A stretch of DNA of 64,000 nucleotides from Clostridia bacterium. GTDB taxonomy: Bacteria; Bacillota; Clostridia; Monoglobales; Firm-18. Location: NCBI GenBank assembly GCA_017397315.1, contig JAFQJA010000017.1, forward strand, positions 1,804-65,803, in the 5' to 3' direction. The notes under the pieces are model-generated. The model was not told the DNA's origin and did no database searches. It saw only the letters and a program-made list of their open reading frames with translations. A program made the position numbers and the translations under genes. Shown piece by piece: positions 1-64,000 of this stretch (positions are counted from its first letter, which is position 1; the number at the start of each line of letters is the position of its first letter).

Positions 1-7
1 AAGCGGA

Positions 8-322
8 GTGATTTTCCCTGATACATACTACAAAATACAGAATAATATCGGCTTAAATCTGAAAAATCAGGCTGAAAAGCTGAAAATTATCTATTTTGTA
101 CGCCCTGCACTTAAAACAGTCGATACAAACGACAATATCAGCAGTGAAAATGTTATGCTGCCTGTTGAATTTATCGACTTAGCAAAAGCAAAACTAAGGG
201 GCGAGGCCTACAAGGTAGCAAACGAGGACAGTATTGCTGCAAAGTGGCTTAATGATTATAATGTTTTGCTTGAAACTTTTAAGGCGTGGATTTCAGGAAA
301 ACAATCTGAATTTGGAATGTGA
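8..322 (+). CDS. Hypothetical phage protein (start uncertain; the frame is open to the window edge)
   Basis: 104-aa ORF ending 9 nt before the next gene in the same operon. No motif recognised. Confidence 0.4.
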   Translation: MIFPDTYYKIQNNIGLNLKNQAEKLKIIYFVRPALKTVDTNDNISSENVMLPVEFIDLAKAKLRGEAYKVANEDSIAAKWLNDYNVLLETFKAWISGKQSEFGM

Positions 323-331
323 GGTGTTTGT

Positions 332-1984
332 ATGGCTAAAAAGACAGAAAACAAACTCTCTTACTTACAAATGCCGTTACCTGATAGCAGAAAGCATTAT
401 AAAATGACAAAGCGTGCTTGGAATGGTCTTAATTACAGACAAACAATAGATACAGGTGCTTTGTCAATGGAAAACAACATATCAACGCTTGAAGCTCCGT
501 ACCTTACACCATCGCAGAAGCCTATCGAATTTACAGGCAATTATACAAATCCTATCAGTATGTTTGGATTTGATGATTTCCTGATAGTGATATACAGAAA
601 AAGCACATCAATTTATGTGGATTATATCACTGTTGACGAGTACGGCGATGCAGACAATATCTATACAGGTGTTCTGCAAGACGGCGGTGCAACAAGCGAG
701 GACGAATATCCACGATGCGTTGTTCAATTCAATGTGTATGACACGCCGACAGACCCGGTAAGTGGTCAGTTTATTAAAAAATTACTTATTTTTCCTGATA
801 AAAAGTCTATGGATTTTGAAATCACGGAAGATGATTTCGCCATAAGTGCTATGAGCGTACTCGTTAAAACATACACGAACGACACCGAAGAAGATGACGG
901 CACATATCCCCCTCCTGCTTCTGCAAGTCATAACTATTACTACAAAAACCTCTACAATGACGAGGTATATAAATGGGTTGATGATGAAAGCGACAGCGAA
1001 AATTCAGGGTGGAAAATCAGCGTACCCCCGGCTATGCCGGATATTAAATACGCTGCGGTGCATTTATCAAGGCTTTTCGGTGTTGATGATGACAGAGTTT
1101 ACGCAAGCGGCTATAACGATTACTCTAATTGGAATTTAGATACCATTGACGAATACAACGAAAGTAATGCGTGGTGCAGTCCTGCACAGTCAAACACAAA
1201 GGCCGGCGGCGTATTTACAGGGATTATTACATACCAAAGCCACATTGTATGCTTCAAGCGTGATTTTATGCACGAAATATACAATACAAAAAATCCGTTC
1301 AGGCTTCAGGACATTTATGCGGAGGGTACTATCGACCACAGGACAATACAAGATGTTGACGGCAAGTTGATATTTGTATCTGAGGACGATGTAAAGGTAT
1401 ATACAGGCTCTAACCCTCGCATTATCGGATATAACCTGAATATGAAACAGTATGAAAAAGCTGTGTCGGGAACGGATAACAGAAATTATTACCTCTACTG
1501 CGAAGATGCAGACGGCAACAGTCGGCTTTTTACTTACGATACCTATGTGGGCGAATGGTCCGAGCAGAGTGTATCATACGAGGTTATGAGCTTTGCACAT
1601 AACAAGAATGGTATGTATATGCTTTTGTCAGACGGTACTATATACAAAATGGATTCTGACGACTACAAGCATAGTTGGAGTTTTGAAACAGACCTTATCA
1701 CAAATGAAACTGTTGATATTAAGCATATCAAGAAAATACAGATGTTTGCTGATATAGCATCAGGTGCGAATATAAAGGCTTATATACTGTATGACGATGA
1801 GGAATTTGACGAAAGCTCATCGCACCTTGTATTTGAAAGCTCCGGCAGCGGTCAAAAGGCTATCCGTGTAAAACCAAGACAGACCGCAGGTTATGGTATA
1901 AAGTTGCACATTGAGGGTTACGGCTATGTAAAACTCTATGAATTAGAGTTATTTATGGAGCAAGGCGGTGATTTGTATGCGTGA
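332..1984 (+). CDS. Phage structural protein in the tail/baseplate region, function unassigned
   Basis: 550-aa ORF with an SD-like 'gaggtg' upstream of the ATG. It overlaps the next gene. The call rests on its position upstream of the tail-fibre genes. No catalytic motif seen. Confidence 0.6.
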   Translation: MAKKTENKLSYLQMPLPDSRKHYKMTKRAWNGLNYRQTIDTGALSMENNISTLEAPYLTPSQKPIEFTGNYTNPISMFGFDDFLIVIYRKSTSIYVDYITVDEYGDADNIYTGVLQDGGATSEDEYPRCVVQFNVYDTPTDPVSGQFIKKLLIFPDKKSMDFEITEDDFAISAMSVLVKTYTNDTEEDDGTYPPPASASHNYYYKNLYNDEVYKWVDDESDSENSGWKISVPPAMPDIKYAAVHLSRLFGVDDDRVYASGYNDYSNWNLDTIDEYNESNAWCSPAQSNTKAGGVFTGIITYQSHIVCFKRDFMHEIYNTKNPFRLQDIYAEGTIDHRTIQDVDGKLIFVSEDDVKVYTGSNPRIIGYNLNMKQYEKAVSGTDNRNYYLYCEDADGNSRLFTYDTYVGEWSEQSVSYEVMSFAHNKNGMYMLLSDGTIYKMDSDDYKHSWSFETDLITNETVDIKHIKKIQMFADIASGANIKAYILYDDEEFDESSSHLVFESSGSGQKAIRVKPRQTAGYGIKLHIEGYGYVKLYELELFMEQGGDLYA

Positions 1985-3161
1985 AGAAAACATTGAAAAG
2001 ATGAATTTCAAGGAGCTTCGGGCAGAGGTTCAGTTGCTTCGTGATGAGCTTGCTATTTTTAAGCGTAAATACGAAGATGCGATATACAACCTTGACAGTG
2101 ATAATTTCGGTAAGAGCTTCACTGTTGAGCAAAACAATATGAAAGCTCAAATCAAGATTTCCGCAGAAGCTATTAAAACAATGGTATCAAAAACAGACCT
2201 TGCGACATCGTTAGAAAAATATTCTACCATAGCTCAAACGGCTGATGCGATACAGTCTGTTGTTTCAAAAGGTGCTAATCTTGACGAAGCAATTACAATA
2301 GGTTCTCTTGCAGAAGCAACGGACATTGAAAAGATTTATAAAATCGAAAATGTCAACACCGTAGTAGATGATTTAGGCAACGCAAGAGATGTTGTAATCG
2401 GCGAAACATACTACTACTACAACAATTTAACAAAGACTTGGGAAGTGTTGAGTGGTGAAAACATCTACACAATGTTTACGCAGACCGCAGAGGGCTTTGT
2501 TCTTAAAGGAAACACTATTATTGACGGAACTACAACAATAACAAGAAATCTTGTTTTAAGCGGTAATGTTACTTGGGATATGGAAAATTCCCCCGTGCAA
2601 ACGCAGTATTCTGCCGATAATGCCTCTTGGCACTCACCTATGGCAAGCGGCGATATGTATATGAGAATGAGCTTTGACGGCGGCAAAACTTGGAGTACAT
2701 CTACAAAGGTTGTAGGAACAGACGGCAAAAACGGTACTAACGGCTCAAATGCTTCTGTTACACCGCAAGCCGTATTTAATGCACTTACCGATAGCGGAGC
2801 GAATCAAGGCATATTTGCCGCCTTTGTTGAAAACGATGAACAGATATACATAAACGCTGAATTTGTGCAGGCAGGTATATTAAGCGGTATGACCTTGCAG
2901 AACACCGCAGGAACGCACAAACTGCAAATGTCGTCAAGCAGCGGTTCAGACTACGGAACATTCAGACTATACAACGCCAACTACGGTTCTGTTCCCTATT
3001 TCAGCATATACGACAGCACATTGGGTAAGGTTAACTTACTTGCAGCAGGTCTTACCTTTTTGGAAACTTCCGTATCAGGAAGCGTAATAACAGTAACGCC
3101 GCAAGGCACTTGGGATTTTTCAAGTGCAGATGTTGCCGGAATAACGGCGGTGTGGGCATAA
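1977..3161 (+). CDS. Tail fibre / minor structural protein (N-terminal coiled coil, C-terminal beta-rich domain)
   Basis: Heptad-like N-terminus (FKELRAEVQLLRDELAIFKRKYEDAIYNL). The segment 'YSADNASWHSPMASGDMYMRMSFDGGKTWSTSTKVVGTDGKNGTNG' is typical of Gram-positive phage fibre / host-specificity proteins. The start could be GTG 1968, ATG 1977 or ATG 2001. Confidence 0.6.
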   Translation: MREENIEKMNFKELRAEVQLLRDELAIFKRKYEDAIYNLDSDNFGKSFTVEQNNMKAQIKISAEAIKTMVSKTDLATSLEKYSTIAQTADAIQSVVSKGANLDEAITIGSLAEATDIEKIYKIENVNTVVDDLGNARDVVIGETYYYYNNLTKTWEVLSGENIYTMFTQTAEGFVLKGNTIIDGTTTITRNLVLSGNVTWDMENSPVQTQYSADNASWHSPMASGDMYMRMSFDGGKTWSTSTKVVGTDGKNGTNGSNASVTPQAVFNALTDSGANQGIFAAFVENDEQIYINAEFVQAGILSGMTLQNTAGTHKLQMSSSSGSDYGTFRLYNANYGSVPYFSIYDSTLGKVNLLAAGLTFLETSVSGSVITVTPQGTWDFSSADVAGITAVWA

Positions 3162-3173
3162 AGGAGTGAAACT

Positions 3174-4340
3174 ATGTTACCTATAACAGCAGCAATGCTT
3201 TCAGTAACACACAAGTGCAATCTTGCGTGTAAATATTGCTTTGTGAATCAGTGTCCCGAAGATATGACCTTTGACACTGCAAAAAAGGCGGCAGATTGGC
3301 TTGCTGCCAACGCAAACTACCCCGACAATATCCCCGAAATAAACTTTTTCGGTGGCGAACCTTTACTGAGGTGGGACGATGTTGTTAAACCTTTGATTTC
3401 ATATATCCGATGCACATACCGTTATCCATATAAGCTGTCAATGACTACAAACGGCGTTTTGCTTACTGAAGATAAGCTACGATACCTGAAGAAAATGGAT
3501 GTCGGTATTCTCATAAGCATTGACGGAAGCAAAGAAACGCAGGACTACAACAGACCATTTCACAACGGAAACGGCAGCTTTGATGTGATAGAACCGAATA
3601 TACTCACAGCGATTGAGCTTTATCCGGCACTTGTTTTTCGTATGACACTTATTCCCGATACCTGCCATAACTTTATGAGCAATGTAATGTATGCACAGTC
3701 TATCGGGTACAATCGTGTATTTGCAATGCCTAATGTCTTTGAAGAATGGACGGAAGAAAAAAGAGAGGTTATGCGAAAGCAGTTGCGTATTTACTCCGAA
3801 TACTACATTGCATCGTATAAAAAGGGCGTTATACCGATAGATTTCAACCCTCTTGAAAACGCATTTAAGGACATTCTTTTGATAAATCAGGCAATAGACA
3901 GCGAACAGTACAGGACAAATGCAAGGTGTAAAGCGTGTAATCAATGCGGAATAGGTGCAACAAAATTTGCGGCTATTGACCCTCTCGGCGATATATACAG
4001 TTGTCAGGAGCTTACAAGCACGATGAACAGAGATAGTATTTTCTATATCGGAAATCTGACGGACGGCATTTATGAGGAACGCAGAGAAGCATTGACCTCT
4101 TTGTATAATGCTATCGCTGTATCGGGTGCAAACTGTGCAGAGTGTAAGTACGATGTAATCTGCGATGGCGGCTGTGCCGCTAACAACTACCTTGTAAACG
4201 GCGATATAAATAAAATTCCCGAGGTTTTCTGTTGGTGGCGGCAGATATTGCTTGATGAAGCTATTTATGTTGCAACTGTTTTGGGCGAAGCCGAGTGTTT
4301 CCGTTTCAAAAAGCATTGGGAGGTAATATGTAATGGATAG
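3174..4340 (+). CDS. Radical SAM / SPASM-domain maturase (anSME / peptide-maturase-like)
   Basis: SD 'aaaggagtg' precedes the ATG. CNLACKYC forms the CX3CX2C triad (nt 3216-3239). FFGGEPLL is present. The C-terminal SPASM pattern is GDIYSC ... CAECKYDVICDGGC (nt 4134-4175). Confidence 0.9.
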   Translation: MLPITAAMLSVTHKCNLACKYCFVNQCPEDMTFDTAKKAADWLAANANYPDNIPEINFFGGEPLLRWDDVVKPLISYIRCTYRYPYKLSMTTNGVLLTEDKLRYLKKMDVGILISIDGSKETQDYNRPFHNGNGSFDVIEPNILTAIELYPALVFRMTLIPDTCHNFMSNVMYAQSIGYNRVFAMPNVFEEWTEEKREVMRKQLRIYSEYYIASYKKGVIPIDFNPLENAFKDILLINQAIDSEQYRTNARCKACNQCGIGATKFAAIDPLGDIYSCQELTSTMNRDSIFYIGNLTDGIYEERREALTSLYNAIAVSGANCAECKYDVICDGGCAANNYLVNGDINKIPEVFCWWRQILLDEAIYVATVLGEAECFRFKKHWEVICNG

Positions 4341-4917
4341 AATAGAACTTCCCGAATTTCTTGGGTACGATTTAGATACCGGAATACAGCTTTTTGCATC
4401 TTGTACTTGCCAATCCAACACTTGTGAATGGGAATATCAAGGATGCGATGCCTGTTTATATAACTGTCAGACGAGTTGCGAAACAGGGTGTCAGTCGTGC
4501 TATACCTCGCAAGGTTGCAGCAGTGCTTGTCAGCGTGGAATATGTCAAACATCTTGTCAGTCGGTATGTCAGGACGGTTGTCAAAGTGCTTGTATGTACG
4601 GCGAAAACTGTTCAAGCAACTGTTTATATTACAGTCAGGCAGGAGATAGCTTTGCTTGGACTACTCCTATTGAGCAGGGAGAACCTATGCTGCTATACAG
4701 CGGTATGTCAGCTCCCGTAACTGCGACAGAGTGGAATATGCTTGTGGGGTATGTAAACCGATTATGCAGTAAAAGCATTTCATCTGTCATAAGAGGTTAT
4801 CCTGTAACGGAAGAACAGGTTACAGAGGTTGCTAACGCCCTCGGCGTATCTGTTCCGAAGAAGATAACCGCAGCGTTTTTTATAGCGTTGGAAGCTGCTG
4901 TCAACGCTTTATTATAA
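4333..4917 (+). CDS. Cysteine-ladder protein (18 Cys in residues 24-97), candidate substrate or partner of the adjacent rSAM enzyme
   Basis: The ATG overlaps the rSAM stop by 8 nt. Repeated CQ[ST]xC / CxxxC units fill nt 4402-4623. A ~95-aa Cys-poor C-terminal domain follows. Confidence 0.75.
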   Translation: MDRIELPEFLGYDLDTGIQLFASCTCQSNTCEWEYQGCDACLYNCQTSCETGCQSCYTSQGCSSACQRGICQTSCQSVCQDGCQSACMYGENCSSNCLYYSQAGDSFAWTTPIEQGEPMLLYSGMSAPVTATEWNMLVGYVNRLCSKSISSVIRGYPVTEEQVTEVANALGVSVPKKITAAFFIALEAAVNALL

Positions 4918-4951
4918 AAAAAATAATCAAATACAAGGAGCTGATTTCTTA

Positions 4952-5254
4952 ATGAAAGTAAAATTCAACGCAAAAGAGCCACGGACTTTTCAGTGTGATG
5001 AACCGCTTGAACTGAAAACATTTTCAGACGGCAAGGCTGCCGGGTGGCTTCTCACATTTCACATTGTTGCTGAAAGTCTGACGGCCAGTGAGCTTGACAC
5101 ACTGCTCACACCTGAAACAACTTCCGTTATAGTGTTTACAACGGAAAAAGGCAAGGAAAAGACTGTTACCGGGTACACCTCGGTACGAAGCTGTTCCGTC
5201 AAGCACGGCGAGAACAATAATATAGCAGAGATACAACTGTCGAAAGGAGTGTAA
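4952..5254 (+). CDS. Hypothetical phage protein
   Basis: 100-aa ORF with SD 'aaggag' 8 nt upstream, inside the same operon. No motif recognised. Confidence 0.55.
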   Translation: MKVKFNAKEPRTFQCDEPLELKTFSDGKAAGWLLTFHIVAESLTASELDTLLTPETTSVIVFTTEKGKEKTVTGYTSVRSCSVKHGENNNIAEIQLSKGV

Positions 5255-5260
5255 TCGGTA

Positions 5261-5566
5261 ATGGATAAGTTTGAAAGAGTAACAAACGGCTTTAATTTCG
5301 TGTACGAAAAGGAGCTTGCGGCAAATGAAACTGTTATTGTGGATATGCCGTCTGTTTCCCCTAACAAAAGGGGCGTAAATGACATCGGGTGGCAGACTGA
5401 CGGTGATATTACGCTTTATGGAACACTGTCAAAAGACCCCGAAAGCGATACGGCTCTTTGGCAGGAAATCAAAGAGAGTGATGAGATAAACAAAACTGTT
5501 TCCGCTATTAAGATTGTAAATAGCGGTGCTGCTTGCAAAGTTGCAATCAGAGTAATTATGTGTTAG
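5261..5566 (+). CDS. Hypothetical phage protein
   Basis: 101-aa ORF starting 6 nt after the previous stop. No motif recognised. It does not look like a helical Avd. Confidence 0.55.
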   Translation: MDKFERVTNGFNFVYEKELAANETVIVDMPSVSPNKRGVNDIGWQTDGDITLYGTLSKDPESDTALWQEIKESDEINKTVSAIKIVNSGAACKVAIRVIMC

Positions 5567-5579
5567 GCGGTGATTCAGA

Positions 5580-6788
5580 ATGAAAGGTAATGTTTCAAAA
5601 GCAAAGGGCGGCGGTGGCGGCGGTGGTGTTACTGTCGCTGACGGAAAAGTATATGCTATGGATGGTTCAAGAAAAATTGAATTAGTACAGGCATATCAGA
5701 CCTACGGCGTTTCGATTGACCTGTCAAACAGCAATCCTGAAACTGCGGTTACATATACCGATGATGCAGTCGGTATGGTTGCAGGTTCGCCCGATTGGTA
5801 CAAAATGAGTATTTTCAACAAAATCAAGCCTTGTCTGTTTAAGAATGGTGCTGTTGTAGGTTATCTCAACCCTGACAACTTTGCACAGTTTGCAGACGGC
5901 ACGGCAGCGGATATTACTTCCGGGAACAGTGGCGATGTAATGATTGAAATTCCGAAAACAGGATATAAAATCTCAAAAAGCGGCACTACCCTTACTGTGC
6001 AGATTACGGACGACCCGAACAAAAAAGGCTTTTCGTACAAAGCACACACAAGAACAGAGGACGGCGACAGAGAAAAACTGTATATCGGTGCTTTCTTGGG
6101 TAGCAACAAAGATAACAAGCTCCGTTCTGTTTCAGGTGTTTTACCCCTTAATGTAACCACACTAACTGATTTTAGAACCTATGCAAAGGCAAATGGTGCA
6201 GGTTACGACCTCTTTGCGTTCTATCCTATGACACTTTTGCAGTGCTTGTACCTGATTATGTATAAAAACCTCGATTCACAGACAGCACTCGGACAGGGTT
6301 ATGTCGGTGATATGGATTGGGCGTACGGTGCGAAAAACACAGGTGCAACCATTGACAAAGGTATGAGCTACGGCACATCAGACCAAATGGAACAGATGAA
6401 ATTCCTCGGTATTGAGGACTTTTGGGGCAATCTGTATCAGTGGATTGACGGTCTTGTTTCAACAAGTGATTATCACGCTTTGGTGGCAACAGACAATTTC
6501 AATGATACAGGTGAAAATTACACCGATTTAGGTGCGTTATCTACAAAATACATCGGTGGATATATGAAAGAACCGCAGGGAAACAACGATGCAGGTTTTA
6601 TTATCGGCACAGGTGGTGGTTCATCTTCTACCTACTTCTCGGATTGTGCGGATTTCTGTGGCGGCTGTGTGCCTGTCTTTGGCGGCTGTTTCGATGACGG
6701 TGCGATTGCGGGTGCTTTTCGGCTGTATGTCGATTGTATTCCCGACTCTGCCGGTGACGTTGTCGGCGGCCGCTTGATGTTCTTGTAG
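5580..6788 (+). CDS. DGR target protein: tail fibre / receptor-binding protein with a C-terminal variable region (C-type-lectin/FGE-like fold expected)
   Basis: The 402-aa ORF carries the VR repeat in its last ~45 codons. 'GIEDFWGNLYQWIDG' resembles the GNVWEW-type motif of FGE/CLec-fold DGR targets. The VR codons correspond to AAT/TAT/GAC-type TR codons. Confidence 0.85.
   Translation: MKGNVSKAKGGGGGGGVTVADGKVYAMDGSRKIELVQAYQTYGVSIDLSNSNPETAVTYTDDAVGMVAGSPDWYKMSIFNKIKPCLFKNGAVVGYLNPDNFAQFADGTAADITSGNSGDVMIEIPKTGYKISKSGTTLTVQITDDPNKKGFSYKAHTRTEDGDREKLYIGAFLGSNKDNKLRSVSGVLPLNVTTLTDFRTYAKANGAGYDLFAFYPMTLLQCLYLIMYKNLDSQTALGQGYVGDMDWAYGAKNTGATIDKGMSYGTSDQMEQMKFLGIEDFWGNLYQWIDGLVSTSDYHALVATDNFNDTGENYTDLGALSTKYIGGYMKEPQGNNDAGFIIGTGGGSSSTYFSDCADFCGGCVPVFGGCFDDGAIAGAFRLYVDCIPDSAGDVVGGRLMFL
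6641..6774 (+). repeat. DGR variable region (VR), at the 3' end of the target gene
   Basis: 134-nt alignment to 6893-7026. There are 24 mismatches, each opposite a TR adenine, and no other mismatch. Homology decays after the shared GGCGGCC (IMH-like end). Confidence 0.92.
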
Positions 6789-6892
6789 GTCGCTACAACG
6801 ACATAAATACTCACAGGCAATTACAGAACGGTTGATACTACGATTCAGTATTATAAAAGAATTAAGAACCTTTTGGCTTCTTGGCTCTTTTG

Positions 6893-7026
6893 GGATTATG
6901 CGAATTTCTATGACGGCTATGTGCCTGTCTTTGGCGGCTATTTCAATGACAGTGCGAATGCAGGTGCTTTTCAACTGAATGTCAATTATAATCCCGACAA
7001 TACCGATGACAATATCGGCGGCCACT
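6893..7026 (+). repeat. DGR template region (TR)
   Basis: Non-coding copy of the VR. It has 34 adenines (hand count), and 24 of them are substituted in the VR. It is rich in AAT/TAT codon equivalents and lies 130 nt upstream of the RT gene. Confidence 0.92.
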
Positions 7027-7155
7027 CAATGTTTTATTTTGGAATATAACTGTAATTGCCTTGCCTCTTGGCAAAACATAAAAAGGTTCACACCGTGTTA
7101 GTAGCTTAACTGTCGAAAGCTCGGTAAAACAAACATCAAAAAGTAGGTGTAGTTA

Positions 7156-8214
7156 GTGAAAAGATACGGAAATTTATACGATAAAATCTGCGATATGGAT
7201 AATCTTCGTCTTGCACATAAGAACGCAAGAAAAGATAAATCCCACTATAAGGCGGTACAAATGGTTGACAGCAACCCTGATTATTACCTTTCTCAAATTC
7301 GGGAAATGCTGTTAAATAAAACCTATAATGTCAGTCCCTATACATATCGCAAAATTATGGATAAGGGCAAAGAAAGAGAGCTTGCAAAGCTCCCATACTT
7401 CCCTGACAGAATAATACAATGGGCGATTCTTTTACAGATAGAGCCTATATTCAGAAAAGTATTTACAAACTTTACCTGTGCATCGCTTAAAAAGCGTGGC
7501 ATACACAAAGCATCGAGATTAACAGACAAATATATGGAAGATAGACCGGGAACGGCTTATTGCCTGAAAATTGATGTCAACAAATTCTATCCTAACATCA
7601 ATCACGAGATATTAAAAACGATGCTGCGGAAAAAGTTTAAGGACAATGATTTACTTGAATTATTAGACAAAATCATTGACAGTATGCCCGGTGAAAAGGG
7701 TGTTCCGATTGGCTCTTACCTCTCTCAATACCTTGCAAATTTCTACTTGGCATATTTCGACCATTGGTTGAAAGAAATTAAGCGTGTAAAGTATATTGTC
7801 CGATATATGGACGATATAACGATTTATAATGAATCTAAAGAGTTTTTGCACGCCCTGCTCCGTGATATGGAAGAATACCTGCAAAACAACTTGAAATTGT
7901 CTGTAAAAGATAATTGGCAGGTGTTTCCGACAGACATCAGGGGCGTTGACTTTGTAGGTTATAGACATTTCTACGGATATAAGCTCCTGCGGAAATCCAC
8001 CTGCAAAAACTTTAAGCGAAAAATGCTTAACATAAAGAAGAAAATCCAAAAAGGTCTTAACATCTCATACAGTGAGTGGTGTTCAGCCAATTCATATAAA
8101 GGTTGGTTGACTTGGTGTGACGGCTTCAGGCTAATGCAAAAGTACATCGCACCACTCCAACCAACACTTGAAAAGTATTATCAAGAAAATATAAAGCGAA
8201 AGGCGGCGGTTTAA
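7156..8214 (+). CDS. DGR reverse transcriptase
   Basis: GTG start preceded by 'aggtg'. The RT finger/palm motifs include the DGR-typical 'IGSYLSQ' (nt 7708-7728) and the catalytic 'YMDD' (nt 7804-7815). Confidence 0.9.
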   Translation: MKRYGNLYDKICDMDNLRLAHKNARKDKSHYKAVQMVDSNPDYYLSQIREMLLNKTYNVSPYTYRKIMDKGKERELAKLPYFPDRIIQWAILLQIEPIFRKVFTNFTCASLKKRGIHKASRLTDKYMEDRPGTAYCLKIDVNKFYPNINHEILKTMLRKKFKDNDLLELLDKIIDSMPGEKGVPIGSYLSQYLANFYLAYFDHWLKEIKRVKYIVRYMDDITIYNESKEFLHALLRDMEEYLQNNLKLSVKDNWQVFPTDIRGVDFVGYRHFYGYKLLRKSTCKNFKRKMLNIKKKIQKGLNISYSEWCSANSYKGWLTWCDGFRLMQKYIAPLQPTLEKYYQENIKRKAAV

Positions 8215-8484
8215 GTGAAACTTATAGGAACAGTTCAGGGCAACTCTGAACAGGCAAAGGCTTTGGTTATCGGGAAAGATACAGTATATGTGCATACAGA
8301 TATTGTCCCGGTTGAAAAAGACGGCAAAATTGTTGAGGACTTATTCAGCTATACAGAGGTTCAGTACGGCAAGGACGAATACATTGAGCTTATGGCAAAG
8401 CAGAATGAGCAGTTAGGTAACGACCTGACAGACACACAGCTTGCATTGTGTGAAATCTACGAAACAATCGGGGGTGCTGAATAA
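8215..8484 (+). CDS. Small acidic phage protein (weakly XkdW-like C-terminus)
   Basis: 89-aa ORF with a GTG start abutting the RT stop. The C-terminal 'LGNDLTDTQLALCEIYE' resembles small proteins found between tail fibre and lysis genes in PBSX-like phages. Confidence 0.5.
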   Translation: MKLIGTVQGNSEQAKALVIGKDTVYVHTDIVPVEKDGKIVEDLFSYTEVQYGKDEYIELMAKQNEQLGNDLTDTQLALCEIYETIGGAE

Positions 8485-8603
8485 TGGCTAAAGTTTATGC
8501 AAATTTAATTAAAAAAGGACTAAAAACCATTGACGATGTTCCGGCGGCTTTGAGAAAAGCGGTACAGGCGTTGTTAGATGCAGACAAAGGGGAATCAGCA
8601 TAA
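8484..8603 (+). CDS. Small phage protein (39 aa, MAKVYANLIKKGLKTIDDVPAALRKAVQALLDADKGESA)
   Basis: Not in the ORF track because it is under 60 aa. TAATG overlaps at both ends indicate translational coupling. SD-like 'gggggtg' lies upstream. It resembles the short proteins that precede holin genes in Firmicute phages. Confidence 0.5.
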   Translation: MAKVYANLIKKGLKTIDDVPAALRKAVQALLDADKGESA

Positions 8604-8887
8604 TGAGTAATATTTCTTGGCTTGCTACCTTTATCGGTGAAATAGCAGTATTACTCGGTGTAATCATTCCTGTCATTGCGTGGATTCGTAAGCTATCTGA
8701 CGGAATGAGGTGTCAGCTTCGTAGCGAAATGCTGCGTATCTACTACCACAACCGAGAAAGGCAGATAATCAGGCAGTACGAAAAAGAAAACTTTGTATTT
8801 CTCTATAATGCATATAAAGCTCTCAAAGGTAATTCATTTATAGATGATATTTACAAAGAGGTTAGGACTTGGGAAGTTATTTCGTAA
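8603..8887 (+). CDS. Phage membrane protein (single N-terminal TM), lysis-region associated
   Basis: Hydrophobic segment WLATFIGEIAVLLGVIIPVIAWI, followed by a charged domain. It sits immediately upstream of the endolysin. Confidence 0.55.
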   Translation: MSNISWLATFIGEIAVLLGVIIPVIAWIRKLSDGMRCQLRSEMLRIYYHNRERQIIRQYEKENFVFLYNAYKALKGNSFIDDIYKEVRTWEVIS

Positions 8888-8900
8888 AGGAGTTGAGATT

Positions 8901-9623
8901 ATGAACAATATTGAATTTGTAAACAAGGCTAAAAACATTGCAGAAAATTATAAAACTGCTTATGTATGGGGTGCTTTCGGTTTTACTGCGACTGCTGCAA
9001 ATATGCAGCGTTTAATCGACCAATACTCCAAAAACAACCAATATCTTGCAAAGGCAAGGCAGATTTACGGCAACGGCTTTTTCTTTGACTGCGTAGGTCT
9101 GATTAAAAGTATTCTGTGGGGTTTTTGCGGAAACAAAAACTCTACATACGGCGGTGCTAAATACACTGCAAACGGCGTACCCGACATATCAGCAGACCAA
9201 ATGATTAAATGCTGTAAAGAGGTTTCAACCGATTTCAAAAACATTGAAGTCGGTGAGGTTGTTTGGCTTTCCGGGCATATCGGTATTTATATCGGCGGTG
9301 GTAAAGTTGTTGAAGCAACACCTGCTTGGTCGGGCGGCGTTCAGATTTCCGACATAAGCACAAGCGGTAAAAGAACTAAAAACGGCGTTGGAACTGCTGT
9401 TTGGAAGAAGCACGGCAAACTGCCTTACATCACTTATGAAAAGGCAACAGCGAAGAAACTTGAATCTGGTAATGACATTGTATGGGAGCTTATGAACGGC
9501 AAACATAAAATTGAAATTACTGAGGTTCAGAGAGCTGTCAATGCTTTGGATAAAGCAAAAAACAACCCTGAGTTTATGTCGCTCTATTGGATTCTGTATA
9601 AGTTGGTGAATGGCAATGGCTAA
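8901..9623 (+). CDS. Endolysin, NlpC/P60-like cysteine peptidase
   Basis: SD 'aaaggag' precedes ATG 8901. The catalytic-type Cys is in 'FFFDCVGLIKS' and the His in 'SGHIGIYIGGGKVVEA'. The gene is adjacent to the holins. The ORF-track start at 8844 overlaps the previous gene and is less likely. Confidence 0.75.
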   Translation: MNNIEFVNKAKNIAENYKTAYVWGAFGFTATAANMQRLIDQYSKNNQYLAKARQIYGNGFFFDCVGLIKSILWGFCGNKNSTYGGAKYTANGVPDISADQMIKCCKEVSTDFKNIEVGEVVWLSGHIGIYIGGGKVVEATPAWSGGVQISDISTSGKRTKNGVGTAVWKKHGKLPYITYEKATAKKLESGNDIVWELMNGKHKIEITEVQRAVNALDKAKNNPEFMSLYWILYKLVNGNG

Positions 9624-9840
9624 AAAGAAAAAATCAAGTGTTTTCAGTAAAGTTATTGTTTCGGTGGTAATCGCTCTGAATGTTCTGTTTACTGTTGCTG
9701 TGCTGATAATTTTCTGTAAAACATCGTGCGAACCGACAGGCTTAATTGCTGCGTGGTTCTCGTTCACAACGGTTGAGCTTTGGAGTTTAGCCGGAATTAA
9801 GAAAGCAAAAGAGAAAAAGGAGAACAGCTATGATTGTTAA
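9610..9840 (+). CDS. Holin-like membrane protein (2 TM)
   Basis: 76 aa with a Lys-rich N-terminus, two hydrophobic helices and a charged C-terminus. It overlaps the endolysin stop. Confidence 0.6.
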   Translation: MAMAKKKKSSVFSKVIVSVVIALNVLFTVAVLIIFCKTSCEPTGLIAAWFSFTTVELWSLAGIKKAKEKKENSYDC

Positions 9841-10117
9841 TGTTATTTTAGGTGCTATTGTACCTCTTATTTTACTCATTGTGGCCGGCTACTTAATTAA
9901 AACTTTCCGCAATAACGAAGTTATTAAGTGGGTTGGTATCGCTGTAAAAGCTGCCGAGCAGATTTTTGAGCACGGTATGAATACAGAAAAGTTTACCTAT
10001 GTAAGCGAATGGATCTCAAAGAAATTTAAGATTTCAGAAGCAGATCTTAAAAACCTTATTGAATGTGCTGTATATGAGATTAAAACCCCTGCTAAAAATA
10101 CCGAACAGAAAGAGTGA
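9830..10117 (+). CDS. Holin (LL-H / superfamily-6-like)
   Basis: 95 aa. An N-terminal TM (VILGAIVPLILLIVAGYLI) is followed by an amphipathic 'KWVGIAVKAAEQIF...' domain, as in LL-H family holins. Confidence 0.6.
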   Translation: MIVNVILGAIVPLILLIVAGYLIKTFRNNEVIKWVGIAVKAAEQIFEHGMNTEKFTYVSEWISKKFKISEADLKNLIECAVYEIKTPAKNTEQKE

Positions 10118-10123
10118 TAGCCA

Positions 10124-10822
10124 ATGAGCACCATTAAAAAAATAGGCGGTATTCTCGATTTAAGGGAAGATTGGGAAAAGAAAACTCCGGTGCTTCGTAA
10201 AAAAACTGCTGAACTTTCCGGACAGACAAGCACCGAGTATAACCCGTTTACCGATAAAAACGGAAATCTGCTTAATAAATTTATAGACTACCAGGGCGCA
10301 CTTGATAACCCTAATGTGTCTAATGCTGCTAAAAACTTTATACAGAAAGCAACCGGCTTAACACCTACAAAAACTGCGGTAAGCGGTTCACAAGCAATTA
10401 ACCCTGCTGTGGCGAACATTCAAACAGTTACCCCCTCTGCTACCGGTAACACTATTGCTGATAGTGCAGCCAAGTACATAGGCACTCCGTATGTGTGGGG
10501 TGGCGAGAGTATGCAAGAGGGCGGTATGGATTGTAGCGGTTTTGTGTATAACGCTTTGCGTGATGCCGGTTATAAAGTCGGCAGAACCACAGCACAAGGT
10601 TATAGAAGCTATGGCACAAAGGTCAGCAAGGCAGATATGCAGCCCGGCGATTTAGTCTTTTTTGGTAGTGGCGATGCAAGCCATATCGGCATATACATCG
10701 GTAACGGGCAAATGATACATTCATCCGGAGGAAGTAAAAACACAGCTTCTAATCCCGGTAAGGGCGTATCAATTACCAATGTTGACTACCGAAAAGACTT
10801 CCTTGAAGCAAGACGATATTAA
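10124..10822 (+). CDS. NlpC/P60 (C40) peptidoglycan peptidase, second copy, post-lysis cargo block
   Basis: 'YIGTPYVWGGESMQEGGMDCSGFVYNAL ... GDLVFFGSGDASHIGIYIGNGQMIHSSG' contains the canonical Cys/His NlpC/P60 motifs. Confidence 0.85.
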   Translation: MSTIKKIGGILDLREDWEKKTPVLRKKTAELSGQTSTEYNPFTDKNGNLLNKFIDYQGALDNPNVSNAAKNFIQKATGLTPTKTAVSGSQAINPAVANIQTVTPSATGNTIADSAAKYIGTPYVWGGESMQEGGMDCSGFVYNALRDAGYKVGRTTAQGYRSYGTKVSKADMQPGDLVFFGSGDASHIGIYIGNGQMIHSSGGSKNTASNPGKGVSITNVDYRKDFLEARRY

Positions 10823-10844
10823 GTAAAAGGAGTGAAAATACATT

Positions 10845-12467
10845 ATGGCGTACAATCCTTATAATGCGGTCAACGCAATTTATAAGTTAAAAGGTCAATG
10901 GGATAGTGCAAACAACGCCGGCGATGATGCAAAGAAAAACAAGGCTGCCACAGATGCACAGAAGTATTACGCCGAACTTCGCCGTAACGGATATGGATCT
11001 GTTGCAGACGAGCTATCCGCAAACGATTACGCCGGGGCAAAACGCATAAATGATTATTATGCAAAGACCGGCAGAACAGCAACAAGACCTTATTTATATT
11101 CTCTCGGTCAATCAATGGGCTTATCACAGCAAGCAGTTGATGATTTAATATCCTGGGATGATACAACCGGCGAAGTGTCTTTCGGCGGTAAAAAGATTGG
11201 TACTCCGGATGCTGTTGCAGATGGCGTTTCATATTGGAACGATCCTACTGTTTTAGATAGTGCCTTTACTGATTATGTCAGCAGAAGCGGTTTAACTCGC
11301 ACAAAAGAAAAAGCTGTCGATCAAGAAAATGAGGCACTATTCAAAAAATACACGCAAGAATATGAGGACTTAAAGGAAACAAACCCCTTTACTACCGAGG
11401 AAGCAAAATCTATTCTTGCTAAATATGATTTGGCAGGCTTGCAGGCCAGGGACAATGAAGCTGCAAGCGGTGGTGCTGATAATAGCGGAAACATTGACAG
11501 CTTCGCTGCTGCCAACGCTTTAAGACAGCAAACAGCCCTTGTAAACCAGGGACAGCAAGTGGTGCTGCAACAGTATCAGCAGAAACTCGACCACGCAAGA
11601 AACTTATTGTCTGATATGGGCGTAAACATTGACAGAGTTTATAACCAGGATGAAAACTCTAAAAATAACCAGGTGTCAAGAGATGTTGCTACAAGCGAAG
11701 TTACCGGAAAAGTACCGAGCAGTATGCTTTATTCCGGAAACCCGTTTTTCAATGCTGATGGCACTTTGAAAGACGAGAACATAGATTACAAGGCTGAAAT
11801 TGAAAAAGCAGTTGCAGCTGGTAATACAGAGCTTGCAAATCAGTTAAGAGTAGCAAGAGGATATAAAATATTCTCTAACTACGGAAAATACGGTCAGTAT
11901 GCAGACGGCGATTACTCCGTACCTGGAGCACAAAAGACCGAAACTGCAAGACAGTTTGACGAGCAGATTGCACAAGCAGACAGAACTCTCAATGCAGAGG
12001 AAAGAATGAATACTGCTAATAACGCAAATGCCATTGAACAGATTAAGACCGGTGCTGAATACGGCACAACAAAGCCGACTTTGACAGCAGCCCAAGCAGC
12101 ACAAGCTATCAAAAACGGCGAAACTTCCCAGGCTGTACTTGATGCCTATAATTATTACTACGGTACTAATTACACAGTAGATAATTTACCCAAAACAGCC
12201 GGAGGCCCTATGAGTGATGAAGATGTTAAATGGTGGGTTGATGATCTTAACAAGCAAGTTGAGGAAAAATATCCTGGAAAGACAGCCATTAACAAAACCG
12301 GTGCGAACTCTTACAAAAAGGGCGATATTGATGCAGATTGGATCATTATTAAGGTGTTTGAGTCTGACTCACTTACCCAGGAACAAAAGGAGTATTTGCT
12401 GTATGACAAATTCGGTATTACCGAGGATCAAGTTAATACGGCTATGAAAGATCCCCATTACAGATAA
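10845..12467 (+). CDS. Hypothetical protein (540 aa), co-operonic with the polyvalent protein
   Basis: Strong SD 'aaaaggagtg'. The ORF is long with typical codon usage. No motif recognised. Confidence 0.6.
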   Translation: MAYNPYNAVNAIYKLKGQWDSANNAGDDAKKNKAATDAQKYYAELRRNGYGSVADELSANDYAGAKRINDYYAKTGRTATRPYLYSLGQSMGLSQQAVDDLISWDDTTGEVSFGGKKIGTPDAVADGVSYWNDPTVLDSAFTDYVSRSGLTRTKEKAVDQENEALFKKYTQEYEDLKETNPFTTEEAKSILAKYDLAGLQARDNEAASGGADNSGNIDSFAAANALRQQTALVNQGQQVVLQQYQQKLDHARNLLSDMGVNIDRVYNQDENSKNNQVSRDVATSEVTGKVPSSMLYSGNPFFNADGTLKDENIDYKAEIEKAVAAGNTELANQLRVARGYKIFSNYGKYGQYADGDYSVPGAQKTETARQFDEQIAQADRTLNAEERMNTANNANAIEQIKTGAEYGTTKPTLTAAQAAQAIKNGETSQAVLDAYNYYYGTNYTVDNLPKTAGGPMSDEDVKWWVDDLNKQVEEKYPGKTAINKTGANSYKKGDIDADWIIIKVFESDSLTQEQKEYLLYDKFGITEDQVNTAMKDPHYR

Positions 12468-12482
12468 AGGAGTGTAAACATT

Positions 12483-15400
12483 ATGGCGAATTGGCAAGAA
12501 AGTGCTAAAAAGAGTCTTGATAACAGAAAGAACAATACAAATAACACTTCGTCTGCTACTTCTGCTCCGGCTGTTGTTTCTGCCCCAAAGGTTATAGATG
12601 CACCGAAAAGCACGGACACCTGGCAAGGCAAAGCACAGCAAAGCCTTAATAAAAGGGGCTATGTTCCTCCGGAAAATAGAATGTATAGTCTTAAAACTAA
12701 CGATGGTCAAGACTTCGGTATCGTTAGTTATGGTGCGTATAAAGCTATCGAGAATAACAATCTCGATAGCTACACACCTAAAACAGCCGAAGAAAAAGCA
12801 AGCATTGACAGTTTTAAGGCATACGCCCAGGAACAGTACGAGAAGCAGCAAGAAGCTGAAAAACAAAAAAGAATTAACAGCAACCCCACTTTTGCGAGAT
12901 ATAACATAGATCCTGCGGACTTTGATTATGACGATCTTATAAAATGGGCTGGCGAACACAACCACACTATGCGTGTTGATGGTTCAATGCGTACATACTT
13001 CACACCAAACTATAAGGGCGGTTTTCTTGGCATTGGTGGTAAAAAACTTTCTACGGATGAAGAAGATGCCGATATGGAAGTTTTATACCAAACTGCTATG
13101 AATAACACAAGAGCCGAATTAGCACAAAAGGATCTCGGCGCTTTTATGTCTGCAATAGTTGGCTTTGGCGATGGTATGTCCTTTGGTGCTATCCCGGCAT
13201 TATCAGATTGGAGTGCCAAAAAGCAATACGAAGATGCCGGGCTTGACAGCGAAACCTTTGTTTCGCCCTCTCAAACATACGCAAAAACTGTTAGCGAACA
13301 CGGTATCTCAAACGCCGTTGGCGATATTGGCGGTTCGTTAGTATCTCTTGGTGCGGTAGGTAAAGTTGTTGGTACGGCTACAAAGGGTATTAAATGGCTG
13401 TCCTCTGCTCCAAAATGGGTACAGAGTGCGGTTAATAGCGGTATAACATTCTCCGCTGTTGGTGCAACTGAAACAGCCTTTGATGGTGGAAACGCTGAAG
13501 AAATTTTGCGTAGTGCCGGTATCAACCTTGTTGGCGGTGCTGTCGGAGGTTCTTTAAGTAGCGTTGTTGGTAGCCTCGGCGAAAAGTTTTTATTCAGCAA
13601 AGGCTTACAGCACAAAGTTATTCCGGAAATTATAAGAAACGGCTTGTCCTCTGCTGCTTATGCAGGCGGTAACACATTAGCCACTTCTTTCTTATACCCG
13701 GAGGGCTACAAACCAACGGCCGAGGAAGTCGCAAAAGATTTAGCAGTAGCTTTTGCCTTCGGTTCAATATCTTCTGCAATCAATGTTGCAAAGACTTCTA
13801 CGCAGAACAAAAAATATCTTGACAGCTTAAATAACAAAATGGCTGCTGATTATGAGAATATGGCAAGAGCGAACATCAGCAATAAGAGCGATATTGCCGG
13901 TATTCGTAAATTTGCAAAAAATGTTGTTGGTTATAGTAACGCTATGGAAGCGTACTTAACCGGCAAAGAATATAGTGCTACAATCAACGGCGAAACATAC
14001 ACATTCACGCCGAATAAGGTTCGTTTGGTGGGCCAGGATAAGTATGTTCAATCTATGCTTAATGACTTACAGACCATCAGAAACAATGCAAATGCGGTGC
14101 TTAATGGTGTTGGTACACCAACAACTGATTTAGCAACAACGCCAGGGGCTACTCCAGGGGCTACACCAACAGCAAGTGTGCCCCCCGTATCTTCAGCATC
14201 GTCAAGTGTTCCGGCAACAAAAGAAGCGATTGCACCGGTTAATGTAGCTGAAGCTACACCAACTGTACCGCCCGTTGTATCTGCACCCGTAGTTGCTGAA
14301 GCTACACCGGCTGTTAAAAACACAAACGATTTTACAGACGAATTAAGCGAAGTGGCAAGTGCCGGTGCTGTTGCAAAATACGCCCCGGAGGGTGCAAGTG
14401 CTGATGTTGTTTCGCTTGAAAATAAGTTAATCAATGTGGGTGCATCTGATGTTGACCGACAGAAAGTGGTTGAAACGGCTATCGCTGTTGAAAGTACTTT
14501 GGTTGGTACGGATAAATCTCTTAAAGATGTACTTGCAGATACAACAAACATTACCGGAAGTGCTGTTACAGCATTTAAGCAGAGTGTTGGTGCACCTAAA
14601 AACTATTGGTCGCTTTTCAACACAAACTTAAAAACAATCGCTGCTTTACAGACCAAGGAAAACTTTATTGTTGATTATGCTAATACCTTTGCAGAAACCT
14701 TGCAGAGCACGGATAGCGTTATGAGCAGGGCTGTTGTTGACAGCGGTATTGATGTGGCAAGTGCTGTATCACAGTACGCTTTGACGGGTAATGTCCCGGA
14801 AGAAGTAAAGAATGAAACTGTGTTGTCCGGACTCTCAAAAGCATTTACAGCTATTACAGAGCCGGTATTAAGTCAAATTGACACGGCGCATATTGCCATT
14901 TACGGCGATGCGAGAACACAAGAACCTACTCCGGAAATGCCGGCAGAAACACAAACTGCCCCAACAGAAGTACAGCCGGCTACAACAAATGAGTTGCAAC
15001 CGGAAGAAGCACAGAAGTACAACATCGTAGTATCTAACCTTAAAAGAAAAGCTGAAGAACTTGGCTTATTAGACAGTAAATTCTTCACCGCTTTACAAAA
15101 TGTAGATCTTTATAAGCCCTCTGCAAGCGATAGAGCCTTAATAAGCTCCGAGTTTCACAAGGTATTTGCCGGAAACACAGATCCCCTTGTTACAAATTGG
15201 CTTGACAGTATCAGCGAAGATGTGCAACCCGTAACAACCACAAATTCTGAAAAAGCGGTTGTTACAGAAGAAATTACACCCGTAAACACAGCTACAACAA
15301 ACACCGAAGTTAATAGCGGTATTGTTACCTTGAAGAAGTCCAAGAGCATTTACAGTGTCTTTAAGGGTGCTGAAAAGGTGGTTGTAGGGGCTGATACTAT

Positions 15401-18400
15401 AACAGATGGTAAGATTGCTATACCGCTAACAGACAACGCCTTAAAAGCCGTAAAAAAAGCGTATGGTGGCGAGGTAACGGAAAACAGCAATTACTCTTTG
15501 GATAGAATTGTGCCAAAGAATACAACTGTTGAGATTACCGGCGATCCTAAACTACGCACCATCGCAAAAGAAAACGGAACAAACCTTGAAACTTATGTAT
15601 TCAAGATTGGCGATAAGTATTATAGCTGTCCTCAAAAATACCTTGATGCAGTTAATAACGGGAAGAACAGAGTTTTTGCAAATGAAACTGTTTCGCCCTG
15701 GGTGGTAAACGATGAAAAAGGAAACTTTGTAGCCGTTATTATGCCGGTTAATGCAACTGTTACCGATGCTGTGTATGACTCTTTGCAGCTTGCAAGTGAA
15801 AAGGTTGAAGCCGATAATGCACACAAGGCAGCATTGAAAAGTGCCCCGTTTAATAAGAATGAGAAATCATATCTTTTCAGTACGGGTAGAATTGCCACAG
15901 CAGATTATGACGGGCACACCTATATTACAAATGGTGGTCTTGTTATCCGCACCGATCCTGCAAGTCTTGACTTTATCAAGACGGAATTTAAGGATGAATA
16001 TGGTAAGGATATAGCAAGCTCTGATGCTGTTACACGAAGCATTGAAGCATACACCGGCTTTAATGAGGCAGGCAAGATTGAAAAAGCCATTGAGCATAAC
16101 ACATACCACCCAACAAAAAAGAAAAAAGACGGTACACCGAAAGTCGAAGAATACCGCACAGCGCTTATTGCTGATGATAAAGCGTTCTTGTTTGACAAGC
16201 ACTTTATGGATATGCTTAAAAAGCGTAGTGCTGAACTCAAAATATTGAGCGATGGCCAAATGAAAAATACGGCTCTTGTCGGTTATGACACCAACGGCAA
16301 TGTTACCGGACTTCTTCTTCCTATGTTTGCAGGCAAAGGCGATTTGTTTGTTGAGGATAACGGCAAAAAATATTACTTCCTTGATAAATTCAAAGTCGGC
16401 GAAAATCAGCCAAAAGCTGAACCAGTTACACCGGAAAAAACAACTGACTTGAAAAAAGAGGTTAAAAGTGATACAATAAAAGCAGAAGAAAACCCCGTTG
16501 AAGCTGCACCGGTTGAGGAAACACCGGAAGAAACCTACACACCGAAAGTAAAAGAAGATTTTAAGGTTGGCGATGTGTTAGAGTTTGACGGGGAACAATG
16601 GGAATGTGCCGGCATTGATACGATGATGATCGACTTTGTTAATGTCAATAAAGATGCTTCCCAACACGAAATGTCTGTTATTCTGCCTTATGAACTGTTT
16701 AAGGAAAAGACCGATTACAAAGTTGTTAAGAGGCAGGGCGAAGCTACAACACAGCCCGAAGTTGACAAAAAGTCTGCTGAAAATAAAGAAGTAGTACTTA
16801 CTACCGAACAGCAGACCGACATCAGCAAAAAGGCTGTAAATGATGTTGCAGAGTTTGTAAGGGGTAAACTTGCAAGAGGTTCAAAGATTTCAAGTGCTAC
16901 ACTATTTGACACGGCAAAGGCAGCATACGGCGGTTCAATGGCCGATGGCGTATTCACACCGAAAGATGCTTATGATGCTATGGAGCTTGGAGTGAATAAG
17001 TACATTTTATCTTTGCCAAATGTATCAACACAAAAGATGCTTGATATTCTTGATTTGTTACCTACACAGACGAAGCGTACCGAAGAAATGATAAAATATC
17101 AGCAGTTTTCTACGCCCCCGTCAATCGCTTATTTGGCAAACTATGTAGCTAATATCAACAGTAACGATGTTATGCTTGAACCATCTGCCGGTATTGGTGG
17201 TATTGCTGTTTTTGCAAAAAGGGATGGTGCAACAGTTTATGTAAATGAGCTTGATCCTCGCAGACTTGATATTGTAAAAGAGTTACCGTTTGATGGTTTT
17301 TACAATGAGAACGCAGAACAGATTGACAATATTCTTGGTGGCGAGATACAGCCATCAGTTATTGTTATGAACCCTCCGTTTTCTTCATCATCAGAGCGTA
17401 ACATTAAAGGCACAAAAATCGGTGCTAAACACATTGAACAAGCCTTACAGATACTTGCTCCTGGTGGCAGACTTGTCGCTATTGTGGGTAATGGTATGGC
17501 TCCGGATGCACCGGCTTTCCGTCAATGGTGGAAAGATATTAGTGCTAAATACAATGTTAAGGCTAACATCGGTATCAATGGTAAGAACTACACAAAATAC
17601 GGTACAAACTTTAATATACAAATGCTTGTTATCGACAAAGATGGTAGCACTACCGCACCTACAAAAGTAGGCACAGTTGATACATTGCAAGAGTTAGAAA
17701 GTATGTTAGGAGGTATAAGGGATGAAAGACCTACATTCGATTATTCAAAACTTGAACGCACAGCCCCTGGGGCTGTTGAGCAAAAGGCTACTGCAATCAG
17801 CAAAGCAGGAGATCAGCGAAACGATGCTGTACTTGACACAAGCAGCGCAGCAGGCAGTAAACAACCCACAGATGGCGCTGTATCTTCAAGAGAACCTAAA
17901 CGAGAAGTCGCTCCAAAAACTTCATCAAAACCTGGAAGCACTTCCGCAGCTACACCCACAGCAACAGATACAACAGCTAATGAACCAGGGCTTACCGGAA
18001 CAAGAGAGCCTGGAGGATCTGTTGGAGTGCAAGACTCTAACGGAGCTGTCAATGGTGCTGATAAACAATCTGATTTACAACCAGGATTGCAAGGAAGCGA
18101 TGGAAACAGCGGAAATGGACTCGCTCCAAGCAGGGTATCTCGATTAAAGCATACAGAACTTACAGACAGCATTTTTGAGCAGTACCAAACTGCACCACTT
18201 CTTATTGAGGGTGCAAAACAGCATCCGGCAAAGGTAAGCGAAAGTGCTGCTATGAGTGCTATTGAAGCACCGGCAATTACCTATAAACCAACTCTGCCAC
18301 AAAAGGTTATTACTGATGGTGTTGTTTCTGATGTTCAGCTTGAGTCTATTTCAAGAGCCGGACAAAGCCACTCGCAGATATTACCTAACGGCACAAGACG

Positions 18401-21400
18401 AGGTTATTTTATGGGCGATGGCACGGGTATAGGTAAAGGTAGAACTATTGCAGGCATTATTCTTGACAACTATAACCAGGGCAGAAAAAAGGCAGTATGG
18501 GTAACACTCAATTCAAGCCTTGTAAACGATGCAAAGCGTGATGTAAAAGCTGTGTTCGGTAGCCCGGACTTGGTAACACAATTTGTAGGCGGTAATAAAG
18601 CCGATCAGATTATGGGCCAGGATGAGGGCATTTTGGTGGTAAGTTACAGCTCACTATCAAGAGCTTTTGACAGCCCGGGATCAAACTTTGAAAAAATCGT
18701 TAAATGGCTTGGTAAAGATTTTGACGGTGTTATCGTATTCGATGAAGCCCACAAGATGGGTAATTCCAGCGACACCAAAGGATCAAGAGGCGTTAAAAAA
18801 GCAAGTCAAACCGGGCTTTCCGGTATCGCTTTCCAGGAAGCATTACCAAAAGCAAGGATCGTTTATTCTTCTGCTACCGGTGCTACGGAAGTAGAAAACT
18901 TGCGATACGCTGAAAGACTTGGTTTGTGGGGCGATGGTACAGCGTTTGCTTCCGGGGATGATTTCGTAAGTAAAATTAAAGCCGGTGGTCTTGCAGCTAT
19001 GGAACTCGTTGCAAGAGATTTGAAAGCTATGGGCGTTTATCTCTCCCGTAACATCAGCTATGACGGTGTTGAATATGATAAAATCGAACACACATTAACA
19101 CCACAGCAAGAACAGATTTACAACGAGCTTGCACGCAGTTGGCAAGTTGTTTTACAGAATATCAATAAAGCGTTGGAAACTACAAACCAAAGTAAAGACG
19201 GGCACGCAAGAGGGCGTGCGTTAGGTGCTTTTTGGAGTTCACAGCAGAGATTTTTTAATCAAATCTTAACATCTATGCAAGCACCAAGCGTTATCGCTGA
19301 TATTGAAAAACAGTTAGCCGATGGCAAATCTTGTGTTATTCAGTTGGTTAGCACAAACGAGTCTGCACAGAATGAGGAATTTGCAAGACTTCAAGCTGAA
19401 GATTTAACGCTTGATGATTTTGACCTTACACCGAAGCAGATGCTTATGTCATTTATCGAAAAGAGCTTCCCCGTACAGCAGTTTGAGGACTACATTGACG
19501 ATAACGGCAACAAGAGAAGCAAACCGGTATATGACAGTAAAGGTAAGCCAGTACTTAACCGTGAAGCTATAAAACAGCGTGATGAACTCTTGGCAAAACT
19601 CGGCAGTATTAAAGTGCCATCTTCCCCGATTGATATGATTATCAGCCATTTCGGTACAGATATGGTTGCTGAAAATACGGGCCGTCAAAGACGAGTAATC
19701 GAGAAGAACGGCAAAATGGTTGAGGAAAAGATCGGCAGTAAGAAAGATGCTGATGTTGATGCTTTCCAAAACGGCAAGAAGCGAATTATTATATTCTCAA
19801 AAGCCGGTGGAACTGGTAAGAGTTACCACGCTGACAAATCTGCAAAGAACCAACAGCAAAGAGTACACTATGTTTACGAACCAGGATGGCAGGCTGATAA
19901 CGCCGTGCAGGGCTTCGGCAGAACGAACCGAAGCAACCAGGCAGTACCACCTATTTATAAGTTGGTTACAACCAATCTTAAAGGGCAGATGCGATTTATT
20001 TCAACCATCGCAAAAAGGCTTGACCAACTTGGAGCTATGACAAAAGGACAGAGGCAAGCCGGAAGTACGGGCTTGTTCTCGTCAGAGGATAATCTTGAAA
20101 GTGCTCTTGCATCAGATGTATTGGCTGTATTCTATAAGGACTTGGCACGAGATAGTGCAGAGGGCGTTGATGATGGTTTGGCTATACTTGAAAAACTTGG
20201 TCTTAAAGATAAGATCATAGACGAGTATGGATCTATTATCACTACTGCCCCGGAACTCCGTGAAGTAAACAAATTCCTTAACAGAATACTTACTCTTGAA
20301 ACACACGAGCAGAACGCCGTATTTGATTGTTATTCAAACCGTCTGCAAGAAGCAACAGAGATTGCAAAGCAAAACGGCACTTTGGATAAAGGTCTTGAAA
20401 ACTATAAGGCTGATAAAATTTCCTTGAATGAGGAAAAGGACATCAGAGAGGATGAAAGCACCGGTGCAACAACCAAGTACTACAACTTGACCGCAGAACA
20501 TAAGCTGCACCCGACCACATTCGCAGATGTTGAAACAAACAGATCCAATTTTGTTGGTTTCTATCAGCACCGTACAAATCAATCTGTAAGAGCGGTATTT
20601 AAGACTTCATCAACTACCGATCAATATGGTAATGTGCATAACAACTTTAAGTTTGTTGGCCCTGCAAAGTATGACTACGCCCCGGAACTTCGTCTGTACT
20701 CTAATTGGGAAAAGATAGAAGAAGCCGATGCAAAGAAACTTTGGGATGCAGAATTGGCTATACTTCCGGAATATCGCAAAGAAAACTTACACCTTATCGG
20801 CGGTGTTGTTCTTCCCGTTTGGGATAAACTCCCGGATGAGAATGTAAGAATTTACCGTGTTCTTACGGATAAGGGCGATATGCTCATAGGGCGTGTTGTC
20901 CCGGAAGATAGAATTGACGAAACATTACGCAGACTTGGATCTTCCCGAACCAAAGAAGCTGTGCCGACAAAAGATATAATCGCCGGAATTAAAAGAGGCG
21001 ATACTGTTTATCTTGATAACGGTTGGCGTATTGTTCAGCGTAAAGTAGCCAATGAAAACCGCATTGAAATTATCGGCCCGGAATACTTTAACTACGATAA
21101 ATTAAAGAGTAAGGGTGTGTTTTCAGAGCGTATATCCTACAACACCAGGTACTTTATCCCGGCAGGCGATAACGCCGTATCCGTTTTTGATGAAGTGCTT
21201 AAAATTTCCCCGGTGTTAAGGGTTGAAAACACAAGATTAGCGTTAGGAGGTATAAACGATGAAAGAGGTTCGAGTGCAAGTGAAAGCGAAGAATGGCGAG
21301 ATTTTCAGCCTGCCTCTAAAAAAGGTAAGCCAATTTTTACAGACCGAAAAGGAAACCTCGGCAGGCTCGGTAGAAAAAAATACTGTGAAGCCCTCAAAGC

Positions 21401-24400
21401 AGACGAAGTAGAATATAAAACTGTAAACGGTGCTATTCGTACTAACTTTGTAAAAGAATATGCTTATAATGACGATATGAAAAACATCGTCAGCGATCTA
21501 CAAAGACAAGGCTATAAAAAGGTTGGCTTCTATGTTGGGGGTGCACACCTACTATACAGCCCTGGTGCTCAATGTGGTGCTATCACATTCGGTGAAGATG
21601 GTGTATTCGATGAAATTTACATTAGATACGATGATCCCGATTATTCGCCAAGACAGCTTGGGCTACACGAAGTAGGACACCAAATCTACAACACACCATA
21701 CGGACAGAAGATTGCAAACATCATCAAAAACAGTATGTCATTTACAGAGAGAGCCAGGGTGCTTTCTTCTGAAAGATACCAACGCTATATGGCAGTACTT
21801 AAAAACAAGGATCTTGTCTTTGAGGAATTTGTCTGTGATATTCTCGGCGGAATGACAAAATATGCCGATGCGTTTGAAGATATTGCAACTGCTTTCCGCA
21901 ACAACGATAAAGCGTATATTGACAATTACAAAGTTTCAGAGTATAATAAACTTATAGACACGGGCGATCCTAACGCAAGTGTTCTTGAAAGTATAGGACT
22001 TGGAAACGATTATAGATTGTCAGAAAGTTTTGGCGATATTCCATACCGTGAATATGTGCAGCTTCGTAATTACATAGTGCAGAAGAATAACAGCACAGAT
22101 GCTTTGCTCTCTACCGATTGCAAAGAAATAGGCGATAACTTCTACATTTGGAATAATACAAGCAAAACGGACTTTACTGTTGTTGGAAGCATACCAATCG
22201 TTGGTAACGAGGACTTTATAAATGCGATAAGGAGTGAAATCACGAATGGCACTTACAGAGGAACAGAAAACTTTAATACAAGGGCTAATCGAATACGGAG
22301 TGGAAAAAGAGGCCGTGCCGTTCTTGATGGCAGGACTTCAAGATCCGCAACTGACGGAAACAATGATAGACTTTCTGTTAGACAACCCGAAAGCGACACG
22401 AGAAGAAATCTTGTCGAAAATAGCGGAACTGATACGCCGGTAAGTCAAACATTTAAGTCAGCAGGCACATCACTTAACCAAGTGGCAGCACTATTCAAAA
22501 ATAAAAATTTCCATCCCGGAAAAGTGAATATTGATATTGGAGGAGGCAAATTTGATGCAACCTCTAATTTTTTACGCTCTTTAGGTACAGAGAACTATGT
22601 TTTTGATCCTTTCAACAGAACGGAACAAGAGAACACAGCCACTTTGGACTTTTTAATGTCCGGGAAAAAAGCAGATACAGCTACTTGTGCTAATGTGCTT
22701 AATGTAATTGATACCGAGGCTGCAAGATTAAATGTTATCCTCGAAACTGCAAAGGCAATAAAGCCTGATGGTACAGCATACTTTACTGTTTACACAAGTG
22801 ATAATTCCGGAGTCGGCAGACAGACACAAGCAGATAGTTGGCAGAACGCACGCAAAACAGAGGACTATGTTTCTGAGATAGAAACTTACTTTAACAATGT
22901 TGAGCGTAAAGGTAGCATCATTATTGCCAAAGAACCGAAAGCGGATCTACCGCAGGCATCCTGGGAAGTTAAACCTGGTAAGGCATTTAGATACGCTTTA
23001 AGTACTTACGATACCGACAGCGAAAGCCTAACACCGGAACGCAAAAAACAGATCTTTGAACAGTTTGAAAAAGACCGTGCCGGTATGCCGAAGCAGACCA
23101 AAAAAGAAATTTGGGGAGAGCGTGCTGCTTGGGTTGCAAACAATATGACGAGAGTATTCCCCGAAATTCCGGAACGAGGCGAAAAAGGAACATTCTTTGC
23201 CGAGTTTAGAAAGAATATGGTACAATGGAAAAATCTCGCTAACACAGCTTCCTTTATGGTGCAGGATAAGCTCAATAAAATGACAGAGGGATTAACCCCC
23301 GAAGAATTTAAGACATTTTCAGAGCTTGTTTACTTCCTCGATTTACAAGAAGAAGCACAGATACAGCGTGAGCGTGGATATAGTGAGATCTTACTTCCTA
23401 ATGAGATTACCCCAGGAGAGGTTGACGAGATAATCAAAGTGCTTAATAAAGAGGCAACAGAGAATGTACGCCAGGCACTTATCAAGCGACAGAACATTTG
23501 GGATGAACTCAAAGACCAATATATCTCTCTTAATCAGTATATCGGTTTTGATACTGATGGAAAATTCAAGAGAAAGAATTATTACCACCATCAGATTATC
23601 GAATATATGAACGGCAAAGGAAGCGGAACGGGATCTCGTGAAATTGGTATTAAGGCCGGCAGAGGTTGGCTGAAAGAAAGACAAGGCTCAACCAAAGCTA
23701 TCAACACAGATTTTCTCGCTGTTGAATACAAGGCGATGCTTCAGATGCAGTACGATGTGTATATAGCTAATATGCTCGGTAAAATCAAAAAGCAGTATGA
23801 CATCAAGCCACAACTTGAACAGCAGGCATTTAAGAATAACAAGCAAATGCTGAATGAGATTATTGCAAAAGAAGCTACCGACAAAGACGGTAATATCCTT
23901 TATGACCAAAAAGGACAGCCGGACAGCGAAACATATCGTCAGCAGCTATGGTACAATCAGCGTATTATGTTTGGCTTCAACGGTTTGTTTGACCTTGCGG
24001 AGCGAAACGCACTACCTACTTTTGACGGAGAATATTCCGCAGTTGTAAACGCTCTCAAAATGCACAATCTTAATGTTGCAGGGCTTTACAAGTATGTTGG
24101 TGTGTTAGCTAATATGGAGCTTCCGGAAAATGCGACAGATGCACAAGAACAAGCATTGATAAATTCCCGAACAGTACTTAAATACACGGCACAAAAAAGG
24201 GCTTGGATAAAAGAACTGCTTGGGGATCAGTATCAGACCTGGGAAACTCTTGCAAGAGAAATGAGCGACACGCATACCATACATCAGCCAAGACGGGGTA
24301 ACTACTTCTACACAAAGACAACCATAGACGAGGATGCTTTTAATAAGGCTTTTAATGAAATGATTTTAAGCCTTACATCCGGCGATTATTCTTTTGAGTC

Positions 24401-26147
24401 GGTTGACGATGTTAAGAAGTTATTTACTCAATACGCCGATACAATTCGCTTAATGGGTGCTGCCTATGAACAATGGGTATTACCAAAAGAGATTGTATCA
24501 ACGATGGATAGCGTTGCAAACCCGAAACAATCACACAGTATGGCGCAGGCTGCAAGAGGTATTGTGTCAGCGTGGAAAGGTTGGGCTACAAGCGTAAACC
24601 CGTTAAGAACTATCAAATTCGGTTTGAGAAACCTTTACGGCGATTTGGATGCTGTAATTGCAGGCAAGCCACAAGTGGTTAAGTATTCAAAGAGAGCTGC
24701 CCAGGAAATTTATCAAGCTATGCGACATAAAAAATACACTCCCGAATTTATGGAGTGGGTTGAGCGTGGCGGTTATACTTCTATGATATTTGCGAATGAA
24801 ATGGATGCAGAAATGCAAGATAAACTATTTGCACATCTTAAAGACAAAACCGGAAAAGGTATTTTTGACATCCCGGCTAAACTCTTTGAGGGGTATTATG
24901 ACGGAGTAAAAACTGCACACGATTTCAGAGAGGCGATACTTCGCTACTCTGCATACCTCTACTTCAAAGAAATGATAAACAAAAACGGCGGTGTTGTAAC
25001 AGACAATGTTGCATCTAACAGATATATTATTAAGGGCCTGCACTCTGTTGAGGATAAAGCATATCAGCTTTCAAAGGATCTGCTTGGTGCTTATGATGAA
25101 GTCGGCAAGATGGGCCAAACGCTTCGTAGGTATTGGATACCATTCTACTCATTCACGGAAACCAACTTAAAGCGTTATTACAGAATGTTTGAAAACATCA
25201 TAGCATCAAACGATGATATTCCTAAAAAAGCCGGTAAGCTCTTGTTAAAGGCTTTGATGGTTAATATGTTAGGGCTTCTGATGATTGCTTGGAATAAGCT
25301 CGTTATGAAAGATGCTGACGATCAGCTCCCACCATCTGTAAGGAATGTTCCACACTTAACTCTTGGAAAAGTCGGCGATGATGTTTATGCTTTTAGACAG
25401 CTTGGCAGCTTTTCAGAAATATTAGAGTGGATCGGCCTGGATGATTACAAGTGGACAAGTGAGGACTTTGTCGCTCCGCTTGATAAAGCCTGGGGAATGA
25501 TAACACCTTTTGTAAAACTACCCGTAGAGCTTGCAAGTGGTTTGAATTTCTATCCATCGCTTACAGAACCTCGTGCAATTCGTGATAAGTGGCAGCACTT
25601 CTTTAATTCTCTTGGTGTGGATGATATTTATAGTGAAGTAACCGGAAAGCCCACAAAGGGTGTCGGCGAAATACTAAAAGGCGGTTTGGTGTATAGCTAC
25701 GATTACCAGGAAAGCGCTTATTATGAAATTCTTGATATTAAGCGTAACTACCAGGGATCAAACGATAACACCATCTATGGTACAGATGCAAAATCAAACG
25801 CTTTGTACTATATGAAAACCGCTATCCGCTACAATGATAAAAAGGCTGCATTAAAATACCTTGATGAATACTTTGAGCACGGCGGTACGGGAAAAGGTAT
25901 CAAGCAATCTTTCGCAACGCTTAACCCGATGTATGGCTATACAAGTAAGGACAACATCGAAAAGGGCAACGCCTTTATTGCATCGCTTACGGATGATGAA
26001 AAGGAAAAACTTAAAATTGCACAAGACTACTATGAAAAAGAGTTGATGCTTCCGGAAAGTGTTTCAAGCAGACTCGGTAAAAAAGATATTACTGATGAAG
26101 AAGCTAAAAACCTTTTGAGAAACTATATTAACTCTCAATGTAAGTAA
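12483..26147 (+). CDS. Giant polyvalent protein (4554 aa): Gly-rich TM segments + N6-adenine MTase + strawberry-notch-type helicase + HEXXH zincin + second MTase-like module + long unassigned C-terminus
   Basis: A single uninterrupted ORF with SD 'aaaggagtg' upstream. Motifs read directly: EPSAGIGG / NPPF, GDGTGIGKGR / DEAH / QGFGRTNRSNQ, HEVGH, DIGGGKF. Confidence 0.85.
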   Translation: MANWQESAKKSLDNRKNNTNNTSSATSAPAVVSAPKVIDAPKSTDTWQGKAQQSLNKRGYVPPENRMYSLKTNDGQDFGIVSYGAYKAIENNNLDSYTPKTAEEKASIDSFKAYAQEQYEKQQEAEKQKRINSNPTFARYNIDPADFDYDDLIKWAGEHNHTMRVDGSMRTYFTPNYKGGFLGIGGKKLSTDEEDADMEVLYQTAMNNTRAELAQKDLGAFMSAIVGFGDGMSFGAIPALSDWSAKKQYEDAGLDSETFVSPSQTYAKTVSEHGISNAVGDIGGSLVSLGAVGKVVGTATKGIKWLSSAPKWVQSAVNSGITFSAVGATETAFDGGNAEEILRSAGINLVGGAVGGSLSSVVGSLGEKFLFSKGLQHKVIPEIIRNGLSSAAYAGGNTLATSFLYPEGYKPTAEEVAKDLAVAFAFGSISSAINVAKTSTQNKKYLDSLNNKMAADYENMARANISNKSDIAGIRKFAKNVVGYSNAMEAYLTGKEYSATINGETYTFTPNKVRLVGQDKYVQSMLNDLQTIRNNANAVLNGVGTPTTDLATTPGATPGATPTASVPPVSSASSSVPATKEAIAPVNVAEATPTVPPVVSAPVVAEATPAVKNTNDFTDELSEVASAGAVAKYAPEGASADVVSLENKLINVGASDVDRQKVVETAIAVESTLVGTDKSLKDVLADTTNITGSAVTAFKQSVGAPKNYWSLFNTNLKTIAALQTKENFIVDYANTFAETLQSTDSVMSRAVVDSGIDVASAVSQYALTGNVPEEVKNETVLSGLSKAFTAITEPVLSQIDTAHIAIYGDARTQEPTPEMPAETQTAPTEVQPATTNELQPEEAQKYNIVVSNLKRKAEELGLLDSKFFTALQNVDLYKPSASDRALISSEFHKVFAGNTDPLVTNWLDSISEDVQPVTTTNSEKAVVTEEITPVNTATTNTEVNSGIVTLKKSKSIYSVFKGAEKVVVGADTITDGKIAIPLTDNALKAVKKAYGGEVTENSNYSLDRIVPKNTTVEITGDPKLRTIAKENGTNLETYVFKIGDKYYSCPQKYLDAVNNGKNRVFANETVSPWVVNDEKGNFVAVIMPVNATVTDAVYDSLQLASEKVEADNAHKAALKSAPFNKNEKSYLFSTGRIATADYDGHTYITNGGLVIRTDPASLDFIKTEFKDEYGKDIASSDAVTRSIEAYTGFNEAGKIEKAIEHNTYHPTKKKKDGTPKVEEYRTALIADDKAFLFDKHFMDMLKKRSAELKILSDGQMKNTALVGYDTNGNVTGLLLPMFAGKGDLFVEDNGKKYYFLDKFKVGENQPKAEPVTPEKTTDLKKEVKSDTIKAEENPVEAAPVEETPEETYTPKVKEDFKVGDVLEFDGEQWECAGIDTMMIDFVNVNKDASQHEMSVILPYELFKEKTDYKVVKRQGEATTQPEVDKKSAENKEVVLTTEQQTDISKKAVNDVAEFVRGKLARGSKISSATLFDTAKAAYGGSMADGVFTPKDAYDAMELGVNKYILSLPNVSTQKMLDILDLLPTQTKRTEEMIKYQQFSTPPSIAYLANYVANINSNDVMLEPSAGIGGIAVFAKRDGATVYVNELDPRRLDIVKELPFDGFYNENAEQIDNILGGEIQPSVIVMNPPFSSSSERNIKGTKIGAKHIEQALQILAPGGRLVAIVGNGMAPDAPAFRQWWKDISAKYNVKANIGINGKNYTKYGTNFNIQMLVIDKDGSTTAPTKVGTVDTLQELESMLGGIRDERPTFDYSKLERTAPGAVEQKATAISKAGDQRNDAVLDTSSAAGSKQPTDGAVSSREPKREVAPKTSSKPGSTSAATPTATDTTANEPGLTGTREPGGSVGVQDSNGAVNGADKQSDLQPGLQGSDGNSGNGLAPSRVSRLKHTELTDSIFEQYQTAPLLIEGAKQHPAKVSESAAMSAIEAPAITYKPTLPQKVITDGVVSDVQLESISRAGQSHSQILPNGTRRGYFMGDGTGIGKGRTIAGIILDNYNQGRKKAVWVTLNSSLVNDAKRDVKAVFGSPDLVTQFVGGNKADQIMGQDEGILVVSYSSLSRAFDSPGSNFEKIVKWLGKDFDGVIVFDEAHKMGNSSDTKGSRGVKKASQTGLSGIAFQEALPKARIVYSSATGATEVENLRYAERLGLWGDGTAFASGDDFVSKIKAGGLAAMELVARDLKAMGVYLSRNISYDGVEYDKIEHTLTPQQEQIYNELARSWQVVLQNINKALETTNQSKDGHARGRALGAFWSSQQRFFNQILTSMQAPSVIADIEKQLADGKSCVIQLVSTNESAQNEEFARLQAEDLTLDDFDLTPKQMLMSFIEKSFPVQQFEDYIDDNGNKRSKPVYDSKGKPVLNREAIKQRDELLAKLGSIKVPSSPIDMIISHFGTDMVAENTGRQRRVIEKNGKMVEEKIGSKKDADVDAFQNGKKRIIIFSKAGGTGKSYHADKSAKNQQQRVHYVYEPGWQADNAVQGFGRTNRSNQAVPPIYKLVTTNLKGQMRFISTIAKRLDQLGAMTKGQRQAGSTGLFSSEDNLESALASDVLAVFYKDLARDSAEGVDDGLAILEKLGLKDKIIDEYGSIITTAPELREVNKFLNRILTLETHEQNAVFDCYSNRLQEATEIAKQNGTLDKGLENYKADKISLNEEKDIREDESTGATTKYYNLTAEHKLHPTTFADVETNRSNFVGFYQHRTNQSVRAVFKTSSTTDQYGNVHNNFKFVGPAKYDYAPELRLYSNWEKIEEADAKKLWDAELAILPEYRKENLHLIGGVVLPVWDKLPDENVRIYRVLTDKGDMLIGRVVPEDRIDETLRRLGSSRTKEAVPTKDIIAGIKRGDTVYLDNGWRIVQRKVANENRIEIIGPEYFNYDKLKSKGVFSERISYNTRYFIPAGDNAVSVFDEVLKISPVLRVENTRLALGGINDERGSSASESEEWRDFQPASKKGKPIFTDRKGNLGRLGRKKYCEALKADEVEYKTVNGAIRTNFVKEYAYNDDMKNIVSDLQRQGYKKVGFYVGGAHLLYSPGAQCGAITFGEDGVFDEIYIRYDDPDYSPRQLGLHEVGHQIYNTPYGQKIANIIKNSMSFTERARVLSSERYQRYMAVLKNKDLVFEEFVCDILGGMTKYADAFEDIATAFRNNDKAYIDNYKVSEYNKLIDTGDPNASVLESIGLGNDYRLSESFGDIPYREYVQLRNYIVQKNNSTDALLSTDCKEIGDNFYIWNNTSKTDFTVVGSIPIVGNEDFINAIRSEITNGTYRGTENFNTRANRIRSGKRGRAVLDGRTSRSATDGNNDRLSVRQPESDTRRNLVENSGTDTPVSQTFKSAGTSLNQVAALFKNKNFHPGKVNIDIGGGKFDATSNFLRSLGTENYVFDPFNRTEQENTATLDFLMSGKKADTATCANVLNVIDTEAARLNVILETAKAIKPDGTAYFTVYTSDNSGVGRQTQADSWQNARKTEDYVSEIETYFNNVERKGSIIIAKEPKADLPQASWEVKPGKAFRYALSTYDTDSESLTPERKKQIFEQFEKDRAGMPKQTKKEIWGERAAWVANNMTRVFPEIPERGEKGTFFAEFRKNMVQWKNLANTASFMVQDKLNKMTEGLTPEEFKTFSELVYFLDLQEEAQIQRERGYSEILLPNEITPGEVDEIIKVLNKEATENVRQALIKRQNIWDELKDQYISLNQYIGFDTDGKFKRKNYYHHQIIEYMNGKGSGTGSREIGIKAGRGWLKERQGSTKAINTDFLAVEYKAMLQMQYDVYIANMLGKIKKQYDIKPQLEQQAFKNNKQMLNEIIAKEATDKDGNILYDQKGQPDSETYRQQLWYNQRIMFGFNGLFDLAERNALPTFDGEYSAVVNALKMHNLNVAGLYKYVGVLANMELPENATDAQEQALINSRTVLKYTAQKRAWIKELLGDQYQTWETLAREMSDTHTIHQPRRGNYFYTKTTIDEDAFNKAFNEMILSLTSGDYSFESVDDVKKLFTQYADTIRLMGAAYEQWVLPKEIVSTMDSVANPKQSHSMAQAARGIVSAWKGWATSVNPLRTIKFGLRNLYGDLDAVIAGKPQVVKYSKRAAQEIYQAMRHKKYTPEFMEWVERGGYTSMIFANEMDAEMQDKLFAHLKDKTGKGIFDIPAKLFEGYYDGVKTAHDFREAILRYSAYLYFKEMINKNGGVVTDNVASNRYIIKGLHSVEDKAYQLSKDLLGAYDEVGKMGQTLRRYWIPFYSFTETNLKRYYRMFENIIASNDDIPKKAGKLLLKALMVNMLGLLMIAWNKLVMKDADDQLPPSVRNVPHLTLGKVGDDVYAFRQLGSFSEILEWIGLDDYKWTSEDFVAPLDKAWGMITPFVKLPVELASGLNFYPSLTEPRAIRDKWQHFFNSLGVDDIYSEVTGKPTKGVGEILKGGLVYSYDYQESAYYEILDIKRNYQGSNDNTIYGTDAKSNALYYMKTAIRYNDKKAALKYLDEYFEHGGTGKGIKQSFATLNPMYGYTSKDNIEKGNAFIASLTDDEKEKLKIAQDYYEKELMLPESVSSRLGKKDITDEEAKNLLRNYINSQCK
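13131..13795 (+). other. Gly/Ala/Ser-rich hydrophobic (glycine-zipper-like, probably membrane-inserting) segment of the polyvalent protein
   Basis: At least six stretches of this kind, including AFMSAIVGFGDGMSFGAIPAL, AVGDIGGSLVSLGAVGKVVGTA, INLVGGAVGGSLSSVVGSLG and LAVAFAFGSISSAINVA. Confidence 0.5.
17100..17640 (+). other. N6-adenine DNA methyltransferase domain of the polyvalent protein
   Basis: Motif I 'MLEPSAGIGGIAVFA' (about nt 17178-17201) lies upstream of motif IV 'VIVMNPPFSSS' (NPPF at 17370-17381). Confidence 0.8.
18240..20040 (+). other. Strawberry-notch (Sno)-type SF2 helicase domain of the polyvalent protein
   Basis: 'GYFMGDGTGIGKGRTIAGIILDNY' (18414-18443), 'VIVFDEAHKMGN' (DEAH at 18741-18752), and 'FSKAGGTGKSYHAD...QGFGRTNRSNQ...RFISTIAKRLDQLGAMTKGQR' (19908-19940). 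The pattern matches Sno / P1 DarB-type helicases. Confidence 0.8.
21540..21900 (+). other. Zincin-like metallopeptidase motif region of the polyvalent protein
   Basis: 'LGLHEVGHQIYN' contains HEXXH at nt 21666-21680. Downstream acidic residues (EEFVCDILGG) could supply a third ligand. Confidence 0.5.
22524..22800 (+). other. Class I SAM-methyltransferase-like module of the polyvalent protein
   Basis: 'VNIDIGGGKFD' (motif I-like), 'YVFDPFN' (acidic post-I), 'CANVLNVI' and 'IKPDGTAYFTVY' appear in the Rossmann-MTase motif order. Confidence 0.45.
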
Positions 26148-26182
26148 TGTGCATATTTCCCTAAAAGATGCACGATAAAAAA

Positions 26183-26428
26183 TCTAACATTCGGTAAAAC
26201 AAATATGTTTTGAATGTAGAAATGTTAGAAACATTCTAACATATTTTTTGCCGAATGTTAGAAAAAATGTTAGACAATAAACCCTTATTACATCAGCGTT
26301 TGTGTTAGTTTTCTAACATTCTAACATTTTTTCTCTATTAACCTTAAAACAGAGAGATTAGAGCGTAAAATTACGCCCAAAACGCCTAATGTGGGCGCAT
26401 ACACGCACGCAAGGGTAAAATTGTTAGA
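26183..26428. repeat. Array of about 10 copies of an 8-bp motif, TCTAACAT / ATGTTAGA, in both orientations (candidate recombinase/RDF arm sites or operator array)
   Basis: TCTAACAT occurs at 26183, 26235, 26312 and 26320. ATGTTAGA occurs at 26222, 26255 and 26267. Variants occur at 26214, 26303 and 26422. There is a 12-bp perfect inverted repeat, TCTAACATTCGG (26183-26194) / CCGAATGTTAGA (26251-26262), and a 9-3-9 palindrome at 26222-26242. Confidence 0.7.
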
Positions 26429-26434
26429 TTACTA

Positions 26435-26480
26435 CAAAAAAGCCCCCAGGAGCTTAATATTGAGCTTCCTGGGGGCTTTT
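26435..26480. terminator. Bidirectional rho-independent terminator
   Basis: The GC-rich hairpin AGCCCCCAGGAGC...GCT(T)CCTGGGGGCT is flanked by A6 upstream and T4 downstream. The U-tract is better on the - strand, i.e. downstream of tRNA-Trp. Confidence 0.7.
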
Positions 26481-26555
26481 CTTATTCTACTGCTATTGTA
26501 ACAGCGAATATGTTTCGCCAAACCACTATTGTCGAGTGTTCGGCTGTGTTTGTTA

Positions 26556-26629
26556 TGGCAGGGGTAGAAGGACTCGAACCCTCAAGAACGGTTTTGGAGA
26601 CCGGCATGTTACCATTACATCATACCCCT
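26556..26629 (-). tRNA. trnW: tRNA-Trp (anticodon CCA), with encoded CCA end
   Basis: The reverse complement reads AGGGGTATGATGTAATGGTAACATGCCGGTCTCCAAAACCGTTCTTGAGGGTTCGAGTCCTTCTACCCCTGCCA. It forms a cloverleaf with a CUCCAAA anticodon loop and a GGTTCGAGTCC T-arm. Its 3' end points toward the prophage. Confidence 0.9.
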
Positions 26630-26679
26630 AAAGAGCGCCATATTAAGTTGTTTTTGTGTTATAATACTGTCATAGGGAC

Positions 26680-26721
26680 ACGGCTTTGGAGACCGGTATG
26701 TTACCATTACATTATACCCCT
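26680..26721 (-). pseudogene. 5' fragment of a second tRNA-Trp (positions 1-42 only, no T-arm)
   Basis: AGGGGTATAATGTAATGGTAACATACCGGTCTCCAAAGCCGT matches the intact tRNA-Trp at 39 of 42 positions and then diverges. An extended -10 'TTGTATAAT' lies just upstream on the - strand. Confidence 0.75.
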
Positions 26722-26761
26722 ATTTGCGACCTTTACATTATACAATAAAGGCCTTTTGCTG

Positions 26762-27235
26762 TCAAGACTTTTTAAGAAAATTATGAATTTGTTTATTGTT
26801 CTTAAGAATAATTAATAGAGGGACACCTAGCAAATAACAAGACACTAGCTGGCCCGCGGTAACAGTCAGCATATTTATATACCAAATTCCACCGTAAATT
26901 AATGTTAAATATCCACCAACAACCAAACCGTTTAACAAAACAGGGGGCAAAGGTACAAGCCATTTATAATTTCGTAACTTATATGATAAATATGCAGCAA
27001 CAAGTGTTGTTAGGCTTCCAAAAATAATATCAACAACACTTCCTGTTGCAAGATTAGCAACTACGCAGCCTACAAATACACCAAATATTGCGACCGCGTT
27101 AATTGCGGGTAATACTGTTAAAACTTCTGATACTCTTACCTGAACAGGTCCATAACTTATTGGAGCACAAAGAATTGAAATTACAGCATATACAGCTGCA
27201 ATAACTGCTCCGTATAAAAGTCTTCTTAGTTTCAT
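26762..27235 (-). CDS. queT: QueT family queuosine-precursor transporter (ECF S-component-like)
   Basis: 157 aa and polytopic. 'YAVISILCAPISYGPVQVRVSEVLTVLP' resembles the QueT N-terminal signature. Only 11 nt separate it from the upstream gene. Confidence 0.7.
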   Translation of the reverse strand: MKLRRLLYGAVIAAVYAVISILCAPISYGPVQVRVSEVLTVLPAINAVAIFGVFVGCVVANLATGSVVDIIFGSLTTLVAAYLSYKLRNYKWLVPLPPVLLNGLVVGGYLTLIYGGIWYINMLTVTAGQLVSCYLLGVPLLIILKNNKQIHNFLKKS

Positions 27236-27246
27236 CGGTAAATCTC

Positions 27247-28569
27247 CTAATTAAATTTTAATTCTAATAGTTGTGCCAAATCCTCAGCACGCTTAGTTAT
27301 AAACTCCAAATCTTCGCCCTCAATCGCCACTTCAAGATTTCCTTCATTATCGGGAAAAATTACCGCTTTTCCTTTACCGTCAAAATCAATATTCAGCTGT
27401 CTTAACTCTGCAACAATCAGTGTATCTTCCTTATAAGCATCAATGTTTTCAGGTTTTACCTTTGCCTTAACAGAAATGTGAGGCAATATATTTGCAGTCG
27501 AAGCAAGTGAAGACATATATTTCCCGCTGTTTTTATAAATGCACAACAATTGAAGAGCAGTAATAAGTCCATCACTTACAGCACTGTGCTGTGGAAAAAT
27601 TATATATCCGGATTGTTCTCCGCCGATTGAATAATTGTTGGCAACAATTTCATCAGCTATGTTCGCGTGTGCCGATACAGTTTCCATAACGGTAATTTCA
27701 TTATCGGAAGCGGAATTAATTATCCCAACATTACTTTGGGTTGTCAATAAAATTGTATCATCATTTAGTTGATTTTTATTTTTCATATCTATTGCACAAA
27801 TAGTAATTATACTGTCTCCGTCAATAACATTTCCTTTTTCATCAACAAAAATGACCTTATCACCATTGCCGTTAAAAGCGACCCCTACATCAGCGCCTGA
27901 TTCAACAACAAATTTTTGTAAATTCTCAATGTTAGTTGTGCCACAATTCAGATTAACATTTTTTGCATTTGGGGTATTATTAATAGCAAATACAGTTGCA
28001 CCTAAATCTTCAAAAATATCAGTGCCGATAATAGAGTTAACACCATTTGCACAGTCAACTGCAATCTTAATACCTTTTAAGTCGGAATTAACTGTTGATT
28101 TAACAAAACTTATATAATCAAAAATACTGTCGGTTTTTCTTGATACAGTTCCTATATTCTCGATGTTTACCAATGGTAAAGCCTTCTCAATACTAATGTT
28201 ACCGTTATAAATACTGCCATCTTTATTAAACACAACTATACCGTTGTAATTAAATAAGCCATCAGAATCACAAACTGAGATACCTGCATCTGCCTCATAT
28301 AATTTAGTGAAATGAGACATTGCAGGAGTAGGTACAATACCTAAAAGCACTACATCAGCACCTGCACTTAATAATCCTGCAGTAAGTGCACATTCAATCA
28401 TATCTCCTGATGCACGGGTATCTCTCCCGATTATAACTTTTGGTTTTTCAAAGAAGGGCAATTCAGAAAAAAGTGCCCGACCAAATTCAAAAGCAAACTG
28501 TGGAGTAAGTTCTTTATTAACAATTCCTCTGATACTTTCTGTTTCACGCATAGATACCATAGAGAACAC
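27247..28569 (-). CDS. Phosphoglucosamine/phosphohexose mutase-like protein with degenerate catalytic motifs
   Basis: Collinear with GlmM (IRGIVNKELTP, GRDTRASG, GGEQSGY). However, SASHNP is replaced by SVCDSD (nt 28261-28281) and DGDGDR by NGNGDK (nt 27852-27881). The start could be any of three nearby Met codons. Confidence 0.65.
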   Translation of the reverse strand: MFSMVSMRETESIRGIVNKELTPQFAFEFGRALFSELPFFEKPKVIIGRDTRASGDMIECALTAGLLSAGADVVLLGIVPTPAMSHFTKLYEADAGISVCDSDGLFNYNGIVVFNKDGSIYNGNISIEKALPLVNIENIGTVSRKTDSIFDYISFVKSTVNSDLKGIKIAVDCANGVNSIIGTDIFEDLGATVFAINNTPNAKNVNLNCGTTNIENLQKFVVESGADVGVAFNGNGDKVIFVDEKGNVIDGDSIITICAIDMKNKNQLNDDTILLTTQSNVGIINSASDNEITVMETVSAHANIADEIVANNYSIGGEQSGYIIFPQHSAVSDGLITALQLLCIYKNSGKYMSSLASTANILPHISVKAKVKPENIDAYKEDTLIVAELRQLNIDFDGKGKAVIFPDNEGNLEVAIEGEDLEFITKRAEDLAQLLELKFN

Positions 28570-28764
28570 CTCAAATTTCCTTAGTCATTTCAATAGGGTT
28601 ACACCCACCGTAAAAATAATCATAGTTGCTTCCGTCCAATAAAAATTATCATAATTCTTGCTGAAACTATGAAATTTCTAATATATAACAGTCTTACTGT
28701 AAAATTATAACATAATTATAAAATATTTTCAAGCAATACTTAATATAATATATTGGTGATTAAT

Positions 28765-28992
28765 ATGTGCAAATTCAGCGAACTTAAAAACAAAGAGGTT
28801 ATAAATGTATCAACCGGCGAAAGACTGGGTTTTGTATGCGACATAGAATTTGACAATGAAACAGGAAAAATTAAATCCATAGTACTTCCACCCTCGAAAA
28901 ACAAGTTGTTTTCATTCAGCAAAGAAAATGAAACAGTGATTTTGTGGAATGAAATAAAAAAAATAGGCAACGATATAATCATAGTAAATTAA
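28765..28992 (+). CDS. ylmC: YlmC/YmxH family sporulation protein (PRC-barrel)
   Basis: 'MCKFSELKNKEVINVSTGERLGFVCDIEFDNETGKIKSIVLP...ILWNEIKKIGNDIIIV' is collinear with Bacillus YlmC. Confidence 0.8.
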   Translation: MCKFSELKNKEVINVSTGERLGFVCDIEFDNETGKIKSIVLPPSKNKLFSFSKENETVILWNEIKKIGNDIIIVN

Positions 28993-28996
28993 AAAG

Positions 28997-29020
28997 TCGG
29001 GAGTGAAAAATCACTCCCGA
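28997..29020. terminator. Bidirectional terminator between convergent genes
   Basis: Perfect 10-bp stem TCGGGAGTGA-aaaa-TCACTCCCGA, with an A-run upstream. Confidence 0.7.
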
Positions 29021-29025
29021 AACTA

Positions 29026-30384
29026 TTAGTTCTTTAAACTATTGATAGGTGCAGGAATTCTTCCTCCCCTTTTAACAAAATCATCACTTTTATACTTATT
29101 AAGAGGCATTACATAAGCATGTCCTAAAAGACCTCCAAAATCAATCCTGTCGCCAACTTTTGCACCGGGAGCAGGAATAACACGAACTGCTGTTGTTTTA
29201 GTATTAATCATACCAATAGCAGCTTCATCTGCAATAATCGCCGCAATGGTTTCAGGACTGGTATCCCCCGGAACAGCAAACATATCAAGTCCAACAGAGC
29301 AGACGCATGTCATTGCTTCTAATTTTTCTATAGAAAGTGCACCTATATTAACGGCATCAATCATTCCTGCATCTTCTGAAACCGGGATAAACGCACCGCT
29401 TAAACCTCCCACATGAGAAGAAGCCATAACTCCGCCTTTTTTAACAGCGTCATTCAAAAGTGCAAGTGCGGCAGTTGTGCCGTGCGTACCACACTTTTCA
29501 ATACCCATTTCCTCTAATATATAAGCAACACTGTCTCCTATTGCCGGAGTGGGTGCCAAAGACAAATCAACAATGCCGAAAGGAACATTTAGCCTTGATG
29601 ATGCTTCCTTTGCAACCAACTGACCCATTCTTGTGATTTTATAAGCAGTTCTTTTAATGGTATCGGCAACTATACTGAAATCCTCGCCCTTAACTTTTTC
29701 CAAAGCTTTTTTAACAACGCCCGGGCCTGATACACCGACATTAATTACTGTTTCAGGTTCGCCTTCTCCGTGAAACGCACCTGCCATAAATGGGTTGTCC
29801 TCAACAGCGTTTGAAAAGACTACTAATTTTGCACAACCGAAACCTGCTCTATCTTTTGTATATTCCGCAGTTAGTTTAATTATTTTCCCCATTTCATATA
29901 CTGCATCCATATTAATTCCGGCTCTTGTAGAAGCAACATTTACAGATGAACACACTTTTTCGGTTGTTGCAAGTGCTTCAGGAATTGAGTTAATCAAAAT
30001 TCTGTCGCCTTTTGTATATCCTTTGTGAACAAGTGCTGAAAAACCGCCAACAAAATTAACTCCCGTTTCGTCTGCCGCTTTATCAAGGCATTTTGCAATT
30101 TTAACATAACTGTCTGTATTGCAACTCTCACCTACTGCAGATATTGGTGTAACAGAAATTCGTTTGTTTATAATAGGAATTCCATACTCATGCTCAATAT
30201 CTTCCCCGGTTTTCACGAGATTTGCAGCCTTCTTAGTAATCTTGTCATAAATCTTGTTGCAAACTCTGTCAATATCCTCTCCGCAACAATCACGCAAAGA
30301 AATACCCATAGTAATAGTTCTTATATCAAGATTTTCCTCATTAATCATTTTTATGGTTTCTAAAATCTTATGAGAATTAATCAA
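29026..30384 (-). CDS. UPF0210 / PFL-like (DUF711) family protein
   Basis: '[27 protein letters not shown]' is a typical UPF0210 N-terminus. The gene is paired with the upstream small ACT protein, as in other Firmicutes. Confidence 0.8.
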
Positions 30385-30396
30385 AACAATCTCCCC

Positions 30397-30666
30397 TTAA
30401 ATTTCTTGCATAGAATTAAAAATATCCTCATGCTGTGTTTTAATATCAACACCAAGTTCTTTCCCTGTTTCGTCAAGGACATCAACAAGCTGTGAAAAAG
30501 GAATATTTGATTTTGAAATATCCACTAACATAATCATAGTAAATATGTTTTGCATAATAGTTTGAGAAATATCTAAAATATTAACATTGTATTCGGCTAA
30601 AACTGCAGTAACTTTTGCAATAATACCAATCTTATCACTACCTAAAACAGTAACAACTGCTCTCAC
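30397..30666 (-). CDS. ACT domain protein (UPF0237)
   Basis: 'MRAVVTVLGSDKIGIIAKVTAVLAEYNVNILDISQTIM' is an ACT fold signature. Confidence 0.8.
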   Translation of the reverse strand: MRAVVTVLGSDKIGIIAKVTAVLAEYNVNILDISQTIMQNIFTMIMLVDISKSNIPFSQLVDVLDETGKELGVDIKTQHEDIFNSMQEI

Positions 30667-30676
30667 GGTAACACCC

Positions 30677-31408
30677 CTAATCTTTTTTATTTATCACATT
30701 GTATATAACAATTCCAGCTGCAACAGAAGCGTTAAGAGAATTAATTTTGCCCTTCATAGGAATGCTTATCAAAAAGTCGCATTTTTCAGCAACTATTCTT
30801 GAAACACCCTTGCCCTCGCTTCCAATAACTATACCAACTCCACCGCTGTAATCAGTCTCGTCGTATCCCATTGTAGCATCCTGATGAGTTGCATAAAACC
30901 AGATGCCCTCTTTTTTGAGTTTTTCAATGGTTGAGGCAATATTGGACACTTTAGCCACACGCATATACTCAATTGCACCTGCAGAAGTTTTGGCTACTGT
31001 AGAATTAAGACCTACGCTGTGTCTTTTTGGAATAATAATTCCGTGAACGCCTGCACCCTCAGCACTTCTTATAATTGAGCCTAAATTGTGTGGGTCTTCT
31101 ATCTCGTCCAAAATAACTATAAAAGGGTGTTCTCCCTTGCTTTTTGCATATTCAAGTATTTCCTCTACAGAATAATATCTGTGAGCGGAAACATAAGCAA
31201 TCACCCCTTGGTGATTGCCTGTTTCTGATAAATCATCTAATTTCTTTCTGTCAGCCTTAACAGTTGGTATTCCCTTATCTTTTGCAATACCAAGTATTTT
31301 TTTTATACTCCCGTCAATGCCCGAATACAGAATTTTATCAATGTCTCTGTCTGCCTTAAGTGCTTCCGTTATAGGGTTTCTGCCCTCTAATATATCACTC
31401 ATGGTCAA
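30677..31408 (-). CDS. rlmB: 23S rRNA (guanosine-2'-O)-methyltransferase RlmB (SpoU/TrmH family)
   Basis: Motifs 'EGRNPITEAL', 'DEIEDPHNLGSIIRSAEGAG', 'VIGSEGKGVS' and 'SLNASVAAGIVIY'. Confidence 0.85.
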   Translation of the reverse strand: MTMSDILEGRNPITEALKADRDIDKILYSGIDGSIKKILGIAKDKGIPTVKADRKKLDDLSETGNHQGVIAYVSAHRYYSVEEILEYAKSKGEHPFIVILDEIEDPHNLGSIIRSAEGAGVHGIIIPKRHSVGLNSTVAKTSAGAIEYMRVAKVSNIASTIEKLKKEGIWFYATHQDATMGYDETDYSGGVGIVIGSEGKGVSRIVAEKCDFLISIPMKGKINSLNASVAAGIVIYNVINKKD

Positions 31409-32606
31409 AAAATTTGTCGTGAATTGTTTTTACCGCTTTTTCTGCATCAGCTTTATTGATGATAACAGAAACCTTGATTTCTGATGTAGAAATCATCATA
31501 ATGTTAATTTGCGCATTGTATAATGCTTCAAACATTTTTGCGGCAACGCCGGGATTACTTACCATACCGGCACCAACTATTGAAACTTTGGATACATCTT
31601 TTTCACTGTCGATTTTCTGAGCACCAACCAATTCGAGGTTCTCTTCAAGTAATTCTATCGCTGAATCCAACTGGTTAAGCGGCACTGAGAAAGTAATGTC
31701 TTTGCTGTTTTCTCTACCCACTGATTGCAAAATCATATCAACATTGATATTACCTTTTGCTAGTAAAGAAAATACTTTAAACGCTTTACCGGGAGTATTT
31801 TCTACTCCTACTAAAGAAACAGTTGCTACATCATTATCACGGGTTACCCCTCTAACTAACATTTTTTCCACATTTTTTACCTCCTTAACTATAGTGCCGG
31901 GCACTCTTTCAAAACTAGATTTTACTTCAAGTTTAACATCATATTTTAAAGCAAGTTCAACTGAACGGTTGTGCAACACATTTGCACCAAGACTTGCGAG
32001 TTCAAGCATTTCATCATAAGAAATATCATCTAATTTCTGTGCATCTTTTACAATTCTTGGATCAGCAGTATAAACACCGTCAACATCTGTGTATATTTCA
32101 CATTTGTCAGCGTGCAGTGCTGCAGCCAAAGCAACTGCAGAAGTGTCGCTTCCGCCTCTGCCTAATGTTGTTATGTCGTCATATTTATTAATACCCTGGA
32201 AACCTGCTACAATAACTATTCTGTTTGAGTCAAGTTCCTTTTTAATTCTTTCTGTGTTTATTGTCTTAATTCTTGCCATACCATAAACGCTGTTGGTAGT
32301 AACCCCTGCCTGCCAACCTGTCAATGATACCACCGGACAACCAATTTTTTCGATAGCCATAGCAAGTAAAGACATAGAAATCTGTTCGCCGGCAGACAAC
32401 AAAACATCCATTTCGCGTTTAGATGGTTTTTTATTAATTTCGGCTGCTTTTTCAAGAAAATCATCTGTAGTATCACCCTGAGCGGAAACAACAACCACAA
32501 CTGAATTTCCTGTTTTGTATTCGTCAGTAATTATAGTTGCTACATTCATAACTTTTTGTGCATCAGCAACAGAACTTCCGCCGAATTTTTTTACTATTAA
32601 ACCCAC
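31395..32606 (-). CDS. Aspartate kinase
   Basis: 'IVKKFGGSSVADAQKV' and 'TLGRGGSDTSAVALAAAL', plus C-terminal ACT repeats. Confidence 0.9.
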   Translation of the reverse strand: MGLIVKKFGGSSVADAQKVMNVATIITDEYKTGNSVVVVVSAQGDTTDDFLEKAAEINKKPSKREMDVLLSAGEQISMSLLAMAIEKIGCPVVSLTGWQAGVTTNSVYGMARIKTINTERIKKELDSNRIVIVAGFQGINKYDDITTLGRGGSDTSAVALAAALHADKCEIYTDVDGVYTADPRIVKDAQKLDDISYDEMLELASLGANVLHNRSVELALKYDVKLEVKSSFERVPGTIVKEVKNVEKMLVRGVTRDNDVATVSLVGVENTPGKAFKVFSLLAKGNINVDMILQSVGRENSKDITFSVPLNQLDSAIELLEENLELVGAQKIDSEKDVSKVSIVGAGMVSNPGVAAKMFEALYNAQINIMMISTSEIKVSVIINKADAEKAVKTIHDKFFDHE

Positions 32607-32620
32607 TGTAACTCCTCCTT

Positions 32621-33526
32621 CTATATATTAACTGTTGCACCGTTTTGGTCTATTTCAACAATTTTTATACTCCAATTATTCATATGCTTATTTAAAAAAT
32701 CTTGTGCTTCATTTAAAAAGTTATTTTGAATTTTACTGTCAATTACAGACACTATTGTAGGACCTGAACCACTTATATATGTTCCGTAAGCGTTGTTATC
32801 TTTACCAAATTTAAATATCTTATTTACTCCACCGATAAGACATTTGCGGAATGGCTGATGCATTCTGTCCTGAAGGGCTGTACCAAGCAAATCATATCTA
32901 CCCGACATAATTGACGCGGTAAGCAAAGATGCTCTTGAAATGTTGTATACAGCATCAGTATGAGATACTGCTTTAGGCAACACACCTCTCGCACTTACAG
33001 TATTAAGCGGGAAATTAGGTATGAACAATGCAAAACGCAAATCATTATAGTTCGCAGGAAGTTTTATATATGATACAGGGTCTGTTTTTACAGCAACCGC
33101 AAATCCTCCTGTTATTGCCGGCGTAGTATTATCCGGATGTCCCTCTAGTTTACACGCCAGATTAACAATATCATCAACACCAAGAGTATTACCTGACAGA
33201 TAATTCCCTGCCAAAATTCCTCCTACTATACCTGAACTACTGCTTCCAAGACCTCTTGTAACGGGAATTTCATTATTTAAATTAATTTTTAATCCGTTGC
33301 ATTTATATCCGACTTTGTCAAAAACAGCTTTTATTCCCCGATAAACCAGATTGCGTTCGTCTTTTGGCAGAAATTTTTTAGAATCATCAACAACTTCTAT
33401 TTCCAACCCTGCGTCAGTTTCTTCTACAGATACTGTATTGTATAATTTTAACGCAACACCGATAGTATCAAAACCGCTTCCTATATTAGCACTTGTTGCA
33501 GGAATTTTAACTTGACAGTTTCCCAT
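32621..33526 (-). CDS. thrB: Homoserine kinase
   Basis: GHMP kinase motifs 'PATSANIGSGFDTIGVAL' and 'PVTRGLGSSSSGIVGG'. Confidence 0.9.
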   Translation of the reverse strand: MGNCQVKIPATSANIGSGFDTIGVALKLYNTVSVEETDAGLEIEVVDDSKKFLPKDERNLVYRGIKAVFDKVGYKCNGLKINLNNEIPVTRGLGSSSSGIVGGILAGNYLSGNTLGVDDIVNLACKLEGHPDNTTPAITGGFAVAVKTDPVSYIKLPANYNDLRFALFIPNFPLNTVSARGVLPKAVSHTDAVYNISRASLLTASIMSGRYDLLGTALQDRMHQPFRKCLIGGVNKIFKFGKDNNAYGTYISGSGPTIVSVIDSKIQNNFLNEAQDFLNKHMNNWSIKIVEIDQNGATVNI

Positions 33527-33542
33527 TTATATATATCTCCTC

Positions 33543-34754
33543 TTATAAAACAGTAATAGTATTAATTATACTGTCTTGTCCTAAAATACCTTGCAATTTT
33601 AAAATACATTCATTAAATTCATTTTCTGATAGATAATCAGTGATAAATACAATTTCTCCGTGCTCGGCTTTTAACATCTTAACTTCACCGAAAATTGCCG
33701 TTACAGCACTAACCCCTCTTCCGTTGTCGCAAACTCTTACATACATTCTAAACGGATCGGGGTTAACAGCAACTGTAACGCCACCGTCTTCCCAGAAAGG
33801 AGCACCGTAACCTTTGTGTTTAACTATATCAATTACATCAGCAACTACAGCACTTGCTGTCGGAAGTTTTCCTGCGCCTTTACCGTAAAACATAACATCA
33901 CCTGTTGCACTTCCGTTTACAAGTATTGCATTAAACACATCTTCAACATCTGATAAAGGATGATTTTTTGGCAACATAACAGGCGAAACACATGCGTAAA
34001 CACCGTTTCCGAAATTTTTACTTCTGGCTATCAACTTAATACTGTAGCCTTCTGCTTCTGCATAATTAACATCCTGAGCAGAAATTTTAGTAATTCCCTC
34101 TGTCTTGATTTCATTACTGTTAATGTGTTTACCGTATGCCAATGATGACAAAATAGCAATCTTTCTGCAGGCATCATGTCCCTCAATATCAGCAGCAGGA
34201 TTTTGTTCAGCATAACCTTTTGCCTGAGCATCCGAAAGAGCATTTTCAAAAGACACACCGTTTTTGAACATCTGTGTTAAAATATAATTGGTTGTGCCAT
34301 TTAAAATTCCAAGTATTGATGTAATATCATTAGCGGCTAGACAGTTGTTAAGGGGTCTTATTATAGGAATACCGCCACCAACACTTGCCTCAAACAAATA
34401 ACTCACATTATTTGCTTTTGCTATACTAAGTAACTCTGCACCGTGTGTTGCCACAAGTTCTTTATTTGATGTAACAACGCTCTTGCCTTTTAAAAGTGCT
34501 TGTTTTGTAAAATCATAAGCAGGTTTTAAACCACCCATTGTTTCTACAACAATTGAAATTTCATCGTCTTCCAATATATTATCATAATTATCAGTAACAA
34601 GGTTTTCGTAGGTGTCGCCAGGGAACTTTCTTATATCCAAAATTGCTTTAACAGTAATCTCATCCCCTGCTTTTTTATGGAACTGTCCGCCGTTTATAAT
34701 CTCAACTACACCCGAACCTACTGTGCCATAACCTAATACTGCTACATTCACCAT
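33543..34754 (-). CDS. hom: Homoserine dehydrogenase
   Basis: 'VAVLGYGTVGSGV' Rossmann N-terminus and 'NGTTNYILT'. The start is placed at the second ATG because its SD spacing is better. Confidence 0.88.
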   Translation of the reverse strand: MVNVAVLGYGTVGSGVVEIINGGQFHKKAGDEITVKAILDIRKFPGDTYENLVTDNYDNILEDDEISIVVETMGGLKPAYDFTKQALLKGKSVVTSNKELVATHGAELLSIAKANNVSYLFEASVGGGIPIIRPLNNCLAANDITSILGILNGTTNYILTQMFKNGVSFENALSDAQAKGYAEQNPAADIEGHDACRKIAILSSLAYGKHINSNEIKTEGITKISAQDVNYAEAEGYSIKLIARSKNFGNGVYACVSPVMLPKNHPLSDVEDVFNAILVNGSATGDVMFYGKGAGKLPTASAVVADVIDIVKHKGYGAPFWEDGGVTVAVNPDPFRMYVRVCDNGRGVSAVTAIFGEVKMLKAEHGEIVFITDYLSENEFNECILKLQGILGQDSIINTITVL

Positions 34755-34830
34755 TTTCAACATCCTTTCTGTAACTAGTTTATCATACCATAAAAAGCAA
34801 CATTTTTCAATATCTTTTTACCAAAATTTT

Positions 34831-34864
34831 TAAAAACCTTTGGAATAACAAAATTCCAAAGGTT
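34831..34864 (-). terminator. Rho-independent terminator after the lipoprotein gene
   Basis: 12-bp stem AACCTTTGGAAT / ATTCCAAAGGTT, with a T-run on the - strand. Confidence 0.7.
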
Positions 34865-34875
34865 TTATGTTTTAA

Positions 34876-36144
34876 TTACTGTTGTGCAGTTATGTTATTA
34901 ATAGTTTTGCTGTCAGAAACCATATTGTAAGTACCGCCATTTTTCAACTCGTCTGAAACCATATAAAATGTTTCAAATGACTTAAGATTTCTAAACTCCA
35001 ATAATTTTTCATTTTTATTGTCTGTAATAATAATTGTGCTGTTTTCAGGGAAACTTATGCCGGTAACAAACAAAGCAGATGCTTTGTTTGTTGTTAAACG
35101 CCAACTCATATTATGATCTCCCGCACATATAATAGTTCCTCCGTCAAATTCGAAAGTTTTGTCAAAATCAATTATTTCTTCATCTTGATTGTTTGTTCCG
35201 TAAACTATAACTGTACCGCCTGTCATTGCGATTTCACCGTTTACATCTATTCCGTCTCCACCGGCATCAATTGTAATCTTACCTCCTTTAATTGTTAAAA
35301 GAGCATTGCTGTTTTCCGTATCTGCTTCTTCGCGTTTGTCAGTACCGTTAATTCCATCTTCAGTGCTTACAATATCTACTACACCGTCTAAAATGTCTAT
35401 ATAAAGACTTTCAAGTCCCTCATTAGCATTTTTAATCTGCACATATCCTCCGTCAACTTCAATGTGTTCTAAACCTTTAAGGGCATTTCCCACGCTATAT
35501 ATACCCACAGAACCACCTGAACAGTGAATACACTTTTTAGCATTCACGCCATTTAAACCGGCAATAATATCCAAAGAGCAATCGCCAAAAGTTACGCTTT
35601 TTTCGCACATAATGCCTGTTGATAAACTTTCAATAAATAAAGCACCACCGCCTATAAAAAATATATCGCTGTTGCTTGTTATCGCACCAGTTTCTTTTTC
35701 ATTGACTGATTTATCATTTATAGTATTAATAGTGTCTTCTTGAAGAACAATATTGACTTTTTTTGCATTTAATACATTAATTGCAGGTTCACCGTTTGAA
35801 AACAACTGAACAGTGTTGAATACAAGATTTACTTCATCGTTGGTATCTACAACAATACCTCCGTAATAATAGCCCTTCAACACATATGTTCCACCTTTGG
35901 TTATGGCAACATCACCATCATTGTATTCAACATTTCGGCTTTCTGATTTAAAAATTTTGTTTTCTAGTTTTACTAAGGAATAGTCTTCTTCCTTCCAGTC
36001 AATATCGTCAATTTTTTGTTGCTTTTCAGTATGTATTTTGCTGACAATTTCTTTTTCAGCGTCAGTTAAGCGTTGTTTTTTACAGCCTGTAAAAGAAAAC
36101 ACAAGTAATAATGCAAGGAATAAGGGAAAAATCTTTTTAACCAT
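34876..36144 (-). CDS. Lipoprotein, carbohydrate-binding beta-helix family (Cthe_2159-like)
   Basis: GGAGG lies 8 nt before ATG 36144. The lipobox is 'LLVFSFTGC'. Repetitive G/N/D-rich beta-helix-like repeats and 'ITKGGTYVLKG' are present. Confidence 0.6.
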   Translation of the reverse strand: MVKKIFPLFLALLLVFSFTGCKKQRLTDAEKEIVSKIHTEKQQKIDDIDWKEEDYSLVKLENKIFKSESRNVEYNDGDVAITKGGTYVLKGYYYGGIVVDTNDEVNLVFNTVQLFSNGEPAINVLNAKKVNIVLQEDTINTINDKSVNEKETGAITSNSDIFFIGGGALFIESLSTGIMCEKSVTFGDCSLDIIAGLNGVNAKKCIHCSGGSVGIYSVGNALKGLEHIEVDGGYVQIKNANEGLESLYIDILDGVVDIVSTEDGINGTDKREEADTENSNALLTIKGGKITIDAGGDGIDVNGEIAMTGGTVIVYGTNNQDEEIIDFDKTFEFDGGTIICAGDHNMSWRLTTNKASALFVTGISFPENSTIIITDNKNEKLLEFRNLKSFETFYMVSDELKNGGTYNMVSDSKTINNITAQQ

Positions 36145-36220
36145 AATGTTTACCTCCACTAATTGTTGTACCTAATCAGTATTATATCATACATTTGTCG
36201 TTTTTTGTTAAAAAATTGTA

Positions 36221-36258
36221 AAAAGCAAAAGACACCATTTCAACAAGAAATAGTGTCT
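36221..36258 (-). terminator. Rho-independent terminator
   Basis: Hairpin AGACACCATTTC...GAAATAGTGTCT, followed by TTTTGCTTTT on the - strand. Confidence 0.65.
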
Positions 36259-36286
36259 CAATGCTGCATCGTACTACAAACTTAAA

Positions 36287-36397
36287 TTATTTGCTTTGAT
36301 TATTGTTGTTTTTGTTATCGTTCTGATTCTTGTTTTCGTTTTTGTTCTGTTTTTGATTCTGGTTTTGATTCTGGTTTTGATTTTTGTTATCAAGCAT
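36287..36397 (-). CDS. Possible 36-aa Asn/Gln/Lys-only micro-protein (MLDNKNQNQNQNQNQKQNKNENKNQNDNKNNNNQSK)
   Basis: ATG-to-TAA ORF built on GGTTTTGATTCT-type tandem repeats, with its own downstream terminator. There is no clear SD, so it may be non-coding repeat DNA. Confidence 0.3.
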   Translation of the reverse strand: MLDNKNQNQNQNQNQKQNKNENKNQNDNKNNNNQSK

Positions 36398-36469
36398 ATT
36401 GTTTACACCCTGCCTTATATAATATTTTCGATGCAATATTATTATTGACAAAAGTATAAAGATTATACA

Positions 36470-39025
36470 TTAAAAAATACTGTATAAAAGTTTTGCACAT
36501 TCTGCTCTTGTGATTTTATTATTTGGTAAAATAGTATTGTCTTCGTATCCGTTTAATGCTTTTAATTTAACCAAAACTGATATTCCGTCAACTGCCCAAC
36601 TTGGTATGTTTTCATTATCTGCAAAATTAATTTTTGCTTTTAAAAGTCCTTTAGGTAAAATTCTCGAAAGCATTACGGCGGCTTCACTTCTTGTGAGAAG
36701 AGAGTTAGGATCAAAAACTACAGTATCACCATTTTGTCTTCCTGAAATCACTCCCTCTTTATACATAGCCTTAACCTGTTTTATTGCCCAGTCAGGAATT
36801 GACATAGCATCCGCAAAAGGCAACTCAACATTTTCGTAATTTTCAAAATCAACCTTAAGGTAATTTGAAATCATAACAGCAAACTGAGCTCTCGTCATAT
36901 TATCCTGTGGTTTAAAAACAACTGTTCCGTCTTTTTCTGTATATCCATTGACAACCCCTTGACTGTTCATATATGCAATTATATCTTTAGCCCAGTTGTT
37001 GTCTGTGTCAGAAAAAACATTTGTACTGCTGTTGCCTTTTATTTCAAAAAATTCAAGGGTAATATTGTCGAACTTATTTTTGATTAAAACCGAAATTCTG
37101 TGTGTGCTTTTAGCAAAATCGTCTTCACAATTGTAAGTTAATATTCCGTCTTTATATTCAAATTCCGTGTCCGTTCCGTCAATTTTAAAAGTTATTTGAG
37201 AATCATCAAGCAAAACATTGTGATGATTTGATATTTTCAAAGTTACTTTACCATCAGCAAACTCAAATTCATCTATATTATGGTAAAATTCAGGTGCGTA
37301 AGTTTCACCTTTAATTGTAACAGGTATTATTTTGACTGTATTGTTGTATTTGATTTCAATATTACCCTCTGTTAAAGGTACTTTTCCTGCAGTAAACACA
37401 CCGTTATGGTCTATAGTTCCAACATTTTCATTTGATAAAGACCATGAAAAACAGTTATTTTGAGAAATAAGTTCGCTGTGCCCGTCCATCGCAATGGCTG
37501 TTAATTGTATCTTTTGGTCAGGCTCTGCAACGATACTGTCAACAATATTATTACCATTTTTTGCAATAATTGATGACGGATTATCGTAAACAGTGTAAGT
37601 AATTTCAGAAGAAATACCGCCTTTAGATGCTGTTACGGTAAATTTACCGTCTCCGTCGGCTTTCAGTTCTCCTTTTTTGTTAATTACTCCCTGACTGGTC
37701 GAAAACAAAATATTATCAGAATTAACAGGTTCAAAACTATCATCTGTCATTTTAGCAGTAACGGTGGTTTTCGCTCCAGATAAAATTTTCATATCAAGAG
37801 GATAAATAAACATTCTTGACGGCTTTCCCGTAGAGATTTGATTATTAATAAAAAAGAAAAAGTTTGAGTTTTTTCTGACACTGCCGTCCGAAGGAGAATT
37901 AACAACATTAAAATCATTGTATCCCGGGAAAATAACTCCGCAGGTAGTTGAGCCTCCACCGTCAAGGTTGATTGCATCAACGCAACCTAATTCTTTTAAT
38001 CTTTTTGCAAGAGTTGTCAATTGTAAACCATAACTGTGTCCTGTTTGTCTGCCGTCAATGGTATAGAAAATACTTGAGCCGTCCTCTCGTACACCTATAG
38101 CAGTTCTTGGGGCTGCACCAACCTGTAGTTTATCATTAACAATTCCATTGTTTAAAAGCCTTCCTTGCGACCCTCCCATTACAGTCTTTGCCTCAAGGAA
38201 ACGGGAATCGCCTGTAAATTCGGATTTTATTGTAACAAGGTCTCCTGCCTTTAGGTTTTCAAAAAACTTGTAATTATCCTGTTCTTTTAATTTATCGTTT
38301 ATTGATATTACTATTTTATCCTGAGGCAAAGCGGTAGAACCTTCAAAGTAATCAACGCTTTCAACCGTTGCAGTAACTTCACCCTCAATGGAAATCTTAT
38401 CAGAGAGGTCTTTTAGAACCACTACAAGCCCAGGGTCAGTGTCGTGTGTCTCATTACCAAAATCCTCAGTAAACATATAAACCTGATGAGGCTGGCGGTA
38501 TTTATTAATATTTTCAACAACCGCACTTTCTTCATCTTTTATAATGGTGGTTTTTAATTCCAACCACCCAATAAATGCAGTTCCGTCTGGCAAAAATCCA
38601 ACACTGTCCTGCCCCATCTTATCTTTAGACATAATATATCCGTCTGAAATACATGTGCTTATGGGTACTCCCGTCTGCAAGGAAAAGAAATCACCGTTAA
38701 CACCTGCTACAGGATTTAAGTTATAAGATAAAAGGTCGTTGTAACTTTGATATATATCATATCTGCCGTAAACAGAGCCACCATCTGCAATTACGGGAAC
38801 AACATTGTCATTCGGTGTATATAAAAAATAGTATTCAGACTGACGCCCCACACCAGACTGATCACTGTAAAAAACATTTTGATAATAATATGTGCCGTCA
38901 GCAACCTGAACTTCACCTTTATACATTTGTTCACTGCCTAAAATACTAGCAGACGCAAAAACAAATGTAGAATTATAAAATATAATAATAACTGAAGCAA
39001 CAAGTGCTCTTAATTTATCTTTCAA
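36470..39025 (-). CDS. Secreted phosphodiester glycosidase-family protein with Ig-like repeats and three C-terminal SLH domains
   Basis: Contains a signal peptide, 'AGVNGDFF' and 'AINLDGGGSTT' (NAGPA/DUF2233-like). The C-terminal SLH repeats include 'FSDTDNNWAKDIIAYMNSQGVVNGY' and 'MTRAQFAVMISNYL'. Confidence 0.7.
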   Translation of the reverse strand: MKDKLRALVASVIIIFYNSTFVFASASILGSEQMYKGEVQVADGTYYYQNVFYSDQSGVGRQSEYYFLYTPNDNVVPVIADGGSVYGRYDIYQSYNDLLSYNLNPVAGVNGDFFSLQTGVPISTCISDGYIMSKDKMGQDSVGFLPDGTAFIGWLELKTTIIKDEESAVVENINKYRQPHQVYMFTEDFGNETHDTDPGLVVVLKDLSDKISIEGEVTATVESVDYFEGSTALPQDKIVISINDKLKEQDNYKFFENLKAGDLVTIKSEFTGDSRFLEAKTVMGGSQGRLLNNGIVNDKLQVGAAPRTAIGVREDGSSIFYTIDGRQTGHSYGLQLTTLAKRLKELGCVDAINLDGGGSTTCGVIFPGYNDFNVVNSPSDGSVRKNSNFFFFINNQISTGKPSRMFIYPLDMKILSGAKTTVTAKMTDDSFEPVNSDNILFSTSQGVINKKGELKADGDGKFTVTASKGGISSEITYTVYDNPSSIIAKNGNNIVDSIVAEPDQKIQLTAIAMDGHSELISQNNCFSWSLSNENVGTIDHNGVFTAGKVPLTEGNIEIKYNNTVKIIPVTIKGETYAPEFYHNIDEFEFADGKVTLKISNHHNVLLDDSQITFKIDGTDTEFEYKDGILTYNCEDDFAKSTHRISVLIKNKFDNITLEFFEIKGNSSTNVFSDTDNNWAKDIIAYMNSQGVVNGYTEKDGTVVFKPQDNMTRAQFAVMISNYLKVDFENYENVELPFADAMSIPDWAIKQVKAMYKEGVISGRQNGDTVVFDPNSLLTRSEAAVMLSRILPKGLLKAKINFADNENIPSWAVDGISVLVKLKALNGYEDNTILPNNKITRAECAKLLYSIF

Positions 39026-39117
39026 TTTGTATGTACCTCCAAAAATATGTTCTAATACATTGTATCATATTTTTTTAGAAAATAACAGTACTATTTTATA
39101 AAAATTTTTTACAGAAA

Positions 39118-39142
39118 ATAAAAAAAGTGCCATAAGGCACTT
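39118..39142 (-). terminator. Rho-independent terminator
   Basis: Stem AGTGCC-ataa-GGCACT, with a long T-run on the - strand. Confidence 0.65.
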
Positions 39143-39151
39143 TTTAAATGA

Positions 39152-39442
39152 TCAATCCAAAAACTCAAATTCGTCGCCAACATGTTCTTTGAAAATTTCA
39201 AAAACTTGTGCAACTTCATCATCATTTTCTACGATTTCAAGAGTTTCTTCGCCGTCTTCGTCAACGATAACTGTCATAACATAAACATCGCTTTCATCAG
39301 TTTCTTCCTCAAAGTAATCTGTTAAAACAAAATATTGTTTGTCATTTAAATCAATAGTATCAAGATGTTCAAACAATACTGTTTCTCCGGTTTCCTCATC
39401 AGTAAGTTCAATGATGTTGTCATTTCTCATTTCTTCGCTCAT
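39152..39442 (-). CDS. DUF1292 (UPF0473) family protein
   Basis: Acidic 96-aa protein. 'IELTDEETGETVLFEHLDTIDLNDKQYFVL' is typical of DUF1292. It lies downstream of ruvX, as in other Firmicutes. Confidence 0.75.
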   Translation of the reverse strand: MSEEMRNDNIIELTDEETGETVLFEHLDTIDLNDKQYFVLTDYFEEETDESDVYVMTVIVDEDGEETLEIVENDDEVAQVFEIFKEHVGDEFEFLD

Positions 39443-39443
39443 T

Positions 39444-39860
39444 TCATTTTCCTCCTTTAAAATCTATATAGTTTTGTAAAATTATACAAGCTGCAACAGT
39501 ATCAACCACATTTTTTCGTTTGTTGCCTCTGGTATTTGTTTCATTTAGCACCCTGACGGCACTGACTGTAGACAGTCTTTCGTCCCAGAATTCAATGGGG
39601 CAATCTGTAAATTGCTTTAAAATTTCTGCAAACTCCAGTGTCGCCTCACCGCGAAAGCCGATTGAATTATCCATATTTTTGGGTAATCCTACAACAATAA
39701 ATTCCGCGTTATATTGTTTTGCAATTTCTGAAACTTTTTCCGCCACTTTTTCAGGATTGCGTCCAAAAACAGTAGTAACTCCTTGTGCTGTTATATTGAG
39801 CTCGTCTGAAACGGCTACCCCTGTTCGTGTCTCACCGTAATCAACACCTAATATTCTCAT
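39444..39860 (-). CDS. ruvX: Holliday junction resolvase-like RuvX (YqgF)
   Basis: 'MRILGVDYGETRTGVAVSD' and 'DERLSTV'. Confidence 0.88.
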   Translation of the reverse strand: MRILGVDYGETRTGVAVSDELNITAQGVTTVFGRNPEKVAEKVSEIAKQYNAEFIVVGLPKNMDNSIGFRGEATLEFAEILKQFTDCPIEFWDERLSTVSAVRVLNETNTRGNKRKNVVDTVAACIILQNYIDFKGGK

Positions 39861-39905
39861 ATACAATTACCTTCCCAAACAATTTTCTCATTCGGTTTAT
39901 GTAAC

Positions 39906-40199
39906 CTAATCCTCAAAATCCATACAGCATCTTGACTTTGTATAAGGCCTTACAAAAGTATCTGCAACATAAATATGTTTCGGATGAACGGCGTAACCTT
40001 TAAGACTGTCATAATCCTCAAAAACCGAATAAAGCATTATATCAGCATTAGATGTTTCCAATGGGTTAACAAAAACTTTAATATCAATAAGACCGGGAAT
40101 AACTCCTATAAGGCTCTCAAGATTTTCTTTTATTCCTGACTTAATTTCGCTAGTTTGATATTCGTCCTTTAAATTCCATAAAATAATGTGTTTAACCAT
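39906..40199 (-). CDS. Dabb (stress-responsive alpha/beta barrel) family protein
   Basis: 'VKHIILWNLKDE...' and 'HPKH..V', in a 97-aa protein. Confidence 0.7.
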   Translation of the reverse strand: MVKHIILWNLKDEYQTSEIKSGIKENLESLIGVIPGLIDIKVFVNPLETSNADIMLYSVFEDYDSLKGYAVHPKHIYVADTFVRPYTKSRCCMDFED

Positions 40200-40201
40200 A
40201 A

Positions 40202-40897
40202 TTATTCCCCTTTATTTACAATATATAATATTTTATTAATATTGTCAATCTCGTATGTAATAGGTATCCCAACGGTATTTGGATTGCGTGCAGGATTAAA
40301 CCAGCAAGTGTCAATGCCTGAATTATAACCGCCTTTCATATCGGCAATAAGAGAATCTCCGATAATAAGTACTTCTTTTTTATTTGTTATGCCCAAATTT
40401 TCAAAAACATAATTAAAATACTGCTCATTTGGCTTCTCGGCACCAACATCTTCAGAAATAAAAACGGCATCAAAAATCTTATCAAGTCCTGACATCCGCA
40501 ACTTCTTCTCTTGAGCAACTTTTGTTCCGTTGGTAACTGCAGCAATTACAAATTTCCCTTTGCTTAAAAGCAAAACCTCTTTTGCATTTTCAATAAACTC
40601 TATATGGTCTCCAAGAGTTAATTGATAATCGTTGTTAAACGACTCTGCAACATTTGCATCAACACCGATAATACTAAAGAATTCGAGGAATCTTCCAATA
40701 AGAACTTGCGGTTTAGTTATTTCATTTCTTTCAAGCATACGCCAGTATTTTGCATTTATTTCTGAATAAAGTTTAAGCATTTCTTCAGTGCATTCGCCTA
40801 AATTGTACTTACGAAACAGTGTTCTTATTGCATAAGCCTCTGATGCCAGAAAATCCAACACTGTACCATCTATATCCCACAATAAATATTTATACAT
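40202..40897 (-). CDS. HAD-IA hydrolase (YjjG-like nucleotidase)
   Basis: GAAGGAG SD precedes ATG 40897. Contains the 'LLWDIDGTVLDF' DxDxT motif and 'IGDSLIADMKGG'. Confidence 0.8.
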   Translation of the reverse strand: MYKYLLWDIDGTVLDFLASEAYAIRTLFRKYNLGECTEEMLKLYSEINAKYWRMLERNEITKPQVLIGRFLEFFSIIGVDANVAESFNNDYQLTLGDHIEFIENAKEVLLLSKGKFVIAAVTNGTKVAQEKKLRMSGLDKIFDAVFISEDVGAEKPNEQYFNYVFENLGITNKKEVLIIGDSLIADMKGGYNSGIDTCWFNPARNPNTVGIPITYEIDNINKILYIVNKGE

Positions 40898-40970
40898 ATT
40901 GTCTCCTTCGTTACCTTGACATAATAAATTTATCAAGACAAAATATCCACGGTATTTAACCACAATAGCC

Positions 40971-42272
40971 TTATACCCGTGATATTTCCCTTATAATATC
41001 TTCCAAAGGTTCTCCGTTCCCAAGCCTTTCTCTAATGGAAAGAGCAGGACATGTTAAATTTTTCGCTCTTTCAAACAAGCAGTCTATTAATACTTCTTCT
41101 CCTTTTTGTCTGTTGCAAAGCCCTGTTTTAGATGCCTCTGTCAATGATAATATAAATCTTTTTAATCCCGAAGTATCTAATTCAGGTGGTACAACACCTT
41201 TAACCGCAAACTTTCTTAATTCAGAATTGTTATATGGTAAATTATAAATATTAAAAAAGTCGTCTGTAATTTCAAGAACACAATCTAAATTGTTGGACAA
41301 TCCAAGATAAAATGCAGGTGGGGCAAAAGCATCACGAAGAGGCTGTGTGCAACTGCTTCTGACCTCCACAGTCCCTCTGGAAGTTACTTCTATATTTCTA
41401 AAAGATAAAAACTCGCAAATATCTTTTTGCGTACTATCAACACTTTCAAAATATTCCCTTACTTTAACAGGCGGGATAAGTTCATACTTTCCGTTTCTTA
41501 TTCTGCAAAACATATATCTGTCCAAATAACTTTCCAAAAGTCCATAAATATTGACATAATAACTGTCAGGCAGTCCTGTGTGCCCATCAAGCAAACCAAA
41601 AGCACTGTTCTGCCATAGAAAATCACGCATACACAAATAATTTGTATCGTCAAATGACAGTGAGTTGGAAAAAATATATCCGCAGGCAAAATCTATTTTT
41701 GCAAACAAATCAGCAAGTACGGGTACATCATTGACATCAGCGTCAAGATGGGTCTGTACCGAAGATAAATATGCAGGAAAATCAGGATAGTTGTGAGTTT
41801 TTTCGCAGTTGTTTGTGTGCAAAAACTTATGAACCATATTATAAACAGGATGGTTAACATGAGACACTTCTGTATATTGTTTATAAAGATTAGACCCTAT
41901 TCCCGCAATTATGTGATTTTTTCTCTTGAAATAATCTGTGGCAAAATTATAAAGACGGTAAAATCTGTTTTTAATGGCTATCAGGTCGTTGCCGTAATTC
42001 ATTGAAAATTCAATATTGTTATAGGAATTGTCGTAAGAAATTACATCTCCGTCGCAGTTTACAACAAAAGCGGGGTTGCCATCCAAATCGTTGTCCTCAA
42101 CAGTAAATCCGTTTTTTAGAAGTTCGTACATAAACCCCAATGCAAATTCTTTATCTACCGGCTTCTTATCGAGATTTATAAGCGGAAATTCCAATTCAAC
42201 ACCAATATTTCCTTTTCTTTTATTATTAAGCGGTGCTATAAATCTGTTATGAACGGCGTCAATAGATTTCAT
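40971..42272 (-). CDS. Glutamate-cysteine ligase family (GCS2-like carboxylate-amine ligase)
   Basis: 'IGVELEFPL', 'NIEFS' and 'FRNIEVTSRGTVEVRSSCTQP' appear in the order expected for GCS2-type ligases. Confidence 0.55.
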   Translation of the reverse strand: MKSIDAVHNRFIAPLNNKRKGNIGVELEFPLINLDKKPVDKEFALGFMYELLKNGFTVEDNDLDGNPAFVVNCDGDVISYDNSYNNIEFSMNYGNDLIAIKNRFYRLYNFATDYFKRKNHIIAGIGSNLYKQYTEVSHVNHPVYNMVHKFLHTNNCEKTHNYPDFPAYLSSVQTHLDADVNDVPVLADLFAKIDFACGYIFSNSLSFDDTNYLCMRDFLWQNSAFGLLDGHTGLPDSYYVNIYGLLESYLDRYMFCRIRNGKYELIPPVKVREYFESVDSTQKDICEFLSFRNIEVTSRGTVEVRSSCTQPLRDAFAPPAFYLGLSNNLDCVLEITDDFFNIYNLPYNNSELRKFAVKGVVPPELDTSGLKRFILSLTEASKTGLCNRQKGEEVLIDCLFERAKNLTCPALSIRERLGNGEPLEDIIREISRV

Positions 42273-44196
42273 TGTTTGTCCTCCAGTTTAAGTAATTATA
42301 CACCATAATTAACGCATCACCGTTCTTAATATTTTGTTTAGGACGAAAATATCCCTCACTACCTGAAACAATTTTTAATGAACGAGCAAGTTCAATATAA
42401 CCGATTAGTTCCTTTTCCATACTTCTTACATCTTTAAAATGAGCATCAAAAATAAAATAATTTTTAGCAACATCACCGTAACCGATTGTTTTAACAAAGT
42501 ACTCAACAGCTTTTTCTCTCAACACAGGAGCATCATAATCTATCTCATCAACTGACAATATGCCTGCAGATGTAAAAGCGTTATAAAGCATTTCCATTTG
42601 CTGATCATTTAAATCTGCAAAGTTTTCAATAACAGGTTTTCCTCCGGGAAGATAACTCGAAATCAACAGCAAATAGTCTTTTTGAAGTATCTCATCATAA
42701 AGTGCAACATTTCCCCTTGATACATAAATGTCGCAATCCGCCATTTTTTCAACTATATCCTTTCCGTAAAAAGTCTCTAAATCAGTATAATTTAAATATT
42801 TAGCAACATGAAGTTTTTTCCCGTCATAACCTAAAACTTCCCCTGTTTTTGCATCAATTATTCCTGTTGTATTTGAACTCAACGCATAAACAGGTACATT
42901 TACTTTTCCGTCAAAAATGTACTTAATTTCAAATTTGCATTTCTCGTTAAATATTTCATAAGCCCGTTGAAGAGATATTATTCCATCTGCTGAAAAATCA
43001 AGATTTTCCCACAGAAAAGATATATTTGAAATATTACCGCTTTGGTCAACTGCTATACATAAACCATTTGCGGGGAAAGGTATGTCTTCAACCATTCTTT
43101 CATATAAATAGACGGTTTTATCGCCGTTATACACAGACGACAGTTTTAAATTGTAGATGTACTCACCAAGATAATTAGATATATAATCCTTTATTACTTT
43201 GTTGGCATCTTCATTATTAACCGAGGGTGCAGCGCCCGTTCGTGTAAATTCACAAACGATACCCCTGTGAGCATCAACAGTTACAGAAATATTGCCGAAA
43301 TCACTTTCATAGTTTAGAATAATCAAATACTTCTGATTAGAGTTTTTAAGGTATCTGGCACTAACAATTCTGTAATCATCTGTTATTTTAAGTTCAGGTA
43401 TCGAGCGAACCAAAAGTTGAGCTTCAACGGGCTGAAGCATTTCCTCTCCTGGTTCTTTTCCGTCTTTTATTTTTTCATACATAGAAGTTATATCAAAATA
43501 ATTATCAGGAATTATCTCTCTGACAGTATTGATTGCACTGCCTGTAACCGCATTATACAAAAGCGTTTGATCCAAAGTATATACAGGATAAACAGAAACA
43601 TCACTGCCTGATATTTTTTTATTATATGTAAGATTAAGTTGTCCCTCTCTTTTAAAGATATCAAAAATTTGCTGAGATGAAACCAGATATTTGAAATCAG
43701 CAAAAACACCGTCTTTTGAATACTCTTTGTAGTAAGACAAAACTTCGCCTGTATCGCCGTCAATTCCTAAAGATAAGTAGTTGTTGCTGTAAACTATTCC
43801 GTTATGTACTCTGTAATAAACAACATTAAAAATCCCATTATAAGTAATCTCGGCTTTTGACAAATCAATGTTACCGAGAATGTCCGTAGCAACATTGACA
43901 ACAAAAGACTGTGCATACCTTTTGACTTCGTTTTTTGTCAACAACGGAAGCGGGTTATGTTTCCTTTGCACATCATTTACATAAGACGAAACAACGCCGT
44001 CATAGTCGCATGTAATATAACGAGTACCATCAACAGAAGGTATTGTAATATAATAACCATTACCTGTATCCGCAACCGCGGTATCTTCAGTAATATTTAG
44101 TTTTAATGTCCGTGTTGCAGTAAGCACTCCGTCATTTGCGGAAACAGACACCGAAAATGACAGAATTGCAATTAACAACAATAAGATTTTTTTCAT
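42259..44196 (-). CDS. Secreted protein with C-terminal SLH-like repeats, function unknown
   Basis: Signal peptide MKKILLLLIAILSFSVSVSA. The C-terminal 'FKDVRSMEKELIGYIELARSLKIVSGSEGYFRPKQNI' is SLH-like. Confidence 0.5.
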   Translation of the reverse strand: MKKILLLLIAILSFSVSVSANDGVLTATRTLKLNITEDTAVADTGNGYYITIPSVDGTRYITCDYDGVVSSYVNDVQRKHNPLPLLTKNEVKRYAQSFVVNVATDILGNIDLSKAEITYNGIFNVVYYRVHNGIVYSNNYLSLGIDGDTGEVLSYYKEYSKDGVFADFKYLVSSQQIFDIFKREGQLNLTYNKKISGSDVSVYPVYTLDQTLLYNAVTGSAINTVREIIPDNYFDITSMYEKIKDGKEPGEEMLQPVEAQLLVRSIPELKITDDYRIVSARYLKNSNQKYLIILNYESDFGNISVTVDAHRGIVCEFTRTGAAPSVNNEDANKVIKDYISNYLGEYIYNLKLSSVYNGDKTVYLYERMVEDIPFPANGLCIAVDQSGNISNISFLWENLDFSADGIISLQRAYEIFNEKCKFEIKYIFDGKVNVPVYALSSNTTGIIDAKTGEVLGYDGKKLHVAKYLNYTDLETFYGKDIVEKMADCDIYVSRGNVALYDEILQKDYLLLISSYLPGGKPVIENFADLNDQQMEMLYNAFTSAGILSVDEIDYDAPVLREKAVEYFVKTIGYGDVAKNYFIFDAHFKDVRSMEKELIGYIELARSLKIVSGSEGYFRPKQNIKNGDALIMVYNYLNWRTNNEIY

Positions 44197-44199
44197 AGG

Positions 44200-45051
44200 T
44201 TATCTCCTTTTAAAAATGAAAAACACAAAATAAAGAACACCGCAGTACAAAGCAACAGTTGCACCTGCAGGAGTACCAAGATGGAATGCAGTGAATAAGC
44301 CGAAAATCCCGCATAATACAGATATGACTACAGAGAGACTTATATATTGTTTCATATTTTTAGAAATCATTCGTGAACATGCAGCAGGAAGGACAAATAA
44401 AGAATTAATTATAAGTAAACCCACCCACTTAATTGAAACAGTAACAACCAAAGCGATAAGTGCAGTAAATACTGTATCAACAAAGACAACATTAACCCCT
44501 CTGCTTGTTGCAATAGATTTGCTTAAACTGACAAGAATTAACTGTCTGCATAAAACAAACCAAACCAAAAGAACTGCTAAAAGTAACAAAAAAAGCATTA
44601 CAGTCTCTTTTTCAGTTATACTTAAAATATCACCAATAATCAGTGAGGAATATTTATTGTAGCCCTCACCAGATAGCAAAACAAGACCAAGTGCCACTGC
44701 TACAGAAGAAAATACTCCGATGGTAGTATCCATAGAAGATTTACCAATATGTTTAATATAAACTATACCTACCGCAAAAATAACAGAAAACAATATCATA
44801 GAAATACTTATGTTTGAAATACCAAGTATAACGCCTATGCCCGCACCTGTTAAAGCACTATGCCCTAATGCATCTGAGAAAAATGACATTTTATTATTTA
44901 CTATCATACTGCCAAGCAATCCAAAAACAGGGGTAATTAAAAGTATTGCCAAAAAGGCATTTCTCATAAAAGTATAGTTTGTCCAGTCAAATAAAAACTC
45001 GTAAAATGACACTTTTTCACCTTCTACTTTTTCTTTATTACATTTTACCAT
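44200..45051 (-). CDS. ABC-3 family metal (Zn/Mn) transporter permease; no adjacent ATPase or binding protein
   Basis: 'FMRNAFLAILLITPVFGLLGSMIVNNKMSFFSDALGHSALTGAG' is a ZnuB/TroD-type signature. The true start may be GTG at 45012. Confidence 0.75.
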   Translation of the reverse strand: MVKCNKEKVEGEKVSFYEFLFDWTNYTFMRNAFLAILLITPVFGLLGSMIVNNKMSFFSDALGHSALTGAGIGVILGISNISISMILFSVIFAVGIVYIKHIGKSSMDTTIGVFSSVAVALGLVLLSGEGYNKYSSLIIGDILSITEKETVMLFLLLLAVLLVWFVLCRQLILVSLSKSIATSRGVNVVFVDTVFTALIALVVTVSIKWVGLLIINSLFVLPAACSRMISKNMKQYISLSVVISVLCGIFGLFTAFHLGTPAGATVALYCGVLYFVFFIFKRR

Positions 45052-45098
45052 ATTTATTATATAAAATCTATAGTGAAATATAAATTTAATAAAGCGAG

Positions 45099-46214
45099 TT
45101 ATATAACTCGCTTTATTGCATCAACTGCTTTTTCTATTTCTTCTGTAGTATTAAATCTGCTTACACTAAGGCGGATAAGACCGGTATCTGTTGTGCCCAG
45201 CGAATTGTGGGCAAGCACGGCACAATGAAGTCCTCCCCGTGATGCAATATCAAATTGTTCATCAAGCAATGAAGATACAGTAACGCTATCTATACCGTCA
45301 ACAGCAAAACCAACAACACCTACACAGTCATTGTTTCCATAAATTTTTACACGGTTAATTGCGGATAATCCCCGTTTTAATTCCGTAACAAGTCCTTTTT
45401 CATAGTTAAATAAATTGGATACGCCGTTTTCCAGTACAAAACGAACTCCCTCTTTAAGACCTGCTATTCCGACAAGATTCAATGTTCCGCTTTCAAGCAT
45501 ATCAGGCATAAATTCAGGTTGAAACATACTTTCCGACAATGTTCCTGTTCCGCCCTGAATTATGGGTTTTAATAAAATGTTTTTACTTACATAAAGACCT
45601 GCCGTGCCTGTAGGACCGTACAACAGTTTATGTCCTGCAAAAGCAAGTACAGATATGTTGTCGCGCTTGACATCTATATCAACTACCCCCGCAGTCTGAG
45701 CACAGTCAACCATCAAGGGAATATTGTGTTTTTTTGCTACCTTTCCAATCTCTTCTATCGGATTAATAGTTCCTACAATATTCGATGCATGATTGATAAT
45801 TATAAGCGTAGTCCGGTCGTTAATTGCTTTTTCAACACTTTTTGCAGAAACAAAACCTGTCATGTCCGCCTTTGCGACTGTATAATCACAGCCTGTTGCA
45901 ACAACCGGACGCAAGACAGAATTATGCTCCATACCGCTGATTACAACATGACTTTCTTTATTCAATAAACCGTGTATGGCAAAATTCAGTGCCGTGGTAG
46001 TATTAGAAGTAAAAGCGATTAACGATGGGTCGTCAATGTTAAATAGAGTTGCAATAAGTTCTCTGCAACTATACACCATTTCACCGGAATAATTGCTTAA
46101 TTTATGACTGCCTCTTCCGCTGTTTGAAGCGTAATTCTTTATATAGTCATAAACCGCCTCAACAACTGTTTCTGGTTTATGATGAGTTGTCGCGGAATTG
46201 TCAAGATATATCAT
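45099..46214 (-). CDS. Class V aminotransferase / cysteine desulfurase family
   Basis: 'IYLDNSATT', the PLP-Lys context 'FAGHKLLYGPTGTAGLY' and 'RGGLHCA'. Confidence 0.8.
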   Translation of the reverse strand: MIYLDNSATTHHKPETVVEAVYDYIKNYASNSGRGSHKLSNYSGEMVYSCRELIATLFNIDDPSLIAFTSNTTTALNFAIHGLLNKESHVVISGMEHNSVLRPVVATGCDYTVAKADMTGFVSAKSVEKAINDRTTLIIINHASNIVGTINPIEEIGKVAKKHNIPLMVDCAQTAGVVDIDVKRDNISVLAFAGHKLLYGPTGTAGLYVSKNILLKPIIQGGTGTLSESMFQPEFMPDMLESGTLNLVGIAGLKEGVRFVLENGVSNLFNYEKGLVTELKRGLSAINRVKIYGNNDCVGVVGFAVDGIDSVTVSSLLDEQFDIASRGGLHCAVLAHNSLGTTDTGLIRLSVSRFNTTEEIEKAVDAIKRVI

Positions 46215-46458
46215 AACTGTTCACCTCGTCAAATCCGTCATTAGTTTCTTTATAAACTCCTAATACTTTGATACCATATTCCAAAGCAACCTCCGCCACT
46301 TTTGACACAAGATGCTTTTCCACAATAACGCTATATGAACAACCGCCTTTGGAAATACTTTTGGGCGTGTGCACAAGGCGTACGCGTTCACCTGTATATT
46401 TAAAATAATTTCTGACACGGGTTGCCAGAGTTACAGAGTTAAAAACTATATAATACAT
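46201..46458 (-). CDS. DUF3343 (putative Se/S carrier-like) protein
   Basis: GGAGG SD precedes ATG 46458. 'MYYIVFNSVTLATRVRNYF...HTPKSISKGGCSYSV'. The gene overlaps the desulfurase start. Confidence 0.7.
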   Translation of the reverse strand: MYYIVFNSVTLATRVRNYFKYTGERVRLVHTPKSISKGGCSYSVIVEKHLVSKVAEVALEYGIKVLGVYKETNDGFDEVNSYDIS

Positions 46459-46503
46459 AAAAAACACCTCCCTAAACATTATATGTCGGGGAGGTTACAA
46501 TAG

Positions 46504-47169
46504 TTATTCAATATATTCTCTTACTCTTAATTCACAGCCTCGGTCAACTGCAAGTTTTCGGCAAACTTTAATATCTTCTTCTGGTAATATATCAACTACT
46601 GAAAAAACAGTTTTGATGCCGAGTTTTGCACATTTTTCTCCAAAATCAAGCAAACTGTCAAAGGCCTTTTCACCAAATTCACTGTGGCATGTTGCATCAT
46701 ATTCTGTCGCATTTTTATTGTTAAGACTAATAGATACAACATCAAACAGTCCTGCAAGAAGAGGAGTAACATCAGTCTCGAATATAAGATTTGCCTGACC
46801 ATTGGTATTTACTCTTATCTTTTTAACTTGTTGCTCCCTTAACCATTTTGCCACTTCAATACAATCGTGAAATCTCATAAAAGGCTCACCAAAACCGCAA
46901 AAAACTATTTCGTCATAAGATTTTAAATCTCTCTTTGATAAGTCTTGGATAATCTCGGAAACTTCAGGCTCATAATCAAGCCATAACTCACTTGTTCCGC
47001 TCAAATCATCACTTGTTTCCCATTTGTTACTGTCGATTTCAGGCTGACCTTTTGAGGCTCTCAAACAGAAATCACAACTGTTTGAGCACCTGTTTGTCAG
47101 ATTTATGTAAAGAGAATTACCTAAATTATAACTGATTATCAATTCTATACACCCTTTTCGCGTTTTCAT
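46504..47169 (-). CDS. TatD-associated radical SAM protein
   Basis: 'LYINLTNRCSNSCDFC' contains CX3CX2C. The gene lies directly downstream of tatD and overlaps it. The start is uncertain. Confidence 0.75.
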   Translation of the reverse strand: MKTRKGCIELIISYNLGNSLYINLTNRCSNSCDFCLRASKGQPEIDSNKWETSDDLSGTSELWLDYEPEVSEIIQDLSKRDLKSYDEIVFCGFGEPFMRFHDCIEVAKWLREQQVKKIRVNTNGQANLIFETDVTPLLAGLFDVVSISLNNKNATEYDATCHSEFGEKAFDSLLDFGEKCAKLGIKTVFSVVDILPEEDIKVCRKLAVDRGCELRVREYIE

Positions 47170-47899
47170 AAGTTATATTTGCCAACTGTTGCGGTGTTAA
47201 CCCTCTTAATTGCGCAATTTTCTCGCACACATATCTTACTCTTGAACTGTCATTTCTTGTCCCGCGAAAACCATCAGGTGAAAGGTAAGGGCTATCCGTT
47301 TCAATAAGCAATCGGTCCAAAGGTATTTCAGATGCAACTTTTACAGCAGTTTTAGCATTTTTATAAGTTATAGTTCCCGCAAAAGAAATATAATAACCCA
47401 TTTCTATATATTCTTTTGCAGTTTCCAAACTCCCCGAATAACAATGAATTATGCCTTTGGTATTAACTGTTTTTAAAATATCCATTGTATCTTTTACTGC
47501 ATCTCGGGAATGAACTACTACCGGCATACCAAGTTTCTCGGCAAGTTGCAATTGTTTTAAAAACCAATATTTTTGCAATTGTTCATCATATCCGTCATAG
47601 TGATAGTCAAGACCTATTTCCCCTATGGCAACAACTTTTTCGTGCTTTGACAGTTTCTCAATTTTTTCCAAATCATTATCCGTCATTTCATACACATCAG
47701 AAGGATGGACGCCAACTGTTGCATAAATGAAGTTGTACTTTTCCGCCAATCCGACTGACTGGTATGATGTTTTTATACTGCTTGCAATATTAGTTAGCAG
47801 TTTAACACCGCTGTTTTTAATATTTTCTATAACCTGTTCTCTATCGCCGTCAAACATTTCATCATCTAAATGAGTATGACTGTCAAACAAATTAACCAT
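47126..47899 (-). CDS. tatD: TatD family metal-dependent hydrolase/DNase
   Basis: 'LFDSHTHLDD', 'GEIGLDYHY', 'VVHSRDA', 'IHCYSGS' and 'ETDSPYL'. Confidence 0.9.
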   Translation of the reverse strand: MVNLFDSHTHLDDEMFDGDREQVIENIKNSGVKLLTNIASSIKTSYQSVGLAEKYNFIYATVGVHPSDVYEMTDNDLEKIEKLSKHEKVVAIGEIGLDYHYDGYDEQLQKYWFLKQLQLAEKLGMPVVVHSRDAVKDTMDILKTVNTKGIIHCYSGSLETAKEYIEMGYYISFAGTITYKNAKTAVKVASEIPLDRLLIETDSPYLSPDGFRGTRNDSSRVRYVCEKIAQLRGLTPQQLANITYENAKRVYRIDNQL

Positions 47900-49448
47900 T
47901 TATTAACTCCTCTAATTTTTTAGCCTCATCAATTCTGGCAAATAAAGGAGTGGCGTCCCCTACTGTTTTACCGTCTTCAATTTTACCGAATTGTTCAAGA
48001 CTTTCCCAGGTAAGTGTGCTACAATTAATCTGCTGTCCGATTTTTTCTGCAGTTTCAGGCATAAACGGTGTAAGCATTACTGAAATAAATCTGATACATT
48101 CTACAAGATTATATAAAACCGCTTTTAATCTGTCTTTTCCATTTTCGTCTTTCGCCAAAGCCCACGGCATAGTTTCGTCAATATACTTGTTGCTTCTGCG
48201 TACAATATCCCATACAGAATCAATAGCGTCTGCGACTTTTAAATCTTCCATTGATGCTTCCATCTTTTCTTTTGCATCAAGTGCTGTTTTAATAAGTTCG
48301 TTGTCAAGTTCCTGCTTTTCGCCGTCAGTATATAAAACTCCGTCAAAATACTTTTTAACCATTGCAACTGTTCTGTTTACAAGATTACCCAATGTGTTTG
48401 CAAGTTCTGAATTATATCTGCTTATAAATGTTTCATATGTTATTGTTCCGTCCTGAGCATAAGGCATTTCGTGAAGCATATAATATCTTACTGCATCAAC
48501 ACCAAAATGATTAACCATATCATCAGCATAAATAACATTACCCTTTGATTTGCTCATTTTATCCTCGCCGAAAAGCATCCACGGATGACCAAATATCTGT
48601 TTTGGAAGCGGTTCTCCCAAAGCCATCAACAGTATCGGCCAGTATATTGTGTGGAAACGAAGAATGTCTTTACCGATAATGTGAACATTAGCAGGCCAGT
48701 ATTTTTCATACAACTCGCCTTTTTTGTCAGGGGTATAACCAAGTGCGGTAATGTAATTTGACAAAGCGTCAATCCACACATAAATAATGTGCTTGTCATC
48801 AAAAGATACAGGAACACCCCAAGTAAATGAAGAACGGGATACGCAAAGGTCCTGAAGACCCGGCTTTAAGAAATTGTTAACCATTTCTTTTTTTCTCGAC
48901 TCAGGTTTTATAAAATCAGGATTTTCTTCTATGTGTTTCATAAGTTTGTCCTGGTATTTGCTCATTTTAAAGAAATATGCTTCTTCTACTGTTTTTGTAA
49001 CAGGACGCCCGCAGTCAGGGCAAATTCCGTTTTCCGCCTGAGTTTCGGTAAAGAAACTTTCACAGGGGACACAGTAAAGACCCTCATATTTCCCTTTATA
49101 AATATCACCTTGTTCATATAGTTTCTTGAAAATCTCCTGAACTGTTTTTTCGTGATAATCGTCAGTAGTTCTTATAAATTTATTGTAACTTGTATTCATT
49201 AAATCCCAGATAGAACGCACTTCAGAGGCAATAGCGTCAACATATTCTTTTGGAGTAATACCTGAATTTTCAGCAAGTTCCTGAATTTTCTGACCGTGCT
49301 CGTCAGTGCCTGTTAAAAAGAATACATCATCACCTATTAGTCTTCTGTATCTTGCAATAGCATCTGTTAAAACTATTTCATAAGTATTACCTATATGAGG
49401 CTTTCTTGAAGTGTATGCAATAGCAGTTGTAATATAATATTTTCCCAT
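47892..49448 (-). CDS. metG: Methionine--tRNA ligase
   Basis: 'YYITTAIAYTSRKPHIGN' (HIGH), the CPxC...CPDC zinc knuckle and 'KMSKSKGN' (KMSKS). Confidence 0.92.
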   Translation of the reverse strand: MGKYYITTAIAYTSRKPHIGNTYEIVLTDAIARYRRLIGDDVFFLTGTDEHGQKIQELAENSGITPKEYVDAIASEVRSIWDLMNTSYNKFIRTTDDYHEKTVQEIFKKLYEQGDIYKGKYEGLYCVPCESFFTETQAENGICPDCGRPVTKTVEEAYFFKMSKYQDKLMKHIEENPDFIKPESRKKEMVNNFLKPGLQDLCVSRSSFTWGVPVSFDDKHIIYVWIDALSNYITALGYTPDKKGELYEKYWPANVHIIGKDILRFHTIYWPILLMALGEPLPKQIFGHPWMLFGEDKMSKSKGNVIYADDMVNHFGVDAVRYYMLHEMPYAQDGTITYETFISRYNSELANTLGNLVNRTVAMVKKYFDGVLYTDGEKQELDNELIKTALDAKEKMEASMEDLKVADAIDSVWDIVRRSNKYIDETMPWALAKDENGKDRLKAVLYNLVECIRFISVMLTPFMPETAEKIGQQINCSTLTWESLEQFGKIEDGKTVGDATPLFARIDEAKKLEELING

Positions 49449-49511
49449 TGTATCTCGTCCTTTCGTAAACACTGTTATAATTTTATCATAAAAATATATA
49501 TTTAGCAAATC

Positions 49512-51218
49512 TTATTTTTCTGGTTTTACATTTACAGTATTGTAATTATCATATATCACCATACCCGGTTTTGCACCTTTTGGTTTTTTCACATTTTTAA
49601 CCATCGTGTAGTCAACTGGTACATTGGCTGAATTACGGGCTTTACTGTAATAAGCCACAATTTTAGCACCTTTTACTATTGTGTCGTCAGATGGCATTTC
49701 ACCGTTTGTCTTAATAATCCCATGACTGCCGTGGGTGTTTTTTGTGTGCAACCATAAATCGTTACTGCGAGCCATTTTCAAGGTAAGCATATCGTTTTGA
49801 ATATTATTTTTGCCGACTAGCAAAACATACCCGTCAATTTCAAATTCCATAGGTTTTGAAACATTTGGTTTCTTTCTGCCCCTTGTGTTTTCTTTATAGT
49901 AACCGCCAGAAATCAACTCATCTTTAATCTCATTAATGTCAGTTTCGGTTTCAGCACGGACAAGTTCTTCTGCAACGCTTTCAAGATAATAAAGTTCGTC
50001 ATTAGCGATTTCAATCTGTTTTTTAGTCATAACTTCAGCGTTTTTGCACTTCTGATACAAATTATAGTACCTTTGTGCGTTCTTGGCAGGCGACAGTTCG
50101 GGTTTTAACTCTATCGTCAAAGGTTTCATATTGTTATAAAAATCTTCAACTGTAACAAATGTTGCCTTTTCTTCTATCCTGTGAAGATTGGCAGTTAATA
50201 AATCTCCGTAAACTTTGTATTTTTCCTTGTCTTTACATTCCTGAATTTTATCGTGCTGGATTACAAGTTTTTTCCTGCATCTTGCTATGTTATTGTCAAC
50301 AAACTTGGACAGTCTTGCCGTTTTTTGTGCCATTCTTTCCTTTTGGTCTTTTTTGGAATAGTAACTCTCAATGGCAAAATTCAGATACTGATGTTTTTCG
50401 ACAACTGCACCTGTTTCATACTGGTTAATTAAAATTCCGCTGAAATCGGAAATTTTGTCATTTTTGTAAATAAGGCAAGGCGAAAAGATGTTGCGTTTGA
50501 TTTTTTGAAAAAACTCAAAAAGGCTTTGTGAGAAATTTTCAATTTCTTCGTCCAAATACACATCAGTAGTTCCAAAATAATTGTAAACTGCTTCCCTTGC
50601 AGATAAAGGACCTATTCCGGTAAAACTATTTACAATCAGTTTATCCAAAAGACATTCTTTGTCAATGAGCACTTTTAAAACATTGTCCTTTGTAACTTCC
50701 ATAGGGTTTAATTTTCCCTGCGACGGCGGATATTCATAATCCATTCCTGACAGTAACTGCCTTACTTTAGACACAGAGAAATCAATGTGTTTTATACTTC
50801 CCAATACTTTGTTTTTTGATGAAACAAGAATAATGTTGCTGTGTCGTCCCATTATCTCTATTATCAGTTTCTTTACGGACACATCACCAAGTTCATCTTT
50901 ACTTTCAATGTGAAACTCTATAATTCTTTCAAAATCAGGCTGTACCACATCAACAACTTTTCCGCCCAAAATATGCTTTCTTAAAAGCATACAAAACATA
51001 GGTGCTTTTTCAGGATTTTCTTTTTGAACACCTGAAATATGAACTCGCGGAGTACTTGAACTTGCACTCATAACAACTCTTTGGTTCTGTCCGCTATTTC
51101 TTATTATTAAATTTATTTCATCAAATTCAGGCTGTAGGACTTTTTCAATTCGCCCGCCAGTAAATTGACTTTTCAACTCATAAGTTATGCAAGCAGTTGC
51201 AATTCCGTCGAATGCCAT
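49512..51218 (-). CDS. rqcH: RqcH / FbpA (NFACT family) ribosome quality-control protein
   Basis: 'MAFDGIATACITYELKSQFTGGRIEKVLQP' and the C-terminal 'LWLHTKNTHGSHGII'. Confidence 0.85.
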   Translation of the reverse strand: MAFDGIATACITYELKSQFTGGRIEKVLQPEFDEINLIIRNSGQNQRVVMSASSSTPRVHISGVQKENPEKAPMFCMLLRKHILGGKVVDVVQPDFERIIEFHIESKDELGDVSVKKLIIEIMGRHSNIILVSSKNKVLGSIKHIDFSVSKVRQLLSGMDYEYPPSQGKLNPMEVTKDNVLKVLIDKECLLDKLIVNSFTGIGPLSAREAVYNYFGTTDVYLDEEIENFSQSLFEFFQKIKRNIFSPCLIYKNDKISDFSGILINQYETGAVVEKHQYLNFAIESYYSKKDQKERMAQKTARLSKFVDNNIARCRKKLVIQHDKIQECKDKEKYKVYGDLLTANLHRIEEKATFVTVEDFYNNMKPLTIELKPELSPAKNAQRYYNLYQKCKNAEVMTKKQIEIANDELYYLESVAEELVRAETETDINEIKDELISGGYYKENTRGRKKPNVSKPMEFEIDGYVLLVGKNNIQNDMLTLKMARSNDLWLHTKNTHGSHGIIKTNGEMPSDDTIVKGAKIVAYYSKARNSANVPVDYTMVKNVKKPKGAKPGMVIYDNYNTVNVKPEK

Positions 51219-51290
51219 AACAATTCTTCCTTTGTTATAATTTATCTCTATATTTTACCATATCAAAAGAAAAAAGTAAAGCGAAGTTAA

Positions 51291-51908
51291 TCACTTTACT
51301 GTTTTTAAAATAAATTCACTTGCTGTTGCTCTGTTTATCTTAACATACGGTCTTACAGTTCCGTCCTCGTATCCTTTTAAAATTCCCGCTTTCGTCAGGT
51401 TGCTCACCGATTCTACTCCCCACTTCGGAACTAAATACATATCATTATATTTTGCCGTTTCATCAGAGTTGCAGTTTATTACTTTGTCTATTATTTTTAT
51501 TATTTCAATTCTGGTCAATATATCGTGTGGCCGAAAATACAGTTTGCCGTATTCAAGATTGCCGTCAATAAGTCCTTCGTTATAAGCAGTCAAAATATAT
51601 TTCTTTGCATATTCAGGCACTTGGTCAAAATCTTCAAAGGGCACTTTGACATCAGTTTTAATTTCCAATCCCAGAGCACTGACAAGCATAATTATAAATT
51701 CTGTTCTCGTCAATGTAGTGTCAGGGTAAAAATAATATTCGTCGTTTATTCTGGTTCCTACAAAGATGTCTTTTTCCGCAATTATTTCAGCCGTCTCTTC
51801 TGCCCAATGATTAGTCATATCGACATAAGCAAATTTACTTGTTTTATTGGCATTTACAGAAAGACATACAGCAAGGCACAATAATACTAAAAATATGGTT
51901 TTTTTCAT
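51291..51908 (-). CDS. Secreted SLH-domain protein
   Basis: A signal peptide followed by three SLH repeats (e.g. 'YVDMTNHWAEETAEIIAEKDIFVG', 'LTRTEFIIMLVSAL'). Confidence 0.75.
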   Translation of the reverse strand: MKKTIFLVLLCLAVCLSVNANKTSKFAYVDMTNHWAEETAEIIAEKDIFVGTRINDEYYFYPDTTLTRTEFIIMLVSALGLEIKTDVKVPFEDFDQVPEYAKKYILTAYNEGLIDGNLEYGKLYFRPHDILTRIEIIKIIDKVINCNSDETAKYNDMYLVPKWGVESVSNLTKAGILKGYEDGTVRPYVKINRATASEFILKTVK

Positions 51909-52241
51909 ACAAAAATCTCCATTCCGTCGCCATACGCCGGCATAAACAGCAATTAAAACTCTCTTATCGGTATGGCAAGGAATGATAAGAGATTTTTACG
52001 CCCATGTGCGTTTCTGAGCAAATGCGAAGAAAATTTTGCACGGGCAATAAATTCCGCCGGAGGCAATAACGGGAAAGAAACTTTCACGCTATTCGCCGTT
52101 TTACAAAATTAGTCTTTGTTACAAGGATTATATTATTCTTGATAATATTTTGAAACTTTACCAAATTTTATAAAACTGTACACCTGTTATATATTACAAT
52201 GACATATATAAAAATTGAAAACAATATTTTTTATATATCTA

Positions 52242-52270
52242 TTGTTTTTTTATTCCTTTTGTGGTATAAT
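52242..52270 (+). promoter_or_regulatory. Candidate promoter of the SRP RNA gene
   Basis: Extended -10 'TGgTATAAT' (TATAAT at 52265-52270). A weak -35 'TTGTTT' lies 17 nt upstream. Confidence 0.5.
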
Positions 52271-52275
52271 AAATG

Positions 52276-52552
52276 ACAACCGTACTAACTGGGGTTGTAG
52301 CGGCACCCTGTACCCATAATCCGCTATAATGGGGGTGAATGCTTAATTGAGGATTGTTCATATTTTTGTTGAGCAGCATCTAAGCGTGTTGAGAAGTCGG
52401 TCCTGTGCAACAAAGTGCTGTGAACCTCGTCAGGTCAGTGATGAAGCAGCGATAAGCAGAATGTCTTTCGTGTACACAGGAGTGCCGGTTTTGAGCGTTT
52501 ACTGCTGAGTTCGCATTAGTGTGGCTTTCCGATTTTAAGCCGTACGGTATTT
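52276..52552 (+). ncRNA. ffs: Signal recognition particle RNA, long (Bacillus/Clostridium) form
   Basis: The domain IV motif 'GTGCTGTGAACCTCGTCAGGTCAGTGATGAAGCAGCGATAAGCAGAATG' (about 52414-52465) is close to the 4.5S consensus and has a GNRA loop. The 5' ACCGTAC pairs with the 3' GTACGGT. Its position directly upstream of dnaX-ybaB-recR matches B. subtilis. The ends are approximate. Confidence 0.85.
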
Positions 52553-52574
52553 TTATATGATAGGAGTAACAATT

Positions 52575-54158
52575 ATGGCTTACCAAGCAATATATCGTAA
52601 ATGGCGACCAACCGTTTTTGAAGACATGGTAGGTCAGAACCACATTACGGAAACAATCAAAAACGAACTTGTTTCTAATAAACTTGCTCACGCTTATCTG
52701 TTTTGCGGAACAAGAGGAACAGGCAAAACCACTATGGCCAAAATTTTAAGCAGAGCCGTAAACTGCGAAAACCCTTTGCCTGACGGTAACCCCTGCAACA
52801 GTTGTGATGCATGTACCGGTATTATGAATAATGCCGTAATGGATGTAATTGAAATTGACGCTGCCTCAAACAACGGCGTTGATAATATAAGAGAACTTCG
52901 CGATGATGTTTTATACACACCCGCTTCTGTAAAATATAAAGTTTATATTATTGATGAAGTACATATGCTTTCAACAGGTGCTTTTAATGCTCTTTTAAAG
53001 ACTTTGGAAGAACCTCCTGCTCATGTGCTTTTCATTCTGGCGACAACAGAACCTCACAAAATTCCCGCTACAATTCAGTCCCGTTGTCAGCGATTTGATT
53101 TCAGACGAATTTCTGCTCACAATATTGCAGGCAGAATTTCCGAAATAACAAGAAAAGATAATATTCAAATTACCAGTGATGCTGTAAGAATGGTTGCTGA
53201 ACTCGGAGACGGTTCAATGCGAGATGCCTTAAGTGTACTTGACCTTTTGACAGGTATAAAAGGCGAGATAACTGTATCTGATATAGAAAATGTTACAGGT
53301 CTCATTGGCAAGACATTTTTAACCGGAATGACAGCAGCACTTTTTAGCGGTGATATTTCAAAAGCGTTAAATATACTCAATGATGTTTTGGTTTCAGGAA
53401 AAGAAACAACAAACACTGCCGAAGAATTGCTTGCGTTTTTGCGTGAACTGCTGATTTGCAGGTTTACCGATAACCCCGAAAATTTACTTGACAAAACTGA
53501 AGAAACAGTTAAGTCATTGACAGATATTGCAAACCAGATATCAAAAGAAAGTATAGTTCATGCTATCAATCTTCTGTCAACTGCAATATATTCTATGAAA
53601 ACATCAACCAATCCCAGGGCTGTTTTAGAGTCAACATTTGTGAAACTTTGCTTCCCCGAAACAGACAGTTCTTCTGATGCGTTTGCAGCAAGAATAGCAA
53701 GGCTTGAAAATGTGGGAACAGTAAATGTTGCACCTCCAAAACCGGTTGAAATTCCCAAACCCAAAGTTACGGAACCGGTTGTTCAAGAAACTCCCGTATT
53801 TACTGAACCTGCTCCTGTTCCGCCCGAGGAAAAACAAATATCAGACAGCGGTAAGATAAGAAAAAAACTGTATGCACAGTATCCGTATTTAAGTCTTTTG
53901 GGCGACAATGTTGAGTTTGTAAATCAAAACAAAACAACAATGGTTGTGTGTGAAAACAGTGCTGATATGGCAATAGCCAATAACCCTGTATTCATTAAAG
54001 ATTTAGAAGATTTTTTAGAAACAAAAGTAAGAATAACATATAAAGGTGCCAAAGACGAAAAAATCGTAACAGACCCGTTTGAGACACTTTTAAAAAATGC
54101 AAGTCAGTTTGAAAATATAGAAATAATCGAAAGGGAAGGTACACAGCAAGATGGCTAA
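52575..54158 (+). CDS. dnaX: DNA polymerase III subunit gamma/tau
   Basis: 'YRKWRPTVFEDMVGQ', 'GTRGTGKTT', the CxxC zinc module and 'IIDEVHML'. The start is placed at ATG 52575, after 'taggag'. Confidence 0.92.
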   Translation: MAYQAIYRKWRPTVFEDMVGQNHITETIKNELVSNKLAHAYLFCGTRGTGKTTMAKILSRAVNCENPLPDGNPCNSCDACTGIMNNAVMDVIEIDAASNNGVDNIRELRDDVLYTPASVKYKVYIIDEVHMLSTGAFNALLKTLEEPPAHVLFILATTEPHKIPATIQSRCQRFDFRRISAHNIAGRISEITRKDNIQITSDAVRMVAELGDGSMRDALSVLDLLTGIKGEITVSDIENVTGLIGKTFLTGMTAALFSGDISKALNILNDVLVSGKETTNTAEELLAFLRELLICRFTDNPENLLDKTEETVKSLTDIANQISKESIVHAINLLSTAIYSMKTSTNPRAVLESTFVKLCFPETDSSSDAFAARIARLENVGTVNVAPPKPVEIPKPKVTEPVVQETPVFTEPAPVPPEEKQISDSGKIRKKLYAQYPYLSLLGDNVEFVNQNKTTMVVCENSADMAIANNPVFIKDLEDFLETKVRITYKGAKDEKIVTDPFETLLKNASQFENIEIIEREGTQQDG

Positions 54159-54495
54159 AGGAAAATTCAACGGAATGGGCGGTATGCCCAATATGAACAA
54201 TATGTTAAAACAGGCACAAAAAATGCAACAGGAAATGCAAAAACAACAGGAAGAACTTGAAAATTCAACGGTTGAGGCAACTGCTGGCGGTGGTGCTATT
54301 ACCGTTACAATGACAGGCAGTCATAAACTTACCTCTGTAAGAATTAAGCCTGAAGCTTGCGACCCTGATGATGTAGAAATGTTAGAAGATTTAATTATAA
54401 CTGCAGTTAATGATGCTATTTCACAAATCAACCAGATATCTGCAAAAAATTTAGAAAAGGTTACAGGGGGATTTAACATTCCCGGGTTATTTTAA
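54151..54495 (+). CDS. ybaB: YbaB/EbfC nucleoid-associated protein
   Basis: '[22 protein letters not shown]...[11 protein letters not shown]'. Confidence 0.9.
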
Positions 54496-55094
54496 TGAAT
54501 GAGTATATTCCTCCATTGGCAAATTTAATAGAGCAGTTTGAGGCTTTACCCGGTATTGGTCATAAAACAGCGCAACGCCTTGCATTTTATATTTTAAACT
54601 CGCCAAAACAGTACGCCGAGGACTTTGCAAAAGCTTTAACTGAAGCTAAAGCAAATATAAAATACTGTAGCGTGTGCCAGAATATAACGGACAAAGATAC
54701 TTGCGATATGTGTAATGATAACTCTCGCGATAAAAGCACTATCTGTGTAATCGAAACACCAAAAGATGCTCTTTTAATAGAAAAAACGCACGAATATCAC
54801 GGATTGTATCATATACTGCACGGTGCAATTTCACCGATGGACGGCATTGGACCAAATGATATAAAAATCAAAGAACTTCTAAATAGGTTAAACAATACTG
54901 AAGTTAAGGAAATTATTATGGCTACCAACCCCAACATCGAGGGCGAAGCAACAGCTATGTATATAGCAAAACTTGTAAAACCACTTGGAATTAAAGTTAC
55001 AAGAATTGCAAACGGTGTCCCTGTTGGAGGAGATTTAGAATATGCCGACGAAATAACACTTACAAAAGCAATAGAAGGTCGAAGAGAAATGTAA
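54495..55094 (+). CDS. recR: Recombination protein RecR
   Basis: '[14 protein letters not shown]', the C4 zinc finger '[16 protein letters not shown]' and a Toprim region. Confidence 0.92.
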
Positions 55095-55098
55095 AAAA

Positions 55099-55122
55099 AG
55101 AGGTTATATAACCTCTTTTTTT
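55099..55122 (+). terminator. Rho-independent terminator after recR
   Basis: Stem AGAGGTTA-ta-TAACCTCT, followed by T7. Confidence 0.75.
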
Positions 55123-55161
55123 AATATTAGAATTTAGCACTCGCATATTACAACTATCTTT

Positions 55162-56088
55162 CTAATCAAATAGCGGTGTTGAAAAATACCTTTCTGCAGT
55201 ATCAGGAAGAACCGTTACAACCGTCTTACCTTTGCCCAGTTTTTCTGCAAGTTTAACTGCAGCGGCAACATTTGTACCGCTTGAAATACCGCACATTATA
55301 CCTTCTTTTGAAGCAAGTTCTTTAGAATAAAAAATTGCCTCCTCGTCTGTTACTATGCAAATGTCATTATAAATATTTCTGTTTAAAATATCAGGAATTA
55401 AGCCGTCTCCTATTCCCATCTGAATGTGTGTTCCTATAGACCCTCCTGAAAGTATTGCTGCATCCTGAGGCTCTACAGCCCAGATAGTAATATCAGGATT
55501 CTTTTCTTTCAAGGCCTCGCCTATACCGGTTATTGTTCCGCCTGTACCAATCCCCGAACAAAAGCCGTGAATAGGTTTGCCAACCTGTAAAAGTATTTCC
55601 TGTGCAGTTTGTGTCCTTTGAATAGACGGGTTTGCAGGGTTTTCAAATTGTTGCGGAACAAAAACTTTATCATTTTCCTTTTTCATTTTAAGTGCCGTGT
55701 TAAGACACTCCTCTATGCAAACCCCAATATTACCGGCGTCATGTATTAATACAACCTCTGCGCCGTAATGTTCCACTAATTTTCTTCGTTCTTCACTTAC
55801 GGAGTCCGGCATAATAATAATCGTTTTATATCCTTTTACTGCACCTACCAAAGCAAGACCTATCCCCTGATTACCACTTGTGGGTTCAACAATTATGGAG
55901 TCTTTATTCAAAAGGCCCTTCCTTTCAGCATCGCAAATCATATTGTACGCAGTTCTTGTTTTAATCGACCCGCCGATATTTAAACCTTCAAATTTTACAA
56001 GAATTTCCGCACCGTCTTTTGGTGCGAGATGATTAAGTCTGATAACAGGCGTGTTTCCTATCGCTTCTAAAACATTATTATATATCAT
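55162..56088 (-). CDS. cysK: Cysteine synthase / O-acetylserine sulfhydrylase family (PLP-dependent)
   Basis: 'IGNTPVIRLN', the PLP-Lys context 'GGSIKTR' and 'GIGTGGTITG'. Confidence 0.85.
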   Translation of the reverse strand: MIYNNVLEAIGNTPVIRLNHLAPKDGAEILVKFEGLNIGGSIKTRTAYNMICDAERKGLLNKDSIIVEPTSGNQGIGLALVGAVKGYKTIIIMPDSVSEERRKLVEHYGAEVVLIHDAGNIGVCIEECLNTALKMKKENDKVFVPQQFENPANPSIQRTQTAQEILLQVGKPIHGFCSGIGTGGTITGIGEALKEKNPDITIWAVEPQDAAILSGGSIGTHIQMGIGDGLIPDILNRNIYNDICIVTDEEAIFYSKELASKEGIMCGISSGTNVAAAVKLAEKLGKGKTVVTVLPDTAERYFSTPLFD

Positions 56089-56171
56089 TTCAATTCTCCA
56101 TTTACAATTTTTTAATTCTATACTATTTTATTCCAAAATGGATATAAATGCAAGCATTAAATAAAATTTGC

Positions 56172-56200
56172 TTGACTGCTAATATTGCAAGTGATATAAT
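56172..56200 (+). promoter_or_regulatory. Sigma-A-type promoter for the glycoside hydrolase-like gene
   Basis: TTGACT (56172-56177), a 17-nt spacer, then TATAAT (56195-56200). Confidence 0.6.
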
Positions 56201-56327
56201 TATTAAAACAGTTTAAATATTTTGTATTTCCCGCAAAAATAATCTGTCAGATTTGATGTGTCTGAAACATTCAAAAAACACAATTATCTGTGATTACTTT
56301 AATGAAAATTTAACGGAGGTTTTTTAT

Positions 56328-57548
56328 ATGACGGAAAAAGAAATTTGCAGTCAGATTAAAGAAAGACTTGAAAATGTACATATTTGTACATTCCCCAAAG
56401 TTACCTTGCCCATATTAAAAGTTTCTACAAGGTACCCCGGAATATGGATCGAACATATGTATGATGCTATTATGTATACAAAATTAGACTCTTCAAAACT
56501 GTATTTGGCAGAAAATATTGTAAAAGTATTTATCGATTATCAGACTGAAGAGGGTCAACTTCCTTACCGTATTACAGATATGTCTTCAATACCCTGCCCT
56601 GAAAACGAATGTATAGGCTATTATCAGATTCAGGAAGTAGTTAGTTTCGGGCGTATCTGCTGGGAAATTTACAACTTGAACAAATCAAAAGAGTTTTTAT
56701 CAACTGTGTACCCCGCTATCAAAAAATGGGTAGGATGGTTAAAAAAATACCGTATGACCACTAATCGCGGACTTATTGAAATGTTTTACGGATACGACAC
56801 TGGACACGATAAAAGTGCCAGACTAAACGGTTTCAGCTGTCCGGGACACTACAGAAAAGATGGCGTTTTACAAAATGCATCTGTTCTTCCTCCGGAAGAT
56901 AATGTAACCCCTGTATTGGCTGTAGATATGAACTGTAATTTTTACGGCAACCTTATAAATCTTTCGAAAATTGCAAAAGAACTAGGCGAAGAAAATGAAG
57001 CTGTTTTTTGGGCAAATGAAGCAAAAAAAGTTAAAGAAACTTTCTTTTCTGTTTGCTTTAATAAAGAGGACTGTTTCTTTTATGATGTTGACAAAAACGG
57101 CAATCAACGAAAATATAAATCATGCACAATCTTCCATCTTTTTCTTGAGGGCGTGTTAGACCCCGACGAAGACGCAGATTTAATAAAAGAATTATATGAA
57201 AAACATATTTCCAATCCCGATGAATTCGGGACACCATATCCGTATCCATCAATGGCATACAATGACCCATCAACAAAAGGGCACGCCGAAGTAAATTGCT
57301 GGGGATATTTCTCACAAGGATTGATTGCATTAAGAACAACCTTGTGGCTTGAAAAATACGGTTTTGCAAAAGATATGGATTATTTGTGCAGTAAATGGGT
57401 TGAGGCGTGGACAAAACACTTTGACACCATAAAACTTGGTCAGGAATTAGATCCAATTACAGGTGTTCCTTCACCCTCTTCAGAATGGTACTCAAGTACA
57501 ATGCTTTTCTATTTGTACTCTGCAAAAAGATTAGGTATAATAGATTAA
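56328..57548 (+). CDS. Putative (alpha/alpha)6-barrel glycoside hydrolase (GH63 / MGH1 / trehalase-like)
   Basis: GGAGG precedes ATG 56328. Aromatic/acidic-rich motifs such as 'YGYDTGHDKS', 'FYDVD' and 'CWGYFSQG' suggest this fold. The assignment is tentative. Confidence 0.45.
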   Translation: MTEKEICSQIKERLENVHICTFPKVTLPILKVSTRYPGIWIEHMYDAIMYTKLDSSKLYLAENIVKVFIDYQTEEGQLPYRITDMSSIPCPENECIGYYQIQEVVSFGRICWEIYNLNKSKEFLSTVYPAIKKWVGWLKKYRMTTNRGLIEMFYGYDTGHDKSARLNGFSCPGHYRKDGVLQNASVLPPEDNVTPVLAVDMNCNFYGNLINLSKIAKELGEENEAVFWANEAKKVKETFFSVCFNKEDCFFYDVDKNGNQRKYKSCTIFHLFLEGVLDPDEDADLIKELYEKHISNPDEFGTPYPYPSMAYNDPSTKGHAEVNCWGYFSQGLIALRTTLWLEKYGFAKDMDYLCSKWVEAWTKHFDTIKLGQELDPITGVPSPSSEWYSSTMLFYLYSAKRLGIID

Positions 57549-57602
57549 TCCTTTGAGTGGCCTTAAAAAGTTTAATCCCCTATTGTATAATTTTCAAATA
57601 AA

Positions 57603-57627
57603 AAAGACACCCTGTGTGTCTTTTTTT
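57603..57627. terminator. Bidirectional terminator
   Basis: AAAAAGACAC-cctgt-GTGTCTTTTTTT. Confidence 0.7.
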
Positions 57628-57653
57628 ATTGGACGGAATGGTTTAGATACCAC

Positions 57654-57997
57654 TCAACTATTGTTTTTCTTTGCAGTATTTATTGATGAAATAAGAATTT
57701 TCTTTAATTCAATGCACCTATCAAGAATCGTTTTATCGCCATAATATCCACTTTCTATAAGCAATTCTATCCAATATTCACTTTCAGAACATTCTTTTAA
57801 TGCTATTTGAAGTTTAGCAATAAAATCGTTCTTTCCGTGTCCATAAAACCCTTCCCTGATGTTCGCACCAATACTTGTACTACTACGAATAAGTTAATAT
57901 GTAAGTACACTTTCTCTTTTATCACTTTTTACTTTATTACAAACCTTTATTATATCTAACGAAATTGCTTTGATTTTGTAAGCAATGGACTGTCCAT
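57654..57997 (-). pseudogene. Decayed four-helix-bundle protein gene (23S rRNA-IVS protein / Avd-type family)
   Basis: The - strand reads '...SIAYKNQAISLDIIKVCNKVKSDKRESVLTY*LIRSSTSIGANIREGFYGHGKNDFIAKLQIALKECSESEYWIELL...'. There is an in-frame TAA at 57894-57896. The only nearby ATG (57997) is in a different frame. Confidence 0.6.
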
Positions 57998-58096
57998 GAT
58001 TTTTTCCCTTTTAAAAAAACTTCTTCCTTATTCACTATTACTTTCCAAAATTGACAAATATTTTTAGGAAAAATTGAATAGTGAATAGGTAATAAG

Positions 58097-58127
58097 TAAA
58101 AATCCCCGTTCTTGCGAACGAGGATTT
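58097..58127 (-). terminator. Terminator of the tRNA operon
   Basis: Hairpin AAATCCCCGTTC-ttgc-GAACGAGGATTT with one mismatch, followed by a T-run on the - strand. Confidence 0.7.
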
Positions 58128-58128
58128 C

Positions 58129-58202
58129 TGGAGGCGCCACCCAGACTTGAACTGGGGGTAAAGGCTTTGCAGGCCTCGGCCTTACCACTTGGCTATGGCG
58201 CC
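58129..58202 (-). tRNA. tRNA-Cys (GCA)
   Basis: The reverse complement reads GGCGCCATAGCCAAGTGGTAAGGCCGAGGCCTGCAAAGCCTTTACCCCCAGTTCAAGTCTGGGTGGCGCCTCCA. Confidence 0.9.
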
Positions 58203-58204
58203 GT

Positions 58205-58233
58205 ATAAAAAAGACGCAATTTAAATGCGTCTT
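58205..58233 (-). terminator. Terminator-like hairpin between tRNA-Gly and tRNA-Cys
   Basis: AAGACGCA-tttaaat-TGCGTCTT, followed by T6 on the - strand, immediately after the CCA end of tRNA-Gly. Confidence 0.5.
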
Positions 58234-58308
58234 TGGAGCGGAAGACGAGATTCGAACTCGCGACGTTCACCTTGGCAAGGTGACGCTCTACCACTGAGCC
58301 ACTCCCGC
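58234..58308 (-). tRNA. tRNA-Gly (GCC)
   Basis: The reverse complement reads GCGGGAGTGGCTCAGTGGTAGAGCGTCACCTTGCCAAGGTGAACGTCGCGAGTTCGAATCTCGTCTTCCGCTCCA. Confidence 0.9.
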
Positions 58309-58334
58309 ATATTTTCTTTTGTAAAAAAAATTTC

Positions 58335-58410
58335 TGGTGCCTCCGGGTGGAATCGAACCGCCGACACAGGGATTTTCAGTCCCTTGCTCTACCGACTGAG
58401 CTACAGAGGC
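58335..58410 (-). tRNA. tRNA-Phe (GAA)
   Basis: The reverse complement reads GCCTCTGTAGCTCAGTCGGTAGAGCAAGGGACTGAAAATCCCTGTGTCGGCGGTTCGATTCCACCCGGAGGCACCA. Confidence 0.9.
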
Positions 58411-58451
58411 AAACCGTGCTGTACGATAATCCTACAACCCGAAGAAATTTT

Positions 58452-58527
58452 TGGTGGGAACAATAGGGATCGAACCTATGACATCCTGCTTGTAAGGCAG
58501 ACGCTCTCCCAGCTGAGCTATGCTCCC
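58452..58527 (-). tRNA. tRNA-Val (TAC)
   Basis: The reverse complement reads GGGAGCATAGCTCAGCTGGGAGAGCGTCTGCCTTACAAGCAGGATGTCATAGGTTCGATCCCTATTGTTCCCACCA. Confidence 0.9.
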
Positions 58528-58543
58528 ATATCTATAGACAAAT

Positions 58544-58620
58544 TGGCGACCTGGATGGGGCTCGAACCCACGACCTCCAGCGTGACAGGCTGGCATTCTA
58601 ACCAACTGAACTACCAGGCC
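58544..58620 (-). tRNA. tRNA-Asp (GTC)
   Basis: The reverse complement reads GGCCTGGTAGTTCAGTTGGTTAGAATGCCAGCCTGTCACGCTGGAGGTCGTGGGTTCGAGCCCCATCCAGGTCGCCA. Confidence 0.9.
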
Positions 58621-58676
58621 AAAAATTCATCTTTGCACCAACCCGGTGGTCTATCGCTCACCAGTCAGCATAAACA

Positions 58677-58705
58677 ATTATACTAGATACTTTTTCATTT
58701 GTCAA
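58677..58705 (-). promoter_or_regulatory. Consensus sigma-A promoter of the tRNA operon
   Basis: On the - strand: TTGACA (58705-58700), a 17-nt spacer, then TATAAT (58682-58677). An A/T-rich UP-like tract lies upstream. Confidence 0.75.
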
Positions 58706-58746
58706 TACTTTTTTTCATTTTTTTAAAAATTTTTTTATTGCCGATT

Positions 58747-60084
58747 TTACCGTGTTTTTTCCAGTTTTCCTATAACTATATAAAGCCTTACAGAGAATAT
58801 CATTATTGTAATTATCCAGGTTATGGGATATGCTACAAATACATTAGACAAGGTGTTATTAAGTGGCAAAACTAAAAAGTTCCACAAAATTCTTATGCCA
58901 GCCATTCCCGTGAGTGTAATATACATTGCTTCTAATGATTTACTCAATCCTCTTAAGCAACCCGTCATTACTTCCATTATCCCGCATAACAAGTATGTCC
59001 TGATAACAATATTATAATACACAATACCTGCCTCTATTGATTTTATGTCAGAAGTATATAATTTTAGAAGCGGAACTTTAAAAATAACGCCCAATGAACA
59101 AATAATAATTCCCATAGTTGAAACAACACCTAATGATATGAACAGGCCTTTTTTAATACGAGAAATGTTTTTGTTGCCGTAATTTTGTGCTGTCATAGTT
59201 ATAGATGTATGGTAAACCGAATTCAGAGCAACATAAACGAAACTGCCTATGTTTGAACCTGCAGAATACCCTGCAACAGCCTGTGAGCCAAAAACATTTA
59301 CAGCAGATTGTATTATTGTGTTTGTTATGCCTATAATTGTGCTCTGAACGCCTGCGGGCAATCCAACAACAAATATTTTTTTTATAATATTATATTCGAC
59401 TTTAAAATTTCCAAGGTCAAGTTTTAAAGGATAGTGCTCCTTTGCAAAAGAATAAGTGATGGCAGTCGCTGAAGCATATTGAGAAATAATTGTTGCAACG
59501 GCAACACCTGCCACATTCATTTTTAAACCAATTACAAAGACAAGATTTAACAGTACATTGATTATTCCTGCTAAAACGATATAAATCATAGGTCTTTTTG
59601 TATCGCCTACAGAACGGCTAACGGAATACATAAAGTTAAACACCATATTCGCAGGCATACCCATAAAGAATATTTTTAAGTACTTTACAGAATAAGGCAA
59701 AATATCGTAAGGTGTTTTTATCAGTTTCAAAAGCGGTTCTGCAAAAATATTACCTATAACTGCCAAAAATATTCCAATAACTATAGCAGAGCAAAATGAC
59801 ATATTTATAACCTTTGATAAATCCTCATCATTATCAGAACCAAAATAATGAGATGCAGTTACGCCACATCCTACTGAAAGCCCAATGAAAAAGTTAATCA
59901 AAGTACTGCAAAGAGAACCCGTTGCACCTACTGCAGCAAGATATTTGCTTCCCGCAAAATTACCAACAACAATCATATCAGCGGCATTAAAAAAATTTTG
60001 AATAAAACCGCCGACAAACACAGGAATGGTAAACAGAATAGTTTTTTTAAACAGTGAGCCGTTACGCATATCAAGTGTACTCAT
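58747..60084 (-). CDS. MATE family efflux transporter
   Basis: 445 aa with 12 TM-like segments. The N-terminal 'LFKKTILFTIPVFVGGFIQNFFNAADMIVVG' is typical of MATE proteins. Confidence 0.85.
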   Translation of the reverse strand: MSTLDMRNGSLFKKTILFTIPVFVGGFIQNFFNAADMIVVGNFAGSKYLAAVGATGSLCSTLINFFIGLSVGCGVTASHYFGSDNDEDLSKVINMSFCSAIVIGIFLAVIGNIFAEPLLKLIKTPYDILPYSVKYLKIFFMGMPANMVFNFMYSVSRSVGDTKRPMIYIVLAGIINVLLNLVFVIGLKMNVAGVAVATIISQYASATAITYSFAKEHYPLKLDLGNFKVEYNIIKKIFVVGLPAGVQSTIIGITNTIIQSAVNVFGSQAVAGYSAGSNIGSFVYVALNSVYHTSITMTAQNYGNKNISRIKKGLFISLGVVSTMGIIICSLGVIFKVPLLKLYTSDIKSIEAGIVYYNIVIRTYLLCGIMEVMTGCLRGLSKSLEAMYITLTGMAGIRILWNFLVLPLNNTLSNVFVAYPITWIITIMIFSVRLYIVIGKLEKTR

Positions 60085-60452
60085 TAAATCTTCCTCACAA
60101 TTTCAGGCATATATTTTCCCTCAAGTTTCTTGTTAATTAAAAACAGTACAACAAACGGAACAAAAAACATAACAATTCCAACTAATGCACCAAGAAATAC
60201 ATAACTGAAAATGCCCAAAATAACAGGCAGAATATACACCAAAAAGGCTGCCAAAAGAACTCTTTTTGTGTCAGTCTCTAATATAACGGTATCTCCTACA
60301 TCAGCCTTAATTACATTTTTCGCAATAACAAAAGAATTTAGTTTTTCGCAACCGCCGCACATTGCACAGTTTTCACCGCAAGCTGATGCTCTTTTGAACT
60401 GCACTTTAGCATTCTCTTCAATTATTTCTGATACAACACCTACTTGTTTCAC
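60084..60452 (-). CDS. RseC/MucC (SoxR-reducing system) family protein
   Basis: 'GVVSEIIEENAKVQFKRASACGENCAMCGGC', followed by two TM helices. Confidence 0.7.
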   Translation of the reverse strand: MKQVGVVSEIIEENAKVQFKRASACGENCAMCGGCEKLNSFVIAKNVIKADVGDTVILETDTKRVLLAAFLVYILPVILGIFSYVFLGALVGIVMFFVPFVVLFLINKKLEGKYMPEIVRKI

Positions 60453-60453
60453 T

Positions 60454-62109
60454 TTATTCTCCTATTAATTCCCGTGCGGCATTTAATGTATTTTCCGTTA
60501 CATTATGACCGCCCATAATACGCGCTATCTCATACACCCTGTCATTTCCCTCAAGAACTTTAACTGTTGAATTCGTTTGGTCATCAAAAACAGTTTTCTC
60601 AACAAGATAATGGTTTTTAGCTTTGCTTGCAATTTGTGCAAGGTGTGTTATGCAAAGAACCTGTTTAGTTTTCGAAAGTTTTACTAATTTCTCTGCTATT
60701 CTGTCTGCTGCTCTTCCGCTTACTCCTGTATCAATTTCGTCAAACACAAGAGTGTGTACTGAATCAGCATCTGACAAAATGGACTTAATAGCCAACATAA
60801 TACGAGACATTTCACCACCCGAAGCAATTTTATTAAGAGGTTTAGGTTCCTCTCCGGCGTTTGCTGAAATTAAAAACTCAACATTATCTTTTCCAAGACT
60901 GTTGAACTCTGTTTCTGTAATGCAAACAATAAATCGACAATAAGGCATATCCAGTTGTTCGAGTTCACGGCAAATGTATTCCTCAAGAATTTTTCCGTTA
61001 CTTCTTCTTTTCAACGAAATTGCATCAGCGTATAGGCTCAGTTGTTTATCGGTCTCTTTAAGATTATGTTTTAATCTGTTGATTATTTCATCGTTTTGCA
61101 CAACATTATCAAGTTGTTGCTTGATAACAGAATAATACTCTATGAGTTCCTCTACCGAACTCTTTTTGTACTTTCTTTTTAATTCATATATTGTACTTAA
61201 TTTTTCTTGTATTTCATCAAGCTCGCCATTGTTCTCAACTATTCCTTCGGCAAACGATGCTACTGAGTAAGCAATATCCTCCAACTCAAGTGTTACACTT
61301 TTGAGGCGTCTTGATAATTCGTCTAAAGTATCGTCATACTGTGCTATACCATCAAATGCTGAGGATACTGAAGATAAAACATCAAATACACTGTTGTCGG
61401 ACTCAGATAATTTATATTTTGCATTACCTACAACATTGGTTATATTATTAATTTCACTTAAATAGTTTTGTCTTGTTTCCAGTTTTTCTTCCATTCCGAA
61501 AGCAAGATTTGCTTTTTCAAGTTCATCAACCTGATATGTAAGCATATCGATTTTCATTTGTTTCTCTTCGTTGTCAATGCTGTTTAATTCAATTTCTTTT
61601 TGAATTTCTTTCCTTTTTGCATATAGTTCCTTATATGCATTCAACTCATCCTGTAACTTGCTGTAACTGTCTAAAAACAAAATGTGTTTGCTTTGATTTA
61701 ATAAATACTGATTATCGTGTTGTCCGTGAATATTCAAAACGGTTTTTGCAAGTTCACGAATTGCTGACGCGGTCATAATACGGCCATTAATCCTGCAAGT
61801 GCTTTTTCCATCAGAATTTATATCACGGGAAACAATTACCGTTCCATCTTCATATTCAACACCAAATTCTTCAAGAACTGCGTAAGATTCAGCATTATCT
61901 ATCTGAAATACTGCCTCTGCAAATGCTTTTTCTTCGCCGTGTCTTATTATATCTTTGCTTACGCGTTCACCTAAAACCATATTTAGAGCATCAATGATTA
62001 TAGACTTTCCCGCACCTGTTTCACCAGTCAGTGCAGAAAAGCCCTCCTTAAATTCAATATTAAGTTGTTTTATAACCGCAACATTTTTAATATGCAAATT
62101 TAACAGCAT
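60454..62109 (-). CDS. recN: DNA repair protein RecN
   Basis: 'LTGETGAGKSIIIDAL' Walker A, a long coiled coil, 'ASGGEMSRIMLA' and 'LVFDEIDTGVSG'. Confidence 0.92.
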   Translation of the reverse strand: MLLNLHIKNVAVIKQLNIEFKEGFSALTGETGAGKSIIIDALNMVLGERVSKDIIRHGEEKAFAEAVFQIDNAESYAVLEEFGVEYEDGTVIVSRDINSDGKSTCRINGRIMTASAIRELAKTVLNIHGQHDNQYLLNQSKHILFLDSYSKLQDELNAYKELYAKRKEIQKEIELNSIDNEEKQMKIDMLTYQVDELEKANLAFGMEEKLETRQNYLSEINNITNVVGNAKYKLSESDNSVFDVLSSVSSAFDGIAQYDDTLDELSRRLKSVTLELEDIAYSVASFAEGIVENNGELDEIQEKLSTIYELKRKYKKSSVEELIEYYSVIKQQLDNVVQNDEIINRLKHNLKETDKQLSLYADAISLKRRSNGKILEEYICRELEQLDMPYCRFIVCITETEFNSLGKDNVEFLISANAGEEPKPLNKIASGGEMSRIMLAIKSILSDADSVHTLVFDEIDTGVSGRAADRIAEKLVKLSKTKQVLCITHLAQIASKAKNHYLVEKTVFDDQTNSTVKVLEGNDRVYEIARIMGGHNVTENTLNAARELIGE

Positions 62110-62121
62110 AAAAACACTCCG

Positions 62122-62577
62122 TTACTTATTAAAACTTAGAAATTTATTAACCGTATTTTCTGCATCCTCGTCAGTTCTCATAATTACCATTATGGTATCA
62201 TCGCCGGCAATGCTACCAACAAGTTCAGAGGATTTGTGTAAACTGTCAAGTGCTGCGGCAGCAGCCTGAGCCATACCGCTTAATGTTTTAATAACAACTA
62301 TATTTTTTGCTCTGTCAACAGTTAAAATGCTATTTACAAAAACATCACTCATTCTTTGATTTGTTTCAACGCTCACTACATTTTTAGGTGCAACATAACG
62401 CAAAATACCATTAACATTTTGCTTAACAAGTCCTAAATTGTGAATATCTCTCGAAATTGTTGCCTGAGTTACAGGAATCCCACAACTGATAATATATTCT
62501 GCAATATCTTCCTGTCTTACTATTGGTTTTCTTTCTATTAATTCAATAATTAATCTTTGTCTTTCTTTTCTTGACAT
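62122..62577 (-). CDS. argR: Arginine repressor
   Basis: 'RQRLIIELIERKPIVRQEDIAEYI...TQATISRDI' and the C-terminal 'GTIAGDDTI'-like 'GSIAGDDTIMVI'. Confidence 0.88.
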   Translation of the reverse strand: MSRKERQRLIIELIERKPIVRQEDIAEYIISCGIPVTQATISRDIHNLGLVKQNVNGILRYVAPKNVVSVETNQRMSDVFVNSILTVDRAKNIVVIKTLSGMAQAAAAALDSLHKSSELVGSIAGDDTIMVIMRTDEDAENTVNKFLSFNK

Positions 62578-62588
62578 TACTGCACCTC

Positions 62589-63419
62589 TTAAAACAATTT
62601 TTGTTTCAGTCTTTTATAGAAAAAACTGTCAGATACCCTAACCAGTTTGATTTTTTTGCCGGTATTAATCCTGAGCACATCACCGGTTTTAACATTAACG
62701 GCTATTCTTCCGTCAAAATTGACAGCCGAATTACCAACAGCACTTGTAACCGTAAGCATTATTTCTTTCCCTTTTGGAACAATTACGGACCTACTGTTTA
62801 AATCGTGCGGACAAATTAAAGATAGAATAACTGCATCTATTGTAGGGTCAACAATAGGTCCGCCCGCAGATAGAGAATACGCAGTTGACCCTGTAGGTGT
62901 GGAAACAATTATTCCGTCAGCAGAACTGGAATACAGATGCTCGCCACCCACTGCCACACTAAACTTAATCATACTTGATACTGCATCACGATGCAATGTT
63001 GCATCATTTAAAGCGGTATATGTTTCGCCATTTATGTTAATATTTATGGTTAAATGTTCAGATATTCCGTAATCACCGTTTAATATTTGAATAAAACTGT
63101 CAGTCATATCTTTTTCTATTTCTGTTAAAAAACCAAGATTACCATAGTTAATTCCCAAAAATGACGCATTCGTATCAGAAAACCTGTGAACCGCTGACAA
63201 AAGTGTGCCGTCGCCACCTAAAACAATAATCATCTGTGCATTTTTTAGTTGTTCAAAAGACGCCCCTTTTGCATATTTTACTTTGTCGGCATGCTCAACA
63301 TCTATAATGGCACTTACACCATTAGCATGTGCTAACTCAGCAATTTTGTTTGTAGCAAAAAAATCACTGTCTTTTGTTAAATTAGGAATTATAGCAATTT
63401 CTTTTACTTTGTTACTCAT
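62589..63419 (-). CDS. nadK: NAD kinase
   Basis: 'IIVLGGDGTLL', 'NYGNLGFL' and 'GIIVSTPTGSTAYSLSAGGPIV'. Confidence 0.9.
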   Translation of the reverse strand: MSNKVKEIAIIPNLTKDSDFFATNKIAELAHANGVSAIIDVEHADKVKYAKGASFEQLKNAQMIIVLGGDGTLLSAVHRFSDTNASFLGINYGNLGFLTEIEKDMTDSFIQILNGDYGISEHLTINININGETYTALNDATLHRDAVSSMIKFSVAVGGEHLYSSSADGIIVSTPTGSTAYSLSAGGPIVDPTIDAVILSLICPHDLNSRSVIVPKGKEIMLTVTSAVGNSAVNFDGRIAVNVKTGDVLRINTGKKIKLVRVSDSFFYKRLKQKLF

Positions 63420-64000
63420 ACAGCCACCTCATGAGAAATCTTTACAATTTCTTCAACTTCTATGTTATTATCTTCTCCGTTCTTTGAAAAATACATTAAA
63501 TATTCTATATTGCCTTCGGGACCCCGTATAGGCGAAAATGTAACTTTTGACACTTTAAGCCCCATATTTCTTGTAAATTCCAGCACATTGTTAATTACTT
63601 CAATATGTGTAGCAGGTTCACGAACAACACCTTTTTTACCAACCTTTTCACGCCCTGCTTCAAATTGCGGTTTTATAAGGGCTACTCCTGTTCCATCGTC
63701 TTTTAAAAGTTCCTTTACTACAGGCAATACTAATTTTAACGAAATAAAAGCAACATCTATTGATGAAAAATCAAGTTGGTCCGGAACTTGCTCACTGGTT
63801 ACATATCTTATATTTGTTCTTTCTAAATTAACAACCTTTTCACTGCTTCGAAGTTTCCACGCCAACTGGCCGTAACCAACATCAACAGAATATACTTTCT
63901 TAGCCCCATTTTGAAGCATACAGTCGGTAAATCCGCCCGTAGATGCACCAACATCCATACAAATTTTATCAGCCAAAGATATTCCAAACTCTGTGATGGC
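63416..64000 (-). CDS. tlyA: TlyA family rRNA 2'-O-methyltransferase (N-terminus beyond the window edge)
   Basis: 'CMDVGASTGGFTDCMLQNGAKKVYSVDVGYGQLAWKLR'. The frame stays open to position 64000. Confidence 0.8.
   Translation of the reverse strand, partial: AITEFGISLADKICMDVGASTGGFTDCMLQNGAKKVYSVDVGYGQLAWKLRSSEKVVNLERTNIRYVTSEQVPDQLDFSSIDVAFISLKLVLPVVKELLKDDGTGVALIKPQFEAGREKVGKKGVVREPATHIEVINNVLEFTRNMGLKVSKVTFSPIRGPEGNIEYLMYFSKNGEDNNIEVEEIVKISHEVAV

Follow-up and report, generated by a model that had tools for sequence, protein, structure and literature searches.

A cysteine ladder in a phage tail-module protein as a probable substrate of the overlapping radical-SAM/SPASM enzyme

The window analysed here, 64,000 nt of contig JAFQJA010000017.1 from a Clostridia bacterium, carries in the tail module of a large gut phage a gene for a radical-SAM/SPASM enzyme and, overlapping its 3' end, a gene for a protein with a ladder of 18 cysteines. 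The reading that we prefer, with a probability of roughly 0.6, is that the ladder serves in cis as the substrate region of this co-translated enzyme directly upstream and matures into a thioether rod of the tail module. Phages of anaerobes would then probably staple a virion-associated protein covalently, by analogy with the stapling of small peptide natural products by bacteria. Covalent stapling appeared probable because a conserved C-(Q/E)-x-x repeat was always found beside a radical-SAM enzyme of the thioether-forming kind, in about 60 loci.

The cysteine ladder and the position of Gln/Glu

The ladder protein gene (4333..4917, forward strand) encodes 194 aa followed by a stop codon in the translation of the window ORF, and in its cluster the protein is identical to MBQ3114868.1, a 'hypothetical protein' of a Clostridia bacterium MAG. 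A Shine-Dalgarno-like GGGAGG (4318..4323, forward strand) is located 9 nt 5' of the ATG at 4333. This ATG and the stop codon of the radical-SAM gene both lie within ATGGATAG, corresponding to a gene overlap of 8 nt by the ORF coordinates. The overlap and the good ribosome-binding site suggested that the two genes are translationally coupled.

The ladder is composed of C-(Q/E)-x-x units and extends from C24 to C97, including a terminal pseudo-unit CLYYSQ that ends at Q102 (4402..4638, forward strand); a short example stretch of the repeat is CQTSCQSVCQDGCQSACM. The first-pass annotation, made from the sequence alone, had located 18 Cys at residues 24, 26, 31, 38, 41, 45, 49, 53, 56, 62, 66, 71, 75, 79, 83, 87, 93 and 97, in agreement with the translation, and the span of 4402-4623 that it gave corresponds exactly to the first-to-last ladder Cys codons. 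One additional Cys, C145 inside the C-terminal domain, was absent from that list. The successive gaps between ladder Cys are 2, 5, 7, 3, 4, 4, 4, 3, 6, 4, 5, 4, 4, 4, 4, 6 and 4. The recount reproduced the nine CxxxC spacings noted earlier among the 17 gaps, far more than expected when the residues of the ladder were shuffled 100,000 times with its composition preserved (nine or more gaps of 4, p = 2e-5). The eight Cys said to be followed by Gln were also found, at 26, 45, 53, 66, 71, 75, 79 and 83, and again exceeded the expectation from 100,000 such shuffles (p = 1.3e-4 for at least eight CQ); the protein contains ten C[QE] dipeptides. The 74-aa ladder was indeed devoid of His and poor in hydrophobic and aromatic residues, which are one W, one L, one I, one V, one M and four Y only.

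The tgtcag-type periodicity previously remarked in the DNA was seen at the codon level but not as a DNA tandem repeat, as Tandem Repeats Finder detected in the ladder DNA only one 12-nt stretch of 2.5 copies, at 4554-4583. The repeat thus appeared to be kept at the protein level rather than to reflect recent slippage, and a DNA tandem repeat or slippage was ruled out as the origin of the ladder. Wrong-frame ORFs arise from the ladder DNA and overlap the true reading frame. Comparison with a 92%-identical copy in another locus (L002) gave a dN/dS of 0.036 for the whole gene and 0.029 over the ladder, where synonymous sites were saturated and 18 of 18 Cys were retained.

A word-indexed homologue search with the single ladder protein returned one 99% identical copy only. 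Nothing was found by tblastn of the protein against 50,697 phage records or by megablast of window positions 1-12000, a PDB sequence search with the protein gave chance-level matches only, and there was no match for it in Pfam, NCBIfam or PHROGs. The family was reached only by exhaustive phmmer and by walking out from the radical-SAM enzyme, the longest ORF being chosen as the adjacent ORF in related loci. The ladder relatives are 194 to 1319 aa long, with fusions to FN3, BW3TFN and other domains, and natural ladders contain from about 4 to more than 100 Cys. The sizes and multi-domain fusions bear out the earlier description of a full-size protein as opposed to a short RiPP precursor.

The repeat was analysed statistically in 144 non-redundant ladder proteins, in which 3032 of the 4857 Cys gaps of 12 or less were exactly 4. 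The residue following Cys in CxxxC was Q in 47% and E in 40% of cases (87% together). The alignment of homologues proposed in the first-pass annotation thus revealed conservation of both the Cys spacing and the Gln/Glu position, and the possibility raised there of a low-complexity accident failed. For the last Cys of a run, Q/E was present in 63% at +5 and in at most 18% at +2 to +4 and +6 to +10, the observations not being independent as the sequences are related and internally repetitive. The first Cys of a run had Q/E at -3 in just 19%. Where the Cys gap was at least 7, Q/E at +5 amounted to 55%; for a gap of 6, the values were 37% at +5 and 26% at +4, and just 20% directly after the next Cys. 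As for the potential acceptors Q/S/T/G/D/E/A listed previously, Q/E was position-constrained (+1 of the next unit, equal to +5 from Cys), whereas the others were not. In the window protein, Q/E stands at exactly +5 for just 9 of 18 Cys (12 of 18 at +4 to +6), so that part of the Cys would have to use different acceptors or remain unlinked. As the window ladder terminates in CLYYSQ, C97 would pair with Q102.

In the preferred reading, the enzyme would take a side-chain hydrogen from Gln or Glu inside the anaerobic host, and the resulting carbon would be joined to the thiol group of the Cys that stands five positions before the acceptor (with a tolerance of 4-6), as ranthipeptide-type maturases do. 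Because the acceptor Q/E stands directly after the next donor Cys, successive rings, which in this register would have six residues each, would overlap by two residues, and the product would be a continuous polycyclic, redox-insensitive rod. This rod would take the place of the FN3/Ig repeat arrays found in ladder-less paralogues, acting as a spacer or shaft of a tail-module protein, with the conserved C-terminal domain common to the rod and FN3/Ig versions. The fully specified form of the proposal is that an enzyme without an RRE domain, encoded by phages of strictly anaerobic Firmicutes, turns the C-(Q/E)-x-x repeat into overlapping Cys(i)-Gln/Glu(i+5) macrocycles, with Gln as a native acceptor, and so produces a welded, redox-proof rod replacing Ig/FN3 arrays. 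We advance this form tentatively, rating it as possible and somewhat short of an even chance.

The radical-SAM/SPASM enzyme and its pairing with the ladder

The candidate ladder maturase (3174..4340, forward strand) is a 388-aa radical-SAM/SPASM enzyme matching Pfam Radical_SAM at 9.5e-18. It possesses CxxxCxxC at residues 15-22 and the full SPASM Cys set (C258, C277, C321, C324, C330, C334 and C353), and the Cys of both sets were invariant in the enzyme alignment. The best NCBIfam matches were PapB (2.6e-56), the SCIFF maturase (4e-50) and QhpD (TIGR03906, 2e-38), with scores far below the curated cut-offs of 340, 425 and 453 bits at 191, 171 and 132 bits, respectively. TIGR04115 was matched at 121.5 bits (E = 5.5e-35; cut-off 350 bits), weaker matches were obtained for anSME (5.6e-22), cyclophane-forming enzymes and dynobactin DynA, and NxxcB was not among the top 25 NCBIfam matches. 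The nearest solved structure was CteB (5WGG, 1.6e-34), with residues 5-364 of the query aligned on 97-446 of CteB. As the phage enzyme begins at the radical-SAM core and aligns to CteB only from residue 97, it lacks an N-terminal RRE domain. QhpD makes Cys-Asp and Cys-Glu links, and PapB accepts Glu (PMC11002830).

Since the enzyme did not reach the curated cut-off of any named maturase family, its chemistry could differ from thioether formation at a side-chain carbon. The ladder might instead be subjected to sactionine formation (S to C-alpha), anSME-type conversion of Cys to formylglycine or C-C cross-linking, as the weaker matches to anSME, cyclophane enzymes and DynA would allow. An NxxC-like register, with the acceptor Q/E at i and Cys at i+3, is also conceivable, as the ring formed by NxxcB is N-x-x-C and Gln is accepted there in the acceptor position (PMC9389541) and as both registers are formally possible in regular C-Q-x-x-C units. 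However, the top-scoring relatives of the enzyme are all non-alpha thioether formers, and formylglycine-type chemistry would leave the strong Q/E constraint unexplained. The upstream register also disagrees with the enrichment of Q/E at +5 after the terminal Cys, which is not seen at -3 before the initial Cys, and with the behaviour of the gaps of 6. We consider a different chemistry on the ladder unlikely.

In every sampled locus in which the radical-SAM protein scored at least 356 bits to the family HMM, a Cys-ladder ORF was directly adjacent, either overlapping or within about 150 nt. After removal of redundancy these loci number about 60, on phage contigs and in prophages of Oscillospiraceae, Clostridium, Peptoniphilus, Ezakiella and others. 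Among the prophages that encode a ladder are culturable ones in Lawsonibacter faecis NSJ-52 (L093), Peptoniphilus duerdenii ATCC BAA-1640 (L111) and Clostridium tepidiprofundi DSM 19306 (L102). Radical-SAM proteins below about 330 bits mostly had no ladder neighbour. A radical-SAM gene was also found beside ladder proteins of other architectures, including one case with inverted gene order, and more than 1,300 homologues of the enzyme were detected at E<=1e-10 in an exhaustive search of an index of clusters at 90% identity. In contrast, no radical-SAM gene was present near the ladder-less FN3/Ig-repeat paralogues sharing the C-terminal domain in the two loci examined (L170 and Bacillus phage Thrax2). 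The strict co-occurrence and the absence of the enzyme at these two paralogues indicated that the overlapping enzyme very probably has the ladder as its substrate, and strengthened the initial proposal of a protein-scale substrate. Full-text literature searches found no description of this radical-SAM/ladder pair.

The same pairing bears on the possibility that the ladder is a metal- or Fe-S-binding rod, or one zipped by disulfides, without enzymatic modification, the radical-SAM enzyme having another substrate or a chaperone-like role. The presence of 18 Cys in 74 residues could permit metal binding, and the helices drawn by AlphaFold at low confidence would set the i/i+4 Cys on one face. Two reports also describe networks of disulfides in phage tails (PMC10811340, PMC13576161). 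Nevertheless, an unmodified rod would not account for the obligate adjacency and overlap of the enzyme gene across architectures and in both gene orders, nor for its being missing beside the two ladder-less paralogues. Metal binding is further disfavored by the lack of His and by the fact that the constrained position takes Gln and Glu alike, Gln being a poor ligand for metals, and disulfides would be unreliable in hosts that are strict anaerobes of reducing habitats. We regard an unmodified rod as improbable.

Tail-module context and the two ends of the ladder protein

The gene order in the window is a 550-aa ORF, the radical-SAM gene, the ladder gene, a DGR-diversified tail protein (phrog_5302), NlpC/P60 and holin, which places the ladder gene in a tail/baseplate block just 5' of the lysis cassette. 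The 550-aa ORF matched PHROG 511 'internal virion protein' of the head and packaging category. The five neighbouring ORFs at 332-6785 had no NCBIfam match at E<=0.1, and Pfam showed no PqqD-like domain in the neighbours. In relatives, the radical-SAM/ladder pair follows Dit (Sipho_tail) and Tal (Prophage_tail), and in another relative the ladder is fused to a baseplate-wedge BW3TFN domain; some ladder proteins are located outside clear tail modules and have peptidase-C39-like ends beside a BhlA-type holin. Judging from the gene position, the ladder protein would be a virion component. The identified hosts of ladder loci were all strict anaerobes, which fits with an O2-sensitive enzyme and with disulfides being useless there.

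The conserved C-terminal domain (approximately residues 104-194; 4642..4914, forward strand) consists of two short strands and three helices, and gave an AlphaFold2 pLDDT of 78.6 when modelled alone. Exhaustive phmmer yielded 43 matches, mostly over residues 103-194, and the domain was common to FN3/Ig-repeat tail-module proteins without a ladder. It occurs in UUV46197.1 of Bacillus phage vB_BanS-Thrax2, a 'fibronectin-like protein' in which a stretch of about 105 aa is about 42% identical to relative P0165. The structure prediction called for in the first-pass annotation, carried out with AlphaFold2 for the full-length protein, left residues 1-103 at a pLDDT below 50 and yielded no confident structure of the ladder; the helices drawn at such pLDDT are not trustworthy and are not taken here as support for a helical or coiled-coil ladder. 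Foldseek with the whole protein and with the C-terminal domain against PDB and BFVD gave no match at E<=0.001.

At the other end, the N-terminal motif RIELPEFL (residues 3-10; 4339..4362, forward strand) corresponds to the consensus (D/E)ELIxIPxFL in the alignment of relatives, where it is at times present in 2-4 copies; the first-pass annotation had not noticed it. Of the 41 ladder members 27 have the motif, compared with 4 of the 30 members without a ladder (Fisher p = 1e-5), and it was seen in 0 of 120 proteins of a control set. The four non-ladder members bearing it are themselves Cys-rich, and the motif is therefore confined to Cys-rich members. ELIxIPxFL might serve for docking to the RRE-less enzyme or else to the virion. 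It was rejected as a universal enzyme-recognition element, as it is missing from several subtypes of ladder whose enzymes belong to the same family. The earlier view that the protein shows no leader/core split or GG-type site holds in that nothing points to cleavage, but 'no leader' was too strong a statement given the conserved N-terminal element.

This leader-like motif, together with an enzyme akin to RiPP maturases, raises the question of whether the protein is a giant RiPP-like precursor, in which the N-terminal motif would be the leader and the C-terminal domain the carrier, and from which a modified ladder would be excised and set free upon lysis to act as a bacteriocin or a signal. The ladder proteins outside clear tail modules, with their peptidase-C39-like ends by a BhlA-type holin, are also compatible with such a role. 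The surroundings of the window gene are tail, DGR and lysis genes, in which no protease, transporter or immunity gene was found, and neither a GG-type nor another conserved cleavage site was seen at the ladder borders. Moreover, ladders occur in frame with the structural modules FN3 and BW3TFN, and the C-terminal domain recurs in tail-module proteins of the FN3 type from cultured phages of Bacillus. A released product is accordingly quite improbable. Finally, a low-complexity or spurious ORF without specific function, to which the biased composition and the alternative-frame ORFs overlapping the region might point, was effectively refuted by the dN/dS of 0.03 with saturated synonymous sites, the spacing and Q/E kept in 144 relatives, the good ribosome-binding site, the coupling to the upstream gene and the lack of a DNA tandem repeat.

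Relation to known systems and significance

The closest known class for the ladder system comprises the CXXX-repeat radical-SAM targets and the ranthipeptides. The CXXX-repeat systems (TIGR04115/TIGR04117, PF27846 'tSAM_targ_Cxxx_rpt') resemble the window in having a Cys-every-fourth repeat beside a SPASM radical-SAM enzyme. These families were reportedly defined bioinformatically by Haft and Basu in 2011 as short bacterial peptides, and we know of no chemistry established for them. Faint precomputed PF27846 matches and one weak TIGR04117 match (16 bits versus a cut-off of 50) were seen in longer ladder relatives, while the window protein had no NCBIfam match at E<=0.1 and no match in a Pfam set without PF27846. 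Unlike CXXX-repeat targets, the repeat of the window is embedded in multi-domain phage tail-module proteins, and, unlike CXXX-repeat clusters, TIGR04116, which we take to be the accessory 'CXXX repeat peptide modification system protein', was not found among the five neighbouring ORFs (332-6785, E<=0.1).

The ranthipeptide systems PapB/freyrasin and CteB/thermocellin include the best-scoring relatives of the enzyme and have Cys-rich substrates with repeated donor-acceptor motifs. The link in CteA connects Cys to Thr at i+5, and Gln is, to our knowledge, not a native acceptor in ranthipeptides. Their substrates are shorter than about 50 aa and carry a leader, whereas the window substrate has 194 aa; the phage enzyme has no counterpart of the N-terminal RRE domain of CteB; their rings are separate, whereas those proposed for the ladder would overlap; and no association with structural genes of phages is known for them. 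Freyrasin contains six Cys-X3-Asp rings, and PapB also forms S-C(gamma) links to Glu (PMC11002830). A precedent for a protein-scale substrate is provided by QhpD/QhpC, in which the thioethers made by a SPASM enzyme reside in a lasting structural subunit (PMC11002830). QhpC, however, which is the gamma subunit of quinohemoprotein amine dehydrogenase, has 3-4 irregular links and no periodic ladder and is part of an enzyme in the periplasm of Gram-negative bacteria rather than of a phage, whereas the neighbours of the phage enzyme are tail, DGR and lysis genes. The streptococcal RaS-RiPP system NxxcB/NxxcA forms a radical beta-thioether within a four-residue N-x-x-C, which is formally matched by Q-x-x-C of the ladder (PMC9389541). 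The acceptor in NxxcA is upstream, whereas the statistics of terminal units and irregular gaps of the ladder favour a downstream one.

On the side of virion structure, the ladder proposal shares with HK97 and the tail of phage Milano the stabilization of a phage structural protein by covalent cross-links. The HK97 capsid is an isopeptide chainmail. The tail of phage Milano has disulfide networks (PMC10811340). Links of these two kinds arise autocatalytically or by oxidation and do not require an enzyme of their own, whereas the ladder would use a phage-encoded radical enzyme. The FN3/Ig-repeat protein of Thrax2 resembles the ladder protein in its C-terminal domain and in its gene position between tail fibre and lysis cassette, but it has FN3 repeats where the ladder would be, contains zero Cys and lacks a radical-SAM neighbour. 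As far as we know, radical-SAM thioether maturases have been found almost only with small-peptide natural products, QhpC being the single exception as a protein subunit, and covalent virion reinforcement only as autocatalytic isopeptides or disulfides. A phage, protein-scale setting of CXXX/ranthipeptide-like chemistry appears to be undescribed.

If the fully specified form of the proposal is true, RiPP chemistry would build a part of a virion, providing a new type of protein material. A widespread phage enzyme-substrate pair would, if the preferred reading holds, unite the fields of RiPP thioethers and virion reinforcement. The maturase would act without an RRE domain and by a very simple recognition rule, and an encodable four-residue repeat would give rise to a rigid rod that withstands proteases and redox changes and can be tuned in length. 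Phages of anaerobes would thereby answer the problem of having no disulfides with radical chemistry.

The ladder gene and its phage context

The cysteine ladder is encoded by a forward-strand ORF of 194 codons (4333-4917); ATGGATAG holds both its ATG and the stop codon with which the preceding gene ends, and a GGGAGG box is located 9 nt upstream. Translation agreed exactly with the first-pass annotation in the 18 Cys positions (gaps of 2, 5, 7, 3, 4, 4, 4, 3, 6, 4, 5, 4, 4, 4, 4, 6 and 4), the nine CxxxC spacings, the eight CQ dipeptides, the lack of His and the scarcity of hydrophobic residues, with 4402-4623 running from the codon of the first ladder Cys to that of the last. C145 was an additional Cys, and C[QE] occurred ten times in the protein. 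When the 74-residue ladder was shuffled 100,000 times, at least nine gaps of 4 and at least eight CQ appeared at frequencies of 2e-5 and 1.3e-4, respectively. Recent DNA slippage as the source of the periodicity was ruled out by Tandem Repeats Finder, as it detected nothing in the ladder DNA beyond a 2.5-copy stretch of 12 nt, indicating that the periodicity is maintained at the protein level. The comparison with a 92%-identical copy on a viral contig, where synonymous sites were saturated, gave dN/dS values of 0.029 for the ladder and 0.018 for the C-terminal part, and 18 of 18 ladder Cys were kept. The ladder is thus a real, constrained gene, and the original observation is confirmed. Long alternative-frame ORFs also arise from the ladder DNA on both strands (4265-4720; 4394-4720 and 4476-4649 on the plus strand, 4265-4615 and 3477-4421 on the minus strand) as well as in relatives, and bear no sign of being genes.

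The window is DNA of a large phage. A contig of 136,699 bp, assigned by binning to a Clostridia MAG, carries exactly these radical-SAM and ladder proteins, and other parts of the window encode a clamp loader and contain an ORF of 4,554 aa. The latter, a single ORF following the lysis genes (12483-26147, plus strand), matched only one unknown PHROG and phrog_6263, the second through residues 1539-1672, a short stretch that is DNA-methyltransferase-like; one possibility is a giant protein that is polyvalent or injected. The gene order around the ladder was a 550-aa ORF (PHROG 511, 'internal virion protein' of the head and packaging category), a 397-aa ORF, the radical-SAM enzyme, the ladder protein, two ORFs of about 100 aa, a DGR-diversified tail protein (phrog_5302), the DGR reverse transcriptase, and NlpC/P60 enzymes with a holin. 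In relatives the pair comes after Dit and Tal, and an FN3 paralogue in the phage Thrax2 is located between a 'tail fiber' and amidase/holin genes. These gene orders indicated that the family is a late tail-module protein. The identified hosts were all strict anaerobes (Oscillospiraceae, Lawsonibacter, Clostridium, Fervidicella, Peptoniphilus, Ezakiella and Fenollaria).

The diversity-generating retroelement (5580-8214), 660 nt downstream of the ladder gene, is complete. Its tail-protein ORF (5580-6788) carries the variable repeat at the 3' end (6635-6781), the template repeat (6887-7033) is 81% identical to it with 25 of the 28 mismatches at template adenines, and the reverse transcriptase (7156-8214) matched RVT_1 at 1.8e-22. 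In the lysis cassette (8844-10822), two NlpC/P60-type enzymes (8844-9623, a weak match, and 10124-10822, 3.6e-26) flank a Holin_LLH-type holin (9830-10117) and a small hydrophobic ORF (9610-9840).

The protein family and its radical-SAM partner

A word-indexed search with the ladder protein returned near-identical copies only; exhaustive phmmer against 1.84 billion representatives gave 43 matches, nearly all through residues ~103-194. These matches shared a conserved C-terminal domain of about 95 residues, preceded either by a Cys ladder of C-(Q/E)-x-x units or by an Ig/FN3-like repeat array without Cys. The domain model (pLDDT 78.6) showed two short strands and three helices, and a structural-neighbour search with it found none. 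The ladder members aligned as an N-terminal (D/E)ELIxIPxFL motif, present 2-4 times over in some, a ladder of variable length, a last unit of the form C-(E/Q)-x-x-(S/A/G)-Q, optional FN3 and the C-terminal domain. The profile search added ladders fused to FN3, a baseplate-wedge BW3TFN domain, and peptidase-C39-like or ricin-like ends; several fused proteins carried faint precomputed matches to Pfam PF27846 ('tSAM_targ_Cxxx_rpt') and one a weak match to TIGR04117 ('Cys-Xaa-Xaa-Xaa repeat radical SAM target protein').

A 658-aa protein (locus L173, 4743-7977; GCA_016294925.1, contig JAEAME010000090.1), to which P0195 and P0198 are similar, combines a ~270-residue ladder with a ricin-like central part and a C-terminus like peptidase C39. 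It is encoded downstream of a 408-aa radical-SAM enzyme and a BhlA-type holin, in surroundings unlike a tail module, and could be a lysin, or a protein of bacteriocin type, that bears a ladder. In the ~210-aa proteins of loci L049 (5190-5846) and L051 (5212-5832), Cys-rich ladders, mostly CxxC with Asn/Asp/Ser rather than Gln/Glu after Cys, flank on both sides a central domain resembling the C-terminal domain of the window's protein.

The upstream radical-SAM/SPASM enzyme (3174-4340; Pfam Radical_SAM, Fer4_12) gave best NCBIfam matches to PapB (E 2.6e-56), the SCIFF thioether maturase (4e-50), nif11-type (8.4e-46), QhpD (2e-38), CcpM (3.4e-36) and the CXXX-repeat-target family (5.5e-35), all scoring far under the curated cut-offs, so the enzyme was placed in the thioether (ranthipeptide/QhpD-like) neighbourhood and in no named family. 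The nearest solved structure was CteB (5WGG); as the alignment begins at CteB residue 97, the enzyme is without the N-terminal RRE domain. Across 28 members of the family, little or no variation was seen at the CxxxCxxC and SPASM cysteines. At E<=1e-10 the enzyme had more than 1,300 homologues; the best 120 listed were typically ~390 aa long and 45-53% identical. The named human-gut phage Phass-1 (OQ749652.1, 135,976 bp) encodes a 31% identical enzyme (68449-69498), annotated solely as hypothetical.

With a family alignment, 160 loci were collected, drawn both from viral contigs and from genomes in GTDB, and were scored with an HMM. At every locus with a score of at least 356 bits (~60 non-redundant loci), a Cys-ladder ORF of 194-1319 aa with 5-113 Cys was located directly downstream, from overlapping to ~150 nt away, while enzymes below ~330 bits were mostly without a ladder neighbour. 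Ladder proteins of other architectures, taken as starting points, showed the pairing too: the BW3TFN-ladder protein was immediately followed by a 519-aa radical-SAM enzyme, and a 408-aa one lay upstream of the ladder/C39-like protein. No such enzyme was present on the 5.8-kb contig of one ladder-less paralogue, nor within the 18 kb inspected around UUV46197.1 of the cultured Bacillus phage vB_BanS-Thrax2, a homologue of 593 aa with FN3 repeats and zero Cys. The enzyme therefore tracks the ladder and not the C-terminal domain. Comparative genomics gives good support to the ladder protein as a probable protein-scale substrate of the enzyme.

More distant phage radical-SAM/SPASM families (~170-190 bits) precede ~200-aa proteins whose last part is a short ladder, for example ...YCVITCQVACQSSCQLACQSCQYNTCHNQNCGGWS (L070, 5301-5933; L079, 5350-5949; L084, 5342-5941), and the pairing seems to reach past the family studied. 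A Bacteroidota version in a Massilibacteroides MAG (L115, 5143-5634) is a 163-aa protein adjoining an enzyme of 292 bits, with just a four-Cys mini-ladder (CQGMCETCQAICQFGGQ) and again Q at +5 at its end.

The N-terminal motif, scored as [ILVM]-P-x-[FYWSTL]-L inside the first 90 residues, was found in 27 of 41 ladder members with the C-terminal domain versus 4 of 30 'non-ladder' members (Fisher p = 1e-5), these four being irregular Cys-rich proteins, and in none of 120 controls. Docking of the RRE-less enzyme is one possible role, and attachment to the virion another. The motif is not universal, as it is absent from three ladder subtypes paired with this same family of enzymes, namely 'MPSxSISGFKNW...', 'MALKEDDIKDLG...' and one in which the ladder begins at Met1.

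Register of the conserved Gln/Glu

In 144 non-redundant ladder proteins, Cys gaps of up to 12 were most often 4 (3032/4857) or 3 (976/4857). Position +1 of CxxxC was Q (47%) or E (40%), whereas +2 and +3 were small or polar without constraint, leaving Q/E as the sole constrained non-Cys residue. Of the inter-Cys residues proposed at first pass as potential thioether acceptors, Q/E alone showed this constraint.

In regular units, Q/E could partner the Cys three downstream (NxxC-like) or the Cys five upstream, and run ends and irregular spacings were used to tell the two registers apart. Before the first Cys of a run, Q/E at -3 showed no enrichment (19% of 147 run starts). After the last Cys, Q/E stood at +5 in 63% of 143 run ends (Q 53%) and at +2 to +4 and +6 to +10 in at most 18%; they also stood at +5 after 55% of the ladder Cys with a gap of at least 7 (n=335). 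After gap-6 Cys, Q/E were placed at +5 (37%), at +4 (26%) or directly after the next Cys (20%). The window's ladder had Q/E at +5 for 9 of its 18 Cys and at +4 to +6 for 12, ending as C97-L-Y-Y-S-Q102. The conserved Q belongs to the ladder and not to the C-terminal domain, as the corresponding border of the Bacillus FN3 paralogue reads '...NARPANFSW'. These patterns come from related, repetitive sequences and not from independent observations; they are a strong hint, short of proof, that the distance from the upstream Cys (5, tolerance 4-6) sets the place of the acceptor-like Q/E.

Proposed cross-linking and relation to known systems

A thioether mechanism is suggested by the known reactions of the closest enzyme families: PapB forms Cys-X3-Asp rings, six in number, and can use Glu as well, CteB joins Cys to Thr (S-C gamma) (PMC11002830), and NxxcB forms a beta-thioether and tolerates Gln (PMC9389541). 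Judging from sequence, we consider it probable (about 0.6) that the adjacent enzyme modifies the ladder with thioether-type cross-links. More tentatively, the links may run from the sulfur of each Cys to a carbon in the side chain of the Gln/Glu at +5, a specific register that we regard as somewhat less than an even bet. The rings would then overlap by two residues, every acceptor coming right after the next donor Cys. AlphaFold gave pLDDT <50 for residues 1-103, which is consistent with a modification-dependent structure and proves nothing.

The phage pair is a variation on a known theme, in which a Cys-repeat target accompanies a radical-SAM/SPASM enzyme. By name, it comes nearest to the CXXX-repeat radical-SAM target (TIGR04115/04117, PF27846), a concept defined by bioinformatics; among characterised systems, the ranthipeptides and QhpC/QhpD are the closest. 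Both the enzyme and the window protein fell short of every one of these membership thresholds. Unlike these systems, the phage pair has an RRE-less enzyme, protein-scale, multi-domain substrates, ladders with a strict Q/E rule and a tail context. A literature search, with many subscription papers outside its coverage, found no paper on the pair.

The cross-linked ladder would be a continuous polycyclic rod, taking the place of the FN3/Ig arrays as the spacer on the common C-terminal domain. Such a rod would suit the reducing habitats of the hosts, where disulfides are unreliable, and an oxygen-sensitive radical enzyme would suit their anaerobic cytoplasm.
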